A DNA stretch of 64,000 bases from Sphaerochaetaceae bacterium (GTDB lineage: Bacteria > Spirochaetota > Spirochaetia > Sphaerochaetales > Sphaerochaetaceae). Position 1 is the first letter of the stretch, and the number at the start of each line of letters is the position of its first letter. The notes under the pieces are model-generated. The model was not told where the DNA came from. It ran no database searches and saw only the letters and a list, made by a program, of their open reading frames with translations. The stretch covers positions 124-64,123 of the forward strand of contig CAVILL010000001.1 in the NCBI GenBank assembly GCA_963643635.1, read 5' to 3'. Positions 1 through 64,000 of the stretch are shown here, one piece after another. Both the position numbers and the translations under genes were made by a program.

Positions 1-8373: not shown

Positions 8374-10902
8374 ATGAGAAGGATAGTAATACTGCTCTGT
8401 CTTGCACTTCTCTGCATGACAGCTCTTGTAGCGAGAACATTTGACGATGATTACAGTGACTGTCTCATGGAAAACGGAGATCCCGACCCGGCCGGACACG
8501 ACTATGAGCTTGTTTCAGGAGGAAAAGAGGCAACCTGCACAGAAGATGGAAAGTTTATATACCAGTGCATTAAATGCGGCCAGCAATATCCTGTATTCGA
8601 GCCGGCCCTGGGCCATGACTATGTACCGAAAACGGAAAGCCAGACATGTACGGCAGCAGAAAGACACTACGAAGAATGCTCACGCTGCGGAGACATCATA
8701 AACGACGAGTCAACAGGAAACGGACTGGGACACAACTACGTATCGAAACACAGAGATGCAACCTGTACCGAGGCGGAAGCAGACTGGCAGGAATGTACAC
8801 GCTGCGGAGACATAACAGGCTACGACGAAGGCGACAAAGCCGAGCACTCCTGGGTGGAGGATTACAAGAGAGAGGCGACATGCACCGAAAAGGGATTCGT
8901 CTACTACCGCTGCTCCGTCTGCGGCGAATTCTCGAAATTCTACGATGAACTACAGCCGACGGATCACAACTACGAAGCTGTCGAGACAGTGGATGCCACC
9001 TGCGTTGACGACGGTTATATCAAATACGAGTGCAGCTACTGCGGAATAACATATACCCGCCCCGAACAGGCTACCGGGATACACAGCTACGAGAAAGAGG
9101 TCATTAAGGAAGTCACATGCATAAGCGAAGGTGAAAACAGATACACCTGCTCTGTCTGCGGCGACTCCTACACGGAGACCGTTCCGACTTCCGATGCACA
9201 CAAATATACTTCAAGCGTGACAAAGACTGCCACCTGTACGGAAGACGGAGAAAGAACATTCGTCTGCTCGCTCTGCGGTCATACGAGCACGGAGAAAATC
9301 GAATCTCCCGGACACACATACAAGATGCAGAGCGAGATTCCCGCCACATGCACCGAAGACGGAGAAAGAACATTCATCTGTCAGGTCTGCGGCAGAGTCT
9401 TCACGCAGAAGATGTTTGCACTCGGACACGATTACAGGAAGACGGATTCGACAAAACCGACATGTACGGAAGACGGAACAGTGACGTATGTCTGTTCCCG
9501 CTGCGGTTACACCTTCACGGAAAGCGTCAAGGCAACAGGCCATAACTACAGGAGAAAGAGCTACACAAAGCCTTCCTGTACCGAAGCCGGAAGCGAAACC
9601 CTGAAATGCTCCTCATGCGGTGCAACCCGTACAGATATCGTCCCCGCAACAGGGCACAGCTACAAGACCGTGTCATATACGGAGCCGACATGTACGTCAG
9701 AAGGTTCCGAGACTCTCAAGTGTACGAACTGCGGCGACAGAGTGACAGATGTCATCGAAAAGACGGATCACACCTACAGGAGGACAGCAGGAACAAAGGC
9801 TACGTGCACGGAAGACGGAGAGTCGACATACACATGTACAGTGTGCGGTGACAGCCATACGAAGACTGTAAAGGCGACGGGACACAGCTACATAATGGAA
9901 AAGAAAGCAGATGCAACATGTACAGAGAAAGGGTGCACAACCTACACCTGCTCGAAGTGCGGCATTGTCTACGAGAGACCGATAAAGGCAAAAGGCCACA
10001 AATACGTCGAGAAGTCATCGGAGGCAACATGTACAGCAGCAGCTGCAACATATAAGGAATGCTCGGTCTGCGGAGACATCACAGGCAGAGTCGAGACGGG
10101 CTCCGCTCTGGGACACTCCTGGGACACCATCTCCGGAAGCTATTATCATACGTGCACCCGCTGCGGCGTGAAAGAGAAGATAACAGTCGAAATCAAATTC
10201 TCAAAGGCGGATATCACACGCGAGGATGATGACAAGAAGGAAGAGGACAGCACTTCAAAGATTGAGGATGAATCTTCAGACAAGAGCGAGGTGATTGTCA
10301 TCATCGCCTATGACGAGGAAGAAGAGAGCTCTAATACTTCCGACAATTCTGAAAAATCCGACAATTCCGATTCCTCTGATTCCGGATCGTCAGATACGAA
10401 TCTCGAGAGATCGACAAAGAAAGCAAATATCCAGAAGAATTTATGTTCCCACATAGACGCCGATATCATTCAGGAGTCGGATTATCCCTGTCTGGAACTT
10501 TTACGCTGTCAGGAATGCAATGTGGAATTCTATTCCGAAGCCCACATCTATGAAAATGTAATCAATAAAGATACGTATTACATAAAATGCAAGAGATGCG
10601 GTACGGTGCTGTATGGACCATATACTCTTCATAAGCACATATCTTCCAGAGTTGACCAGACGGGATTATACAAACTTGTCACACAGAACGGTACAACGAA
10701 GATAATGTATCAGATGGGCGTCTACAGATACTGCACGGACTGCGGAGAAGTATTCAGGAAGAAAACGTGGTATGTCTCCAATCCCAGTTATTACGAGCTT
10801 GAATGGAATGATGCGGCATATGCTCTCTATACTATGGAAGATGAATACAATACAGAGATACCGTCCGACTGGCCGGATATAATCAAAGCAATGGTTAAAT
10901 GA
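8374..10902 (+). CDS. Secreted or lipoprotein with 14-15 His/Cys3 repeat modules, an acidic linker and a Cys-rich C-terminal domain
   Basis: 842 aa. A GAGGGAG RBS precedes the start. The signal peptide is MRRIVILLCLALLCMTALVA. The module GH-x-Y-x7-8-ATCTEDG-x4-Y-x-C-x2-CG recurs with a 38-40 aa period. Confidence 0.9.
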   Translation: MRRIVILLCLALLCMTALVARTFDDDYSDCLMENGDPDPAGHDYELVSGGKEATCTEDGKFIYQCIKCGQQYPVFEPALGHDYVPKTESQTCTAAERHYEECSRCGDIINDESTGNGLGHNYVSKHRDATCTEAEADWQECTRCGDITGYDEGDKAEHSWVEDYKREATCTEKGFVYYRCSVCGEFSKFYDELQPTDHNYEAVETVDATCVDDGYIKYECSYCGITYTRPEQATGIHSYEKEVIKEVTCISEGENRYTCSVCGDSYTETVPTSDAHKYTSSVTKTATCTEDGERTFVCSLCGHTSTEKIESPGHTYKMQSEIPATCTEDGERTFICQVCGRVFTQKMFALGHDYRKTDSTKPTCTEDGTVTYVCSRCGYTFTESVKATGHNYRRKSYTKPSCTEAGSETLKCSSCGATRTDIVPATGHSYKTVSYTEPTCTSEGSETLKCTNCGDRVTDVIEKTDHTYRRTAGTKATCTEDGESTYTCTVCGDSHTKTVKATGHSYIMEKKADATCTEKGCTTYTCSKCGIVYERPIKAKGHKYVEKSSEATCTAAAATYKECSVCGDITGRVETGSALGHSWDTISGSYYHTCTRCGVKEKITVEIKFSKADITREDDDKKEEDSTSKIEDESSDKSEVIVIIAYDEEEESSNTSDNSEKSDNSDSSDSGSSDTNLERSTKKANIQKNLCSHIDADIIQESDYPCLELLRCQECNVEFYSEAHIYENVINKDTYYIKCKRCGTVLYGPYTLHKHISSRVDQTGLYKLVTQNGTTKIMYQMGVYRYCTDCGEVFRKKTWYVSNPSYYELEWNDAAYALYTMEDEYNTEIPSDWPDIIKAMVK
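8494..10167 (+). repeat. In-frame coding tandem repeat, 14 full units plus 1 degenerate unit of 114-120 nt
   Basis: Units counted by hand from the translation (aa 41-598). Units 7-13 are exactly 38 aa. A 21-nt identity, GAAGACGGAGAAAGAACATTC, occurs at 9241 and 9355. Confidence 0.85.
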
Positions 10903-11083
10903 AGTAAATCCCTCAATGCGGGTGTGACTACCCGCTGTACTATGTTTGTCATGCAACTGGAAAACAGAGGGGGCATCGGATCTGATATCATAAGCGGAAG
11001 GAAATCGGAAATATCCTTCTCTCCAGATATGCATTCCGGTGTAATTATATTCGTTTTATAGACGATACGAGGAAACAAAAAAA

Positions 11084-12913
11084 ATGAAGAAAACAATAAT
11101 ACTGCTTCTTGCACTTATGTGCACGACTGCCATCATGGCGCTCAATACGGATGATCCAACCGGGACGACATGCAAGGAAAGCCCGTCGGGGCAGCATGAC
11201 TATGTTATGGTATCTGAAGAGGAAGCCACTTGCACGGGATACGGCAGAATAGTCAGAGAATGTGTATTCTGTCGGGATCAGGAGGAGATAATCTCATCCG
11301 ATCCTCTCAATCATGAGTATGTACAGAAGGAAGAAGGTGCGACATGCACAACAGGGCGGAGAACATGGAAGGAATGTACACGCTGCGGAGACATCACAGA
11401 CGAGGAATCCTCGGGATCCGGACTCGGACATGACTACGTATCGAAACACAGAGACGGAACCTGTATCTCAGCCTCAGTCGACTGGGATGAATGCACACGC
11501 TGCGGCAACATAATCAACATGAAAGAAGGGAGCACCTCCTCTCACACCTGGGTTGAAGATTACACAAGAGATGCAACGTGCACGGAGAGCGGCTTCGTCT
11601 ACTACCGCTGTTCTGTCTGCGGTGCGTATTCGGATTTCTATGACGAACTCTCCCCAGTCGGTCATGATTACAGGAAGGTAAAGACGGTTGATGCCACATG
11701 CGTTGATGACGGCTATATCAGATACAGATGCCTTAACTGTGATTCGACATACACTACCCCTGTTATGGCCACCGGAGTGCATGATTACAGAAGGTCAGCG
11801 GTAAACAGGGCCACATGTACGGAGGACGGGGAATCGACCTACACCTGTTCGATGTGCGGTGACAGCTACACGAAGACGCTAAAGGCCACGGGCCACAGTT
11901 ACTCGAAGACAGGGAAAACGGAGGCAACGTGTACTGAAGACGGGTATACGGCATATACCTGCGCCAACTGCGGGGATGTCTACAAAAGGTCGATAAAGGC
12001 ATCGGGACACAAATATGTTGATAGGTCATCTGACGCCACATGTACCGCTAAGGCTGCAGTTTGGAAGGAATGTTCCGTCTGCGGTGATGTGAAGGATAAA
12101 GTCGAGACGGGTTCCGCTCTCGGGCATATCTGGACCGAGAGCGACAGCGACGGCTACTCCGTCTGCGAGAGATGCGGAACAAAAGACAAGCCGTCAGTCA
12201 GAATTACATTCTCCACAGTAACCATCAATAAAGATGATGAGACGGAGAAGAACGACAGCGGAGATATCGTGACAATCAGCGAAGACGACAGCGTCACGAC
12301 GATAAGCAAAGATGACGACATTGTAGTAATAAACAAGGACGACAGCTCAGACGACATTGTGATAATCATCGTTCCGGATGACACAGAGGAAGAAGAACCC
12401 GTACAGGAAAATGACGAGAATGTTCCGACGAGGACAGTCTCGAAGGCATATATCGGCTGTCAGCATGGAAGCACTAAAACCATAAAGAAGGGAAAATACG
12501 ACTGTGAGAAGGTCCAACGCTGCAATTACTGCGGAGCGGAGATACGAGAGACACATTCATACACCATAACAAAGGACGGATGTACATATACCAGAAAGTG
12601 CACATACGGATGCGGAAACAGCGAAAGCTATACCTTCCATAAACACATAACGTCGAAGGTTTTCTCAACGGGTTTATTCAAGTTCGTGAGGGAAAACGGA
12701 AAAATGAAGTTGAAATTCCAGATGGCAGCCTGCCGCTGCTGTACGGAATGCGGTGAAATCATCGAGAAGAAGACGTGGTTCGTCTCGTCCGTATCGAATT
12801 ACGAGAACGAATGGGACAGCGAGGCGTATGCAATCTACTCGAAGGGTGATGAGTACCCCGTGATGCCGTCAGACTGGCCGAACTCAGTCTGCAGCTTTAT
12901 AAACAGCAACTGA
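11084..12913 (+). CDS. Paralogue of the upstream repeat protein, with 8-9 His/Cys3 modules
   Basis: 609 aa. The signal or lipoprotein peptide is MKKTIILLLALMCTTAIMA. Units 2-5 and the last about 110 aa align closely with the 8374 gene, for example GFVYYRCSVCG and DATCVDDGYI[KR]Y. Confidence 0.9.
   Translation: MKKTIILLLALMCTTAIMALNTDDPTGTTCKESPSGQHDYVMVSEEEATCTGYGRIVRECVFCRDQEEIISSDPLNHEYVQKEEGATCTTGRRTWKECTRCGDITDEESSGSGLGHDYVSKHRDGTCISASVDWDECTRCGNIINMKEGSTSSHTWVEDYTRDATCTESGFVYYRCSVCGAYSDFYDELSPVGHDYRKVKTVDATCVDDGYIRYRCLNCDSTYTTPVMATGVHDYRRSAVNRATCTEDGESTYTCSMCGDSYTKTLKATGHSYSKTGKTEATCTEDGYTAYTCANCGDVYKRSIKASGHKYVDRSSDATCTAKAAVWKECSVCGDVKDKVETGSALGHIWTESDSDGYSVCERCGTKDKPSVRITFSTVTINKDDETEKNDSGDIVTISEDDSVTTISKDDDIVVINKDDSSDDIVIIIVPDDTEEEEPVQENDENVPTRTVSKAYIGCQHGSTKTIKKGKYDCEKVQRCNYCGAEIRETHSYTITKDGCTYTRKCTYGCGNSESYTFHKHITSKVFSTGLFKFVRENGKMKLKFQMAACRCCTECGEIIEKKTWFVSSVSNYENEWDSEAYAIYSKGDEYPVMPSDWPNSVCSFINSN
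11195..12178 (+). repeat. In-frame coding tandem repeat, 8 full units plus 1 degenerate unit
   Basis: The same H-x-[YW]...C...CxxC module, counted from aa 38-365 of the 609-aa protein. Confidence 0.8.
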
Positions 12914-12919
12914 GAAAGC

Positions 12920-12953
12920 GAAGGCGGGCCGGAAAGCCCGTCTTCTCTGTTTC
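12920..12953 (+). terminator. Putative intrinsic terminator after the repeat-protein pair
   Basis: GAAGGCGGGC (12920-29) pairs with GCCCGTCTTC (12936-45), including one G-U pair. A T-rich tail TCTGTTT follows. Confidence 0.5.
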
Positions 12954-12970
12954 AGCATTAATCTTACTGC

Positions 12971-13828
12971 TCACTTTGCGCTGTATGCTCTGTACTTCGT
13001 CACGCCGAGAACAGTCTCACCGTCAATCTGGAGGGCGGTGGGCCTGTCGAATTCGACAGTGATGTCCTTTCCCGTATGGATTGCAACCATATCCTTATGG
13101 GAAATGTGCTCGCCCTTGAAGATCGAGGGGAATGCCATGAGGGTTTTAAGCCTGCCCTTTCCGTAGAAGAGCATCGAGGATAGCGTGTGCTCTCTGTTGA
13201 GTCTTTCCTGCCCCGGTGTCGCCATCATGCCGCCGCCGTAGAACCTGCCGTTCATTGTCGGGCAGAGCCAAACCTTCTTATACTCGTATCTCTTTCCGTC
13301 AACCGTGATCACGCATCCCGTCGGCTGATAGTGGAAGAGAAGTCCCTTGATGGCGATGGACGTATAGTTGATGTTGTCTGCGCCCTCGGCCTTCATCCTG
13401 TCCCCCACTTCGCAGCAGTAGCCGTCGATACCGTACCCGATACCGTTGAGGAATCTGTATTTCTTTCCGTTGACCTCGACGAAGGGAAGATCCTTTATGT
13501 ATCTGTTGATCTTCACCGGGCACTTCTCCGGAGGAGTATTTATGTCCCTCAGAAAGTCGTTTCCCGTTCCCGCGGGATAGTAGTAGACATCGTTCAGAAT
13601 ATTCATGCCGTCAGTCTCGTTGACAAAGCGGTTGAGTGTACCGTCACCGCCGACAATGTAGATCCTGTCATCTTCCCTGATATCCGAGAGGTACTCCCTG
13701 TAGCCCGCGAAGTTGATGACGTCCGCGATATCGAGTTCGTCGTCGTTGAGTTTAGCCTTCAGGCTTTCGAGGCCTTCCTTACCTCTCCTGCCGGACTGAG
13801 AATTCCAGAAAACGTAACTTCTGCTCAT
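12971..13828 (-). CDS. Diacylglycerol/lipid kinase family protein (YegS/BmrU-like)
   Basis: 285 aa. The catalytic-domain motif is RIYIVGGDGTLNRFVN, and there is a PAGTGNDF motif. Confidence 0.85.
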   Translation of the reverse strand: MSRSYVFWNSQSGRRGKEGLESLKAKLNDDELDIADVINFAGYREYLSDIREDDRIYIVGGDGTLNRFVNETDGMNILNDVYYYPAGTGNDFLRDINTPPEKCPVKINRYIKDLPFVEVNGKKYRFLNGIGYGIDGYCCEVGDRMKAEGADNINYTSIAIKGLLFHYQPTGCVITVDGKRYEYKKVWLCPTMNGRFYGGGMMATPGQERLNREHTLSSMLFYGKGRLKTLMAFPSIFKGEHISHKDMVAIHTGKDITVEFDRPTALQIDGETVLGVTKYRAYSAK

Positions 13829-14571
13829 CTTTCTTTCCCCTGGTCTGTATTACCGTTTAAATTGTTTTCCATCAATGTACGCACTTCGGCGCTTATCTCG
13901 TTGCTCCGCATCGTCTTCACCCTCTCGGGGGGTATGACCTCGAGGACATCGAGGTAGACGTCGGACCTCCTGAGTCTCTTTATGTTCCTGAATATGTTCT
14001 CCGTGCCGCGGACTGTCAGTACGACAATCGGAGCCGATCCGAGCTCGGCAATGCGGAACATGCAGTCGTGGAATTCGAGGAGAACGCACTTTCTGCTTCT
14101 CGTTCCCTCGGGATAGACTCCGATGGATACTTCTCCCTTCTCAAGGAGCTCACCGGCCTTCCTGATTGTCGGAACCGCATTGCGGATGTTCTTGCGGTCT
14201 ATCGCCATGAAGCAGCATTTACGTATGAAGCGTCCGAATACGGGTATCGAGAAATTCTCGATCTTCGAGAGATATGCAAGCTTCCAGTCCCTGAAGACAT
14301 ACCATGTGAGAATCGGGTCGTAGTTCGAACGGTGGTTCGACACGAAGAGGCACTTCCTGTCCTTAGGGACGAGGTCGAAGCCCGAGGTATGTACGTGAAT
14401 CCTCAAAAACTTCACGATGTTCCTTGTGGAGTTGTTGAGAAGTGCACGGTAGAATCTGCTGTCCCTGTCGAATTCCTTCTTCGGAACAAGAAGAGCACAT
14501 ATCGAAAGGAAGAGTATATATATGAGGTACAACCCGACAAGACCGAGTATTACATAGAGAACATATATCAC
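13825..14571 (-). CDS. plsC: 1-acyl-sn-glycerol-3-phosphate acyltransferase
   Basis: 248 aa. It has an N-terminal TM anchor, the HX4D motif NHRSNYD and the motif VYPEGTRS. It overlaps the lipid kinase gene by 4 nt. Confidence 0.85.
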   Translation of the reverse strand: MIYVLYVILGLVGLYLIYILFLSICALLVPKKEFDRDSRFYRALLNNSTRNIVKFLRIHVHTSGFDLVPKDRKCLFVSNHRSNYDPILTWYVFRDWKLAYLSKIENFSIPVFGRFIRKCCFMAIDRKNIRNAVPTIRKAGELLEKGEVSIGVYPEGTRSRKCVLLEFHDCMFRIAELGSAPIVVLTVRGTENIFRNIKRLRRSDVYLDVLEVIPPERVKTMRSNEISAEVRTLMENNLNGNTDQGKER

Positions 14572-15046
14572 AGTGCCGGCCTCCAGAACAGGCAGTATGC
14601 ATTTCCCCCGGGCGGAAGCTTTGCCAGCGGAGAAGTGTACTTCATCCCCGTCATCCCTCCTCTCACACGCTTGAAGAACCGGGCAATGCAGTGTAGAGCA
14701 AAAACGGTGGAGGCGGAGAGCATGATATATACGTCCTCGTCTTTTTTCACGGTATTCCCGATTACGTCATCATTGTCCCCACGGACGGAACGGAGACATT
14801 CCGTCGCCCGCATGATTAAGTATCGGACGCAGATGACGGCTGATGACGACTTCTTCCACCTGTTTTCCATATAAGGATTATATAACTGTCAGAAATCTAA
14901 AGGCAATAATGAGAATACCCGCACTGATATGTAAAACTGTATTTCCGACAACATTCTGGCCATGTATCATCAGGAGGCATCCCTTCTTTCTGCAATTTTC
15001 CCGATAGCAGTCACGATTGCCTCGACTTTCGGCACATAGTCCGTCA

Positions 15047-15700
15047 CTAACTCCCGCGATATATCCTATTCTCCACCTGAACGCCGTTTATGATTGATGC
15101 AAAGTCAGGATTCAGCATCGGAATGGAACCGTACCTTCCCTGAATATAGCCGTGTCTGAAGTTATCCTCTTTCCTGACGTTCTTGATTTCAGCAAGGGAA
15201 CAGAGATCCGTGGACCGGTCACTTTTCCCGAGCTCCGTAAACCGGATCCGGTCTCTTCTGAAGAGATCGAGCGACATTAGTCCGGTCTCATGAGTCGTGA
15301 AAATCATCTGGGCGGGCTTACCGCTTTCTGTCGATGAGAACAGTTTCACAAGTCTGTACAGGAGAGACTCGTGAAGTCCGGACTCGAGTTCGTCGCAGAC
15401 AAGAACCTTGCCGTTGACCATTATGTCTATAAGCGGACACAGAAGACCGAGAAGCTTTCTGATTCCCCCCGACTCCTCGCTCATAAGATCCGTTTCGAAC
15501 TCGTCATAGACAACCTTTGCACTTACTGCGTCGAAATCCCTGTTCAGAAGTTCCACCCTGAAATCATCGGAAAGAAAAGGAGGAATTTCCGACGAGGACA
15601 GCTTTGTCCTGTCGATTACGACTCTGATGTCTTTTATACCCGTATCCAGTTCGGAAAGGAATTTCAGGACCGAAGCCCTGGTTGCGGGATTCGAATTCAT
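15047..15700 (-). pseudogene. N-terminally truncated AAA_21/ABC-like ATPase (C-terminal half only)
   Basis: The 217-aa ORF has the signature-like motif ESGGIRKLL, Walker B VLVCDELESGLHESL and H-loop QMIFTTHET. There is no P-loop, and nothing upstream supplies one. Confidence 0.6.
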
Positions 15701-15813
15701 CTGATAGAGGGAATATTTCTACTCCGACTTTTGTGCAACAGTGTCCCCACAAAAGTCCGTCTCGTGAAGAAAAACCGCGAACAAATGAATCGGGCAAGGA
15801 GCTCCAGATCTCC

Positions 15814-16146
15814 TCACTCGTCCCAATTTTTCTTTTCTCTTGTTCTGACGAAATCGTCGGTTTTCTCTGGAACCGGATACATTCCATCCCCGTATTCGTC
15901 ATCGAGTGCGGCATAGATGAACTCAAGAGCACGCCTGTACTTATCATTTTTTATGTCACGCTCCAGAAGACGGAAAAGGTATCCGTATTCCCATCTTGAG
16001 TATTCTGCAATGGAAAGGTTTAAGAGCACACGGGCAAAGGCATCAAAATAATCCTTTTTATCCTCTTGAGTATCATTCTCATCGTACGGAAACCAGTCTT
16101 CAAAATAGTCCTGCATTTCAAAGAGAACATCAAACGCATGGTTCAT
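15814..16146 (-). CDS. Hypothetical small acidic protein
   Basis: 110-aa ORF with plausible protein-like composition. I recognise no family. Confidence 0.4.
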   Translation of the reverse strand: MNHAFDVLFEMQDYFEDWFPYDENDTQEDKKDYFDAFARVLLNLSIAEYSRWEYGYLFRLLERDIKNDKYRRALEFIYAALDDEYGDGMYPVPEKTDDFVRTREKKNWDE

Positions 16147-16186
16147 CGTCTCCTGACTGTACGGTCTGCGTTCTCTTCTTTCATAA

Positions 16187-17200
16187 TCAAAGAACTATGT
16201 GCATCTTCTCCATAATGGAATCGAGGTTCCTGTTTCCTATTTCGTTGGCCTTTGCCGTACCGGAAGCGATGATGTCCCTGACATCGTCCTTATGCTCTTC
16301 GTAGTAATGTCTTCTCTCTCTGATGGGATCGAGAAGTGCATTCATCTTCTCGTTGAGGATCTTCTTGCACTGTACACAGCCCATGCCGGCAGACGTGCAC
16401 TGGCATCTCACCTCTTCCACGCCCTCCTCGTTGAAGGCCTTGTGGTACTGGTAGACGGAGCAGACATCGGGGTTTCCGGGAATCTTCACGGCAGTGCGGT
16501 TGGTGTCGGTCTTGGCATTGCGGATCTTCTGCCATACCTCGTCGGGAGTATCGCTGAGGTAGATGGCGTTGCCCAGGCTCTTTCCCATCTTGCTGTTGCC
16601 GTCGAGGCCGCAGAGACGTGAGACGGAGGAAAGGCGGTAGTCCGGTTCCTTGATGGTCGTACCGTACATCTCGTTGAATCTTCTCACAAGCTTACGCGAG
16701 AACTCGATGTGCGGAACCTGATCCTCTCCCACCGGCACGAGGTCTGCGTTGCAGAAGGTTATATCGGCCGTCTGCGACACGGGGTAGCCCAGGAAGCCGT
16801 AGGTAAGACGTGAGAAATCATACTCCCTGTTGTCATCCTGGAAGCCGTAGGACCTTGCCTCGGTCTTTATCGTGGGGTTGATGAGAAGATGATTGCAGGT
16901 CGTGATCATCGAGTAGAACATCGTGAGTACGTGGATTGCCGGTACCTGCGACTGCTGGATGAACGTCACCTTCCCGGGGTCGAGTCCGACAGAGAGATTG
17001 TCCATCGTGATCTGGTAGATGGAGTCGTAGATGAGCTCCGGCTTCTCGAAGTGAGTCGTCAGAGCCTGTACATCTGCAATGAGTATGAACTCCTCATATT
17101 CGTCCTGGAGTGCGACACGGCTTCTGAGCGAGCCGCAGTAGTGTCCGAGATGGAGCTTGCCAGTGGGCCTGTCTCCCGTGAGAATCCTCTTCTTTTCCAT
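16187..17200 (-). CDS. trpS: Tryptophan--tRNA ligase
   Basis: The HIGH region is GDRPTGKLHLGHY and the KMSKS region is KMGKSLGN. The start is set at MEKKRIL (ATG 17200), 1 nt after the upstream gene's TAA and behind AAAGGAAAA. Confidence 0.9.
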   Translation of the reverse strand: MEKKRILTGDRPTGKLHLGHYCGSLRSRVALQDEYEEFILIADVQALTTHFEKPELIYDSIYQITMDNLSVGLDPGKVTFIQQSQVPAIHVLTMFYSMITTCNHLLINPTIKTEARSYGFQDDNREYDFSRLTYGFLGYPVSQTADITFCNADLVPVGEDQVPHIEFSRKLVRRFNEMYGTTIKEPDYRLSSVSRLCGLDGNSKMGKSLGNAIYLSDTPDEVWQKIRNAKTDTNRTAVKIPGNPDVCSVYQYHKAFNEEGVEEVRCQCTSAGMGCVQCKKILNEKMNALLDPIRERRHYYEEHKDDVRDIIASGTAKANEIGNRNLDSIMEKMHIVL

Positions 17201-17201
17201 T

Positions 17202-17417
17202 TTATTTTCCTTTGCATCCTGCACAGCCGCATCCGGAGGGATGGTCGGTGCAGTAGTATCCGGTGCCCTTGTAGATTACGGCTCCCGGCTCGGTTATCGT
17301 GCGCTTTGCGTCGCCCCCGCACACAGGGCAGAGATCGTCCTTGTCGGAATCGTCGAAGCTTTTGAAGGCATCGTACTCCTTTCCGCAGGACGTGCATTTA
17401 TAGGAATAAATAGGCAT
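17202..17417 (-). CDS. FmdB-family zinc-ribbon protein
   Basis: 71 aa. MPIYSYKCTSCGKEYD...CPVCGG is the CxxC...CxxC FmdB signature. The tail is Cys-rich (GCGCAGCKGK). Confidence 0.8.
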   Translation of the reverse strand: MPIYSYKCTSCGKEYDAFKSFDDSDKDDLCPVCGGDAKRTITEPGAVIYKGTGYYCTDHPSGCGCAGCKGK

Positions 17418-18281
17418 TTACAATATACCTCCGATCTTTTCACTTACCAGATTTCCGGCTTTTTCCTTCATCTCTCCGGTAAGCGTGTAGTCGGTTATCT
17501 TCACAGATGAACCGTCAACTACAAAGATAGTTGAAAGAGACGGGTAGTCAAGTTTTTCGCCCGCTCTTCTCTTCTCCTGGATTATCTGGTTCCTCAGGAG
17601 TGTATTGAGGGCCCTCGCAGTGCCTTCACTTGTCGTCTCTATCCATCCCGAGAGCATGAGCTCCCCGTCCCTGCGGTTGATCAGAAGACAGGTACGGGTC
17701 ATTTCGGCAGTGACGGTATCGGGAATCTCGAAGCCGAGCTCCCTCAGGCTTCCGGGTTCGAAGATGTAGACGGAGAGCGCTGCGGACGCCATGAGAGCTG
17801 CCGTCTCGTCGTCTATCCTCATCTCCCTCTCCGAGTACGCTCTCTTATAGAACGAAGGATAGTCACCGTCGGAGAAGAGAAGAACTCCGTTCTGCGGGGA
17901 GTAGAGGCTCATCACCGAGTCTGTATACCACTTGACTCCGTCCTCCTTCTCCTTCTTGAAGGCGGAGGAGAAGGCCAGAGCGGTATTGGTTGTGAAGGAA
18001 GATATGTTCCCCTCAACCGCTCCCGACGTTATGTACCCATCCCCGTCCGGAATGAGAGACGCCGTTATGCGGGTGGACTTCTTCACAACCGTGTTGTCCG
18101 TGAGCCCCGGGTCGACTACTCCGTCCAGCTCTCCCTCCTTTATCCTCTCCGTGTCCGCAGTCATTACGATTTCCCCGCTCTCCCCGAGTGCCTGGTAGAA
18201 GTACTCGGTTGTGAACGGTGTGTGATGCACGCACCCCGTGAGAAGAACAAGTACAAGAAAGGAGAGCAGGAGCCGTTTCAT
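17418..18281 (-). CDS. Lipoprotein, function unknown
   Basis: 287 aa. The signal peptide carries the lipobox LLTGC. Confidence 0.7.
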   Translation of the reverse strand: MKRLLLSFLVLVLLTGCVHHTPFTTEYFYQALGESGEIVMTADTERIKEGELDGVVDPGLTDNTVVKKSTRITASLIPDGDGYITSGAVEGNISSFTTNTALAFSSAFKKEKEDGVKWYTDSVMSLYSPQNGVLLFSDGDYPSFYKRAYSEREMRIDDETAALMASAALSVYIFEPGSLRELGFEIPDTVTAEMTRTCLLINRRDGELMLSGWIETTSEGTARALNTLLRNQIIQEKRRAGEKLDYPSLSTIFVVDGSSVKITDYTLTGEMKEKAGNLVSEKIGGIL

Positions 18282-18284
18282 CTC

Positions 18285-21200
18285 TTACTTATTTACCTTT
18301 TCAACCTTTACGGAGACTTCGCTCTCGTTGATCTCACTCTTCTTTCCGTCGTTAGGAGCAAAGTCGAGGGAGTCGGAGAGAGTCTCCTTCTTAATGAAGT
18401 CGCCGAATGCTTCGACAGCCTTCTTCAGTGTCCCGTCTCCGTCGACTGTGAGATTGATATGGTCCGCGACATCGAGGCCGGATTCCTTTCTCTCTGTCTG
18501 GACGAGTCTCACGAGGTCACGTGAGATTCCCTCGAGGAGAAGATCCTCCGTCACTTCCGTATCGTAACCGACAGTGAGGTCGCCTTCATTGAGAACCCTG
18601 ACGTGTTCCTTCTCCGTTCTCTGGACGACGAGGTCGCCTTCCGTGATATCGATCGAGCCCTGGGAGTATTCAATAGTCTCGCTTTCTCCGTTGAGGATCT
18701 TCTCGATTCTCGAGCCCACAAGACTCTGGATGTGAGATGCGACTTCCTTCATGGACTTTCCGAGCTTGGAGCCCAGGACCTTGAAGTTGGCCTTTGCCGA
18801 GTACGTTACGAGGTCCTCCTCGTTCTTCCTGACGAAGACCTTCTTTACGTTGAGCTCCTCCTTGAGGATGTCGATGTCCTTCTCGAGAATATCGCGGATG
18901 GAGTTGTTGCGGCTGACGACGATGAATTCCTTGAGGGGCTGCCTTATCTTGAGATTCGATGAAGCCCTGAGAGAGCGTCCCATCTCGACTGCCTTCATGA
19001 CGACTCTCATCTCCTCTTCCTTCACTCTGTCCCTCTCCTCCTCGTTATACTCGGGGTAGTCGCAGAGATGGACGGAAATCGGCATATCGTCGGTTCTGAG
19101 GTTCTGATAGATTGTCTCGGTCACGAACGGAATCATCGGAGCTGCAACCTTGCAGAATGTGATGAGCACTCTGTAGAGGGTGTTGTATGCATCCTTCTTG
19201 TCGCTGTCATTCTCGCTTCTCCAGAATCTTCTTCTGCTTCTTCTGATGTACCAGTTGTTGAGGTCGTCGATGAAGGAGACAACAGCCTGTGTCGCATCCT
19301 GGATCTGGTAGCTGTCGAATGCGGCGGTAACCTTCTCGATGAGCGCCTCGAGGTCCGAGATGATCCACTTGTCAAGCGGATTCCTGAGATCCTTCGTCGC
19401 AGTCACGGACGGTTCGTAGCCGTCGATGTTTGCGTATGTCACGAAGAACGAGTAAGCATTCCAGAGAGGAATCAGGAGCCCCTTGAGAACGTCCTTCACG
19501 AGGTCGTCGGAATACTTGACGTCATCGGCTCTGACGAGGGATGAGTTGATGAGAGCAAAGCGGAGTGCATCCGCACCGTACTCCTTCACGACATCCATCG
19601 GGTCTGTGTAGTTGTGCTTGCTCTTGCTCATCTTACTTCCGTCTTCTGCAAGAACGATTCCGGAAACAATGCAGTGCTCGAAGGCGGGCTTGCCGAAGAG
19701 TGCAGCAGCAAGAACAGTAAGGGAGTAGAACCAGCCTCTTGTCTGATCGAGACCTTCGTTGATGAAGTCCGCGGGGAAGATATTGTCCCACTTTCCGCTG
19801 TTCTCGAAGGGATAGTGCTGCTGGGCATACGGCATGCTTCCCGATTCAAACCAGCAGTCGAAGATGTCGGGGATACGTCTCATCGTGCCCTTTCCGTCGG
19901 GGGATGGCCATGTGAGCTTGTCGACAAAGTGCTTATGGAGGTCATCGACCTTCTGTCCGCACTTCTCCTCGAGTTCCTTCACCGATCCGATTACCTCGAT
20001 GTAGTCCGAGCCGTCGCACTTCCACACCGGAATCGGGTTACCCCAGAAGCGGTTGCGGCTGATGGCCCAGTCGCGTGCGCCCTCGAGCCACTTGCCGAAG
20101 CGGCCGTACTTGATATGATCCGGTACCCATGTAATCTGGTCGTTGCACTCGAGCATCGTCTTCTTGATCTTCTGTACGTCGACGAACCAGCAGCTCATTG
20201 CCTTGTAGATGAGAGGCATGCCGGTGCGGTAGCAGAAGGGATAGGAGTGCAGATAGTTCTCTCTCTTGACGAGTTTTCCGTTACTCCTGAGCCACTCGAT
20301 GATGCTCTTGTCGGCATCCTTGACGAACATACCCTTCCACGGTTCGATTTCATCCGTGAAGCGGCACTCCTCGTCCACCGGACATACGACCGGAACCTGG
20401 GGAAGCTTCGCCTTCATCGTGTTGTAGTCGTCTTCGCCGAAGCCCGAAGCGGTGTGTACGATACCGCATCCGTCTTCCGTCGTGACGTAGTCGGCTGTAA
20501 CTACCTGGAAGGCACCCTGTGCCTTGAGGGATGCGAAGAACGGCATCAGGGGCTCGTACTTCATTCCCACGAGGTCCTTTCCCTTGACCTTTCTGACAAC
20601 AGTGCAGCCCTTCCCGTCCTTGTAGTACTTTCCGAGAAGGTTCTCTGCTAGGTAGTAGTGGCACCTGTCATCCTCGTCCTCGACTTCGACGTAGTCGATA
20701 TCGGCACCGACAGCGAGTGCGAGGTTCGAGGGCAGCGTCCACGGCGTTGTCGTCCATGCGAGGAAGTAGTGGTTCTCCGTTCCGTCAATCCTGAAGCGGA
20801 CTGTGACAGCCTGATCCACTACATCCTTGTAGCCTCCGAGAGATACCTCCATGTTCGAAAGCGGGCATGCAAGCTTCGGGGAATACGGAAGGACGTTGTA
20901 GCCTTCGTAGATGAGTCCCTTGTCGTAGAGAGTCTTGAAGACCCACCATACGGACTCCATGTAGTTCTTGTCCATGGTCCTGTAGCCGTTGTCGAAATCG
21001 ACCCAGCGGCCCGTGCGTGTGATGGCCTTCTTCCATTCGGAAGTGTATCTCAGGACGATGGAGCGGCATTCCTCGTTGAACTTCGCGACTCCGTACTCGA
21101 CGATTCTGCTGTGTCCCGAGACACCGATCGTCTTCTCCATCTCGGCTTCTACCGGAAGACCGTGACAGTCCCATCCGAAACGTCTGATGACTCTGTGGCC

Positions 21201-21425
21201 CTTCATCGACTGGTAACGGGGAATGGCATCCTTGATTGTGCCGGGTAATATATGACCGAAATGCGGGAGTCCCGTTGCAAACGGAGGCCCGTCGTAGAAG
21301 ACATATTCGTTGTCTGCCGGGCGGCTCTCGATGCTCTTTCTGTAGACATCGTTATCCTCCCAGAACTTCAGAATCTTCTCCTCTTCAGAGGGAAAGTTCA
21401 CCTTATTGTTCACAGGTTCAAACAT
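18285..21425 (-). CDS. ileS: Isoleucine--tRNA ligase (type 2, long form)
   Basis: 1046 aa. The HIGH region is PPFATGLPHFGHIL and the KMSKS motif is KMSKSKHN. It heads a compact ileS-lipoprotein-fmdB-trpS string. Confidence 0.95.
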   Translation of the reverse strand: MFEPVNNKVNFPSEEEKILKFWEDNDVYRKSIESRPADNEYVFYDGPPFATGLPHFGHILPGTIKDAIPRYQSMKGHRVIRRFGWDCHGLPVEAEMEKTIGVSGHSRIVEYGVAKFNEECRSIVLRYTSEWKKAITRTGRWVDFDNGYRTMDKNYMESVWWVFKTLYDKGLIYEGYNVLPYSPKLACPLSNMEVSLGGYKDVVDQAVTVRFRIDGTENHYFLAWTTTPWTLPSNLALAVGADIDYVEVEDEDDRCHYYLAENLLGKYYKDGKGCTVVRKVKGKDLVGMKYEPLMPFFASLKAQGAFQVVTADYVTTEDGCGIVHTASGFGEDDYNTMKAKLPQVPVVCPVDEECRFTDEIEPWKGMFVKDADKSIIEWLRSNGKLVKRENYLHSYPFCYRTGMPLIYKAMSCWFVDVQKIKKTMLECNDQITWVPDHIKYGRFGKWLEGARDWAISRNRFWGNPIPVWKCDGSDYIEVIGSVKELEEKCGQKVDDLHKHFVDKLTWPSPDGKGTMRRIPDIFDCWFESGSMPYAQQHYPFENSGKWDNIFPADFINEGLDQTRGWFYSLTVLAAALFGKPAFEHCIVSGIVLAEDGSKMSKSKHNYTDPMDVVKEYGADALRFALINSSLVRADDVKYSDDLVKDVLKGLLIPLWNAYSFFVTYANIDGYEPSVTATKDLRNPLDKWIISDLEALIEKVTAAFDSYQIQDATQAVVSFIDDLNNWYIRRSRRRFWRSENDSDKKDAYNTLYRVLITFCKVAAPMIPFVTETIYQNLRTDDMPISVHLCDYPEYNEEERDRVKEEEMRVVMKAVEMGRSLRASSNLKIRQPLKEFIVVSRNNSIRDILEKDIDILKEELNVKKVFVRKNEEDLVTYSAKANFKVLGSKLGKSMKEVASHIQSLVGSRIEKILNGESETIEYSQGSIDITEGDLVVQRTEKEHVRVLNEGDLTVGYDTEVTEDLLLEGISRDLVRLVQTERKESGLDVADHINLTVDGDGTLKKAVEAFGDFIKKETLSDSLDFAPNDGKKSEINESEVSVKVEKVNK

Positions 21426-21548
21426 CTTTGTTTCTCCTTAGGAATTTTCCTTTCAATTGTAAGAGTTTACCCCCGCCTCTATCAAGGGGAGGAAATAGAG
21501 AAGAGGCCGTTTACCTTCTGTTTTCGGATACGAAAAGCCGGAAAAAGA

Positions 21549-22564
21549 TCATCCCTTGACTTCAAGTCCGTGTCTCTTCCTCACTTCATCAAGAGCTGCC
21601 AGCACTCTTTCATCACGGCTGTCTTCGAGGCTGAGAATGAGAGAAATGTCGTCCGCACGGCCGTCTATGGCAAAGACAGCGGAATCATACGACCACACCT
21701 CGACGACAGAGCCTCCGGAATCCTCATAGTACTCTTTTGTGGAGATATCTTCCGGGAGAATATCGTGAGCGCTCTTCTTCGAGACTACGACAGCTCCGTC
21801 CGACTCGAGAGCGCATACCGTCGCACTTTTTTCCAGAGCCCTGATTCCACCGAAAATCGCGCTTCTTCCGGAATAGTCAGTTCTGAAATAGTTAGTCCTC
21901 CCCACAGGAGATTTCAGTCTCTTCCATCCTCTTCTGAGGAATCCGTTCTCCTCAGAGGCCGGCTCAATCCATTTCGTTCTGCCTTCCGCCGCCGCTGTCA
22001 CGAGAGCGGAATCAAGAAGATCGCCTACAGCTCTCGTGCAGGTCGCATTCGAAAGCGACAGAGCCGATGCGATATCCGACATATTCATCTCTGCACACAT
22101 GTTCTGTAATACAGATAGAGAAAGACACTCTGTGTTCCGGGAGCCATCTTCTCTCCCGGAGAAGAATGACTTCTGAATCTTTCCGAGAAGGCACAGCCGA
22201 ATAACGGGAGATAAACCTGCCGGGAAAGAGAAATGAAAGGTATCCTGTTCTCCATGAGATTACGTCTCTGAAGAGATGTAAGGTTATCGAGTGCAGGGGC
22301 ACACGGCTCTGAAGATATTCTCTGATAGTATTCCAGATCCTTCTTCAGTGACGGGACGGAGGACAACACATCTGTTTTCCCCCATTGAATCACGAACGGT
22401 ATATATCCGTCACGGATGAAGAAAGACACTTCTGAGGAGAAGCCGCAGCTTTCCACGGTAATACCGTCACCGAATACCGAATTGAGAAAAGAAAGCAGAG
22501 CCGGGGAAACTCTTTCCGATTTCACCCGTACCTGATTTGTACCATCGCCTGTGAAACTTATCAT
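21549..22564 (-). pseudogene. Putative winged-helix DNA-binding protein split by a frameshift
   Basis: ORFs 22085..22564 and 21549..22100 overlap by 16 nt in different frames. The break falls between ..QSVFLYLYYR and MNMSDIASALSLSNATCTRAVGDL, which is an HTH-like segment. Confidence 0.5.
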
Positions 22565-22638
22565 GTTGCAATGAAACTATCAGCAGAGTCATTCGGGAAT
22601 GCCTACCTCAGGAGCAGCATTCGTGCTAAACTCGGGCC

Positions 22639-23859
22639 ATGAAATACACATCACCCGGATCCCTTGTGGAAATGGCCGGAATTTTCAATAAGAACTCACA
22701 GTCACTCTACCTTGTCGGCGGCGCCGTCAGGGATTATCTCCTGAAAAAGGAGAACAGCGACTATGACCTTACGACGTCGGCCACCCCGGAGGAAGTCAAG
22801 GCGATGTTCAGGCGCACAATAGACACCGGTATCAGGCACGGCACCGTTACCGTAATCTATAAGGGCGAGCATTACGAAATCACCACATTCCGCACCGAAG
22901 GCGACTACTCGGACTCGAGGCATCCCGACAGTGTGACATTCGTCCGCTCCCTCGAAGAGGATCTGAAACGCCGTGACTTCACGATCAACGCCCTCGCAGT
23001 CGACATCCTCACGGGAGATATCATCGACATGCACGGCGGAATCGAAGACCTGGAGAAGGGAATAATAAGAGCTATCGGAGAGCCGGAGGAAAGATTCGGG
23101 GAGGACGCCCTCAGAATGATGCGGGCATGCCGCTTCTCCTCGAAGCTCGGCTTCGATATCGAGGAAAGGACCCTCGAAGCAATAAGGAAGCTCAATAAGA
23201 CAATCGGAAAGGTATCGGTGGAGAGGATAAAGGATGAACTCGACAAGCTTCTCCTCTCCCCCTGTCCCGTGAAGGGCCTGAGGTACATGGAGGAGACGGG
23301 ACTCATAAGCGTCATACATCCCTCCCTCTCCTTCTCCGACCACGTCTATGAATCCCTTGAAAGAGCAAAGAAGATGAATCTTCCTTTGTCCTCTCTCTAC
23401 GCCGTTCTTCTTCACACACAGCCTCAAGCCGTAGTTGAGAAGACCCTGAATCATCTCAGGGCCTCCAACACCGAGAAGAAGGAGATAACCCTCCTCTCAA
23501 GAGAATGGTTCACCGACACATCGGACACCGATCCTGTAGAGGTCAGGAAGTACATACAGAAAATCGGAAAGGACATGATTCCTCCCCTCTTCCGTGTAAG
23601 AAGGGCTGTCGGAGAGAATGAGAGGGAGGACTACGTCTTCGAAGCCTTAGTGCAGTACGAACTCGACAACAACTGCCCCGTTGAAATAAAGGACCTCGCA
23701 GTAAAGGGCGAAGACCTTGCGGGAATCGTAGAAAAAGGCCCCGCAATGGGGCTTATGCTGAAATATCTTCTGGAGTGCGTCATCGAAAACCCGGAAGACA
23801 ACACGAAGGAGAGACTGATCGAACTCGCGCGCGAAAGGGAACTCACTCGCGGTTTCTGA
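22639..23859 (+). CDS. cca: CCA tRNA nucleotidyltransferase / poly(A) polymerase family protein
   Basis: 406 aa. The head-domain motifs are LVGGAVRDYLL..DYDL and RRDFTINA. Confidence 0.85.
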   Translation: MKYTSPGSLVEMAGIFNKNSQSLYLVGGAVRDYLLKKENSDYDLTTSATPEEVKAMFRRTIDTGIRHGTVTVIYKGEHYEITTFRTEGDYSDSRHPDSVTFVRSLEEDLKRRDFTINALAVDILTGDIIDMHGGIEDLEKGIIRAIGEPEERFGEDALRMMRACRFSSKLGFDIEERTLEAIRKLNKTIGKVSVERIKDELDKLLLSPCPVKGLRYMEETGLISVIHPSLSFSDHVYESLERAKKMNLPLSSLYAVLLHTQPQAVVEKTLNHLRASNTEKKEITLLSREWFTDTSDTDPVEVRKYIQKIGKDMIPPLFRVRRAVGENEREDYVFEALVQYELDNNCPVEIKDLAVKGEDLAGIVEKGPAMGLMLKYLLECVIENPEDNTKERLIELARERELTRGF

Positions 23860-24616
23860 TGACTTCCGTGTTGTTGGGTTCGAGTCCGAGGTGAATGAGA
23901 GCCTCCCTCGCCGCATTCTGCTCGGCGTGCTTTTTGCTCTTTCCCGTCGCCGGTCCGTAGGTCTTTCCGTCAACCTCTACCGAAACGCTGAATACCTGCG
24001 CGTGATCGGGACCCGTGTGGGACACGAGAGTATAAAGGGGAACCTTCCCCTTCTTCTTCTGGTAGTATTCCTGGAGCTTTGTCTTGTAATCCTTGTAGGA
24101 TACCTTGTTCTTCAGCACCATCTCGATCTGGGACGGAATGAATGAAAGGACGAACCTTCTTGCGTCCTCGAGTCCCCTGTCGAGATAGATTGCCGCAATC
24201 ACGGCCTCCATGGCGTCCGCCTGGATTGCCTTCTTTCTCGCGCCGCCCTGGATCTGCTCTCCGCGTCCTATGAGAAGGTAGCGCTCGAAATCCAGCTTCG
24301 ATGCGATCTCGCTCAGGGAATCCTCGCTGACGACAATCGCCTTGATCTTCGAGAACTCACCCTCATGATAAACACCGTAGTAGTTTTCAAAGAGGAACTG
24401 GGCCGTAATCAGATCGAGAACTGCATCGCCGAGGAACTCCAGTCTCTCGTTGTTGTCGACTCCGCCTCTGGTTTCGTTGGCGTAGGAGGTGTGGGTGAAT
24501 GCAAGATTCAGGAGATTTATGTTATTGAAATCAAGACCGTTGGCCTTCTGAAAACAAATAAGCTCCCTTTCTCTTTCTTCAGTAAGAAAAGGAGCCTTGA
24601 GTGAGAGTGAATCCAA
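23843..24616 (-). CDS. rnc: Ribonuclease III
   Basis: 257 aa. It has the signature NERLEFLGDAVL and a C-terminal dsRBD (KTKLQEYYQKK...). Confidence 0.9.
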   Translation of the reverse strand: MDSLSLKAPFLTEERERELICFQKANGLDFNNINLLNLAFTHTSYANETRGGVDNNERLEFLGDAVLDLITAQFLFENYYGVYHEGEFSKIKAIVVSEDSLSEIASKLDFERYLLIGRGEQIQGGARKKAIQADAMEAVIAAIYLDRGLEDARRFVLSFIPSQIEMVLKNKVSYKDYKTKLQEYYQKKKGKVPLYTLVSHTGPDHAQVFSVSVEVDGKTYGPATGKSKKHAEQNAAREALIHLGLEPNNTEVIRNRE

Positions 24617-24617
24617 G

Positions 24618-24860
24618 TCAGTTGAGTTCCTTCACAAGATACTTCACAGCGTCGCCGACTGTCTCGAAGCCGTTTGCCTCATCGTCGGAAATAGTAACGC
24701 CGGTTTCTTCCTCGAGAGCATAGACAAGGTCATATGTATCGAGACTGTCAGCACCGAGATCCTTGCGGAAGGATGCTTCCATGGTGACCTTATCGGGATT
24801 GACTCTGAGCTTCTCGACAACAAGGTTCTTCACTTTGTTAAAGATTTCAGATTCCGTCAT
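24618..24860 (-). CDS. acpP: Acyl carrier protein
   Basis: 80 aa. The phosphopantetheine site is DLGADSLDTYDLV. Confidence 0.9.
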   Translation of the reverse strand: MTESEIFNKVKNLVVEKLRVNPDKVTMEASFRKDLGADSLDTYDLVYALEEETGVTISDDEANGFETVGDAVKYLVKELN

Positions 24861-24864
24861 CTAA

Positions 24865-25050
24865 TTACTCCTCGTCTTTTGCAACTACAGCCTTACCTGC
24901 ATAGTAACCGCACTTCGGGCATACGCGGTGAGCGGGGATGAGGTTGCCGCATGTCTGGCATGTTGCAAGGTTCGGAGCCTGGAGCTTCATGTTTGCAGCC
25001 TTTCTGGATGCTGCTCTGGATTTCGATGTTTTATACTTAGGAGTTGCCAT
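24865..25050 (-). CDS. rpmF: 50S ribosomal protein L32
   Basis: 61 aa. It begins MATPKYKTSKSR and has a CxxC...CxxC zinc ribbon. Confidence 0.9.
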   Translation of the reverse strand: MATPKYKTSKSRAASRKAANMKLQAPNLATCQTCGNLIPAHRVCPKCGYYAGKAVVAKDEE

Positions 25051-25215
25051 TTTAAACCTCTCTGTTATCCGTAATAATTAACGGTTTGTAAGTCTATCAA
25101 AAGAGTGCACCCTCGTCAACCGAGGGGAACAAACCTTCATTACTATACAGAAACTTCACCCTTCAATTCAAGTAGAAGCTGGAATAATCATCTCCGAAGA
25201 CCGATAATATTCCCC

Positions 25216-25521
25216 GTGAAGTTACTCAGGGAGATATTTCTCATTCCGGTCCATATCTACAGGCTCGTCATAAGCCCGCTCAAGGGTGGCTCTGTCTGTG
25301 CCTACACTCCCTCGTGCTCGGAGTATTTTCTCACCTCTGTGAGGCGCTTCGGAATCATCAGGGGAACAATCATGGGGACAGCAAGAATCCTCAGGTGCCG
25401 CCCGCAGTACTTCGGAGGTCCCGACCCCGTCCCCGACGCCTACTCCTGGAAGGGAGTGAAGGACCAGTACATCGTACGCAGGAAACCTAAGGGCTTCGAC
25501 AGAGACGTACAGAAGAAATAG
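25216..25521 (+). CDS. yidD: Membrane protein insertion efficiency factor YidD
   Basis: The core is IYRLVISPLKGGSVCAYTPSCSEYFLTSVRRFG. The ORF track starts at 25105, but the first 37 codons look non-coding. The GTG at 25216 is chosen as the start, which remains uncertain. Confidence 0.75.
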   Translation: MKLLREIFLIPVHIYRLVISPLKGGSVCAYTPSCSEYFLTSVRRFGIIRGTIMGTARILRCRPQYFGGPDPVPDAYSWKGVKDQYIVRRKPKGFDRDVQKK

Positions 25522-25949
25522 CCCGCCAGGCTGACACAACCTTTCTCATCTCCTCTTCCGTGTAGAAAAGGGAGGATCAATACAGACATTGATTACAAGG
25601 CAGTATTCGAGGCCCTGAGGGTGTACTTTGAAGAGCCCGTCAGTGAAATGGAGCGGAGGCATTCTGCTGCAGACATTGACAAGCGGAGAGGATTTCCGAG
25701 GCTATCAAAGGAGAGATTCCTCGATTTCTGAGACAGACAGAGCGGCGAACTCTACGACGACTTGAGGGAAATATACGAACCGAAGAGCAGCTGCCGGGGA
25801 ATACCGCTGGAGAAATACGTCTACGCTCTCCAGAAGATAACAGGAAAGAGGCCTCAGAGTGTCAGACACTGGAACTATCTCAGGGTCGAAGGAAAGACCT
25901 GAGGGAAAAAGATGGTGCATTCCATTCAGAACCCGGTTACCATTGCTGT

Positions 25950-27035
25950 ATGGACAGTGAGAAGGCGGGAAAACTCTTACATCTCTTCGACAACACCACC
26001 CAGTGCTACAAGTTCTTCTGGTTCAGGTCGGTGCTTGAGAAGGTGAACGAAGGCGTGACGACCATGCGCTACGGCGACATCGTGAACGACATGATTTCGA
26101 CGGCATGGTTCATGGTGAGCGAATACCACCTGACGCTGGGACCTTCGGACGGACTCGAGGAGCTCATAAAGAGACTGCAGCCCCTCTCGGGCCTCAGACC
26201 GTCGGAGAGCAGAACAAAGGTAATCGGTTTTCTGTCTTCATCCGATGACTCCGCTCTCAAGGGAGAGAGGGAAAGGCTCATCAGAAACGTACCCTACTGT
26301 CTCCAGTCTCCATTCTTTCCAGCAAAGACACGACTCGACACGATTCCGAAATCGAGGATTACGGGTCTGATGAACGCGAATGACGACATCATCTACACCT
26401 ACTCCGATTACCGCGGCCTCGACACGACGATTACAGTCAGAGACGAATGGACCATATACCTCCGGGAGAACTACAGCCTCATCAAAGGCTGGATCGACTA
26501 CAGGCTTGTGAACTATCTTCAGAGCAGAAATCCGGCAGTACCGGGAATACCCCTCAAGCTCTCGCCTCCACGAGAGAGGAACCTTGTCAAAATTCAGCAG
26601 TACTGGAGGAAGATAATCGAAATCGGGAACGTAAGGGAAATCTACTCCGACACGCTGCTCTCTCCGGAGAGTTCAATATCCATCGACCATTTCGTACCCT
26701 GGTCGTACGTCTCATGTGACGAATTCTGGAACCTCAGTCCGACGACGAGAAGCATCAACAGCAGCAAGAGCAACTTCCTTCCCCCGCTTGAGAGGTATTT
26801 CAGAAGACTCAGCAGCCTTGAGTTCAGATCGTACACTCTCATTCATAAGTATCCCCGGATAAGGGAGAGCTTCGAGAAGGCCGGAAGAGACCACTTCTCC
26901 ACTCCGGGGGTGAAGGAGAAGCTCTACCTCAGGGAGAACCTCTCCGAGGAGGAATTCGGAAGAATTCTGTACGAAACAATAGAGCCCCTGTACAAAGGGG
27001 CCCGGAACTGCGGTTTCATTCTCTGGAAAGGCTGA
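25950..27035 (+). CDS. HNH (His-Me finger) nuclease domain protein with an unassigned 230-aa N-terminal domain
   Basis: 361 aa. The C-terminal motif is SIDHFVPWSYVSCDEFWNLSPTTRSINSSKSN (D-H...N...N). I recognise no family for the N-terminal domain (CYKFFWFRSVLEKV...). Confidence 0.7.
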   Translation: MDSEKAGKLLHLFDNTTQCYKFFWFRSVLEKVNEGVTTMRYGDIVNDMISTAWFMVSEYHLTLGPSDGLEELIKRLQPLSGLRPSESRTKVIGFLSSSDDSALKGERERLIRNVPYCLQSPFFPAKTRLDTIPKSRITGLMNANDDIIYTYSDYRGLDTTITVRDEWTIYLRENYSLIKGWIDYRLVNYLQSRNPAVPGIPLKLSPPRERNLVKIQQYWRKIIEIGNVREIYSDTLLSPESSISIDHFVPWSYVSCDEFWNLSPTTRSINSSKSNFLPPLERYFRRLSSLEFRSYTLIHKYPRIRESFEKAGRDHFSTPGVKEKLYLRENLSEEEFGRILYETIEPLYKGARNCGFILWKG

Positions 27036-27647
27036 TTACTTTTCCATCATCGTCCCGATGAAGGAGAAGAGGACCTCCATGGCCCTGTCGTTGTAGCCGC
27101 CCTCGGGAATGATGAGATCCGCGTAGGACTTGCTGGGCTCGATGAAGTTGAAGTGGCCCGGTCTCACGACCTTCGTGTACTGCTCGATTACCGACTCGAC
27201 TGTGCGTCCGCGCTCCTTGACGTCTCTCTGGAGACGGCGGATGAATCTGATGTCGGAGGGAGTATCGACATAGAGCTTGAGGTCCAGCATGTCGCGGATG
27301 CGCTCGTCATAGAAGACCATGAGGCCGTCGATTATGATTATGGACGAAGGCTCGACAGTCACGTACTCGTCCTTTCTCCTGTGATGGACGAAATCATACT
27401 GCGGCATAAGGCAGCTTCTGCCTTCCTTGAGATCCTTTATGTTGTCCAGAAGCAGGTCCATGTCGAAAGCATCGGGATGGTCGAAATTGTAGGCTGTTAT
27501 GTTGTCGTTGCTGACGAAGGCGGCGGACTTGTAGTAGTTGTCCTGCTCGATCAGTACAGCATCGGGATAGCGTTCCTTGATTCTCTTGACAACCGTGCTC
27601 TTACCCGAGCCCGATCCTCCTGTTATTCCTACAATCCTGACCTTCAT
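27036..27647 (-). CDS. udk: Uridine kinase
   Basis: 203 aa. The P-loop is IVGITGGSGSGKSTV, and the protein looks Udk-like along its full length. Confidence 0.9.
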   Translation of the reverse strand: MKVRIVGITGGSGSGKSTVVKRIKERYPDAVLIEQDNYYKSAAFVSNDNITAYNFDHPDAFDMDLLLDNIKDLKEGRSCLMPQYDFVHHRRKDEYVTVEPSSIIIIDGLMVFYDERIRDMLDLKLYVDTPSDIRFIRRLQRDVKERGRTVESVIEQYTKVVRPGHFNFIEPSKSYADLIIPEGGYNDRAMEVLFSFIGTMMEK

Positions 27648-27650
27648 TCC

Positions 27651-28604
27651 TCACTCCCCCTTCACGATAAGCGTATATACCGTTTCGGTTACGTATTCAC
27701 TGTCCTTATCTGTAAAGGCCTGGGGAAAGTCCGGGCGGTTGGGAGTATCCGGCCACTGTCCCGTCTCGAGGGCTATTCCCCTGAATGGCTTCGGAAGGTT
27801 CGCTCCGGTATATACCTGGATGCCCTTCTCCGTCGTGCGGCATGTGAGCTTCGCGCGGTTACCCTCGGCAACGACGACTGCATCCTCCTCGAGGCACCAG
27901 GAGTTGTCATATCTTCCTCCTCTGCGTGCTCCGACGACATGCGGGGTACGGAAATCGTAGTCCGTGGATGCGACAAAGGTGGGTGTATTCCTCAGAGGAA
28001 TGAGATTCTCGTCGACATCGATGAATCTCTCTGCGGGAACCGTCAGAGTCAGGAATCTCGTGTCCCTGTCATCAAGGATGAAGTATGCATGGTTCGTGAC
28101 TGCAACGGGACACTTCCTGTCTGAATGAACCCTGTATTTAAGCTTGAGTGTACCGACAGCGGTAATCGTGTAGGTTACCTCAGCCTCGTGGGCTCCGGGA
28201 AAGCCGCCGAGAGCGTCGGGAGTGGAGAGAGTCAGCGTAATGCTTTCGTCGTCTGAGTCCTTTATTCTCCAGTTCATATCGCCCCAGTTGGCAGAGCCCG
28301 AGTGGAGGGAGTGGTTGACGTTGAAGTTCCTGTCGAGACTGTATGTGACGCCGTCGAGCGTGAAGGACGCGTTTGCGATGCGGTTAGCATAAGGTCCAAC
28401 GACTTCGCCGCGGTGACCGTTACCCGCCCTTAGGTAGTCATCGAATACGGGATGGGTGAGAACTGCGTTCCAGTCCTCCGTTCCCCAGTAGACAATCGTG
28501 GCGCCCTTCGTCATCACGCTGAACCTGTACTTCCCGCTCCTGAGGGTTGCGAGAACAACATCCTCTCCGTTGTAACTGCCCCAGACTGTCTTTTCCATCT
28601 TCAT
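27651..28604 (-). CDS. galM: Aldose 1-epimerase (galactose mutarotase family)
   Basis: 317 aa. Motifs are GPYANRIANASFTLDGVTYSL, NHSLHSG and TNHAYF. Confidence 0.8.
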   Translation of the reverse strand: MKMEKTVWGSYNGEDVVLATLRSGKYRFSVMTKGATIVYWGTEDWNAVLTHPVFDDYLRAGNGHRGEVVGPYANRIANASFTLDGVTYSLDRNFNVNHSLHSGSANWGDMNWRIKDSDDESITLTLSTPDALGGFPGAHEAEVTYTITAVGTLKLKYRVHSDRKCPVAVTNHAYFILDDRDTRFLTLTVPAERFIDVDENLIPLRNTPTFVASTDYDFRTPHVVGARRGGRYDNSWCLEEDAVVVAEGNRAKLTCRTTEKGIQVYTGANLPKPFRGIALETGQWPDTPNRPDFPQAFTDKDSEYVTETVYTLIVKGE

Positions 28605-30415
28605 TTCTCCTCATCGGTCTTGAGAACGGCAAGGAATGCGGACTGCGGAATCTCGACATTGCCGACCATCTTCATCCTCTTCTTTCCTTCCTTCTGCTTC
28701 TCAAGAAGCTTTCTCTTACGCGATATATCACCGCCGTAGCACTTTGCGGTGACATCCTTACGGTATGCATTGACCGTCTCGCGGGCGATTATCGTCCCGC
28801 CTATTGCGGCCTGTATTGCTATCTTGAACTGCTGTCTCGGTATTTCCTTCTGCAGCCTCTCGACTATCTGACGGCCCCGCGCCTGGGCGTTGCCCCTGAA
28901 GACGAGACAGCTCAAAGCGTCAACCGGCTCTCCGTTCACGAGAATCTCCATTCTCACGAGCTCGGTTCGCTTCTCTCCGGTGACCTGGTAGTCGAAGGAT
29001 GCGTAGCCGCGTGATATGCTCTTCAGTCTGTCGTAGAAATCGAAGAGCACTTCGGAGAGCGGCATGTCATATATGAGTTCGACACGCTTTGTGTCGAGAT
29101 AGTTCATCTGCGTCTGCACGCCTCTCTTCTCGAGGCAGAGAGTGATGATCGGCCCCACGTACTCCGTCGGCGTTATGATGTTCGCCTGGATGTACGGTTC
29201 CTCTGCGTAATCCACTCTCATCGGATCGGGGTACTCGAGAGGATTGTCGATTCTGAGAACAGAACCGTCCCTCATGTGTACCGTGTATCTTACGGAGGGT
29301 GATGTGAAGACAATCGAGAGGTCGAACTCCCTCTCTATTCTCTCCTGTATGACTTCGAGGTGGAGCATTCCCAGAAAGCCGCAGCGGAAACCGAAGCCGA
29401 GAGCTGCCGAGGAATCCTTCTCGTACATGAGGGAAGCATCGTTGAGCTTGAGGCGCTCGATTGCATCCTGAAGCTCCTCGTAGTCGTTGCTGTCCACGGG
29501 GTAGATCGAGGAGAAGACCACGGGCTTTACTTCCTTGAAGCCCGGAAGGGGCTCGGAAGCCGGTGAGGAAGCAGATGTAATGGTATCACCGACGCGGATG
29601 TCGGAGATGTTCTTGATTCCGGCGATGAAGTACCCCACGTCCCCCGCCTCGAGGGAGGGCTTGGAGACAAGGTTTATCTGGAAGAGTCCGAGGTCCTCGA
29701 CCCTGTACACGGCACCCGAGTGCATGAAGAGAATCTCGTCTCCCGTCTTTATGCTTCCGGAGAATATTCTTGCGTGCACGATGACACCGCGGTAGGGGTC
29801 GTAGTGGGAGTCGAATATGAGAGCTCTCAGACTCTCGTCCTTCCTTCCCGTCGGAGCGGGGATGTAGTTGACGATTGCCTCATAGAGTCCGTCGACACCC
29901 TCTCCCGTCTTCGCGGAAACCTTCACGGCCATGTCGGAATCGAGTCCGAGGTCGTGGTCTATCTGCTTCAGACATGAATCTATGTCCGCCGAAGCGAGGT
30001 CTATCTTGTTTATTACGGGGATTATCTCGAGGTTGTGCTCCATCGCGAGGTAGAGGTTCGCAAGCGTCTGCGCCTCCACACCCTGGGTGGCGTCAATCAG
30101 AAGGAGCGCCCCCTCACACGATGATATTGCCCTGCTCACTTCATAGGTAAAGTCCACGTGACCCGGAGTGTCGACGAGATTGAGTTCATACTCTTCCCCG
30201 TCCGCCGCCGTGTACGGAATCGTCACCGCCTGGCTCTTGATCGTGATACCCCTCTCCTTCTCGATGTCCATGTTGTCGAGTATCTGGGTCTCGAGGGGGC
30301 CGCGGGTCTGCACGAGGCGGGCCCTCTCGATGAAGCGGTCCGCAAGGGTGCTTTTGCCGTGGTCTATGTGGGCTATGATGCAGAAATTACGTTTATGAAG
30401 TGTGTCTACTGCCAT
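28601..30415 (-). CDS. lepA: Elongation factor 4
   Basis: 604 aa. It has FCIIAHIDHGKSTLADR and DTPGHVDF, and a LepA C-terminal domain. Confidence 0.95.
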   Translation of the reverse strand: MAVDTLHKRNFCIIAHIDHGKSTLADRFIERARLVQTRGPLETQILDNMDIEKERGITIKSQAVTIPYTAADGEEYELNLVDTPGHVDFTYEVSRAISSCEGALLLIDATQGVEAQTLANLYLAMEHNLEIIPVINKIDLASADIDSCLKQIDHDLGLDSDMAVKVSAKTGEGVDGLYEAIVNYIPAPTGRKDESLRALIFDSHYDPYRGVIVHARIFSGSIKTGDEILFMHSGAVYRVEDLGLFQINLVSKPSLEAGDVGYFIAGIKNISDIRVGDTITSASSPASEPLPGFKEVKPVVFSSIYPVDSNDYEELQDAIERLKLNDASLMYEKDSSAALGFGFRCGFLGMLHLEVIQERIEREFDLSIVFTSPSVRYTVHMRDGSVLRIDNPLEYPDPMRVDYAEEPYIQANIITPTEYVGPIITLCLEKRGVQTQMNYLDTKRVELIYDMPLSEVLFDFYDRLKSISRGYASFDYQVTGEKRTELVRMEILVNGEPVDALSCLVFRGNAQARGRQIVERLQKEIPRQQFKIAIQAAIGGTIIARETVNAYRKDVTAKCYGGDISRKRKLLEKQKEGKKRMKMVGNVEIPQSAFLAVLKTDEEK

Positions 30416-30417
30416 AC

Positions 30418-32472
30418 TTATTTCAGATCCGTTACGTGCTCGACTGCTTCAAAACCGAACATCTCCCTGATCTCCCTGTCGTCGAGAGTCTCCTTCTCGA
30501 CAAGAGCGGATGTGAGAGCGTCAAGCTGGTCGCGGTGAGTGGTGAGAATATCCATCGTCTCCCTGAGACAGGAGGAGAGTATCTTCTGCATTTCCTCGTC
30601 GATACGGCGTGCAGTCTCCTCCGAGTAGTCCTTGTGCTGCGCGATCTCGCGTCCGAGGAACAGCGGTTCCCCGCCGTCGGAGAGATTGATGAAGCCCAGA
30701 TCCGACATACCCCACTCGGTGACCATGCGCTGAGCCATGCTCGTCGCCTGCTTTATGTCGTTGCTCGTACCGGTCGTCGTCTCCCCGTAGACAATCTGCT
30801 CTGCGGCATAGCCGCCCATGCATATCTTGATTCTGTCGAGGAGATAGCTCTTCTGTATTGTGTACTGATCCTTCTCGGGAAGACTCATGGTAATACCGAG
30901 AGCCTGGCCGTGGGGAATGATCGTGACCTTGTGAAGGGGATCGACATGCTTGAGGTAGTAGTGCAGAAGCGTGTGTCCCGCTTCGTGGTACGCCGTGGCC
31001 CTCTTCTCGTCCTCGGTCATGAATGCGCTCTTCTTGGCAACACCCAGGATTATCTTGTCGCGTGCAGCCTCGAAGTCATCCATGCTGACAATCGTCCTGT
31101 CGCTGCGGGCGGCAAAGAGTGCGGCCTCATTGACCATGTTGGCAAGGTCGGCGCCGCTTGTGCCCGGTGTGGCACGTGCAATGCGCGCAAGGTCGACATC
31201 GCTCTCGAGCTTGACCTTCTTCGTATGTATGCGGAGGATATCGAGTCTCTCCTGTACGTCGGGAAGAGCAACCGTGACCTGACGGTCGAAGCGTCCGGGT
31301 CGCAGGAGTGCCGGATCGAGTACGTCCGGTCTGTTCGTCGCTGCAAGCACGATGACACCCGGCTCGTTGTCGAAGCCGTCCATCTCGACGAGCATCTGGT
31401 TCAGAGTCTGCTCCCTCTCGTCATGCCCGCCGCCGAGGCCCGAGCCGCGGGAGCGTCCGACTGCATCGAGCTCGTCGATGAATATGATGCACGGAGCGGA
31501 TTTCCGTCCCTGCTCGAAGAGGTCTCTGACTCTCGAAGCTCCCATACCCACGAACATCTCGACGAAGTCCGAACCGGAAGTGTGGAGGAACGTTACTCCC
31601 GCCTCCCCTGCTACGGCACGTGCCAGGAGCGTCTTACCCGTTCCCGGAGGGCCTACGAGAAGGCATCCCTTGGGAATCCTGGCGCCGATCTTCGTGAAAC
31701 GCTCGGGATTCTTCAGGAAGTCGACGATTTCCTGCAGTTCGTACTTCGCTTCCTTCTGTCCCGCAACATCCTTGAACGTTATCTTGTTGTCCTTTGCGTC
31801 GTATTCACGCGCAAGGGACTTGCCGAAGGAGCCCATCATACGGCTTCCGCCCATCATACCCGTGGAACGGAGCATGCTGATCATGAGAACAATGAAGATG
31901 ATCCACGGCAGGAGCTCGAGAAGAATCGCCCAGATTGACGTGGTCTCGGCAGAGCCCGAAAGCTCGACGCCCGCCGACACGAGTCTCGAGACGAGCGTTA
32001 TGTCGGAATACGGAATGCGCGTCGAATAGTAGCCTCCGTCGGATGTAATGTACGTGATGTTCGTGCTTCCGACGATCTCGGCCGACTTTACCCTGCCGCT
32101 GTCGACAAGTGAGATGAAATCGGAATAGCTCGTCTTGACGGCCTTCGCCGACTGCGAATCCTGGAAGAAGACCACGAAGAATGAGATTGCGAGAAGAATC
32201 AGGACAATGAAGGCAATCCTGTTGTGGATGCTGTTCTTGCCGCCCTGCGGATTCTTCTTTCCGTTTCCGGAGCCGCCTTCGCTTCCCCAGTAGCGGTACT
32301 TATCGTAGAGGTTGTCGCCGTCCTTCCTCTGCTGCTTCCTGTCGTCTTTCTTTCCGTCAGAAGGCTTCTTTTCCCCTTCGGGAGCCTTTTCATCGGAAGA
32401 AGGTGCCTTTTCGGGAGATATCATCTCCCCGTCTACAACCTCGTCCTTCTTATCCTTGTCGAAACTGTCCAT
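30418..32472 (-). CDS. ftsH: ATP-dependent zinc metalloprotease FtsH
   Basis: 684 aa. Walker A is [18 protein letters not shown] and the zinc site is HEAGH. The N-terminal extension is long, basic and Gly-rich. Confidence 0.95.
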
Positions 32473-32594
32473 CGATTATCCTTATAGAGTATATTACTTT
32501 TTATACCGGAATCACTCAACAGAGCATCCCGGTATGGAGTTAACCCGAAAAGCGAAGAATTGTTAACCTTCCAGAATGTAATTTCTGTGGATTC

Positions 32595-33095
32595 TCAGAT
32601 CTTCTTCTTTTTTTCGGTGTTGAGTGCCTTCTCGATTGTCCTTATGAGTTCCACGGATTCCTTCATCGCCGCATCCATCTCGTCGACGGCTGCGAGGAAT
32701 TCGTCTCTCCTGCGGTCGTTGTAAAAGACTGCAACATCATCGCATTTCGTCTCGGCGGCAGCGAACTTCTTCACGGCCGTTGAGACTTCGGGAATCTTGA
32801 AGCCTTCGAACTCGAAGACGCGGAGGACGGAGCCCGTATCGTGAAGGCGTGTGCGCATCGTGTAGAGCAGTCTGTGTGCCTTGCTCTTCGTAAGCGATTT
32901 CTTTCCAAAGCCGTTACGGAAGGAAAGAAGGCATCTTCTCACCTTCCTGATGTTGTTCATCGCCCTCCTGACGCCGTCGGACCCGAGTCCGTTCGCGCGA
33001 CACAAGAGCTGCGTGATTCCGAGCAGGATGAGCATGTCGATGATTGTCACGAGACCGTTCGTGAATGATGCGCTTTCAAGAAGTCTGCCGATCAT
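32595..33095 (-). CDS. Hypothetical protein
   Basis: 166-aa ORF that overlaps the end of the mscS-like gene by 4 nt. I recognise no family. Confidence 0.5.
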   Translation of the reverse strand: MIGRLLESASFTNGLVTIIDMLILLGITQLLCRANGLGSDGVRRAMNNIRKVRRCLLSFRNGFGKKSLTKSKAHRLLYTMRTRLHDTGSVLRVFEFEGFKIPEVSTAVKKFAAAETKCDDVAVFYNDRRRDEFLAAVDEMDAAMKESVELIRTIEKALNTEKKKKI

Positions 33096-33898
33096 GCCTT
33101 ATCCTCCCCGTTTCTGTAGCTTACCGTGACCTGCGGGTAAGCGAGAGCTATGTCGTTGCTGATGAGAGCCTTTATAACCTCTTCCTTCATGGTGCACTTC
33201 GCCATGTAGAGGTCTTTGGCCTCAGCCCAGCCGGAGAGCGTCAGCCTGATCTCGCTGTCGGCGAGAGACGATACGACAACGGCGGGAGCCGGAGTCTTGA
33301 GAACTCTTCCGTTTGCCGCGGCAGTATCGAGGATGACCTTTCTCGCCCTGTCGATGTCGGCATCATAGTCGATTCCGAACTCAAGGTCGAACTTTCTCTC
33401 TCCATAGACGGAGTTGTTGATTACCGTGGAGGAGAAAACGGTCTTGTTTGGTATTGTGATATCTGTCTTGTCGATTGTCGTGAGGACGGTGTGGAGGAGC
33501 TTGATTTCCTTCACGACTCCCGAGTAGGAACCGATCGTGACGTAGTCGTTGACCTTGAAGAGACGGCTCGTGACAAGCATGATTCCGTTCGCAACACCGC
33601 CGATGATATCCTGTATGGCAAGTCCTATTGCGAGAGTGACTGCACTCACGGCGCTCACGATTCCCGTCAGCGGTATGTTGAGATTGCTCAGACATATGAA
33701 GAGAAGTCCGAGGTACAGAAGAATTTTCGCTATTGCCGTCACAAACCCGATGAGGGCATTGTCGACTCTGAGATTGATGAGGGTCATCTCCAGAAGTCTC
33801 ATTATGTTGAAGATCACATAAAGACCGATGATGACGATTATTGCTGTGGAAATATAGGAAAAACCGTATTTATCCATGAACTGCCACAGATTGTCCAT
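33092..33898 (-). CDS. Mechanosensitive ion channel family protein (MscS-like)
   Basis: 268 aa. Three TM helices are followed by GLAIQDIIGGVANGIMLVTSRLFKVNDYVTI...GVVKEIKLLHTVL. Confidence 0.85.
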   Translation of the reverse strand: MDNLWQFMDKYGFSYISTAIIVIIGLYVIFNIMRLLEMTLINLRVDNALIGFVTAIAKILLYLGLLFICLSNLNIPLTGIVSAVSAVTLAIGLAIQDIIGGVANGIMLVTSRLFKVNDYVTIGSYSGVVKEIKLLHTVLTTIDKTDITIPNKTVFSSTVINNSVYGERKFDLEFGIDYDADIDRARKVILDTAAANGRVLKTPAPAVVVSSLADSEIRLTLSGWAEAKDLYMAKCTMKEEVIKALISNDIALAYPQVTVSYRNGEDKA

Positions 33899-35197
33899 TT
33901 ATACCTCCGTATAAGATTCATTTTCCAAGTCGGCCGCGATTCTGACCGTTCGCCCCCTTCTTTCTCTGAGAAAGAGCGCGATTCTGTCCCTGCCGCCGAG
34001 GAACGATGAGAAGAACGCAGCGGTTCTTCCATCCCTTTCAAGTATAACAGCATAAGGCACTTTCCACTCTTTTAAAAGAGAGGAAATCCTTCTTTTTCCG
34101 TCAACGAGGTCGATTGTGTCGCCGGAGCGTGAGAGTCTGAGAGTACAGGAGGAAAGGAATTCCCCGTCAATCGAGAGCGTAAGACTGTCGCCTCCTCCCT
34201 CCTTCACCCTCAGAGGATAAGGCAACTGTGTCTTCTCTCCCCTGTACGGAACACTGAAGGGGAGAATCCTCTTCGTGTAGCACTTAACAAGAAGCGGTGT
34301 CACATAGATTATGTATGACGCACTCCCGACTCTCTTCTCCCCTCTTTCAATCATCGAGTCGATTTCAGAGAGGTACCTTCTTGAGAGCCTCTCCTTCTCT
34401 CCGAGGGCGGCAAAGACTCTGTAAAGCGTCTTCTCCCTCACGGGAGGCAGAGACGAGAGGTACCTCTCCCTGTCGAAAGAGACGAATAACGGGGATGAAA
34501 ATGAAAAGGCGATACCCTCCCCGGGAATCTCTGTAGCGTTTTCGGCTATCGAAGAAAGAAGACTCTTCGCTTCGGGAGAAATCAGAGGCATGAGGTTGTG
34601 TCTTATCCAGTTTCTTCTGTAATGCGTGTCGCTGTTCGTCGAGTCGACAGAAGGAGTCAGAGAAAGAGATGCAACCGTACTGTGGATTTCGTCCTTCGAC
34701 ACGTGTAGAACGGGACGGAAGATCATGCCGCTTCTCTCCCTCACACCTCCCCATGCCCAGAAGGGAGAATGCGAGAGCATCCTCATGAGCACCGTCTCCG
34801 CCTGGTCGTCCTCGTGGTGTGCAGTGAGAATCCATCTGAAGCCGCGGGATAAGGCATATTCTGTCAGAAGAGCATAACGCATCTCCCTCGCCGCAGCCTC
34901 GATCCCCTTGTCCTCACTCTTCGCCTTTCTCTCGATAACTCCTCTTTCAACCCTGAGAACTGTAAGAGGAATTCCGAGAGATGCAGCATTACGTCTGTTC
35001 CTCTCTTCCTCTTCTGCGAGTTCCTCTTCGCTTCTGAGGCCGTGGTTCACGTACACGGCCGCCGTTCTCTGAGGCGCGAGAACTGAAAGGACATACATCA
35101 GAAAGAGAGAATCCTCCCCGCCGGAGAAGGCAAGGAGGAGCTTTCCCGAAGAGGGAATGTTCACGCTAGCGGGAATTGACGCTCTGGATGACTTCAT
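33899..35197 (-). CDS. tilS: tRNA(Ile)-lysidine synthetase
   Basis: 432 aa. The PP-loop is LLLAFSGGEDSLFL. An alternative GTG start at 35164 would remove the 32-nt overlap with pth. Confidence 0.85.
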   Translation of the reverse strand: MKSSRASIPASVNIPSSGKLLLAFSGGEDSLFLMYVLSVLAPQRTAAVYVNHGLRSEEELAEEEERNRRNAASLGIPLTVLRVERGVIERKAKSEDKGIEAAAREMRYALLTEYALSRGFRWILTAHHEDDQAETVLMRMLSHSPFWAWGGVRERSGMIFRPVLHVSKDEIHSTVASLSLTPSVDSTNSDTHYRRNWIRHNLMPLISPEAKSLLSSIAENATEIPGEGIAFSFSSPLFVSFDRERYLSSLPPVREKTLYRVFAALGEKERLSRRYLSEIDSMIERGEKRVGSASYIIYVTPLLVKCYTKRILPFSVPYRGEKTQLPYPLRVKEGGGDSLTLSIDGEFLSSCTLRLSRSGDTIDLVDGKRRISSLLKEWKVPYAVILERDGRTAAFFSSFLGGRDRIALFLRERRGRTVRIAADLENESYTEV

Positions 35198-35708
35198 CGA
35201 TATTCCTTCCCTCGAGGATTTCGATTACGGCATCTGCAGCACGTGAAACGGCATCCTCGATCAGGGGCTTCTCCTCCTCTCTGAACTGAGAGAGTACATG
35301 ATTGATTACGACGCCGTCGTCCGGTCTCCCGATTCCGATGTAGACGTGGATGAAGTCGCCTTCATAGTGGGCGATCATCGACTTGAGGCCGTTATGTCCG
35401 GCACTCCCGCCCTTCTTCTTTATCCTCACCTTTCCGGGCGGCAGATCGAGCTGGTCGCAGATCACGATCAGATCCTCGTCCTTCCCGACAAGACCGTCCA
35501 CGGCCTCGCCCGAGGAGTTCATGTACGTAAGAGGTTCTACGAGACAGTCCTTTCTGTCGAAAATGTATGCCGTCCGGCAGGGACGAAAACAGCGCTTACG
35601 GAAGTGACCTCCCTTAAGCGCTGCTATCTTCTCGACTGTCATGAAGCCGACATTATGTCTCGTACCCGCATACTCCGTTCCCGGATTACCAAGTCCGAAT
35701 ACAAACAT
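35166..35708 (-). CDS. pth: Peptidyl-tRNA hydrolase
   Basis: 180 aa. It begins MFVFGLGNPGTEYAGTRHNVGF. Confidence 0.9.
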   Translation of the reverse strand: MFVFGLGNPGTEYAGTRHNVGFMTVEKIAALKGGHFRKRCFRPCRTAYIFDRKDCLVEPLTYMNSSGEAVDGLVGKDEDLIVICDQLDLPPGKVRIKKKGGSAGHNGLKSMIAHYEGDFIHVYIGIGRPDDGVVINHVLSQFREEEKPLIEDAVSRAADAVIEILEGRNIDEVIQSVNSR

Positions 35709-35711
35709 ATC

Positions 35712-36362
35712 TTATGCGTTTGCACCTGCATCAGCTGCTGCGGCACCTGTTGTGACTTCGGGAGCTGCATTCTCATCAGTAGCTGCCGTTTCGACATCTT
35801 CCCTGACCATCTTGACAGATGCGATTGTAGTTTCGACATCGTCGAGAACCTTGATTGTCTCGGGAATAGCGAGGTCGGAGATTCTGAATGTCTCGTTGAG
35901 ACCGAGACCGGAAATATCTGCAACAAGCTTCTCGGGGAGGTTTCTCGGGAAGCATTCGATTTCGATTTCGTGTGTAACCTGCTCGAGGACACCGCCGTCT
36001 CTGACACCTGTCGGTGTACCAGTGAGTTCGACTCTGACCTTTGTTCTGAGGAGCTGACCGAATGTGACTTCGAAGAGGTCGACATGCTGGATGCAGTTCT
36101 TGAGAAGGTTCTCCTGGATTTCCTTGACGAATACGTTCCTGTCCTCGCCGCCCTCAACCTTGAGTGTGATGAGCGTCGTTTCCGTGAACGAGTTCTTCTT
36201 CATTCTGAATTCCTTGGCATCAAGTGTCACGTAGACAGGTGCGACACCCTTCTTTCCGTAGATAACTGCCGGAATTCTTCCGCTTCTTACGACTCTTCTG
36301 GATCCCGAAGAACCGAAGTCTTCTGTTCTGAGTTTAGCTGAGAGCACTTTTTCTGTAGCCAT
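35712..36362 (-). CDS. rplY: 50S ribosomal protein L25 / general stress protein Ctc
   Basis: The start is set at MATEKVLSAKLR (ATG 36362), behind AAGGAGAAAAAGT. It has RIPAVIYGKKG and an Ala-rich C-terminal tail. Confidence 0.85.
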   Translation of the reverse strand: MATEKVLSAKLRTEDFGSSGSRRVVRSGRIPAVIYGKKGVAPVYVTLDAKEFRMKKNSFTETTLITLKVEGGEDRNVFVKEIQENLLKNCIQHVDLFEVTFGQLLRTKVRVELTGTPTGVRDGGVLEQVTHEIEIECFPRNLPEKLVADISGLGLNETFRISDLAIPETIKVLDDVETTIASVKMVREDVETAATDENAAPEVTTGAAAADAGANA

Positions 36363-36491
36363 ACTTTTTCTCCTTAACTCTCGTGGGATCACCCCACTAC
36401 CATTGCCACGCCTGAAGGCGCCAGAAAGAATGATAGCTGATTCGCCTCCGATTAATCAAGCATCCTGATGAATAGGTGGTAGAATGAAGAC

Positions 36492-37527
36492 ATGATAATA
36501 TATCACGGCAACGGCACTCCTGTATCTGAACCGAATCGGAAGAGGGGATTACGTCCGTATTTCGTAACGTCAGAAGACATCACCTATGCCGGAGAAAGGG
36601 CACAGTGGGCAATCCGGCATGTCGACGCCTGTGAATACAGTCCGATCACCTTCGTCTCCGGGTACGATTTCGATACTTCAGGGCTTTCCACAGCCGACTG
36701 CACCGTCCCCCCGGATAAGGAACCTTCCTTCTTCGAGCCCCTGTCTTCTCCCGCTTCTCTCTATGATGCTGTACTCCTTCCGCATCTCTCCGGCAGGGGA
36801 AACGCCGTAATCGAATCATATGTCGCAGAGAAGGAGGAGCTTGTTATCCGTGGAGAGGATGATGACGCTCTGAGATTCCGTACACTCGAAAAGCTTAACT
36901 CTCTTTCTCCGTCTCCCCGTACTGTTCTCATTGCCCCGCGCTCGTTTTCTAACCTCAGCTACCGCTCATGCCGTGTATACTCTGCTTCTCGGTACTGTAA
37001 AAAGGGGGGAGAGCATAAACTTCGAATACTACCAGAAGGCGGCAAAGGAAGCAGAATGCGATGAAAGCGGAGCTGTCATCTCCACTCCCGGTTACGACAG
37101 CGCCGGAGGATTCCTTCCAGACAAGATTCCGATACTCCTTTCCATCCTCCTCAGGCTCGAGCGTCACTACCCTTCATTCACCTCCGCCCTTCATGATTTC
37201 TACCTCAGCAATGCATACTCTTCTCTTTCCGACTATCAGGACCGCACCATACTCATGCTTCCCGTACACCGCTGCAGACTCTCATGCCTCGAACTCGGCC
37301 TCACGCCTCTTCCCTATACACCGCAGAGGGGAAAATACTCATCATTCAATCCTGAAGAAGGAAATCATCGGATACGTCGAGAGGAAGATTATCGTATCTC
37401 CGGAGAGGTCAATCGCAGGCATTGGATGTTAATTCCGACAAATCACTCAGTTATTTTCCTACAATCTGCTCAATATTTTTCCTGCAAAACGCTCAATATT
37501 TTTCCTGCAAATCACTCAATTCATTGA
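36492..37527 (+). pseudogene. Disrupted hypothetical gene (two overlapping reading frames)
   Basis: ORF 36492..37064 and ORF 36931..37527 both look protein-like and overlap by 134 nt in different frames. There is no credible minus-strand ORF. The last about 90 nt are tandem repeats and probably non-coding. Confidence 0.3.
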
Positions 37528-37528
37528 C
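37446..37528 (+). repeat. 23-bp direct tandem repeat, 3.6 copies
   Basis: The copies are CTCAGTTATTTTCCTACAATCTG, CTCAATATTTTTCCTGCAAAACG, CTCAATATTTTTCCTGCAAATCA and the partial CTCAATTCATTGAC. The array ends inside a TTGACT-17-TAAGAT promoter-like element (37524-37552). Confidence 0.8.
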
Positions 37529-37561
37529 TAACTTCTGATATGATATTAAGATGACTACAGG

Positions 37562-38821
37562 ATGAAATACTACAAGAGAATCGCAGACCGTGTACTGGAA
37601 GACTACCTGAAGCTGAGGGGAGCGGTCCTTATCGAAGGAATCAAATGGAGCGGCAAAACGACAACCGCAAAGCAGAAGGCTTTATCTGTTATTGATTTAT
37701 CACTCCAGAAGGAAAGAGACAGAGCTGAAATTCTCGTCTACGAGGATCCCGGGAAACTCTTTTCCGGTGAAAAACCGATTCTCATCGATGAATGGCAGAA
37801 GGTCCCTGCAATCTGGGACACACTCAGAAGCGGGATAGATGCCGGTCATGCAAAAGGAACCTTCATTCTTACAGGTTCGACAAGCCAGACAAAGGCCGCC
37901 GGGAATCTCCGGATGCACTCGGGAGTCGGCAGAATAGGACGGATGAAGCTTCTGACAATGAGTCTCTGGGAGTCTGAAGACTCAAACGGAGACATCTCGC
38001 TCTCATCGCTCTTCGAAAACAACAGTCAGGAGATACAATCTGAAAGTTCTCACACACTCAGGGATATCGCATACCTTTCGGCAAGAGGCGGATGGCCCGA
38101 AGTAATCAGAATGGACAGAACTCTCGCGGAAAAGCAGGCACAGCTTTACATCGATGAGTTCTGTCAGAGTGATATACGCTCTGTCGACGGTCACAGACGT
38201 TCCGGTGACAAGATGAAGAAGATACTGAGATCATATGCACGGTTCTCCGGCTCTGCAGCTCCGGAATGTTCGATAGCGAATGACATCAGCAGCATATCGC
38301 AGAATACGCTCAGAGATTATATGGGAGTCCTCGAAGATCTCTTCGTGACAGACGAGACTCCGGCATGGAATCCGAACTTCCGCTCGGGCGCTGCAGTAAG
38401 AAGCTCCAGTACACGATACTTCACGGATCCGTCGATTACCTGCGCTTCACTCGGAATGGGGAGTGAGGATCTTCTCGATGATATCCGGACATTCGGTTTT
38501 GTCTTTGAGACACTCGTCATCAGAGACCTCAAGGCATATGCCATGGCTTTGAATGCCGACGTATTCCACTACAGAGACTCGGAAGGACTCGAATGCGACG
38601 CCGTACTCCACTGCAGAAACGGGAAGTATGCTCTCATTGAAGTCAAACTCAGCCAGGTGAGAGAAGATGAAGGTGCCGCGACACTGAAGGCACTTGAAAG
38701 GAAAATTGAAAGAAACGGAATGAAGAAACCGGATTTTCTGATGATCATAACCGGCACCGGCTATGCCCACAGACGCAGTGACGGAGTACTCTGTGTTCCC
38801 GTCGGCTGTCTCAAGGACTGA
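37562..38821 (+). CDS. AAA-family ATPase with DUF4143-type C-terminal region
   Basis: 419 aa. The P-loop is GIKWSGKTTTAKQ and the Walker B-like motif is PILIDEWQKVP. The overall layout matches the AAA_14/DUF4143 proteins I know. Confidence 0.75.
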   Translation: MKYYKRIADRVLEDYLKLRGAVLIEGIKWSGKTTTAKQKALSVIDLSLQKERDRAEILVYEDPGKLFSGEKPILIDEWQKVPAIWDTLRSGIDAGHAKGTFILTGSTSQTKAAGNLRMHSGVGRIGRMKLLTMSLWESEDSNGDISLSSLFENNSQEIQSESSHTLRDIAYLSARGGWPEVIRMDRTLAEKQAQLYIDEFCQSDIRSVDGHRRSGDKMKKILRSYARFSGSAAPECSIANDISSISQNTLRDYMGVLEDLFVTDETPAWNPNFRSGAAVRSSSTRYFTDPSITCASLGMGSEDLLDDIRTFGFVFETLVIRDLKAYAMALNADVFHYRDSEGLECDAVLHCRNGKYALIEVKLSQVREDEGAATLKALERKIERNGMKKPDFLMIITGTGYAHRRSDGVLCVPVGCLKD

Positions 38822-38827
38822 AAAGAC

Positions 38828-38899
38828 CAGGAGCGCACGGGATCGAACCGTGATATGGAGAATCAAAATCTCCTGCCTTAACCATTGGGCTACGCCCCT
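38828..38899 (-). tRNA. tRNA-Gln (anticodon UUG)
   Basis: Hand-folded cloverleaf. The acceptor stem is AGGGGCG/CGCTCCT with one G-U pair. The D arm is GCC..GGC. The anticodon stem GGAGA/TCTCC carries loop TTTTGAT. The T arm is CACGG-TTCGATC-CCGTG. The discriminator is G and no CCA is encoded. Confidence 0.9.
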
Positions 38900-38933
38900 G
38901 TGAAACAAGTGAAAGATAGCAGAAAAGAGAACT

Positions 38934-39734
38934 TCAGTCTATAAAGAGTTCACGGCATCCGAGGAATTCCGGCTCCCCGCCCTTCCATTCGTTACGGCTG
39001 AGTAAGAACCATACGCTTCCGCTTCCGGAGAGAGATAGGTAATCGTCCTTTCCGAGCTTCTTTCCGAGTTTTACGTACATCTCCGTCCCCTCGATTTTCT
39101 CGAAGTCGTTGGGGTACTTCTCCCTTGTCAGGGGACAGGAAATATCCTGAAGGGGATCCTGATTCAGGGAGAATGAATCCAGCTTTCCGTACGCTTCCCC
39201 TGTCGATACTCCGCTTCCTTCCGCCCTGAAGAGGGAGATGTATCTGTAGCTTGAAGGGAACTCTCGCTCCTCGATTATGTCTCCCGTTCCTTCAACGTAG
39301 GCAAAGCGGTATCCCGTGAGGAAGAAGGGAACGTCTGCCCCGACTGATGACGAGAGAGTCATGAGGGCGTCATCTGAAAGAGCGCGGAAATTGCTGTTGA
39401 GAGCCGTGAGCACGGCAGCAGCATCGCTGCTTCCGCCCCCCAGCCCCGCCTTCACGGGAATATGCTTCTTTATTCGTATTGAAGTGTGGAATCTCAAGCC
39501 CGTCTTTCTGCTGTAGAGTCCAACGGCCTTCTCCATTATATCCTCTGTGTTTTCCAGGTACCCGCCGTTGCCTTCGATTTCCACTCCGTCACCTTCGGAA
39601 AAGGAAATCCAGAGTTCATCGAAGAACGGAATGAGAAGGAAGTACGACGACAGCGTATGATACCCGTCATCCCTCTTTCCCGTAATTCTGAGACCTACAT
39701 TCACCTTGGCCTTAGCCCTGAGATAATACACCAT
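38934..39734 (-). CDS. ispE: 4-diphosphocytidyl-2-C-methyl-D-erythritol kinase
   Basis: 266 aa. Motifs are AKVNVGLRITGKRDDGYH and the GHMP motif PVKAGLGGGSSDAAAVL. Confidence 0.9.
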   Translation of the reverse strand: MVYYLRAKAKVNVGLRITGKRDDGYHTLSSYFLLIPFFDELWISFSEGDGVEIEGNGGYLENTEDIMEKAVGLYSRKTGLRFHTSIRIKKHIPVKAGLGGGSSDAAAVLTALNSNFRALSDDALMTLSSSVGADVPFFLTGYRFAYVEGTGDIIEEREFPSSYRYISLFRAEGSGVSTGEAYGKLDSFSLNQDPLQDISCPLTREKYPNDFEKIEGTEMYVKLGKKLGKDDYLSLSGSGSVWFLLSRNEWKGGEPEFLGCRELFID

Positions 39735-39779
39735 GCGAGAAGTGTAGCCAAAAATGAGCTCTTTGAATATTCTTTAGCC

Positions 39780-40502
39780 ATGTCTCAGATCAGGGCTCTC
39801 ATTCTAGATAAGGACGGCACTCTCTTCCCCTACTCCATATGGGCAGGTCCGATAAGACGCTGTCTCGAGGACAATCTTCCGACAGGAAAGAGAAGAAACA
39901 GAGAGGAAATCACAGACGCATTTCTTTCCGTTCTCTCGATTGAAAACGGAAAGATAAAGCCGGAGAGTCTCCTCTATGACAGGAAAAAGAGGCTGAAAGG
40001 CATTCTGAAACTTATTGGTTTAACACTGAAGTACCACCTGAGACCGATAGCAGCCGCAAGAGGATTTCTTAAGGTAAAGAGACGCTCAGAGTACGGCTTC
40101 AGGGAGGAACTTGAGAAGTACGACCTCACCGCAGTAAGAAACACACTTCAGACTCTGAAGAAAAAGGGGCTGGTTCTCGCGCTCTTCTCCAACGACTCTC
40201 CCCGCTCCGTCTCGATCATAATGGATGCTCTCTCGCCCTTCGTATTCGACTACTATGTCGATTCCTCATCCCGCATCAGAAAGCCCAGTCCTTATGCCGT
40301 CGGAGTCTTTGCAGAGCTCAACGGTCTGATGCCCGATGAAGTCGCCATTCTCAGCGATACTCCCGAAGACCTCGTGATGGCCCGGAAAGCCGGATGCGGG
40401 AATGTGATTGCAATAGAAGGCTCACTCGACGAAAAGACCCTCTCAGAGTACTCCGACAGAGTCATACACAGCTTTGAGGAAATACTCTCAGTGATTGACT
40501 GA
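39780..40502 (+). CDS. HAD-superfamily hydrolase
   Basis: ORF trimmed to MSQIRALILDKDGTLF (DxDGT motif I). The portion of the tracked ORF upstream is antisense to ispE. Confidence 0.75.
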   Translation: MSQIRALILDKDGTLFPYSIWAGPIRRCLEDNLPTGKRRNREEITDAFLSVLSIENGKIKPESLLYDRKKRLKGILKLIGLTLKYHLRPIAAARGFLKVKRRSEYGFREELEKYDLTAVRNTLQTLKKKGLVLALFSNDSPRSVSIIMDALSPFVFDYYVDSSSRIRKPSPYAVGVFAELNGLMPDEVAILSDTPEDLVMARKAGCGNVIAIEGSLDEKTLSEYSDRVIHSFEEILSVID

Positions 40503-41084
40503 CCTCGTCTGGTAGCCGCACCTGGGGCAGAATACCGCGCCGTCCGTTATATGGTACGAACACCTGGGGCAGTCGAATTCGGGAATCACCTCCTCCTCTT
40601 CGACACGAGCCTCTTCCTCCTCTGCTTTCCTTGCCGCCAGAGCTTCCCTTCTCGCCTTCTCGAATTCCTCTCTCGTAAGCTTGATTACGACTGCTCCGTC
40701 CTTACTGAAGAGCTTGCGTCTCTTAATGTAATAGCAGAGAACGAAGACGGAGAATCCGATACCGAATGCCGATGCAAGAACGTACGAGGCAAGGTTCTCC
40801 TTCATATATAAATATAATGATACAGAGTTATCGACGATCTTTATCGCCATTAAAGCAACGAGAGCGAAGAACGCCGAACGCTTGAATCTCAGAAGGCCGC
40901 GGAACGTACAGAATACGAGAGCGAGTACGACGACACTGAAGATGAGCATCAGGATATTGAGGGTATCACACGCTACAGTCAGATTCCTGACGGCTACAAG
41001 GAGTGAATATATGCCGATGAATGTGTTTATCGGCATGACCACTGACGCGAAGAAGCGGTGGAAGCCGAGCTGTATCTTTTCCAT
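40488..41084 (-). CDS. Membrane protein with a C-terminal zinc ribbon
   Basis: 198 aa. About four TM helices are followed by a charged helix and then CPRCSYHITDGAVFCPRCG. Confidence 0.6.
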   Translation of the reverse strand: MEKIQLGFHRFFASVVMPINTFIGIYSLLVAVRNLTVACDTLNILMLIFSVVVLALVFCTFRGLLRFKRSAFFALVALMAIKIVDNSVSLYLYMKENLASYVLASAFGIGFSVFVLCYYIKRRKLFSKDGAVVIKLTREEFEKARREALAARKAEEEEARVEEEEVIPEFDCPRCSYHITDGAVFCPRCGYQTRSVNH

Positions 41085-41160
41085 AGAAATGAATATAACC
41101 CAAAACAGAGGAAGGGGCGAGAGAAAAGAGAAGCTATTTCCATGAAACAGGACATTGCGG

Positions 41161-41200
41161 CAAAGAAAAGAGGGACAGGCCGGATCGGCTTATCCCTCTT
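41161..41200 (-). terminator. Putative intrinsic terminator after the lipoprotein pair
   Basis: On the minus strand, AAGAGGGA...TCCCTCTT forms a stem and is followed by TTCTTTG. Confidence 0.45.
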
Positions 41201-41234
41201 CACTTTATCTCATACTTTTACAGAAAGCAGAAAA

Positions 41235-41810
41235 TCAGTAAGTCATGGTAGCAGGTGCATTCAGAAGTCTGAGCTCGACATTCTTTCCATTGACTGATGC
41301 ACTCTTATAAGTTCTGTCAGCATTGAGATAATACGAAAGCTTATATGACTTGCCGTTTACTGTGAGGTCATATGAATATTCCGTATCGCGAGCAAGAGCT
41401 CTCGGCAAATAATCTGTTATCGAATAAGAACCGTTTATCGTGAGAGTACCGTCCTTCGGGGTTTCATCAGAACCTTCGGTATACTTATACTTTATGGAGA
41501 CGTTGTCATAAGTAAATGTAGTCTTTTGGCCTTCAGTCTTTTCTGTCCGGACAAATTTGGCGTCGCCGGACGTAATAGTGATTTCACTATCGTTAATTTT
41601 GTTGACTGCTTCCTGCAGATAACTTTCGCTAATAGTGCATTCGTTTGTTGCTTCGTCATAGCCATTACTGATAGTCGCCAAATTACACTTGGCAAGAGCA
41701 GTCATGAATTCCTCGTAGGTCTCTACCATCTCCCCGGACTTGTCCTTCTCACAGGAAACAGAAGCTATGAGCATGATGGCGACAGATAATATTATCAATA
41801 CTTTCTTCAT
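41235..41810 (-). CDS. Small lipoprotein, paralogue A
   Basis: 191 aa. The lipobox is ASVSC followed by EKDKSGE. The C-terminal motif is SVNGKNVELRLLN. Confidence 0.75.
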   Translation of the reverse strand: MKKVLIILSVAIMLIASVSCEKDKSGEMVETYEEFMTALAKCNLATISNGYDEATNECTISESYLQEAVNKINDSEITITSGDAKFVRTEKTEGQKTTFTYDNVSIKYKYTEGSDETPKDGTLTINGSYSITDYLPRALARDTEYSYDLTVNGKSYKLSYYLNADRTYKSASVNGKNVELRLLNAPATMTY

Positions 41811-41832
41811 TTTTTCTTTCCTCCTTTCTTTA

Positions 41833-42432
41833 TCAGGTCTTACTTCTGATATAAAGAAGACCGTTCAAAAGTCTCACATCGACATCTTTTCCGTTTACGG
41901 AAACTGAAATGTACTTGACAGCCTTCAAATCAGCCTTAGTCGAATAGCTGTACACGGTTCCGTTCACAGTAAACTTGAATTCACCGGTCTGGACATCATC
42001 AGTTATCTGAAATTTTTGTGTTCCGCTGAAAGTAAGTTTATGCTCTGCGTCGTCGCCGGTCATCTTGTAGGTAATGACAACATCGTTGTAAGTCAAATCC
42101 ATGACCTGATTACTGTCGTATGTGCCTGTTATACTGCCGCTGGCATCGGTTATTGAATCCACTTTACCTTCAACCCCGACCAGCTCCAGATAATCCTGAA
42201 GATTGGATTCGTATCTTAATGTATCCTTACTGACAGTAGCATTGACTTTATTAGATCCTTCGCCTGGAACCGTATATCCGGGAATACCTGATACGTTGCC
42301 GATAATCGCTGATGTTTTCCAATAATCCTCATAAACTGCTATGACTTCCTCACTCTTGTCCTTCTCACATGACGAAAAGGAAAAGACAAGAAGAACAGAA
42401 AGCAGCACAATCAAAATTCTCTTCATATTCAT
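41833..42432 (-). CDS. Small lipoprotein, paralogue B
   Basis: 199 aa. The lipobox is SFSSC followed by EKDKSEE. The C-terminal motif is SVNGKDVDVRLLN. Confidence 0.75.
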   Translation of the reverse strand: MNMKRILIVLLSVLLVFSFSSCEKDKSEEVIAVYEDYWKTSAIIGNVSGIPGYTVPGEGSNKVNATVSKDTLRYESNLQDYLELVGVEGKVDSITDASGSITGTYDSNQVMDLTYNDVVITYKMTGDDAEHKLTFSGTQKFQITDDVQTGEFKFTVNGTVYSYSTKADLKAVKYISVSVNGKDVDVRLLNGLLYIRSKT

Positions 42433-42587
42433 TTCTCCTTGAGAGTGGTATAAGTATATACGAGAGGGTGGGGTATCGTCAAATATTTAATATTATCCGC
42501 GTAATTTATTGTATCTGATGATTTTCATCATCTGAAAAATCGAAGAAAATGACCCGTTTTCTTTTTTTAGTGTGTGATTTGACACAG

Positions 42588-42628
42588 AAAAACAAAAAAA
42601 CAGGGCCGGAAAGTATACTCCAACCCTG
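42588..42628 (-). terminator. Intrinsic terminator downstream of tyrS
   Basis: On the minus strand, CAGGGTTGG...CCGGCCCTG forms a stem with two G-U pairs. It is followed by TTTTTTTGTTTTT. Confidence 0.65.
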
Positions 42629-42680
42629 TAGAAGTGCAGATATATATCTCAGGAGCCCCCGTTTCCGGAGGCTCTGTGTC

Positions 42681-43922
42681 TTATTTCGGGATAACCCGCA
42701 TGAACTTCTTCTTGCCGCTCTTGAGAAGGAACGCTCCGTCGTCGGCATCGGAGAGGGTGTAGACCGTCTTGATGTCCGTCACCTTCTTTCCGTTGACTTC
42801 GGCTCCTCCCTGCGTCACGAGGCGTCGTGCGTCTCCGTTTGAGGATGTGAGACCGCTCTTCGTGAAGAGGTCGAGTACTCCGATTCCGTTCTCGAAGAGG
42901 GACTTCTCGAGTTCGACGGTGGGGAGGTTTGCGCTGCTGCCGCCGCCCTGGAAGAGCGAAAGCGCTGCATCCTTCGCCTTCTCGGCTTCCTCTTCGCCGT
43001 GGATGATCCTGGTTACTTCGTATGCAAGTCTTGCCTTTGCGTCGTTGATGTTCCTCTGCGGATCCTCGTATTCCTTTATCTCGTCGAGGTCCATGAATGT
43101 GAAGAGCTTCATGAACTTGATTGCATCAGCATCCGCAACGTTTCTCCAGTACTGGTAGAAATCGTAGGGTGAGTAGAGGTTCTTATCCAAAAAGACAGCA
43201 CCCTGCTCGCTCTTACCCATCTTCTTGCCGTCAGCACGCATGATGAGATTGAAGGTGAGACCGAAGCACTCCTCTCCTCCCATTCTCTGAATGAGATCGA
43301 TTCCCGCAACGATGTTGCCCCACTGGTCTGCGCCGCCGATCTGGAGGCGTGTTCCGAGTCTCTCGTTGAGCATCTTGTAGTCGTAGGACTGGAGAAGCTG
43401 ATAGTTGAACTCGATGAAGCTCAGGCCCCTCTCGAGTCTCTGCTTGACACCTTCGAAGGTGAGCATGCGGTTGACCGAGAAATACCTGCCGACATCTCTC
43501 AGGAACGAGATGTAATTGAGGTCGACGAGCCAGTCGGCGTTGTTCGCTATCACGGCCTTTCCGTAACCCTCGGGGGGATTCTCGGAGAAGTCGACGACTG
43601 TCGCGAGCTGCTTTGCGATATTCTCCGCATTCCTGTTGATCTCCTCAACCGGGAGAATCTTTCTCATCTCCGTCTTTCCCGACGGGTCTCCGATGAGGCC
43701 CGTACCGCCGCCGACGAGGGCGACGGGTCTGTGACCGTACATCTGGAGGTGGTGCATGGCAAAGAAGGGAACGATGTGTCCCACATGGAGCGAGGGGCCC
43801 GTGGGGTCCGTGCCGCAGTAGAAGGAGACACTTTCCTTATCCATGAGGTCGCTCAGACCGTCGAGGTTTGTGCAGTCCTTCACGAATCCTCTGTCGAATA
43901 ATACCTGGAGGGCCTTGTTCAT
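42681..43922 (-). CDS. tyrS: Tyrosine--tRNA ligase
   Basis: 413 aa. The HIGH region is DPTGPSLHVGHIV and the KMSKS region is KMGKSEQG. It has a C-terminal S4 domain. Confidence 0.95.
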   Translation of the reverse strand: MNKALQVLFDRGFVKDCTNLDGLSDLMDKESVSFYCGTDPTGPSLHVGHIVPFFAMHHLQMYGHRPVALVGGGTGLIGDPSGKTEMRKILPVEEINRNAENIAKQLATVVDFSENPPEGYGKAVIANNADWLVDLNYISFLRDVGRYFSVNRMLTFEGVKQRLERGLSFIEFNYQLLQSYDYKMLNERLGTRLQIGGADQWGNIVAGIDLIQRMGGEECFGLTFNLIMRADGKKMGKSEQGAVFLDKNLYSPYDFYQYWRNVADADAIKFMKLFTFMDLDEIKEYEDPQRNINDAKARLAYEVTRIIHGEEEAEKAKDAALSLFQGGGSSANLPTVELEKSLFENGIGVLDLFTKSGLTSSNGDARRLVTQGGAEVNGKKVTDIKTVYTLSDADDGAFLLKSGKKKFMRVIPK

Positions 43923-45244
43923 ACTCTCTTATACTCCTTCATTCTGTCCTTGATGAAAGAAGCGAGCGAATCTACGGAGACTCTCTCCTGCTTCATGGAG
44001 TCGCGGAAACGTACCGTGACCGTCTGGTCCTCGAGTGTCTGGTAGTCGACCGTGACACAGTACGGAGTTCCGATCTCGTCCTGGCGGCGGTATCTTCTGC
44101 CGACGGCGCCGGACTGGTCATAGTAGGTCGTGAAGTCGTCTCTGAGCGAGTGCTCGAGCTTCTGTGCGTATTCTCCGAGACCGTCCTTCTTGACGAGCGG
44201 GAGAACTGCAACCTTGACCGGTGCGATGACCGGATGGAAGTGGAGAACGGTTCTCGTATCTCCTTCGGGAGTCGGCTCCTCGTCGTAAGCATCGCTGAGT
44301 GCCATGAGGACGTTTCTCGTGAGACCGGCTGATGTCTCGACGACATAGGGGATGTATCTCTCGTTTGTTTCGGGATCGAGGTACGTAAGATCCTTGCCGG
44401 AGAACTTCGTATGCTGTGTGAGGTCGTAGTCCGTTCTGGAGTGCACACCCTCGAGTTCCTGCCAGCCCATCGGGAAGAGGAACTGGATGTCGTATGCGTC
44501 CTTTGCGTAGAATGCGAGCTCGTCCGGTCCGTGCTGGTGCCATCTCAGATGCTCCGGATGGATACCCATCTTGGAGTAGAACTTCATTCTCTCCTCTCTC
44601 CAGTAGGGGAACCATTCCTCGTCGGTACCGGGTCTGCAGAAGAACTGCATCTCCATCTGTTCGAATTCGCAGGAGCGGAAGATGAAGTTCTTGGTTGTGA
44701 TCTCGTTTCTGAAGGACTTACCTACCTGTGCGATTCCGAAGGGAACCTTCACTCTGCTCGACTGGAGGATGTTCTTGTAGTCTACGTAGATTCCCTGTGC
44801 CGTCTCGGGCCTCAGGTAGACAACAGATGCCGCATCCCTGTTGGCACCGATATGTGTCTCGAACATGAGGTTGAAGTTCCTCGGCTCCGTAAAGGAATTT
44901 TTGTTGCCGCATACCGGGCACGGTGCGGTGAGGTCGATCTGGTCGGCGCGGAAACGCGACTTGCAGACCTTGCAGTCGACCATCGGGTCGGTGAAGTTCG
45001 ATACGTGGCCAGATGCCTCCCAGACCCTGGGGTGCATGAGAATGGAAGCGTCGAGGCCGACGATGTTGTCGTGCATTCTCGTCATTTCCTTCCACCAGAA
45101 ATCACGGATGTTGTTCTTGAGTTCCACGCCCATCGGACCGTAGTCGTAGGCACCGTTGAGGCCGCCGTATATTTCGGAGGACTGGAATATGAATCCCCTT
45201 CTCCTGCACAGCGATATGATCTTGTCCATTGTTACTTCAGTCAT
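43919..45244 (-). CDS. glyQS: Glycine--tRNA ligase (homodimeric GlyQS type)
   Basis: 441 aa. It looks class II GlyRS-like along its full length (RGFIFQSSEIYGGL, FRNEITTKNFIFRSCEFEQMEMQFF). Confidence 0.9.
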   Translation of the reverse strand: MTEVTMDKIISLCRRRGFIFQSSEIYGGLNGAYDYGPMGVELKNNIRDFWWKEMTRMHDNIVGLDASILMHPRVWEASGHVSNFTDPMVDCKVCKSRFRADQIDLTAPCPVCGNKNSFTEPRNFNLMFETHIGANRDAASVVYLRPETAQGIYVDYKNILQSSRVKVPFGIAQVGKSFRNEITTKNFIFRSCEFEQMEMQFFCRPGTDEEWFPYWREERMKFYSKMGIHPEHLRWHQHGPDELAFYAKDAYDIQFLFPMGWQELEGVHSRTDYDLTQHTKFSGKDLTYLDPETNERYIPYVVETSAGLTRNVLMALSDAYDEEPTPEGDTRTVLHFHPVIAPVKVAVLPLVKKDGLGEYAQKLEHSLRDDFTTYYDQSGAVGRRYRRQDEIGTPYCVTVDYQTLEDQTVTVRFRDSMKQERVSVDSLASFIKDRMKEYKRV

Positions 45245-45248
45245 TCTA

Positions 45249-46727
45249 TTATTTCTCCTTTAAGAATCTTACAGCTCTCTCGAGTCTCTTCCTGCATTCA
45301 GCGTTGCCGAGGAGTCTTATCGAATCGAAGAGCGGAAGCGATACAGTCGATGCGGTGAGCGCAACGCGGATAGGCTGGAAGACACCGTTGACCTTGATTC
45401 CGAGTTCCCTGCTCAGTGCGCAGAGCTCCTCCTCGATATCCTTCTCGTCCTTTCCGTTCTCGACGCCCGACATGAGGATTCCGGATCCTCTTTCGAGTGC
45501 CTCGAGTGTCTTCTCCTCGTCAGAGCCCTTCGCGACATACACAGCCCTGTCCTCGACGGGCCTGTCCTCGAAGAGGAACCTGGTGAGAGGCACCGAGTCC
45601 GAAAGGGTCTTCATTCTCTCTCTCACGCTCGGCATGAGGGAAAGTATGTATTCCTTCTCCTTTTCCGTCGGCTCGGGAGACACGAATCCCTCCTTCTGGA
45701 AATAGGGCATGCAGAGAGATGCGAGTTCCTCGTTGCTCTTCTGTCTTATATACTGGCCGTTGAACCAGTCGAGCTTTCCGTAGTCGAACTTCGCCGGTGC
45801 GGAATGGATGTTCTCCAGTCTGAAGCACTTCTCGAGGTCCTCCTTCGAGAAGAACTCCGTCTTGTCGTCGAGCGCCCAGCCCACGAGAGTGACGTAGTTG
45901 ATGATCGCTTCGGGAAGGTATCCCTTCTGTCTGAAATCCCTGACGGCAGTCGAGCCGTGGCGCTTGCTGAGCTTCTGGCCGTCCTTTCCCATGACCATCG
46001 GAAGATGGCAGTAGATCGGGGGCTCCCAGCCGAATGCCTCATAGAGAAGAATATGGAGAGGCCCCGAGGGAATCCACTCCTGGGCACGCATGATGTGCGT
46101 GATTCCCATCATATGGTCGTCGATGACGTTTGCAAGATGATATGTCGGGAAACCGTCGCTCTTGAGGAGAATCGGGTCGGGAGAGACATCCCTGTTCTTT
46201 CGTGTTATGTCGCCCATCAGGACGTCGTGGAACGTCGTCTTGCCTTCGGTGGGGACGCGGAGTCTGATTACGGGCTTTATACCCTGTGCCTCGAGCTCCC
46301 TTCTCTCCTCCTCTGTGAGATTGGCACAGTGTCTGTCATAGCCCTGGTACTGGCTCTTGGAGGCAACCTGCTCCTCTCTCAGTTTCTCGAGTCTCTCGGG
46401 AGAGCAGTAGCAGTAGTATGCCTTGCCGTCCCTGACGAGCTTCTCGGCGTATTCCTTGTAGATGTCGAATCTCTCCGACTGTACGTACGGACCGTACGGA
46501 CCGCCGACGACGGGACCTTCATCCCACTTTATTCCGAGCCAGTCGAGTGTGTCGTAGAGGTCCTGCAGGGATTCCTCCGTATACCTCTCGCGGTCGGTAT
46601 CCTCGATGCGGAGAATGAACTTTCCCCCCATGGATTTAGCGAAAAAATAGTTGAACAGGGCGGTTCTTATCCCGCCGATATGCTGCAGCCCAGTTGGAGA
46701 CGGGGCGTAGCGGACACGAACTTCCAT
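45249..46727 (-). CDS. gltX: Glutamate--tRNA ligase
   Basis: 492 aa. It begins VRVRYAPSPTGLQHIGGIRTAL and has the KMSKS-like motif KLSKRHG. Confidence 0.95.
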   Translation of the reverse strand: MEVRVRYAPSPTGLQHIGGIRTALFNYFFAKSMGGKFILRIEDTDRERYTEESLQDLYDTLDWLGIKWDEGPVVGGPYGPYVQSERFDIYKEYAEKLVRDGKAYYCYCSPERLEKLREEQVASKSQYQGYDRHCANLTEEERRELEAQGIKPVIRLRVPTEGKTTFHDVLMGDITRKNRDVSPDPILLKSDGFPTYHLANVIDDHMMGITHIMRAQEWIPSGPLHILLYEAFGWEPPIYCHLPMVMGKDGQKLSKRHGSTAVRDFRQKGYLPEAIINYVTLVGWALDDKTEFFSKEDLEKCFRLENIHSAPAKFDYGKLDWFNGQYIRQKSNEELASLCMPYFQKEGFVSPEPTEKEKEYILSLMPSVRERMKTLSDSVPLTRFLFEDRPVEDRAVYVAKGSDEEKTLEALERGSGILMSGVENGKDEKDIEEELCALSRELGIKVNGVFQPIRVALTASTVSLPLFDSIRLLGNAECRKRLERAVRFLKEK

Positions 46728-46899
46728 CGTTTTCTCCTGAGAAATTATGATAGTGGAATTCTAAACTGTTGAGCAGAAAAGGACAACACACCCCGGCTTT
46801 CAGAATCGAACTTCTCTTCAAAACACCGGAACAGGGAGATTCTTCAGCTTTCTTCCCGATTTCTTTGACATAAACGGCCGGAAAAAAGCCTTAAATAGT

Positions 46900-47508
46900 A
46901 TGAGAAGAAAAATATTCATCAGCAGAACGACGGAAAACAGAGTCCTGAGGCGCATCGACCTCTTCAGAACGAATGTACCTCCTGAGTTCGGAGAGGAACT
47001 GAAATCAATATGCATGTACGACATAGGACTCCCGAACAAAACGATAACCTTCTCCCTGCACACTCCCCCTGTCTTCAGAGAGCTCGGCATGTCTGATTAC
47101 CCCATGATGATGTACCGGGACAAACTTGCAAGGGGACTGTATCTCATAAGTACGGAGGAACACGGACACATGGAGAGTCTGGACAAGAACATAGTCAAGG
47201 AAACTGTTCTCAGGATTGCAGATCCGATTGCGGTATTCGACTCAAAACAGAAAGGCAGGCTCGTTGCCCTTTATGATATTGAGGATCTTCATGGTAATTG
47301 GATTATCGTCAGCATTCTTCCTGATAAAAACCGGAGAGCATCATCTATAAACCTCATAACAAGCATATACGGCAAAGACCGTGATTACGTATTAACAAAA
47401 TGGTGTCTTGACGGCTTACTACGTTATTTTAACGACAAAAAAATGAAGGCGCTGACTGTTAGGCTCCGATTGCCATCAGTGAGTTTCTCCTTCATGCTCT
47501 CAAGATAG
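46900..47508 (+). CDS. Hypothetical protein resembling a PBECR-type module of phage/conjugative-element polyvalent proteins
   Basis: 202-aa ORF with an uncertain start (alternatives M at 47014 or at the MSDYPMMMY methionine). The segments ..EEHGH..VLRIADPIAVFDS...RLVALYDI.D..GNWIIVSILPDKN....INLITSIYGKDRDY...W..DGLLRY recall the PBECR/EndoU-Barnase-like module. Confidence 0.4.
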   Translation: MRRKIFISRTTENRVLRRIDLFRTNVPPEFGEELKSICMYDIGLPNKTITFSLHTPPVFRELGMSDYPMMMYRDKLARGLYLISTEEHGHMESLDKNIVKETVLRIADPIAVFDSKQKGRLVALYDIEDLHGNWIIVSILPDKNRRASSINLITSIYGKDRDYVLTKWCLDGLLRYFNDKKMKALTVRLRLPSVSFSFMLSR

Positions 47509-47611
47509 CCTCCCTCGTCCCAGCTGTCAATGCCGCGGCACAGAAGAATCCCGGTCTGTTTTCCTCACTGAATTGTCTCATTACGACCTTGAACATAAAT
47601 ATTCCGGATTT

Positions 47612-47708
47612 TGAGAATAAATATTCATGATTTTTAAATTTTTATGCATATTTTCTCAGATTTACTTGACAGCATTGCATATTTATCAATAATGAATGCA
47701 AATTTATT
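47612..47708 (+). promoter_or_regulatory. Candidate ARG boxes (ArgR/AhrC-type operators) overlapping the argG promoter
   Basis: The best box is TGAGAATAAATATTCATG (47612-47629), matching 14 of 16 positions of wnTGAATwwwwATTCAnw. Weaker boxes lie at 47643, 47674 and 47691. A TTGACA (47666-71) -16- AATAAT (47688-93) promoter is embedded among them. Confidence 0.5.
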
Positions 47709-47726
47709 TAGAGAGGTATTCATACT

Positions 47727-48947
47727 ATGGATAAGAAAGATATCAAGAAGATCGTTCTCGCATACTCCGGCGGACTCGATACGTCAATAATAATTCCCTG
47801 GCTCAAGGAAAACTACAACAACCCCGAAATCATCGCTGTTGCCGGCAACGTCGGACAGGCTGACGAACTCGAGGGACTCGAGGAGAAGGCACTCAAGACG
47901 GGAGCGAGCAAGCTCATCGTCGCAGACCTCGTCGACGAGATGGTGGACGAGGTGATCATACCCGCCCTCAAGATGGATGCGAAATACGAGACATACCTTC
48001 TCGGTACGGCTTTCGCACGCCCCGTCATCGGCAAGAAGCTTGCCGAGATAGCACTTCAGGAGGGCGCGGACGCAATCTGCCACGGCGCAACCGGAAAGGG
48101 TAACGACCAGGTGAGATTCGAACTTGCAATCAAGCGCTTTGCTCCGGACATGAAGATCATCGCTCCCTGGAGAGAATGGAAGATCAAGTCCCGCGACGAG
48201 GAAATCGACTATGCAGAGGCTCATCATGTTCCTCTCAAGATAAGCAGGGAGACCAACTACTCCAAGGATAAGAACCTCTGGCATCTGAGCCATGAAGGTC
48301 TCGATCTCGAGAACCCGGCAAACGAGCCCGACTACGACAAGCCGGGATTCCTGGAGATGGGAGTTTCTCCGTTCAAGGCACCGGACAAGCCGACCTATGT
48401 CACACTCTCCTTCGAAAAGGGTGCTCCCGTTGCAATCGACGGAGAGAAGATGAAGGCCAGCAAGATTATCGAGAAGCTCAACAAGCTCGGCGGCGAGAAC
48501 GGAATCGGAATCATCGACATCGTCGAGAACAGACTTGTCGGAATGAAGGACAGAGGCGTCTACGAGACCCCCGGCGGAACGATTCTCTACAAGGCTCACG
48601 AACAGCTCGAGATGCTCACGGTTGACAAGGACACACTCCACGAGAAGGAGAAGCTTGCCATCGTAATGGCTGACCAGATCTACAACGGAAAGTGGTACTC
48701 GAGCCTCACGAACTCCCTCATCGCATTTGCGGACGAAGCGAACAAGTACGTAACGGGAGATGTGAAGCTCAAGCTCTACAAGGGAAACATCATCCCCGCG
48801 GGAACGACCAGCCCCTACTCCCTCTACAGCGAGAACCTCGTCACATTCGGCGAAAGCGACTACGACCAGGCGGGTGCAGCGGGATTCATCAACGCATGGG
48901 GACTTCCGACGAAGGTCGAGGCTCTGAGAGAACAGGGAAAGCTCTGA
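47727..48947 (+). CDS. argG: Argininosuccinate synthase
   Basis: 406 aa. The PP-loop-like motif is [13 protein letters not shown], and it also has [12 protein letters not shown]. Confidence 0.95.
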
Positions 48948-48963
48948 TATAGAGGAAAAGAAA

Positions 48964-50337
48964 ATGTCAAAGATGTGGGTCGGCAGAACCGACGGTAATA
49001 CAGATAAACTTGCAGACGTCTTCAATTCATCCATCTCTTTCGATAAGAGGATGTATAAGGAAGACATCACGGGAAGCACGGCCCACGCCCTCATGCTCGC
49101 ATCAAAGGGAATCATCACTCCCGGCGAAGCGGAGAAGATCGTGGAGGGACTCGGAACGATTCTCGACGACATCGAGAGCGGAAAGCTCGAAATCGACGGA
49201 AACGCCGAAGACATCCACATGTTCGTCGAGGAGGAGCTGACGAAGAGAATCGGAGAAGAAGGAAAGAAGCTTCATACCGCCCGGAGCCGCAACGACCAGG
49301 TGGCACTGGATCTCAGGATGTACCTCAGGTCCGCACTCTCAGACGTCTCCTCCCTCGTGAAAGCACTCATCGAGGCACTCACGAAGAGAGCGGAGGAGTA
49401 CGGGGACGCCATAATGCCGGGCTACACGCACCTTCAGCGTGCGCAGCCCGTGACCTTCGGCCACCACCTCCTTGCGTACTCGATGATGCTCCTCAGGGAC
49501 ATGGACAGGATCAAGGCTGCCCTCGCGAGGATGAACGTCTCCCCGATAGGCTGCTGTGCGCTTGCCGGAACGACATACGACACGGACAGGTACTTCGAAG
49601 CGGAGAAGCTCGGATTCGACGGAATATGTCTCAACAGCATGGACGGGGTATCCGACAGGGACTTCGTCGTGGAGACGCTTTCCGTCCTCTCCATCATCAT
49701 GATGCATCTCTCGCGTCTGAGCGAGGAGCTCATCCTCTGGACAAGCTGGGAATTCGGCTTCGTCGAACTCGATGATGCCTACACCACCGGTTCCTCCATA
49801 ATGCCCCAGAAGAAGAACTCGGACATGGCCGAGCTCATCAGGGGAAAGACGGGACGCGTCTACGGAACGCTCATGGCCATGCTGACGACGCTCAAGGGGC
49901 TTCCGCTCGCCTACAACAAGGACATGCAGGAGGACAAGGAAGGCCTCTTCGACGCCCTCGATACCACAGAAATGTGCCTTGAGGTGATGACCGGCATGAT
50001 ATCAACCCTGAAGGCAAGGACGGAGAAGATGAAGGCAGCGGCATCCGGAGGCTTCATAAACGCCACGGACCTTGCGGACTATCTCGTGAGAAAGGGCCTT
50101 CCCTTCCGCTCCGCCTACCGGATATCCGGTGCGATAGTCGCAGAGTGCATCGAAAGGCACCTGGTGCTGGAGACACTTCCGCTCGAGGATTACCGCCGCC
50201 ACTCGGATCTCTTTGAAAGTGATGTCTACGAGGCCGTTGACCTCGAGACATGCGTAAGGAAAAGAATAAGTACCGGGGCTCCCGGAAAGATTCAGGAACA
50301 GATTGACTATATAAGGAAAAAGCTAAATGAAGACTAA
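48964..50337 (+). CDS. argH: Argininosuccinate lyase
   Basis: 457 aa. Motifs are the lyase_1 signature GSSIMPQKKN and TARSRNDQVALD. Confidence 0.95.
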   Translation: MSKMWVGRTDGNTDKLADVFNSSISFDKRMYKEDITGSTAHALMLASKGIITPGEAEKIVEGLGTILDDIESGKLEIDGNAEDIHMFVEEELTKRIGEEGKKLHTARSRNDQVALDLRMYLRSALSDVSSLVKALIEALTKRAEEYGDAIMPGYTHLQRAQPVTFGHHLLAYSMMLLRDMDRIKAALARMNVSPIGCCALAGTTYDTDRYFEAEKLGFDGICLNSMDGVSDRDFVVETLSVLSIIMMHLSRLSEELILWTSWEFGFVELDDAYTTGSSIMPQKKNSDMAELIRGKTGRVYGTLMAMLTTLKGLPLAYNKDMQEDKEGLFDALDTTEMCLEVMTGMISTLKARTEKMKAAASGGFINATDLADYLVRKGLPFRSAYRISGAIVAECIERHLVLETLPLEDYRRHSDLFESDVYEAVDLETCVRKRISTGAPGKIQEQIDYIRKKLNED

Positions 50338-51124
50338 GAAAGCACTCATCATCCTTCTCTCACTCGTTTTGACTGCATCGATGTTCACGTCCTGCTCAAA
50401 GAGCGGAACGACACTTGCCTCCGTTCAGAAGAAGGGAAAGCTCAGCATCGCAACAAGCCCCGACTTCCCGCCGTTTGAATCGCTGACGGACAGCACGACA
50501 GTCGAGGGAATCGAAATAGATATTCTCCAGATCATCTGTGAGAAGCTCGGCGTAAAGCTCGAGATCAACCAGATGGACTTCGACTCCGTCCTCCCCGGCG
50601 TCCAGGCAGGCAAGTTCGATGTCGGTGTCTCGGGAATCACGGTTACCGAGCAGAGAAAGAAGAACGTTCTCTTCACCGATCCCTACTGCCTTGCGGCACA
50701 GGCCATCGTCGTTACCGAGGACAGCTCCATAAAGAGCAAGGCTGACCTCGCAGGAAAGAAGGTCTCCGTACAGACGGGAACTACAGCCGAATCCTACACA
50801 ATGGAGAACGGCTACTCTGTCTCCTCCTTCTCTGCAAACAGTGACGCGGAGGCTGCCCTCACCTCGGGCAAGGTCGATGCATGGGTAATCGACGACCTCA
50901 CGGCAGCGGAGATGGTCAGGGCATACAACGAAACGGCATCGGTCAAGCTCGTCATACTCGACGAAGCAATGACGACAGAGCCCTACGCATTCGCATTCGC
51001 ACTCGGAAGCGACGACCTCGTCAGGGAAGTCAACGGTATTCTCGATACACTGATAGCCGACGGAACAGTCAAGGCGATCTTCGAGAAGTACGACGCTCCG
51101 TACACGAGTCCCGAAAGCAACTGA
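50327..51124 (+). CDS. Polar amino-acid ABC transporter substrate-binding lipoprotein
   Basis: 265 aa. The signal and lipobox are FTSC. The SBP_bac_3 layout shows in SPDFPPFE and VSGITVTEQRKKNVLFTDPY. Confidence 0.85.
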   Translation: MKTKKALIILLSLVLTASMFTSCSKSGTTLASVQKKGKLSIATSPDFPPFESLTDSTTVEGIEIDILQIICEKLGVKLEINQMDFDSVLPGVQAGKFDVGVSGITVTEQRKKNVLFTDPYCLAAQAIVVTEDSSIKSKADLAGKKVSVQTGTTAESYTMENGYSVSSFSANSDAEAALTSGKVDAWVIDDLTAAEMVRAYNETASVKLVILDEAMTTEPYAFAFALGSDDLVREVNGILDTLIADGTVKAIFEKYDAPYTSPESN

Positions 51125-51137
51125 TAAGGAAAAGACT

Positions 51138-51824
51138 TTGACAAACTGGTTCAACAAACTGTATGAAACCTTCATAGAGACCGGCTATTACTCGCTGATG
51201 CTAGAAGGTTTCAAGAATACTCTCATAATCACCGTCGGCGCACTCTTCATAGGAGTCGCCATCGGTACGGTTATAGCCGTCATAAAATATCTTTCGGAAG
51301 ACAACGCTGTACTGAAGGTCATTTCGAAGATTACAGATATCTATGTCACGGCCGTCAGAGGAATACCCGTTGTCGTACTCCTTCTGATCTTCTATTTCAT
51401 AATAATGACCCGTGCGGACGGTATAACGGTGGGAATCCTGACATTCGGAATAAACTCCGGTGCATACATGGCCGAGCTCATCAGAAGCGGCATAAACGCC
51501 GTGAACCCCGGCCAGATGGAGGCGGGACGCAGTCTCGGAATGTCGAGGATGCAGGCGACAAGGAAGATCATACTTCCCCAGGCCCTGAGATACATCCTCC
51601 CCGCCATCGGCAACGAGCTCATAGCACTTCTCAAGGAAACCGCAGTTGCGGGCTATGTCGCGGTGGTGGACCTCACGAGAGCGGGAAACCTCGTAAGGAA
51701 CAACACCTACGATGCAGTCAATCCGCTTCTGATTGTCGCCCTGACCTATCTTGTACTGGTCGTGGGTCTCTCGAAGATTCTCGGAAGACTCGAAAGGAGG
51801 ATGAGACATGCTGAAAGTAAGTAA
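51138..51824 (+). CDS. Polar amino-acid ABC transporter permease
   Basis: 228 aa with a TTG start as tracked. It is HisM/GlnP-like, with the EAA-loop region [22 protein letters not shown]. Confidence 0.85.
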
Positions 51825-52530
51825 CCTCACGAAATCCTTCGATTCACTCGAAGTTCTGAAGGGAATCAACTGCGAAATAAACAAAGGCGATGTCATCTCG
51901 GTAATCGGCCCCTCGGGAAGCGGCAAATCAACATTCCTCAGGTGTCTCAACCTCCTCGAGAAGCCCACCTCGGGCTCGATCAACTTCGAGGGCGACGAGC
52001 TCACCGACAGAAAGACCGACCTCAACAGACACCGCCAGAAGATGGGAATGGTCTTCCAGCAGTTCAACCTCTTCCCGCACATGACGGTTCTCGACAACCT
52101 GACGGTAGCCCCGGTCATGCTGAAGAAGATGACAAAGGAGGAAGCCGAGAAGAAGGGAAAGACACTGCTCAAGCGTGTAGGACTCCTGGAGAAGGCCGAT
52201 GCCTGGCCGGACGAACTCTCGGGGGGACAGAAGCAGAGAGTCGCAATAGTCAGAGCGCTCTGCATGGAACCCGATGTCATGCTCTTCGACGAGCCGACAA
52301 GCGCTCTCGACCCCGAGATGGTCGGAGAGGTACTCGACGTAATGAAGGAACTGGCGGAGACCGGCATGACGATGGTTGTCGTCACACACGAGATGGGCTT
52401 TGCAAGAGAGGTTTCCTCCCGCGTACTCTTTCTCGACGAGGGAGTGATTGCGGAAGAGGGAACACCGGAGGAGATCTTCTCGCACCCGAAGTGCATGAGG
52501 CTGAAGACATTCCTCTCGAAGGTATTATAA
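51808..52530 (+). CDS. Polar amino-acid ABC transporter ATP-binding protein
   Basis: 240 aa. Walker A is GPSGSGKST, the signature is [15 protein letters not shown] and Walker B is [10 protein letters not shown]. Confidence 0.9.
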
Positions 52531-52546
52531 GGAACAAGGTGGAAAT

Positions 52547-53530
52547 ATGAATCTGAAGAACAGAAACTTTCTCAAGCTGCTTGATTACACTCCCGAGGAA
52601 ATACAGGGACTGATCAATCTCGCACTCACTCTCAAGGATGAAAAGAAGAAGGGAATCGCACACGACATGTGCAGGGGGAAGAACATCGCCCTCATCTTCG
52701 AAAAGACATCGACACGGACACGCTGCGCCTTCGAAGTCGCCGCTGCGGATCTCGGAATGCACTCCGTATACCTCGACAGCAAGTCCTCGCAGCTGGGGAA
52801 GAAGGAGTCGATTGCCGACACCGCCAGAGTCCTCGGAAGGATGTTCGACGGAATCGAATACAGAGGCTTCGGCCAGGAGAGAGTCGAAGCTCTCGCGAAG
52901 TATGCCGGAGTCCCTGTCTGGAACGGACTCACGAACGAATTCCATCCCACACAGATTCTCGCCGACTTCATGACGATACAGGAGCATTTCGGCTCCCTCA
53001 GGGGAATAAAGCTCTGCTACATCGGAGACGCGAGGTTCAATATGGGTAACTCCCTCATGGTCGGAAGCGCGAAGATGGGAATGAATTTCACGGCATGCGC
53101 TCCAGAAGGTTACTTCCCCTCCTCATCCCTTACAGAGGAATGCAGGAAGATTGCTTCGGAAACCGGGGCGACTATCACGTTCGAGACCGACCCGATTAAG
53201 GCGACAGAGGGCGCCGACGTCATCTATACGGACGTATGGGTGAGCATGGGAGAGCCGGACGAGGTATGGGCGGAGAGGATAAAGCTCCTCACCCCGTACA
53301 GAGTGACGGAGAAACTGATGAAGAACGCAGGAGAGCAGTGCCGCTTCATGCACTGTCTTCCCGCCTTCCACGATCTCGAGACCGAGACGGGAAGAAGCGT
53401 ATATGAGAAATACGGAATAGACTGCATGGAAGTCGAGGACGCCGTCTTCGAAAGCGGAAAGTCCATCGTATTCGATGAAGCTGAAAACAGAATGCACACA
53501 ATAAAGGCAGTAATGGCTGCAACTCTTTAA
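52547..53530 (+). CDS. argF: Ornithine carbamoyltransferase
   Basis: 327 aa. Motifs are [17 protein letters not shown] and HCLPA. Confidence 0.9.
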
Positions 53531-53550
53531 AGTGTATTTATTTAAGCAGG

Positions 53551-53584
53551 CAGCCCCGTGAGATTCTCCGGGGCTGTCTTTTTT
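53551..53584. terminator. Strong hairpin terminator shared by the arg operon (+) and the convergent ATPase-RloB-LuxR cassette (-)
   Basis: CAGCCCCG (53551-58) pairs with CGGGGCTG (53569-76), followed by TCTTTTTT. It lies between the stops at 53530 (+) and 53606 (-). Confidence 0.75.
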
Positions 53585-53605
53585 CGATGAAAAGTTCAGG
53601 TTACA

Positions 53606-54502
53606 TCACCATGTCGCTTCGTGAAGAACGTTGAGAAGGTCTATTCTCGACTTGACTCCCGTCTTCTGGAATATGTTCGCGATGTGGTTGTTGACGGTGT
53701 TTACGCTGATCTTGAGTTCGAATCCTATTTCCTTGTTGGTCATGCCCTTCTTGATGAGCTTTATGACCTCGAACTCCCTTTCGGTTATTCTGAACTCGGC
53801 AAAGTCCTCGCACTTCGGCTCTCCCGTCCTCGTCTTCTTCCTGCTGTCCTCCTCGGCCTTTTCGATTGCGAGGAACATGAAAACCAGATGCATTATGTAA
53901 TATGCAAGCTCGATTATGCAGAACGAAAGACTTCTCAGATCCTTGAAGACGGCGGAGAGTACAAGAAGCGGAACAGTCGAGAGGCTGATTATCGTAAAGG
54001 TGAATACCGCATGTTTCACGAGCTTGTTCTCGATTGAATTGCGTGAAATCATCATCACGACGAAGCAGTATATGACATTGACTGCGGCAATCAGGGTCTG
54101 CAGGGACTCAAGAAGCGGCACATCAATCACGGTCGTCACGACTGCTGAAGCGCAGTAGCATACGCCGACGGCGAATGTCAGGACGATCTCGAGTTTCGAC
54201 ATCGGACGCGCGACAAGCCAGGTTGCGAAGCGGCAGATGAAGACCACGAGAAAGGATGTGTCTATTATGTAGAACGCATCGAAGACGTAGTTGAGCACAA
54301 GAAGCGGGACTCCCGTGAAGAGGTGCCCCGCAACTATTTTCAATGTATAGAATACCGCCATCCCCAGGAGAGTCGAAGCAAGCACAATGTTCCACTGTAC
54401 CCACTTGTCCCGGTTCTTCTTTGCAAGAATGATTGCAAGCGACAGGTTCATCGATACTATGACGAGAGCCGCCATAGAAACAATAACGGCAGCCTGTGTC
54501 AT
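53606..54502 (-). CDS. Polytopic membrane protein with a C-terminal LuxR/FixJ-type HTH
   Basis: 298 aa. Roughly 7-8 hydrophobic helices span aa 1-225. The HTH is ITEREFEVIKLIKKGMTNKEIGFELKISVNTVNNHIANIFQKTGVKSRIDL. Its ATG shares one base with the upstream gene's TGA. Confidence 0.8.
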   Translation of the reverse strand: MTQAAVIVSMAALVIVSMNLSLAIILAKKNRDKWVQWNIVLASTLLGMAVFYTLKIVAGHLFTGVPLLVLNYVFDAFYIIDTSFLVVFICRFATWLVARPMSKLEIVLTFAVGVCYCASAVVTTVIDVPLLESLQTLIAAVNVIYCFVVMMISRNSIENKLVKHAVFTFTIISLSTVPLLVLSAVFKDLRSLSFCIIELAYYIMHLVFMFLAIEKAEEDSRKKTRTGEPKCEDFAEFRITEREFEVIKLIKKGMTNKEIGFELKISVNTVNNHIANIFQKTGVKSRIDLLNVLHEATW

Positions 54503-55125
54503 CAGAATCTGTTTCTTGCCTGGCTCATGTTCGCCTTGCCGCAGACAGCCTTCATGTCGTCAAAGAAGTCCGAAAGCGTCGTAGCCCTGAAGCCCGTGTC
54601 CATCTCTGCCATGTCGTTGTATGTGCGGGCGTTCTGGTCTGCCACAGCGAGCCTGGGGTAGATCTTGAAGTTGATGTTGAGTCCGTCGGTGAGGAAGTAC
54701 TTCGAGCTCAGTTCGAAGCCCGGGAAGGAAGCCTGAACACGCTTCAGGAGTTCCTCCTTCGTGGAAATCTTTCTCGGAGATGTCTCGAAGAGTGCGAAAT
54801 AGAGCTCGAAGGAAGGAGCGAAGTAAAGCATCTTCACCTTCTTCTTCTCCGCCGTCTCCTCGCTTCTCGCAACGTCCTCGATTGTTGCAGATACGTCATC
54901 GAGACCGAAGACACACCATACGGAAGTATACTTGCCCCTGTTTCTGAGAGCACCTGCCTCCGAGAGGAGCCTGTCGAGATTGTTCGCAGAAGCCTTCTGG
55001 ACGGTGAGGTTGGAATATCTGCAGTCCTTTCTGAGCTGGGAGAAGAAGATGGCTTCAGCCTCCGTAGCACAGAGCATGAGCATCGAGCCCTTTGCTTCGA
55101 CCTTGTTCTTTTTTCTGATGTTCAT
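54502..55125 (-). CDS. RloB-like (Toprim-related, AbiLii-type) protein
   Basis: 207 aa. By my recollection of the RloB consensus, LMLCATEAEAIFFSQL matches ivCEGekTEpnYf, VWCVFGLDD matches vvfDrD, and YFAPSFELYFALFE matches aySNPcFElWlllHf. Its ATG shares one base with the ATPase gene's TAA. Confidence 0.6.
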   Translation of the reverse strand: MNIRKKNKVEAKGSMLMLCATEAEAIFFSQLRKDCRYSNLTVQKASANNLDRLLSEAGALRNRGKYTSVWCVFGLDDVSATIEDVARSEETAEKKKVKMLYFAPSFELYFALFETSPRKISTKEELLKRVQASFPGFELSSKYFLTDGLNINFKIYPRLAVADQNARTYNDMAEMDTGFRATTLSDFFDDMKAVCGKANMSQARNRF

Positions 55126-56369
55126 TATTTTCCCTCCTTGTTCTGGAAGCAGAAGTCGCTTTCGATCGGAAGTGCTCCGAATACACCCTGGAGGTATGCG
55201 TCATAGATGCTTACCTTGCTTCTCACACCTCTGAAGTCGGAGAGTGCGACGAACTCGGTCGAGCTGTCTTCACCCTTCTCGGCGAACCAGACGGAATCCT
55301 TTCTCATGAGACCGTTTTCGAGAAGTGCGGGGTTGCAGTCGACGACGATGAGCTGGCTGAGGGTATCGTTGGCATGGAAGAGCTCGACGATGTGTCTCAG
55401 GACATACGGATGCAATAGCTGTCCGAAATCGTCGATGACGATTACCTTCTCCGAGATGAAAGCCTGGAAGAACGAGACTGCGATGAGTACGAGTCTTCTC
55501 AGGGAGAGCGACTCGTTCATGAATGTCTGGCCGTAAGCCTCGGTTCCCTTCGCGTTGACGAAGCAGTGGCTTATACCGACAGTCTCCATTCCCTTGTCGT
55601 TTCTGATTACCTGGAGGCGGTAGATGTCCGTGACATCGAGTGCCCAGAGGAACGATACAATCTGATCGGACCAGTCGGGATGAGCCTTGAGTGCCTCGAT
55701 GATGACCTTCTCCGCATTCGCACCGTAGCCGAGGGGAAGAACATCGAGCGTATTCTCGAACCAGGAGTAGACCTCGCCAGCCGTCTGGCCGCCCTTGAGA
55801 GCAGCACCCGCGAGGAAGGATCTGTCTTCCTGGAGCTTCGCAGCCTGTCTCTTCTTCTCGCCTCTGTAGTACTTGCCGAAGCGGTATGTGTACGCGCCGT
55901 CCTTATAGAGGCGTTCGAACATTATCTTCTTCGAGCCGTTGATCGTATAGTACAGGGACTCCTCGTAGAAGCGTTCCTGGGTTGCCTTCATCGTATATGT
56001 CGCGATTACGCTCGGCTGGTTCTCGTCACCGCTGACGCCCTTCTCGAGAAGGATGTCCATCGAGATTTCCGACGGCCTCGTCTTTCCGTCTCCGTATGCG
56101 AAGGCAGCCTTCGAAAGATACCTTCTGAGGGGATTCGGTGAATCCTCCGGAGCGAACATTATGCCCTTCACAGCTTCGAGGGCTCTGACGAATGTACTCT
56201 TACCCGCACCGTTGGGGCCGATGATTGCGCTGGATTTGAGAACGTTGAATTTATCTGTTCCCTCGATTGTCTTGGATAAGTCCAGTCTCTTGTCGCCGAG
56301 TGCGACGAAAGAAATAGTCTGGGGATCCTTCACAGACTTGTAGTTTGCAAGTGTCATTGACAGCAGCAT
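55125..56369 (-). CDS. AAA_21/ABC-like ATPase (AbiLi/RloA-type partner)
   Basis: 414 aa. The P-loop is IIGPNGAGKSTFVRALE. The C-terminal block is ESLSLRRLVLIA...VIVIDDFGQLLHPYVL...QLIVVDCNPALL. A GGAGG RBS precedes the start. Confidence 0.75.
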   Translation of the reverse strand: MLLSMTLANYKSVKDPQTISFVALGDKRLDLSKTIEGTDKFNVLKSSAIIGPNGAGKSTFVRALEAVKGIMFAPEDSPNPLRRYLSKAAFAYGDGKTRPSEISMDILLEKGVSGDENQPSVIATYTMKATQERFYEESLYYTINGSKKIMFERLYKDGAYTYRFGKYYRGEKKRQAAKLQEDRSFLAGAALKGGQTAGEVYSWFENTLDVLPLGYGANAEKVIIEALKAHPDWSDQIVSFLWALDVTDIYRLQVIRNDKGMETVGISHCFVNAKGTEAYGQTFMNESLSLRRLVLIAVSFFQAFISEKVIVIDDFGQLLHPYVLRHIVELFHANDTLSQLIVVDCNPALLENGLMRKDSVWFAEKGEDSSTEFVALSDFRGVRSKVSIYDAYLQGVFGALPIESDFCFQNKEGK

Positions 56370-56393
56370 GGTCTTTCCTCCATTTACCTATGA

Positions 56394-56421
56394 ATAATAC
56401 CAGAACTCCCGGAAAATGCAA
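56394..56421 (-). promoter_or_regulatory. Sigma70-like promoter for the ATPase-RloB-LuxR cassette
   Basis: The minus strand reads TTGCAT-16 nt-TATTAT, about 25 nt upstream of the ATG, inside a 228-bp AT-rich spacer. Confidence 0.4.
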
Positions 56422-56597
56422 AAACCGGCGGGAACGGCACAAGAGAGACAAATGATGTCCCGTACATAAAGAAATAAATACCCGGAAATGAATGCTTTTT
56501 AAGCAGTAAACTTCATTTTTAGTATGTTAAATCTTATTTACAGAACATCAATACCAAAATATTTCAGATTTTTACTTAACAAATATTAAGCACTTCT

Positions 56598-57701
56598 TCA
56601 GAAGAGATAGCTGTACGGAGAAACCGCCTCCGTCGCAGTCGAGTCGCTCTTGGGTTCGTACTGTTTCTTCGCTTCCTCGTTCTTCGCCTTCAGGGCCGTG
56701 AGGCGCGAGTAGAATCTGTCGACCTCCCTGTCATCCAGACCGTTCGAACGTATTTCGCCGAGAATCTCCAGGGCTCCCTCGTAGTCGCTGCGGGACGCAA
56801 GGATGAGCGCGGCATTGTAGCCGGAAGGCACATGCCGGGAATTCTCCCATGCATTCCTGAAGAGTTCGAGGGCGTAGTCGAAGTTGTCGTTCTTCGCAGC
56901 CTTGTAGGCCTCCTCCACGCTCTCGTTCTTCGGACTGTTGTCCTTGAAGGTGACCTCGGCATATCTTCTCGTCGGGATGAAGTCTTCGATTATCCCGCTT
57001 ATCTTGTCGGAGAGCGCTCTCTGTACGAGCTCCTGCTCGGAAAGAATCGATTTGAAGTAGTAGTACCTGGGGTCGAAGGACTCGTGGGACACGGCGGAAG
57101 TACTGTATTCCTTTATTGCGACGATTCTGTTCGTGGCAGTGTCGAGAACGGTGAGGGTGAACGAGATATCGACAGTTCTGTAGAGAGTATATACAACCTT
57201 CTCCGTTCCCCTGCTGTCCTTCACGATATCCATATCGATGTATTCGTCGCTTCTGAGAGATGTGATTCTCGGAACGATGAGCGCATCTACTCCGTCAGCC
57301 TTCAGCATTTCGGAAGGGTCACGGCCGATCTTATAGAGGGAGATGTATGTATCTGTCTTGTCTCTCGAGAGTGTTGAATAGTATGAGGATGAAGCAAAGA
57401 CCTTCTCCACCATTCTCGAGAGCTCGCCTGCCGTCGTGGAATTGACGGAGTCATAGCTGTACGAAGTGGCGTAATTGTAGATGACGAACCTCGAATCACC
57501 GTAGAAGTCGTCTATGTATCTTATGAAGCGCGGAAGGCTCTGATAGCCGTCATATTTCGATGCCGATGCGACCGCCACGGAGCGGTACTGACTCATGTTT
57601 ATGTTGCTCGGCTGCGTATAGGGAATGCTGAGACTCGTCTGGCATGACGCACATAAAACAATCACTGCCAGGAGTAATGTAATCAGAATGTTTCTTCTCA
57701 T
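56598..57701 (-). CDS. Lipoprotein with a TPR-like C-terminal region
   Basis: 367 aa. The signal and lipobox are VLCASC. The C-terminal helical repeats include YKAAKNDNFDYALELFRNAWE...YNAALILASRSDYEGALEIL. Confidence 0.7.
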   Translation of the reverse strand: MRRNILITLLLAVIVLCASCQTSLSIPYTQPSNINMSQYRSVAVASASKYDGYQSLPRFIRYIDDFYGDSRFVIYNYATSYSYDSVNSTTAGELSRMVEKVFASSSYYSTLSRDKTDTYISLYKIGRDPSEMLKADGVDALIVPRITSLRSDEYIDMDIVKDSRGTEKVVYTLYRTVDISFTLTVLDTATNRIVAIKEYSTSAVSHESFDPRYYYFKSILSEQELVQRALSDKISGIIEDFIPTRRYAEVTFKDNSPKNESVEEAYKAAKNDNFDYALELFRNAWENSRHVPSGYNAALILASRSDYEGALEILGEIRSNGLDDREVDRFYSRLTALKAKNEEAKKQYEPKSDSTATEAVSPYSYLF

Positions 57702-57775
57702 AATCTGTCCTTTCAGTCAGTATACAGAAAAGAAGTCAGCCGAGAAAGATGCGCGTCCTCCCCTTCAGCATCGAC

Positions 57776-57799
57776 AAAAAACCGGAGGTTTCCCTCCAG
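57776..57799 (-). terminator. Putative intrinsic terminator on the minus strand
   Basis: The minus strand reads CTGGAGG-GAAA-CCTCCGG followed by TTTTTT. It lies about 300 nt downstream of the DUF3800-like ORF. Confidence 0.45.
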
Positions 57800-58095
57800 T
57801 TTTGGCGGACCATATGTCCAGCCCATGAGACAGCCCTCCATTAACGGTCGGGCCTTTTTACTTAAGCAATAATTTTGTCCCATAACCACATTTTTAAAGC
57901 AACACTAAATTTAAATTCATCAATACTTCAGACGTAATCTTTTCTTCTCAACCATCAGCTTTCCAAAATCTTTTCCATCTACTTCTTTAAGACGAATCCG
58001 CTTAAATCTCCTTTCACCTCCCAGACACAGCATTTCGCCCCTTGAGAGATTGCCCCTATCAAACTTTATTCGACGAAGAAGGCGAAGGTGCAGCC

Positions 58096-58728
58096 TCAAA
58101 GCTGAGGGGTCAATACCCTGCGGCTTGCTGCGGCTGAGTCCGTAAACCCATAGCGGTTTTCCAGAAGACGACAGCTAAGTCGTATGCTGCGGAAGACCAT
58201 CGACTTTTGTAAGAAATAACTCAGGTTCACCTTTATGAATCCGACGATTTCATTTACAGGGAACCGCTGCACATCCTCTTTTGTCTTGTTTTTTCTTTTT
58301 ACGGAAAACTCAACATGCGACACATCAAGATGATTGAAGAAAGACGAAAAGTACATCAGAAGCTTCTTCCTGTTCTCAAGGGACTCCCCTTCGTATTCGT
58401 CCTTGCCGTGAATGGGCGGCCCGGTATGGAAGCAGTGACGGGGATAACCCAGGCGTGAGAACTCCTCCTCAAGCTTCTCCTCTTCTTCCTCTGTACTGAC
58501 ACAGCTTTCCCTGAGAACGAAACACATGATGTACCATGCCGATGAGGATGCACGGCTGTCGGGATTCCCCGATTCGTCGATATGTATGTCAAGTTCCCGC
58601 TCTTCTCCGAAGGCGTACTTCGCCTCGCAGAGTTCATCGACTCTGCTCTCGCGGATTACCGCCTCGCAAATGCTGCCGATTCCGTCCACATCGGCCTCCA
58701 CTGCGTCACATATATATCTGTATGGCAC
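58096..58728 (-). CDS. DUF3800-like protein
   Basis: 210-aa ORF. It has LDIHIDESGN (the DESG motif), HCFHTGPPIHGKDEYEG and RKKLLMYFSSFFNHL. Both the N-terminal 45 aa and the C-terminal 35 aa look atypical. Confidence 0.5.
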   Translation of the reverse strand: MPYRYICDAVEADVDGIGSICEAVIRESRVDELCEAKYAFGEERELDIHIDESGNPDSRASSSAWYIMCFVLRESCVSTEEEEEKLEEEFSRLGYPRHCFHTGPPIHGKDEYEGESLENRKKLLMYFSSFFNHLDVSHVEFSVKRKNKTKEDVQRFPVNEIVGFIKVNLSYFLQKSMVFRSIRLSCRLLENRYGFTDSAAASRRVLTPQL

Positions 58729-58827
58729 GGAAAGCGGAAGCTGTGTCGGAATTTACATGAGGTCTTTTTTTGCTCCGGCATTTTCCGGGTCTCGACAATG
58801 TCGGGGGAATTCCTATAATCCATAACT

Positions 58828-58977
58828 ATGGGACCCGATGATTACGAAGAGTACGAAGATGACGAATCCGGAGAAAGAATCGTCATCGAAAACAGGATCG
58901 ATGAAGACAACCTCGCTGACCTCGAAGAGGATCAGATGGAGGATCTGGAGGACGAGGCATTCGACCTCGATTTCTGA
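58828..58977 (+). CDS. Possible 49-aa highly acidic micro-ORF upstream of the MATE gene
   Basis: The peptide is MGPDDYEEYEDDESGERIVIENRIDEDNLADLEEDQMEDLEDEAFDLDF. Its stop lies 2 nt before the MATE ATG. A TCGACA-16-TATAAT element ends 8 nt before its ATG. It is below the ORF-track length cut-off. Confidence 0.3.
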   Translation: MGPDDYEEYEDDESGERIVIENRIDEDNLADLEEDQMEDLEDEAFDLDF

Positions 58978-58979
58978 CA

Positions 58980-60365
58980 ATGTCAAGGCTTCTGATAGAT
59001 AAATCGAGACTACCCTTCGATTCGAAGTACCTCAGAAATCTTATTCTTCCCCTCGTGGCCGACACGGCGCTCTCCGTTGCCGTCGGCATGGCGGACACGC
59101 TCATGGTCGCGCAGGCGGGAGAGGCGGCAGTCAGCGGCGTCAGCTGCGTCAATTCGATACAGACTCTTCTCGTCCAGATCATAATGGCATTCGCCACCGG
59201 TGGAAGCGTTGTTGCATGTCAGCTTCTGGGAATGGGAGAGAAGGAAAGAGCGAGAAGAAGCTGCAAGCAGCTGATGAACCTTGTTCTGGCATTCTCAATC
59301 GTGACGGCGGGCCTGTTACTCATATTCAGAAACGAAACCATCGATTTCATATACGGAACAATTGAGAAGGACGTATTCGACTCCGCCGTGGCCTACGCAA
59401 TCCCGATTCTCCTGAGCATGCCCTTCTATGCCGTCATGAGTGCGGCGAACGCAGTCAGCCGCTCGATGGGGCGCAGCCGCATAACGATGAACGTCTCGAT
59501 AATCGTCAACGTCGTCAACATCGCGGGCAACGCCGTCTTTCTCTTCGTCTTCAACCAGGGAGCTCTGGGAGTCGGAATTGCATCGTGCATCTCGCGTGTC
59601 GTCGGCGCCGTCATCATGTTCATAGTAATCTGCGACACGTCGAAGGAACTTTATATCGAATCCCCGTACAGGCCGGAATTCGACGCCGGGATTTCGAAGA
59701 TGATTCTCTCCCAGGCTGTCCCGACCGGAACGCAGAACTGTCTCTTCCAGGTCGGAAAGGTTCTGATTGCCTCCACCATAGCCTCCTTCGGAACGGCAAG
59801 CATCGCAGCCTATGCCGTCTTCAACAACTCGGAGACTCTCATCGATATCCCCGGTTCCGCGATATCCCTCGCATCCGTCACCGTCATCGGACAGTGCTGC
59901 GGCGCGAAGCTCTATGACGAGGCCATGTACTATGCACGCCGTCTCATAAGGATTTCGACGGCATGCATGCTCTGCACCGGCACAATCATGTTCCTCGTCG
60001 CCCCCTGGATGGTATCCCTGTACGGTCTCAGCGCGGAGGCGACAGAGCTTGCGGTCATGACAATGCGCATCGACTGCGTATGCCGTCTCTACTGGTCTCT
60101 CGCCTTCGTCACCCCGCATATCCTCCAGGCTGCGGGAGACGTGAAGATTGTCATGGTCACCGCAATACTGGACATGTGGATCTGCAGGGTTCTCTTTGCA
60201 CACATCCTCGGTGTCAACCTCGGTCTCGGGCTTCTCGGGACCCAGATGGGCATGTGGCTTGACTGGGTTGTGAGAGTCATCGTCTTCTACCCGCGTCTCA
60301 GAAGCGGAAAATGGAAGACGAAGGGAATCAGAATCAGAGATGACGTTGTCGAGAGCGGCAATTAG
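58980..60365 (+). CDS. MATE-family efflux transporter
   Basis: 461 aa with 12 predicted TM segments. The N-terminus LRNLILPLVADTALSVAVGMADTLMV is typical of MATE/NorM proteins. Confidence 0.85.
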   Translation: MSRLLIDKSRLPFDSKYLRNLILPLVADTALSVAVGMADTLMVAQAGEAAVSGVSCVNSIQTLLVQIIMAFATGGSVVACQLLGMGEKERARRSCKQLMNLVLAFSIVTAGLLLIFRNETIDFIYGTIEKDVFDSAVAYAIPILLSMPFYAVMSAANAVSRSMGRSRITMNVSIIVNVVNIAGNAVFLFVFNQGALGVGIASCISRVVGAVIMFIVICDTSKELYIESPYRPEFDAGISKMILSQAVPTGTQNCLFQVGKVLIASTIASFGTASIAAYAVFNNSETLIDIPGSAISLASVTVIGQCCGAKLYDEAMYYARRLIRISTACMLCTGTIMFLVAPWMVSLYGLSAEATELAVMTMRIDCVCRLYWSLAFVTPHILQAAGDVKIVMVTAILDMWICRVLFAHILGVNLGLGLLGTQMGMWLDWVVRVIVFYPRLRSGKWKTKGIRIRDDVVESGN

Positions 60366-60380
60366 GTTCATACTTCGAGT

Positions 60381-61652
60381 ATGACAGAAGAATCTCTCAT
60401 GAGAGCTGAAGCTCTTACATCATTTATCGCATCATCCCCCTCGCCCTACCATGCTGTGGACAACGCAGCCGCCATTCTCGAAAAGAGCGGCTTCATCGGA
60501 CTCGATGAAAGGAAGAAGTTCAATCTCGAGAGGGGGAAGTCCTATTTCGTGACACGCTCCTCCTCGGCACTGATCGCATTCCGCATTCCTCAGAATCCCG
60601 CATGCTTCCACATCGTATCGGCACACACCGACTCGCCGTGCTTCAAGATAAAGTGGAATCCCGTCGTGAAGGCGAAGGACATGCCGATACGTCTCAACAC
60701 AGAATCCTACGGCGGGCTTCTCCTCTACACCTGGTTCGACAGACCGCTCTCAGCGGCCGGAAGGGTCTTCTATACGGAAAACGGCGAACTGAAGGAGAAG
60801 CATATAGATCTCAAGGACAGGATTTCATTCGTAATCCCGTCCCTCTGCATCCATCAGAACAGGGAGGCCAACTCCGGCTGGAAGATTTCCGTCCAGAAGG
60901 AGATGCTCCCCCTCTACTCCGACAGTGACGACGATTTTCTGACGCTTCTTGCAGAGGAGGCCGGATGCAGAGAGGAGGACATCACGGACTGTGACCTCTT
61001 CCTCTACAACAGAACCCCCTCCGTCTTCAGCGGAAGAAGGAAGGAGTATTTCTCCTCTCCCAGAATCGACGACCTCGAATGCGCATACAGCGCAGTCGAA
61101 GCCCTGAAGGATACGACAGGCTTTGCCGTCACAATGGCCGCTCTCTTCGACAACGAGGAGACGGGAAGCGGCACGATGCAGGGTGCACTCTCGGACTTTC
61201 TTGCTAACACAATCTCCCGCATAGCACTTTCCCTCGGGTGGAACGAGGAGGAGAAGTGCATCGCACTCTCCTCGTCCTTCATGCTCAGTGCGGACAACGG
61301 CCATGCCGTACACCCCGCATACCCCGAGAAGAGCGACATCACGAACAGACCCGGAATGAACAGGGGAGTTCTTCTGAAGTACGCATCGAGCCAGAAGTAC
61401 ACGACAAGCGGCTTCAGCGGTGCCTTCACACGTAAGATACTCAGAGACAGCTCGATCCCCTTCCAGGTCTTCTACAACCACAGCGATATGCCGGGCGGCT
61501 CGACGCTGGGGAATCTCTCGACCCAGAAGATCTCCATTGCGACAAGCGACGTGGGATGCGCGCAGCTTGCAATGCATTCGTCATACGAGACGGCGGGAAC
61601 GGAGGATGTGAAACACCTCTACGATTTCTTCCGCGCATTCTTCTCTCTCTGA
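60381..61652 (+). CDS. M18-family aminopeptidase
   Basis: 423 aa. Motifs are SPSPYHAV, AHTDSPCFKIK, RIDDLECAY and FDNEETGS. Confidence 0.85.
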   Translation: MTEESLMRAEALTSFIASSPSPYHAVDNAAAILEKSGFIGLDERKKFNLERGKSYFVTRSSSALIAFRIPQNPACFHIVSAHTDSPCFKIKWNPVVKAKDMPIRLNTESYGGLLLYTWFDRPLSAAGRVFYTENGELKEKHIDLKDRISFVIPSLCIHQNREANSGWKISVQKEMLPLYSDSDDDFLTLLAEEAGCREEDITDCDLFLYNRTPSVFSGRRKEYFSSPRIDDLECAYSAVEALKDTTGFAVTMAALFDNEETGSGTMQGALSDFLANTISRIALSLGWNEEEKCIALSSSFMLSADNGHAVHPAYPEKSDITNRPGMNRGVLLKYASSQKYTTSGFSGAFTRKILRDSSIPFQVFYNHSDMPGGSTLGNLSTQKISIATSDVGCAQLAMHSSYETAGTEDVKHLYDFFRAFFSL

Positions 61653-61680
61653 CTGCAGTCCCGGGACTTCCCGGGATTCT

Positions 61681-63357
61681 TCAGTCACCGTACATTATTC
61701 TCTTTCTTATTCCGGACGAAAGCCATTCGACTGCAAGGACAAGGACTCCCAGTCCCAGGAGAATCGCACCCGCCTGGTTCCACCTGTACTGAGTGACGGC
61801 GAAGACTAAAGGTGCTCCGATTCCCCCCGCCCCCACAATCCCCAGGACGGAGGTGTCGCGGAGATTCACGTCGAAGCGGTAGATTAGAATGGACAGAAAG
61901 GATGCGGAGAGAGAGGGAACTATTGCGTATCTGATCCTTTCGAAGGTGGAACAGCCGAGAGAAGAAAGGGAATCGGTTACTCCCCTGTCAAGGTTCTCGA
62001 CTTCCTCCGTGAACATGCGGCTGATCATGCCGACGGATGAGAGACTCATCGTCAGCACTCCCGCAGCCGCTCCGGGCCCCGTGACACGTATGAACATCAG
62101 AGCATAGACGAAGGACGGAACCGTTCTCACGGCCATGACAGCGGTTCTGAATATCCAGGAGACGTATTTCCCCGTAATGTTCTCCGCCGAGAGGAAGGAG
62201 AGCGGTACGGCAAGAACTGCCCCGAAGAGGGTACCGAGGAATGCTGTCGAGAGAGTCTCGAACAGAAGATACGGCACTCCGTTTTCCGAGAATGTGAAGA
62301 GAAGAGAGGTATCGGGATGGAGGACTGAGCGGACAATGCTCAATGCCGCCGTTCTGCCGCCGGATGAGTCAGAAACAGAAAAGTCCAGAACCCTTCCCGA
62401 AAGAACCACGAGAGCGACAGCCAGCAGGGGAACAATGATCTTTCCAGGGACTTCTCTCCGCCCCGCCGCATACATTTCATCCACTGTCGCATTTCTTCCG
62501 TTTTCCGTCTTTCTTCCCGCATTCCCCTCCTCGAGCATTCTCCTGAGATGCGTGCTCGTGATTTCGACCAGGGCGACCGTGACGAAGAGAGAAAGGAGAA
62601 TCATCCCTACCCGGGGATAGTTCCTCCAACCCATTTCGGAATTGAGAATAAGGCCGATGCCCCCTGCCCCGACGTATCCCAGGACGGATGCGTATCTTAC
62701 GCTGCTCTCGAAAGAGTAGAGGACCGAGGAAAGGTAGAGGGGAAGAACCTGCGGCAGGACTGCCGTCAGAGCGGCCCGGGCCTTCGTTGCTCCCTGGGCT
62801 AGTGCCGCCTCATAGGGGGAGATATCTGCACTCTCTATCTCCTCATAGAGAAGCTTCCCGCAGTATGAGAAGGTGAATACTGCAATGCTCAGTGTTCCAG
62901 CAGTTGTTCCGAGACCGTAGAGAAAGGTGAGAAGAAGCGCCGTAACAAGGGTCGGAAGAGTTCTCAGAAGCGAGAAGAGGAAACGGAAGATGGATACAAC
63001 CCACCTTCTCTTCACGATGTTGCCGGACGCGAGAACGGAAAAGGGAACAGCCAGAAGAGCGCCGAGTGCGGTTCCCGCCGCGCTCATGAGAATGGTGTCA
63101 CAAAGAGGTGACCAGACGGAGCCGAGGTAGTCCGTGTCCGGAGGAAACATTCTCGAGAGAACCGTCCGGAACTGTCCGCCGCGCTTCAGGAGCACGGAAA
63201 AGCTGAAATCTGTAACGTAAAGCGAGACGAGAGCGAAGAGAAGAAGGACAATGAGAACAGGAAGCGTGCGGCTCCTTCTCTCTCTGACTGTCCTGCCGTC
63301 TGAAAGTGTTAAAGACGGAGAAAGAATTCTCTCAGAGAGTCTCATGAATACCCTCAC
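61681..63357 (-). CDS. phnE: Phosphonate ABC transporter permease, fused double PhnE
   Basis: 558 aa, about twice the usual PhnE length. There are two internally similar halves, each ending in ..LGxVGAGGIG..L and a RWNQ/WRNY-type tail. Confidence 0.8.
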   Translation of the reverse strand: MRVFMRLSERILSPSLTLSDGRTVRERRSRTLPVLIVLLLFALVSLYVTDFSFSVLLKRGGQFRTVLSRMFPPDTDYLGSVWSPLCDTILMSAAGTALGALLAVPFSVLASGNIVKRRWVVSIFRFLFSLLRTLPTLVTALLLTFLYGLGTTAGTLSIAVFTFSYCGKLLYEEIESADISPYEAALAQGATKARAALTAVLPQVLPLYLSSVLYSFESSVRYASVLGYVGAGGIGLILNSEMGWRNYPRVGMILLSLFVTVALVEITSTHLRRMLEEGNAGRKTENGRNATVDEMYAAGRREVPGKIIVPLLAVALVVLSGRVLDFSVSDSSGGRTAALSIVRSVLHPDTSLLFTFSENGVPYLLFETLSTAFLGTLFGAVLAVPLSFLSAENITGKYVSWIFRTAVMAVRTVPSFVYALMFIRVTGPGAAAGVLTMSLSSVGMISRMFTEEVENLDRGVTDSLSSLGCSTFERIRYAIVPSLSASFLSILIYRFDVNLRDTSVLGIVGAGGIGAPLVFAVTQYRWNQAGAILLGLGVLVLAVEWLSSGIRKRIMYGD

Positions 63358-64000
63358 TCTCTCCGCCGTAGATTAAGCGAAGCATGTCCTCTGTCAGATC
63401 GCAGGCCTTTCCGTCGTAGATGATTCTTCCCTTCCTTATTCCGATTATCCTCTCCGCATACTCCAGTGCAAGAGAAGTGTGATGCATGTTGACGACAACG
63501 GTTGTTCCCTTCTCCCTGTTCATACGTCCGAGAGTTTCGAGAACCATCCGTGCGGAGACCGGATCGAGGGACGATACGGGTTCGTCGGCGAGTATGATAC
63601 CGGGATCCTGCATAAGCGTCCGTGCGAGGGCGACCCGCTGCATCTCGCCCCCCGAGAGACGGTCACAGCGGACATAGGCCCTGTCGAGAATCGAGAGGGA
63701 ATCGAGAAGCTCGAGAGCCTTTATCTTCTTCTCCTTCGGAAAGAGCCCAGTAAGCACCCTCCAGAAGGGAAGATCCGGAACCGAGGCTGTAAGTACGTTG
63801 TAAACGGCACTGGAGCGTTTCACGAGATCGAGTGACTGGAACATCATCCCGATACGGCGCCTCAGGAGTCTGAGGTCCCGTCCCTTGAGGACGGAGACAT
63901 CCGTGCCGTCGACAAGAACGGTGCCGGAAGTGACGGGACTCATTCCGTTCACACTTCTCAGGAGTGTGGTCTTTCCGGCCCCAGATGGACCGATGATGCC
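63332..64000 (-). CDS. phnC: Phosphonate import ATP-binding protein PhnC (5' end beyond the window)
   Basis: The frame stays open to the window edge. Walker A GIIGPSGAGKTT is encoded at 63965-64000. It also has LSGGEMQRVALARTL and ILADEPVSSLDP. Confidence 0.85.
   Translation of the reverse strand, partial: GIIGPSGAGKTTLLRSVNGMSPVTSGTVLVDGTDVSVLKGRDLRLLRRRIGMMFQSLDLVKRSSAVYNVLTASVPDLPFWRVLTGLFPKEKKIKALELLDSLSILDRAYVRCDRLSGGEMQRVALARTLMQDPGIILADEPVSSLDPVSARMVLETLGRMNREKGTTVVVNMHHTSLALEYAERIIGIRKGRIIYDGKACDLTEDMLRLIYGGESEGIHETL

Follow-up and report, generated by a model that had tools for sequence, protein, structure and literature searches.

Modules that combine an ATPase with a Toprim protein, among them OLD, Gabija, PARIS, and AbiL, have been studied as anti-phage nucleases. 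The described systems closest to the locus considered here are AbiL (AbiLi/AbiLii) of Lactococcus, RloA/RloB of Campylobacter, and plasmid ATPase+RloB pairs, in which an RloB-family gene overlaps and follows the gene for an AAA_21/AAA_15 ATPase. These modules reside on plasmids or in defense islands, as in Persicobacter, where one lies beside AbiEi and Cas9. AAA_15/21 ATPases act repeatedly as sensors of infection, linked to a range of effectors (PMC11464382), and canonical RloB retains the catalytic Glu and DxD of the Toprim domain (PMC12065111), residues that were also kept in the alignments made here. A housekeeping role has been described for Cran1, an archaeal OLD-family ATPase-nickase that is essential for cell-cycle progression (PMC12796447). 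Transmembrane transcription regulators, for their part, have been reported as abundant in Spirochaetota (PMC10269533).

We analyzed a 64,000-nucleotide stretch of DNA from a Sphaerochaetaceae bacterium (hereafter, the window), in which a first-pass annotation had described three minus-strand open reading frames chained by 1-nt stop/start overlaps and read them as one operon. The coordinates of the three genes (g1, g2, and g3; Table 1) and their junctions, TAATG between g1 and g2 and TGATG between g2 and g3, were reproduced exactly, the operon reading was supported, and the three-gene cassette is real. As in AbiL and RloA/RloB, an AAA_21/AAA_15 (AbiLi) ATPase gene is adjacent to an RloB-family (PF13707) gene. 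The third gene encodes a seven-transmembrane (7-TM) LuxR protein. ATPase plus RloB had been treated in the annotation as a two-gene module, which agrees with the canonical pairs that we examined, none of which has such a third gene. We propose that the cassette is an exapted AbiL-like nucleotide switch controlling a membrane-tethered regulator, a signaling device rather than nuclease-based abortive infection, and we consider this reading nearly as likely to be right as wrong.

Table 1. Positions of the cassette genes, their domains, and neighboring elements in the window.
Feature	Position	Strand	Details
g1	55125-56369	-	414 aa ORF
g2	54502-55125	-	207 aa ORF
g3	53606-54502	-	298 aa ORF
g3, 7-TM domain	~53825-54502	-	residues 1-226; AlphaFold
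g3, HTH domain	53633-53785	-	residues 240-290; Pfam
Candidate operon promoter	56394-56422	-	-35 TTTGCA, 17-nt spacer, extended -10 TGgTATTAT
Ribosome-binding site GGAGG	56377-56381	-	7 nt 5' of g1 ATG; read directly from sequence
Conserved non-coding box GGGACATCATTTG	56449-56461	-	upstream of promoter; exact in window
Conserved box (A)ATGATGTTC(C)	56541-56552	-	window version ATTGATGTTCTG
16-nt palindrome CTTAATATTTGTTAAG	56575-56590		directly after lipoprotein gene
GC-rich hairpin	53551-53584		between convergent g3 and argF-like gene; T-run on + strand
Lipoprotein gene, 367 aa	56598-57701	-	upstream neighbor, syntenic-block member; putative link to operon only

Upstream of g1, the sigma70-like promoter and GGAGG noted in the first pass were both present and conserved in relatives: the -10 box TGnTAT(T/A)AT was kept, and the ribosome-binding site was invariant among those aligned. 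TTTGCA-17-TATTAT with its upstream TG was the sole sigma70-like match in 53300-56800, but one match is no more than chance for a region of this size. Farther upstream, the GGGACATCATTTG box was near-invariant across 11 aligned spacers, and the (A)ATGATGTTC(C) box had an invariant core, TGATGTTC (columns 59-70 of the spacer alignment). The two boxes are reverse complements, inverted partners ~90 nt apart. Elsewhere in the window the conserved upstream box was not enriched (4 matches versus 2.6 expected), and so the motif search does not permit a regulon to be inferred. The CTTAATATTTGTTAAG palindrome, the only one of its kind within the window (0.18 expected), was kept in 11 of 11 aligned spacers and is a candidate operator or weak terminator. 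An Rfam scan of 53300-57800 returned no RNA family, and the spacer contains no riboswitch. Most related loci likewise had the lipoprotein gene upstream and in the same orientation; its TPR-like Pfam matches were all weak and sub-threshold. At the opposite end, the strong hairpin that had been said to close the operon is real (folding z about -3.7 on the minus strand and -4.0 on the plus strand), but the strand of its T-run marks it as primarily the terminator of the convergent argF-like gene (52547-53530) and, at best, a bidirectional terminator.

The product of g1 is an ABC-type ATPase with an intact Walker A motif (GPNGAGKS), and the earlier call of an AAA_21-type ATPase with an intact P-loop held at 50.4 bits in Pfam (cut-off 27, E = 4.5e-13). 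Its strongest profile match was the PADLOC AbiLi model (5.8e-58). Compared with plasmid ATPases that are paired with RloB, g1 aligned end to end over residues 1-404 at about 25% identity (hhalign probability 100%, E = 6.6e-45). Walker B is D313-D314 in all 124 distinct orthologues, where the plasmid homologues have D-E, and the H-loop is D344-C345 in 123 of the 124, where the plasmid homologues have T-H. The protein is thus without the canonical Walker-B Glu and H-loop His of a catalytically competent ABC ATPase, although exchanging the Walker-B Glu for Asp need not abolish ATP hydrolysis. A sequence search of solved structures gave no match for g1 or g2.

The RloB/AbiLii layout that had been ascribed to g2 fared less evenly. 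Its place in the RloB family (PF13707, Toprim-derived) stands, both by Pfam score (42.8 bits, cut-off 31.5, E = 8.9e-11) and by hhalign against four annotated canonical RloB proteins (probability 99.1%, E = 7.9e-19), whereas the match to PADLOC AbiLii was weak (8.3e-5, 21 bits) and covered about a third of the profile. The Toprim catalytic residues, a Glu after strand 1 and a DxD after strand 3, are not found in g2, which in the window has A20 and G74 at the canonical positions. Across 137 sequences, the Glu position held Ala (106), Ser (27), Thr (2), Val (1), or Gln (1) and was never acidic, and the first Asp of DxD was Gly (105), Ser (17), or Thr (8) and remained Asp in 7, counts that carry some uncertainty from an alignment register at about 18% identity. 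Five acidic residues of the window protein (E22, E24, D76, D77, and E107) lie at most 2 residues from the canonical positions and, judging from this proximity, could rebuild a metal site, leaving nuclease activity possible in this lineage. All nearby acidic residues were retained in 43 of the 137 sequences, including the window, while about 69% of orthologues were without at least one of them and still had an intact operon. The clade has invariant motifs of its own, RKDCRY (residues 32-37) and a C-terminal C195-G-x-A-D/N-M-S. The AlphaFold model (pLDDT 89) contains a four-stranded parallel sheet, and Foldseek returned no significant match to it (best E = 5.7e-3 for lumazine synthase, otherwise generic Rossmann-like folds), such that the Toprim fold of g2 is unconfirmed by structure search. 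Given that both "defense" proteins are without canonical catalytic residues, labeling the locus an AbiL defense module is unjustified.

Whether the transmembrane LuxR gene stays with the ATPase and RloB genes in other genomes had been left by the first pass to a neighborhood survey, and it does. Among distinct related loci of Sphaerochaeta-group spirochaetes with enough upstream DNA, 129 of 131 carried g1-g2-g3 in the same order and on the same strand, which implies the cassette is more than chance. Sampling loci via g2 gave the same outcome. The g1-g2 gap was -14 to +2 nt in 125 of the 129 loci, and the g2-g3 gap was -8 to +9 nt in 112. These loci belong to gut and sediment spirochaetes. The conserved block runs, in order, pdxA-like, lipoprotein, cobO-like, cpsB-like, g1, g2, g3, hydrolase, and gltX. 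Its pdxA-like, cobO-like, cpsB-like, and hydrolase genes were lost repeatedly while g1-g2-g3 were kept together, and on this ground we rejected the first three as functional parts. The trio also persisted despite altered flanks in the window and in one other locus (L182). A recent island was rejected as well, given a GC content of 0.52 against 0.519 for the window and the conserved synteny. Relatives of g2 were found neither in plasmids (tblastn) nor in viral contigs (g2-profile scan). Divergence of g1, g2, and g3 paralleled that of the housekeeping gene gltX, their pairwise identities tracking those of gltX (Spearman 0.76-0.79). The cassette is vertically inherited within a housekeeping block across the spirochaete group and is not a typical mobile defense cassette; nor is it a self-contained two-gene unit distributed patchily over plasmids, phages, or defense islands.

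These observations bear on whether the cassette is instead a true anti-phage system of the AbiL (abortive infection) type, fixed as a "core" defense of the clade. The ATPase would then sense infection, as AAA_15/21 ATPases recurrently do (PMC11464382), and the response would come from nuclease activity remaining in g2 or from g3, serving either as an effector in the membrane or as a defense-specific transcription switch. While AbiLi is the strongest match of g1 and g2 exceeds the Pfam RloB threshold, substitutions of the Walker-B Glu and the H-loop His extend across the g1 orthologues, none of the 137 g2 orthologues has the canonical Toprim Glu, and 130 of them have no Asp at the first DxD position. 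The several acidic residues near active-site positions in the window protein would suit this explanation, but the operon remains intact in the majority of relatives where at least one has been lost. Similarly, tight coupling of three genes is typical of defense operons, yet descent is vertical and syntenic, beside aminoacyl-tRNA synthetase genes and without patchiness over about 130 loci, with no g2 relatives on plasmids or viral contigs. With its invariant HTH recognition helix, g3 is also better explained as a DNA-binding protein than as a pore. We regard a core AbiL defense as somewhat unlikely.

The regulator in the exapted switch that we favor is g3, earlier described as about 7-8 TM helices fused to a LuxR-type HTH. 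Hydropathy and the AlphaFold model (pLDDT 80) narrowed this to seven TM helices, each of 24-40 residues and matching a hydropathy peak, followed by a four-helix HTH. The latter matched Pfam GerE at 58.5 bits (cut-off 23.5, E = 5e-16), and Foldseek aligned the C-terminus to the DNA-binding domains of GerE, NarL, and LiaR with an rmsd of about 1 Å. NCBIfam EpsA aligned to residues 173-287, below its cut-off. No Pfam family matched the 7-TM domain, and Foldseek aligned it only to generic 7-TM bundles (GPCRs and rhodopsins) with a TM-score of about 0.4, with no informative homologue. A profile of the domain recovered only 57 representative proteins among 1.84 billion; apart from fragments, all were ~300 aa long and shared a single architecture. 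Loop charges follow the positive-inside rule and fit a predicted N-out/C-in topology with a cytoplasmic HTH. An invariant recognition helix, ISVNTVNNHIANIF, together with the conserved boxes upstream of the promoter, constitutes indirect evidence that g3 may bind specific DNA and regulate transcription on signal.

In most relatives, the unit includes a fourth overlapping gene, for an α/β hydrolase, which the window has lost. Five outgroup 7TM-LuxR genes (L100, L149, L179, L180, and L181) fall outside the trio clade, and the ATPase/RloB pair was absent from their available flanks, which for L149 extend only about 0.8 kb upstream. Two of the five (L179 and L181) retain a homologous α/β hydrolase (E = 6e-49 and 1e-47, respectively) and adjoin Wzz/BY-kinase and CpsB genes; NTP-transferase genes also occur near outgroup homologues. 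Having the hydrolase without the pair, these loci imply that the LuxR protein was in place first and that the ATPase and RloB genes arrived later, probably by insertion upstream of an existing regulator-hydrolase unit, where they then became fixed. One MAG (L093) retained g3, apparently after loss of cpsB-g1-g2, which together with the outgroups implies that g3 can carry out its basic regulator function without the pair.

The same loci can be explained by g3 being an independent membrane one-component regulator, a partner of the α/β hydrolase and envelope/EPS genes, whose transcript is merely shared with the ATPase/RloB pair. Linkage would then be historical rather than functional. Shared transcription alone could cause it, and synteny is frozen over the entire region, where the unrelated housekeeping genes pdxA-like, cobO-like, and gltX are likewise conserved neighbors. 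However, the trio has outlasted repeated losses of its neighbors, it survives changed flanks, and both junctions keep a start/stop overlap or few-nt gaps. Moreover, pairwise identities of g1, g2, and g3 correlate more strongly among themselves (Spearman 0.81-0.88) than with those of gltX (0.76-0.79). Linkage that is historical only is, in our judgment, unlikely. A role of the ATPase/Toprim-like pair in membrane-located DNA housekeeping (Cran1-like chromosome or replicon handling), with g3 as a membrane- and DNA-anchoring subunit and not a regulator, appears very improbable, for despite the precedent of an essential OLD-family ATPase-nickase in the archaeal cell cycle (PMC12796447), the union in g3 of a membrane anchor with a sequence-specific DNA-binding domain, and core-gene-like conservation, the catalytic residues required for nicking are unconserved, outgroup g3 proteins resemble ordinary regulators beside EPS-type genes, and the block has no replication or partition genes.

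Under the nucleotide-switch reading, an AbiL-type ATPase/RloB pair would have entered directly upstream of the older, hydrolase-paired 7TM-LuxR regulator in the common ancestor of the Sphaerochaeta group and become fixed across the clade. With Walker A intact, g1 would still bind nucleotide but hydrolyze it slowly or not at all, making it a nucleotide-dependent switch, and g2 would be a non-nucleolytic adaptor on a Toprim scaffold. Together they would bind and gate g3, whose 7-TM domain would sense a membrane or extracellular cue and whose HTH would give a transcriptional readout, probably at genes of the envelope or exopolysaccharide type and perhaps at the conserved boxes upstream of the operon itself. 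In its broadest form, the proposal is that a defense-type ABC-ATPase/Toprim pair of the AbiL/OLD superfamily was domesticated family-wide, lost its nuclease chemistry, and is now the cytoplasmic sensing/gating module of an undescribed, membrane-tethered 7-TM LuxR regulator, the first bacterial case of a defense module turned core signal-transduction pathway. We advance this as a possibility, with clear reservations.

If the signaling reading is true, ATPase+Toprim defense modules can be exapted for bacterial signaling, as Cran1 suggests likewise for archaea. Automated tools would probably call such loci "AbiL", a warning against tallying them as defense systems. In addition, g3 defines a 7-TM sensor domain that is new, has a narrow distribution, and offers a clear genetic handle, and natural versions of the regulator with and without the pair make the partnership directly testable. 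Sphaerochaeta and Bullifex provide cultivable relatives.

A literature search for an RloB-LuxR link returned one unrelated paper and no described regulator of the g3 type operonically fixed to an ATPase/RloB pair. AbiL, RloA/RloB, and the plasmid pairs comprise two genes, to which the cassette adds a 7TM-LuxR protein as a fixed third member. Those modules keep the Walker-B Glu, H-loop His, Toprim Glu, and DxD that are replaced here, their RloB is without the clade-specific C-terminal CGxADMSH motif of g2, and their plasmid or defense-island setting contrasts with the chromosomal, vertical inheritance of this locus. PARIS (AriA/AriB) and OLD-like ATPase+Toprim systems similarly join an ABC ATPase sensor or scaffold to a Toprim partner. 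However, g1 matched AriA models (6.3e-13) far more weakly than AbiLi, g2 matched no AriB/DUF4435 profile, and the PARIS partner is DUF4435 whereas the partner here is RloB-type, with an unconserved Toprim active site and no indication of an anti-phage role. In its C-terminal GerE HTH and membrane N-terminal domain of predicted topology, g3 resembles transmembrane one-component regulators and LuxR-type EPS/biofilm regulators such as EpsA and CsgD. With Cran1, the cassette shares membership in a defense-associated ATPase/Toprim superfamily and conservation as a core gene, apparently not for defense. Cran1, a single fusion protein, is still active as a nickase and an ATPase, whereas the cassette consists of two proteins with altered catalytic residues that are tied to a membrane regulator.

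Calling ORFs on the window reproduced exactly the coordinates of three minus-strand genes that the first-pass annotation had read as an operon encoding an ATPase (g1), an RloB-family protein (g2), and a membrane protein with a LuxR-type helix-turn-helix (g3). The junctions read TAATG (g1/g2) and TGATG (g2/g3), such that each stop codon and the next ATG overlap by one base, as claimed. Its domain assignments also held, with Pfam scores above the gathering cut-offs for AAA_21 in g1 (50.4 bits; cut-off 27), RloB in g2 (42.8; 31.5), and GerE at residues 240-290 of g3 (58.5; 23.5). PADLOC agreed on g1, which matched the AbiLi model (5.8e-58), but the match of g2 to AbiLii was weak and partial (8.3e-5, profile positions 22-74 of 170). 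The GC content of the cassette (0.52) equaled that of the window (0.519). An AlphaFold model of g3 (pLDDT 80) has seven long helices followed by a four-helix LuxR-type domain, and basic loops at residues 28-33, 97-103, and 154-163 would fit an N-out/C-in topology.

Coordinates of features in the window and in related loci
Feature	Position	Strand	Description
g1	55125-56369	-	414 aa ORF
g2	54502-55125	-	207 aa ORF
g3	53606-54502	-	298 aa ORF
g3 helices (AlphaFold)	residues 2-27, 33-61, 65-96, 103-126, 129-156, 160-185, 187-226		
g2 C35 and C195	54541-54543 and 55021-55023		clade-specific cysteines
g1 C345	55335-55337		clade-specific cysteine
Candidate promoter	56422-56394	-	TTTGCA-17-TATTAT with TG; sole sigma70-like site in spacer
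Palindrome CTTAATATTTGTTAAG	56575-56590		16 nt; conserved block of 228-bp spacer
Boxes AATGATGTTCC and GGGACATCATT	56449-56461 and 56541-56552		mutual reverse complements, ~90 nt apart
Hairpin	53551-53584		between g3 and argF-like gene
argF-like gene	52547-53530	+	convergent with cassette
Arginine-biosynthesis and amino-acid ABC-transporter genes	about 46900-53530	+	between g3 and gltX block
gltX / tRNA-synt_2b / tRNA-synt_1b block	42681-46727	-	7 kb from cassette
Lipoprotein gene	56598-57701		
210-aa ORF	58096-58728	-	upstream of lipoprotein gene
α/β hydrolase	L108 7861-8718; L179 5968-6729; L181 7199-7996		Hydrolase_4/Abhydrolase_6, about 285 aa
g3 locus lacking g1 and g2	L093 6263-8879		one MAG contig
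Split ATPase gene	L004 1320-2659		metagenome contig

To ask whether g3 is tied to the ATPase/RloB pair, we sampled its neighborhood in four independent ways: g3-homolog look-ups, representative genomes, metagenome contigs, and g2-homolog look-ups. Homologs of g3 at 75, 66, 52, 43, and 40% identity all lay within an ATPase-RloB-7TM.LuxR trio. Species-representative genomes were scanned with a g3 profile and the best 80 of 438 relatives were used; these were titled Sphaerochaetaceae, Sphaerochaeta, Ca. Ornithospirochaeta, Bullifex, or uncultured Spirochaetales, with a few 'cleanbin' exceptions. Scanning metagenome contigs from the most distant g3-like proteins provided 80 further loci, and gene content was assigned by iterative profile searches over all ORFs. 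Requiring 2.1 kb or more of sequence upstream of g3 left 131 distinct loci, and in 129 of them g1 and g2 were directly upstream on the same strand. In these 129, the g1 stop and g2 start were -14 to +2 nt apart in 125 loci, and the g2 stop and g3 start were -8 to +9 nt apart in 112. Because linkage and junction coupling were both conserved, the key prediction of the first-pass annotation, that the TM-LuxR gene stays attached to ATPase and RloB elsewhere, was borne out.

The sole in-clade locus with g3 but without the pair was L093, where lipoprotein, cobO-like, g3, and gltX genes follow one another and the cpsB-like, g1, g2, and hydrolase genes are missing; the genes may truly have been deleted, or the contig may be misassembled. 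On the L004 contig, g2 and g3 are intact but two ORFs of 299 and 157 aa take the place of a single ATPase gene, through either a sequencing error or a frameshift that made a pseudogene. In one 'cleanbin' series (within L015-L094), several bins bear the titles Faecalibacterium, Lachnospiraceae, Segatella copri, Phocaeicola, Eggerthellaceae, etc. They carry the spirochete-type block with identical synteny and are probably mislabeled or contaminated.

In relatives, the usual one-strand order was pdxA-like, lipoprotein, cobO-like (CobA_CobO_BtuR), cpsB-like PHP phosphoesterase, g1, g2, g3, α/β hydrolase, gltX, tRNA-synt_2b, and tRNA-synt_1b. Accessory genes of this block were lost in various lineages and the trio was retained. 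The window holds a reduced version consisting of the lipoprotein gene, a spacer with its own promoter, and g1-g2-g3, with the hydrolase absent; plus-strand genes stand between g3 and the gltX block, which adjoins the cassette in relatives. The window's 210-aa ORF, scoring 20.8 bits for DUF3800, just below the Pfam cut-off of 21, has no counterpart in the relatives' conserved block. Over 52 distinct loci, the identities computed pairwise for g1, g2, and g3 followed those of gltX (Spearman 0.79, 0.76, and 0.76) and followed one another more tightly (0.81-0.88), with mean pairwise identities of 0.58, 0.45, 0.42, and 0.72 for g1, g2, g3, and gltX, respectively. No g2 relatives were found in the plasmid collection or in viral contigs. 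The trio is inherited vertically as a core cluster and is not an island; defense islands do not usually show this pattern.

The 228-bp spacer upstream of the cassette is AT-rich (GC 0.333). The single sigma70-like match in it is no excess over chance in the window, but the extended -10 box of this candidate promoter and the GGAGG are conserved in relatives. The hairpin said to close the operon is genuine (folding z about -3.7 and -4.0), but its T-run is on the plus strand, with an A-run before the hairpin, so it is primarily the intrinsic terminator of the argF-like gene and only possibly bidirectional. Three blocks, all upstream of the promoter, were conserved across 11 related spacers; they matched nothing in Rfam and may serve as operators or, in a read-through transcript, as an RNA stem. 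In Sphaerochaeta-type loci (e.g., L074-L094), a short GC hairpin, GCCGnnnnCGGC then AAAGGAGGCCTTT, lies just 5' of the g1 ribosome-binding site and is conserved right ahead of the g1 start codon in loci with a cpsB-like gene 5' of g1. Ornithospirochaeta-type loci have another hairpin (GATGGG...CCCATC) at the equivalent spot, and these elements could act in processing or translational control.

We next compared the pair to plasmid ATPase/RloB modules. g1 matched 164 plasmid records over its full length at about 25% identity. In four inspected plasmids (Clostridium estertheticum, Persicobacter psychrovividus, Clostridium beijerinckii, and a 3.7-kb mobilizable E. coli plasmid), the gene for an 'ATP-binding protein' overlapped a downstream gene for an 'RloB family protein', and none had a g3-like gene beside the pair. 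The P. psychrovividus pair adjoins AbiEi and Cas9. Profile-profile alignments confirm homology of the g1 family with plasmid ATPases (E 6.6e-45, residues 1-404) and of the g2 family with their RloB partners (probability 99.1%, E 7.9e-19). That the trio is a true, fixed AbiL-type defense system, in which g3 would act as effector or regulator, is an unlikely alternative.

The catalytic residues of the pair are replaced. The Walker A motif of g1 (GPNGAGKS) never varies, whereas Walker B reads IDDFG rather than the canonical DE (D313-D314 in 124/124 distinct sequences) and the H-loop reads 'DC' rather than 'TH' (C345 in 123/124). RloB domains normally retain Glu and DxD (PMC12065111). Among 137 g2 sequences, the position of the Toprim Glu of canonical 'EG' (A20) was never acidic (A106, S27, T2, V1, Q1), that of the first Asp of DxD (G74) was mostly Gly (G105, S17, T8, D7), and that of the canonical 'CFE' Glu was E or D in just 56. 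The window's g2 has acidic E22, E24, D76, and D77 two positions off the canonical sites; together with E107, all are present in just 43/137 orthologs, and deep lineages have lost different nearby acidic residues. For example, Sphaerochaeta-type g2 reads 'SNAAIA' or 'SNPALA' after strand 1, and other lineages read 'STKKM' or 'STQAM' after strand 3. The clade does have invariant motifs of its own, namely RKDCRY (residues 32-37), Y169-N170, and CGxADMSH at the C-terminus; the last is missing from canonical RloB. The g2 AlphaFold model is of high confidence (pLDDT 89, pTM 0.85) and consists of a four-stranded parallel sheet bordered by helices. Foldseek gave it no significant PDB match, so the putative Toprim assignment stands on profiles and not on structure search. 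Three cysteines are among the clade-specific invariant residues (g2 C35 in 133/137, g2 C195 in 136/137, and g1 C345). Close to them are Asp D34, which is invariant, and a His that is frequent at position 202 (112/137), and a site for metal or redox chemistry might thus have taken over from the lost catalytic center.

The regulator also exists independently of the pair. Its TM-domain profile alone gave just 57 matches at E <= 1e-3 among 1.84 billion representative proteins, almost all about 290-310 aa with the 7TM+LuxR layout or fragments thereof; the domain has no Pfam family or informative structural neighbor. In a neighbor-joining tree, trio-linked g3 proteins formed one clade, with five outgroup genes having readable context outside (L100, L149, L179, L180, and L181). 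No ATPase or RloB gene was near these genes in the flanking DNA available, but L149, with just about 0.8 kb upstream, is weak evidence. L100 adjoins a GH32-like gene and UvrC, L179 lies on a 4.3-Mb contig, and the contexts of L180, L181, and one JGI contig were also read. In L179 and L181, an α/β hydrolase homologous to that of the trio cluster is retained (phmmer E 6e-49 and 1e-47), and their surroundings include NTP-transferase, Wzz/BY-kinase, and CpsB genes. The hydrolase gene overlaps the g3 3' end in roughly two thirds of trio loci and is probably the regulator's original partner. L001-L004 have just a 124-aa ORF in its position. In the simplest history, an ancestral 7TM-LuxR and hydrolase pair would have occupied an envelope/EPS-type neighborhood, an AbiL-like pair would have inserted directly 5' of the regulator in the Sphaerochaeta-group ancestor and become fixed, and the window lineage would later have lost the cpsB-like, cobO-like, and hydrolase genes. 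These outgroup genes lend something to the notion of an independent regulator merely co-transcribed with the pair, which we consider unlikely alongside the conserved coupling of the trio.

Our tentative leading reading is that g1 would be a switch that binds nucleotide but hydrolyzes it slowly or defectively and g2 a non-nucleolytic Toprim-derived adaptor, with their complex gating the membrane-tethered g3, whose invariant recognition helix ISVNTVNNHIANIF would give a transcriptional output. This reading falls somewhat short of an even chance, weakened most by the hypothetical nature of a g1/g2-g3 contact and by the acidic residues that the g2 of the window still has close to its active site. 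A role in DNA handling, Cran1-like (PMC12796447) and anchored at the membrane, would suit a membrane protein with a DNA-binding domain, but is improbable beside the replaced catalytic residues.

AbiL is described as a two-component system of unknown mechanism that, with PARIS, is grouped as ABC ATPase plus Toprim (PMC13064643, PMC11464382). Transmembrane transcription regulators are common in Spirochaetota (PMC10269533). We found no paper that connects a LuxR-type membrane protein with either RloB or AbiL; the sole RloB-LuxR co-occurrence in the literature was an unrelated Citrobacter genomics paper. There is strong computational support for a fixed, catalytically altered, regulator-coupled derivative, whose function is putative, and such a derivative would surprise defense-system specialists. 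By sequence family the locus belongs with AbiLi and RloB, but it departs from AbiL in three defining features, namely catalytic residues, two-gene autonomy, and mobile patchy distribution, and therefore is not to be filed as an AbiL system.
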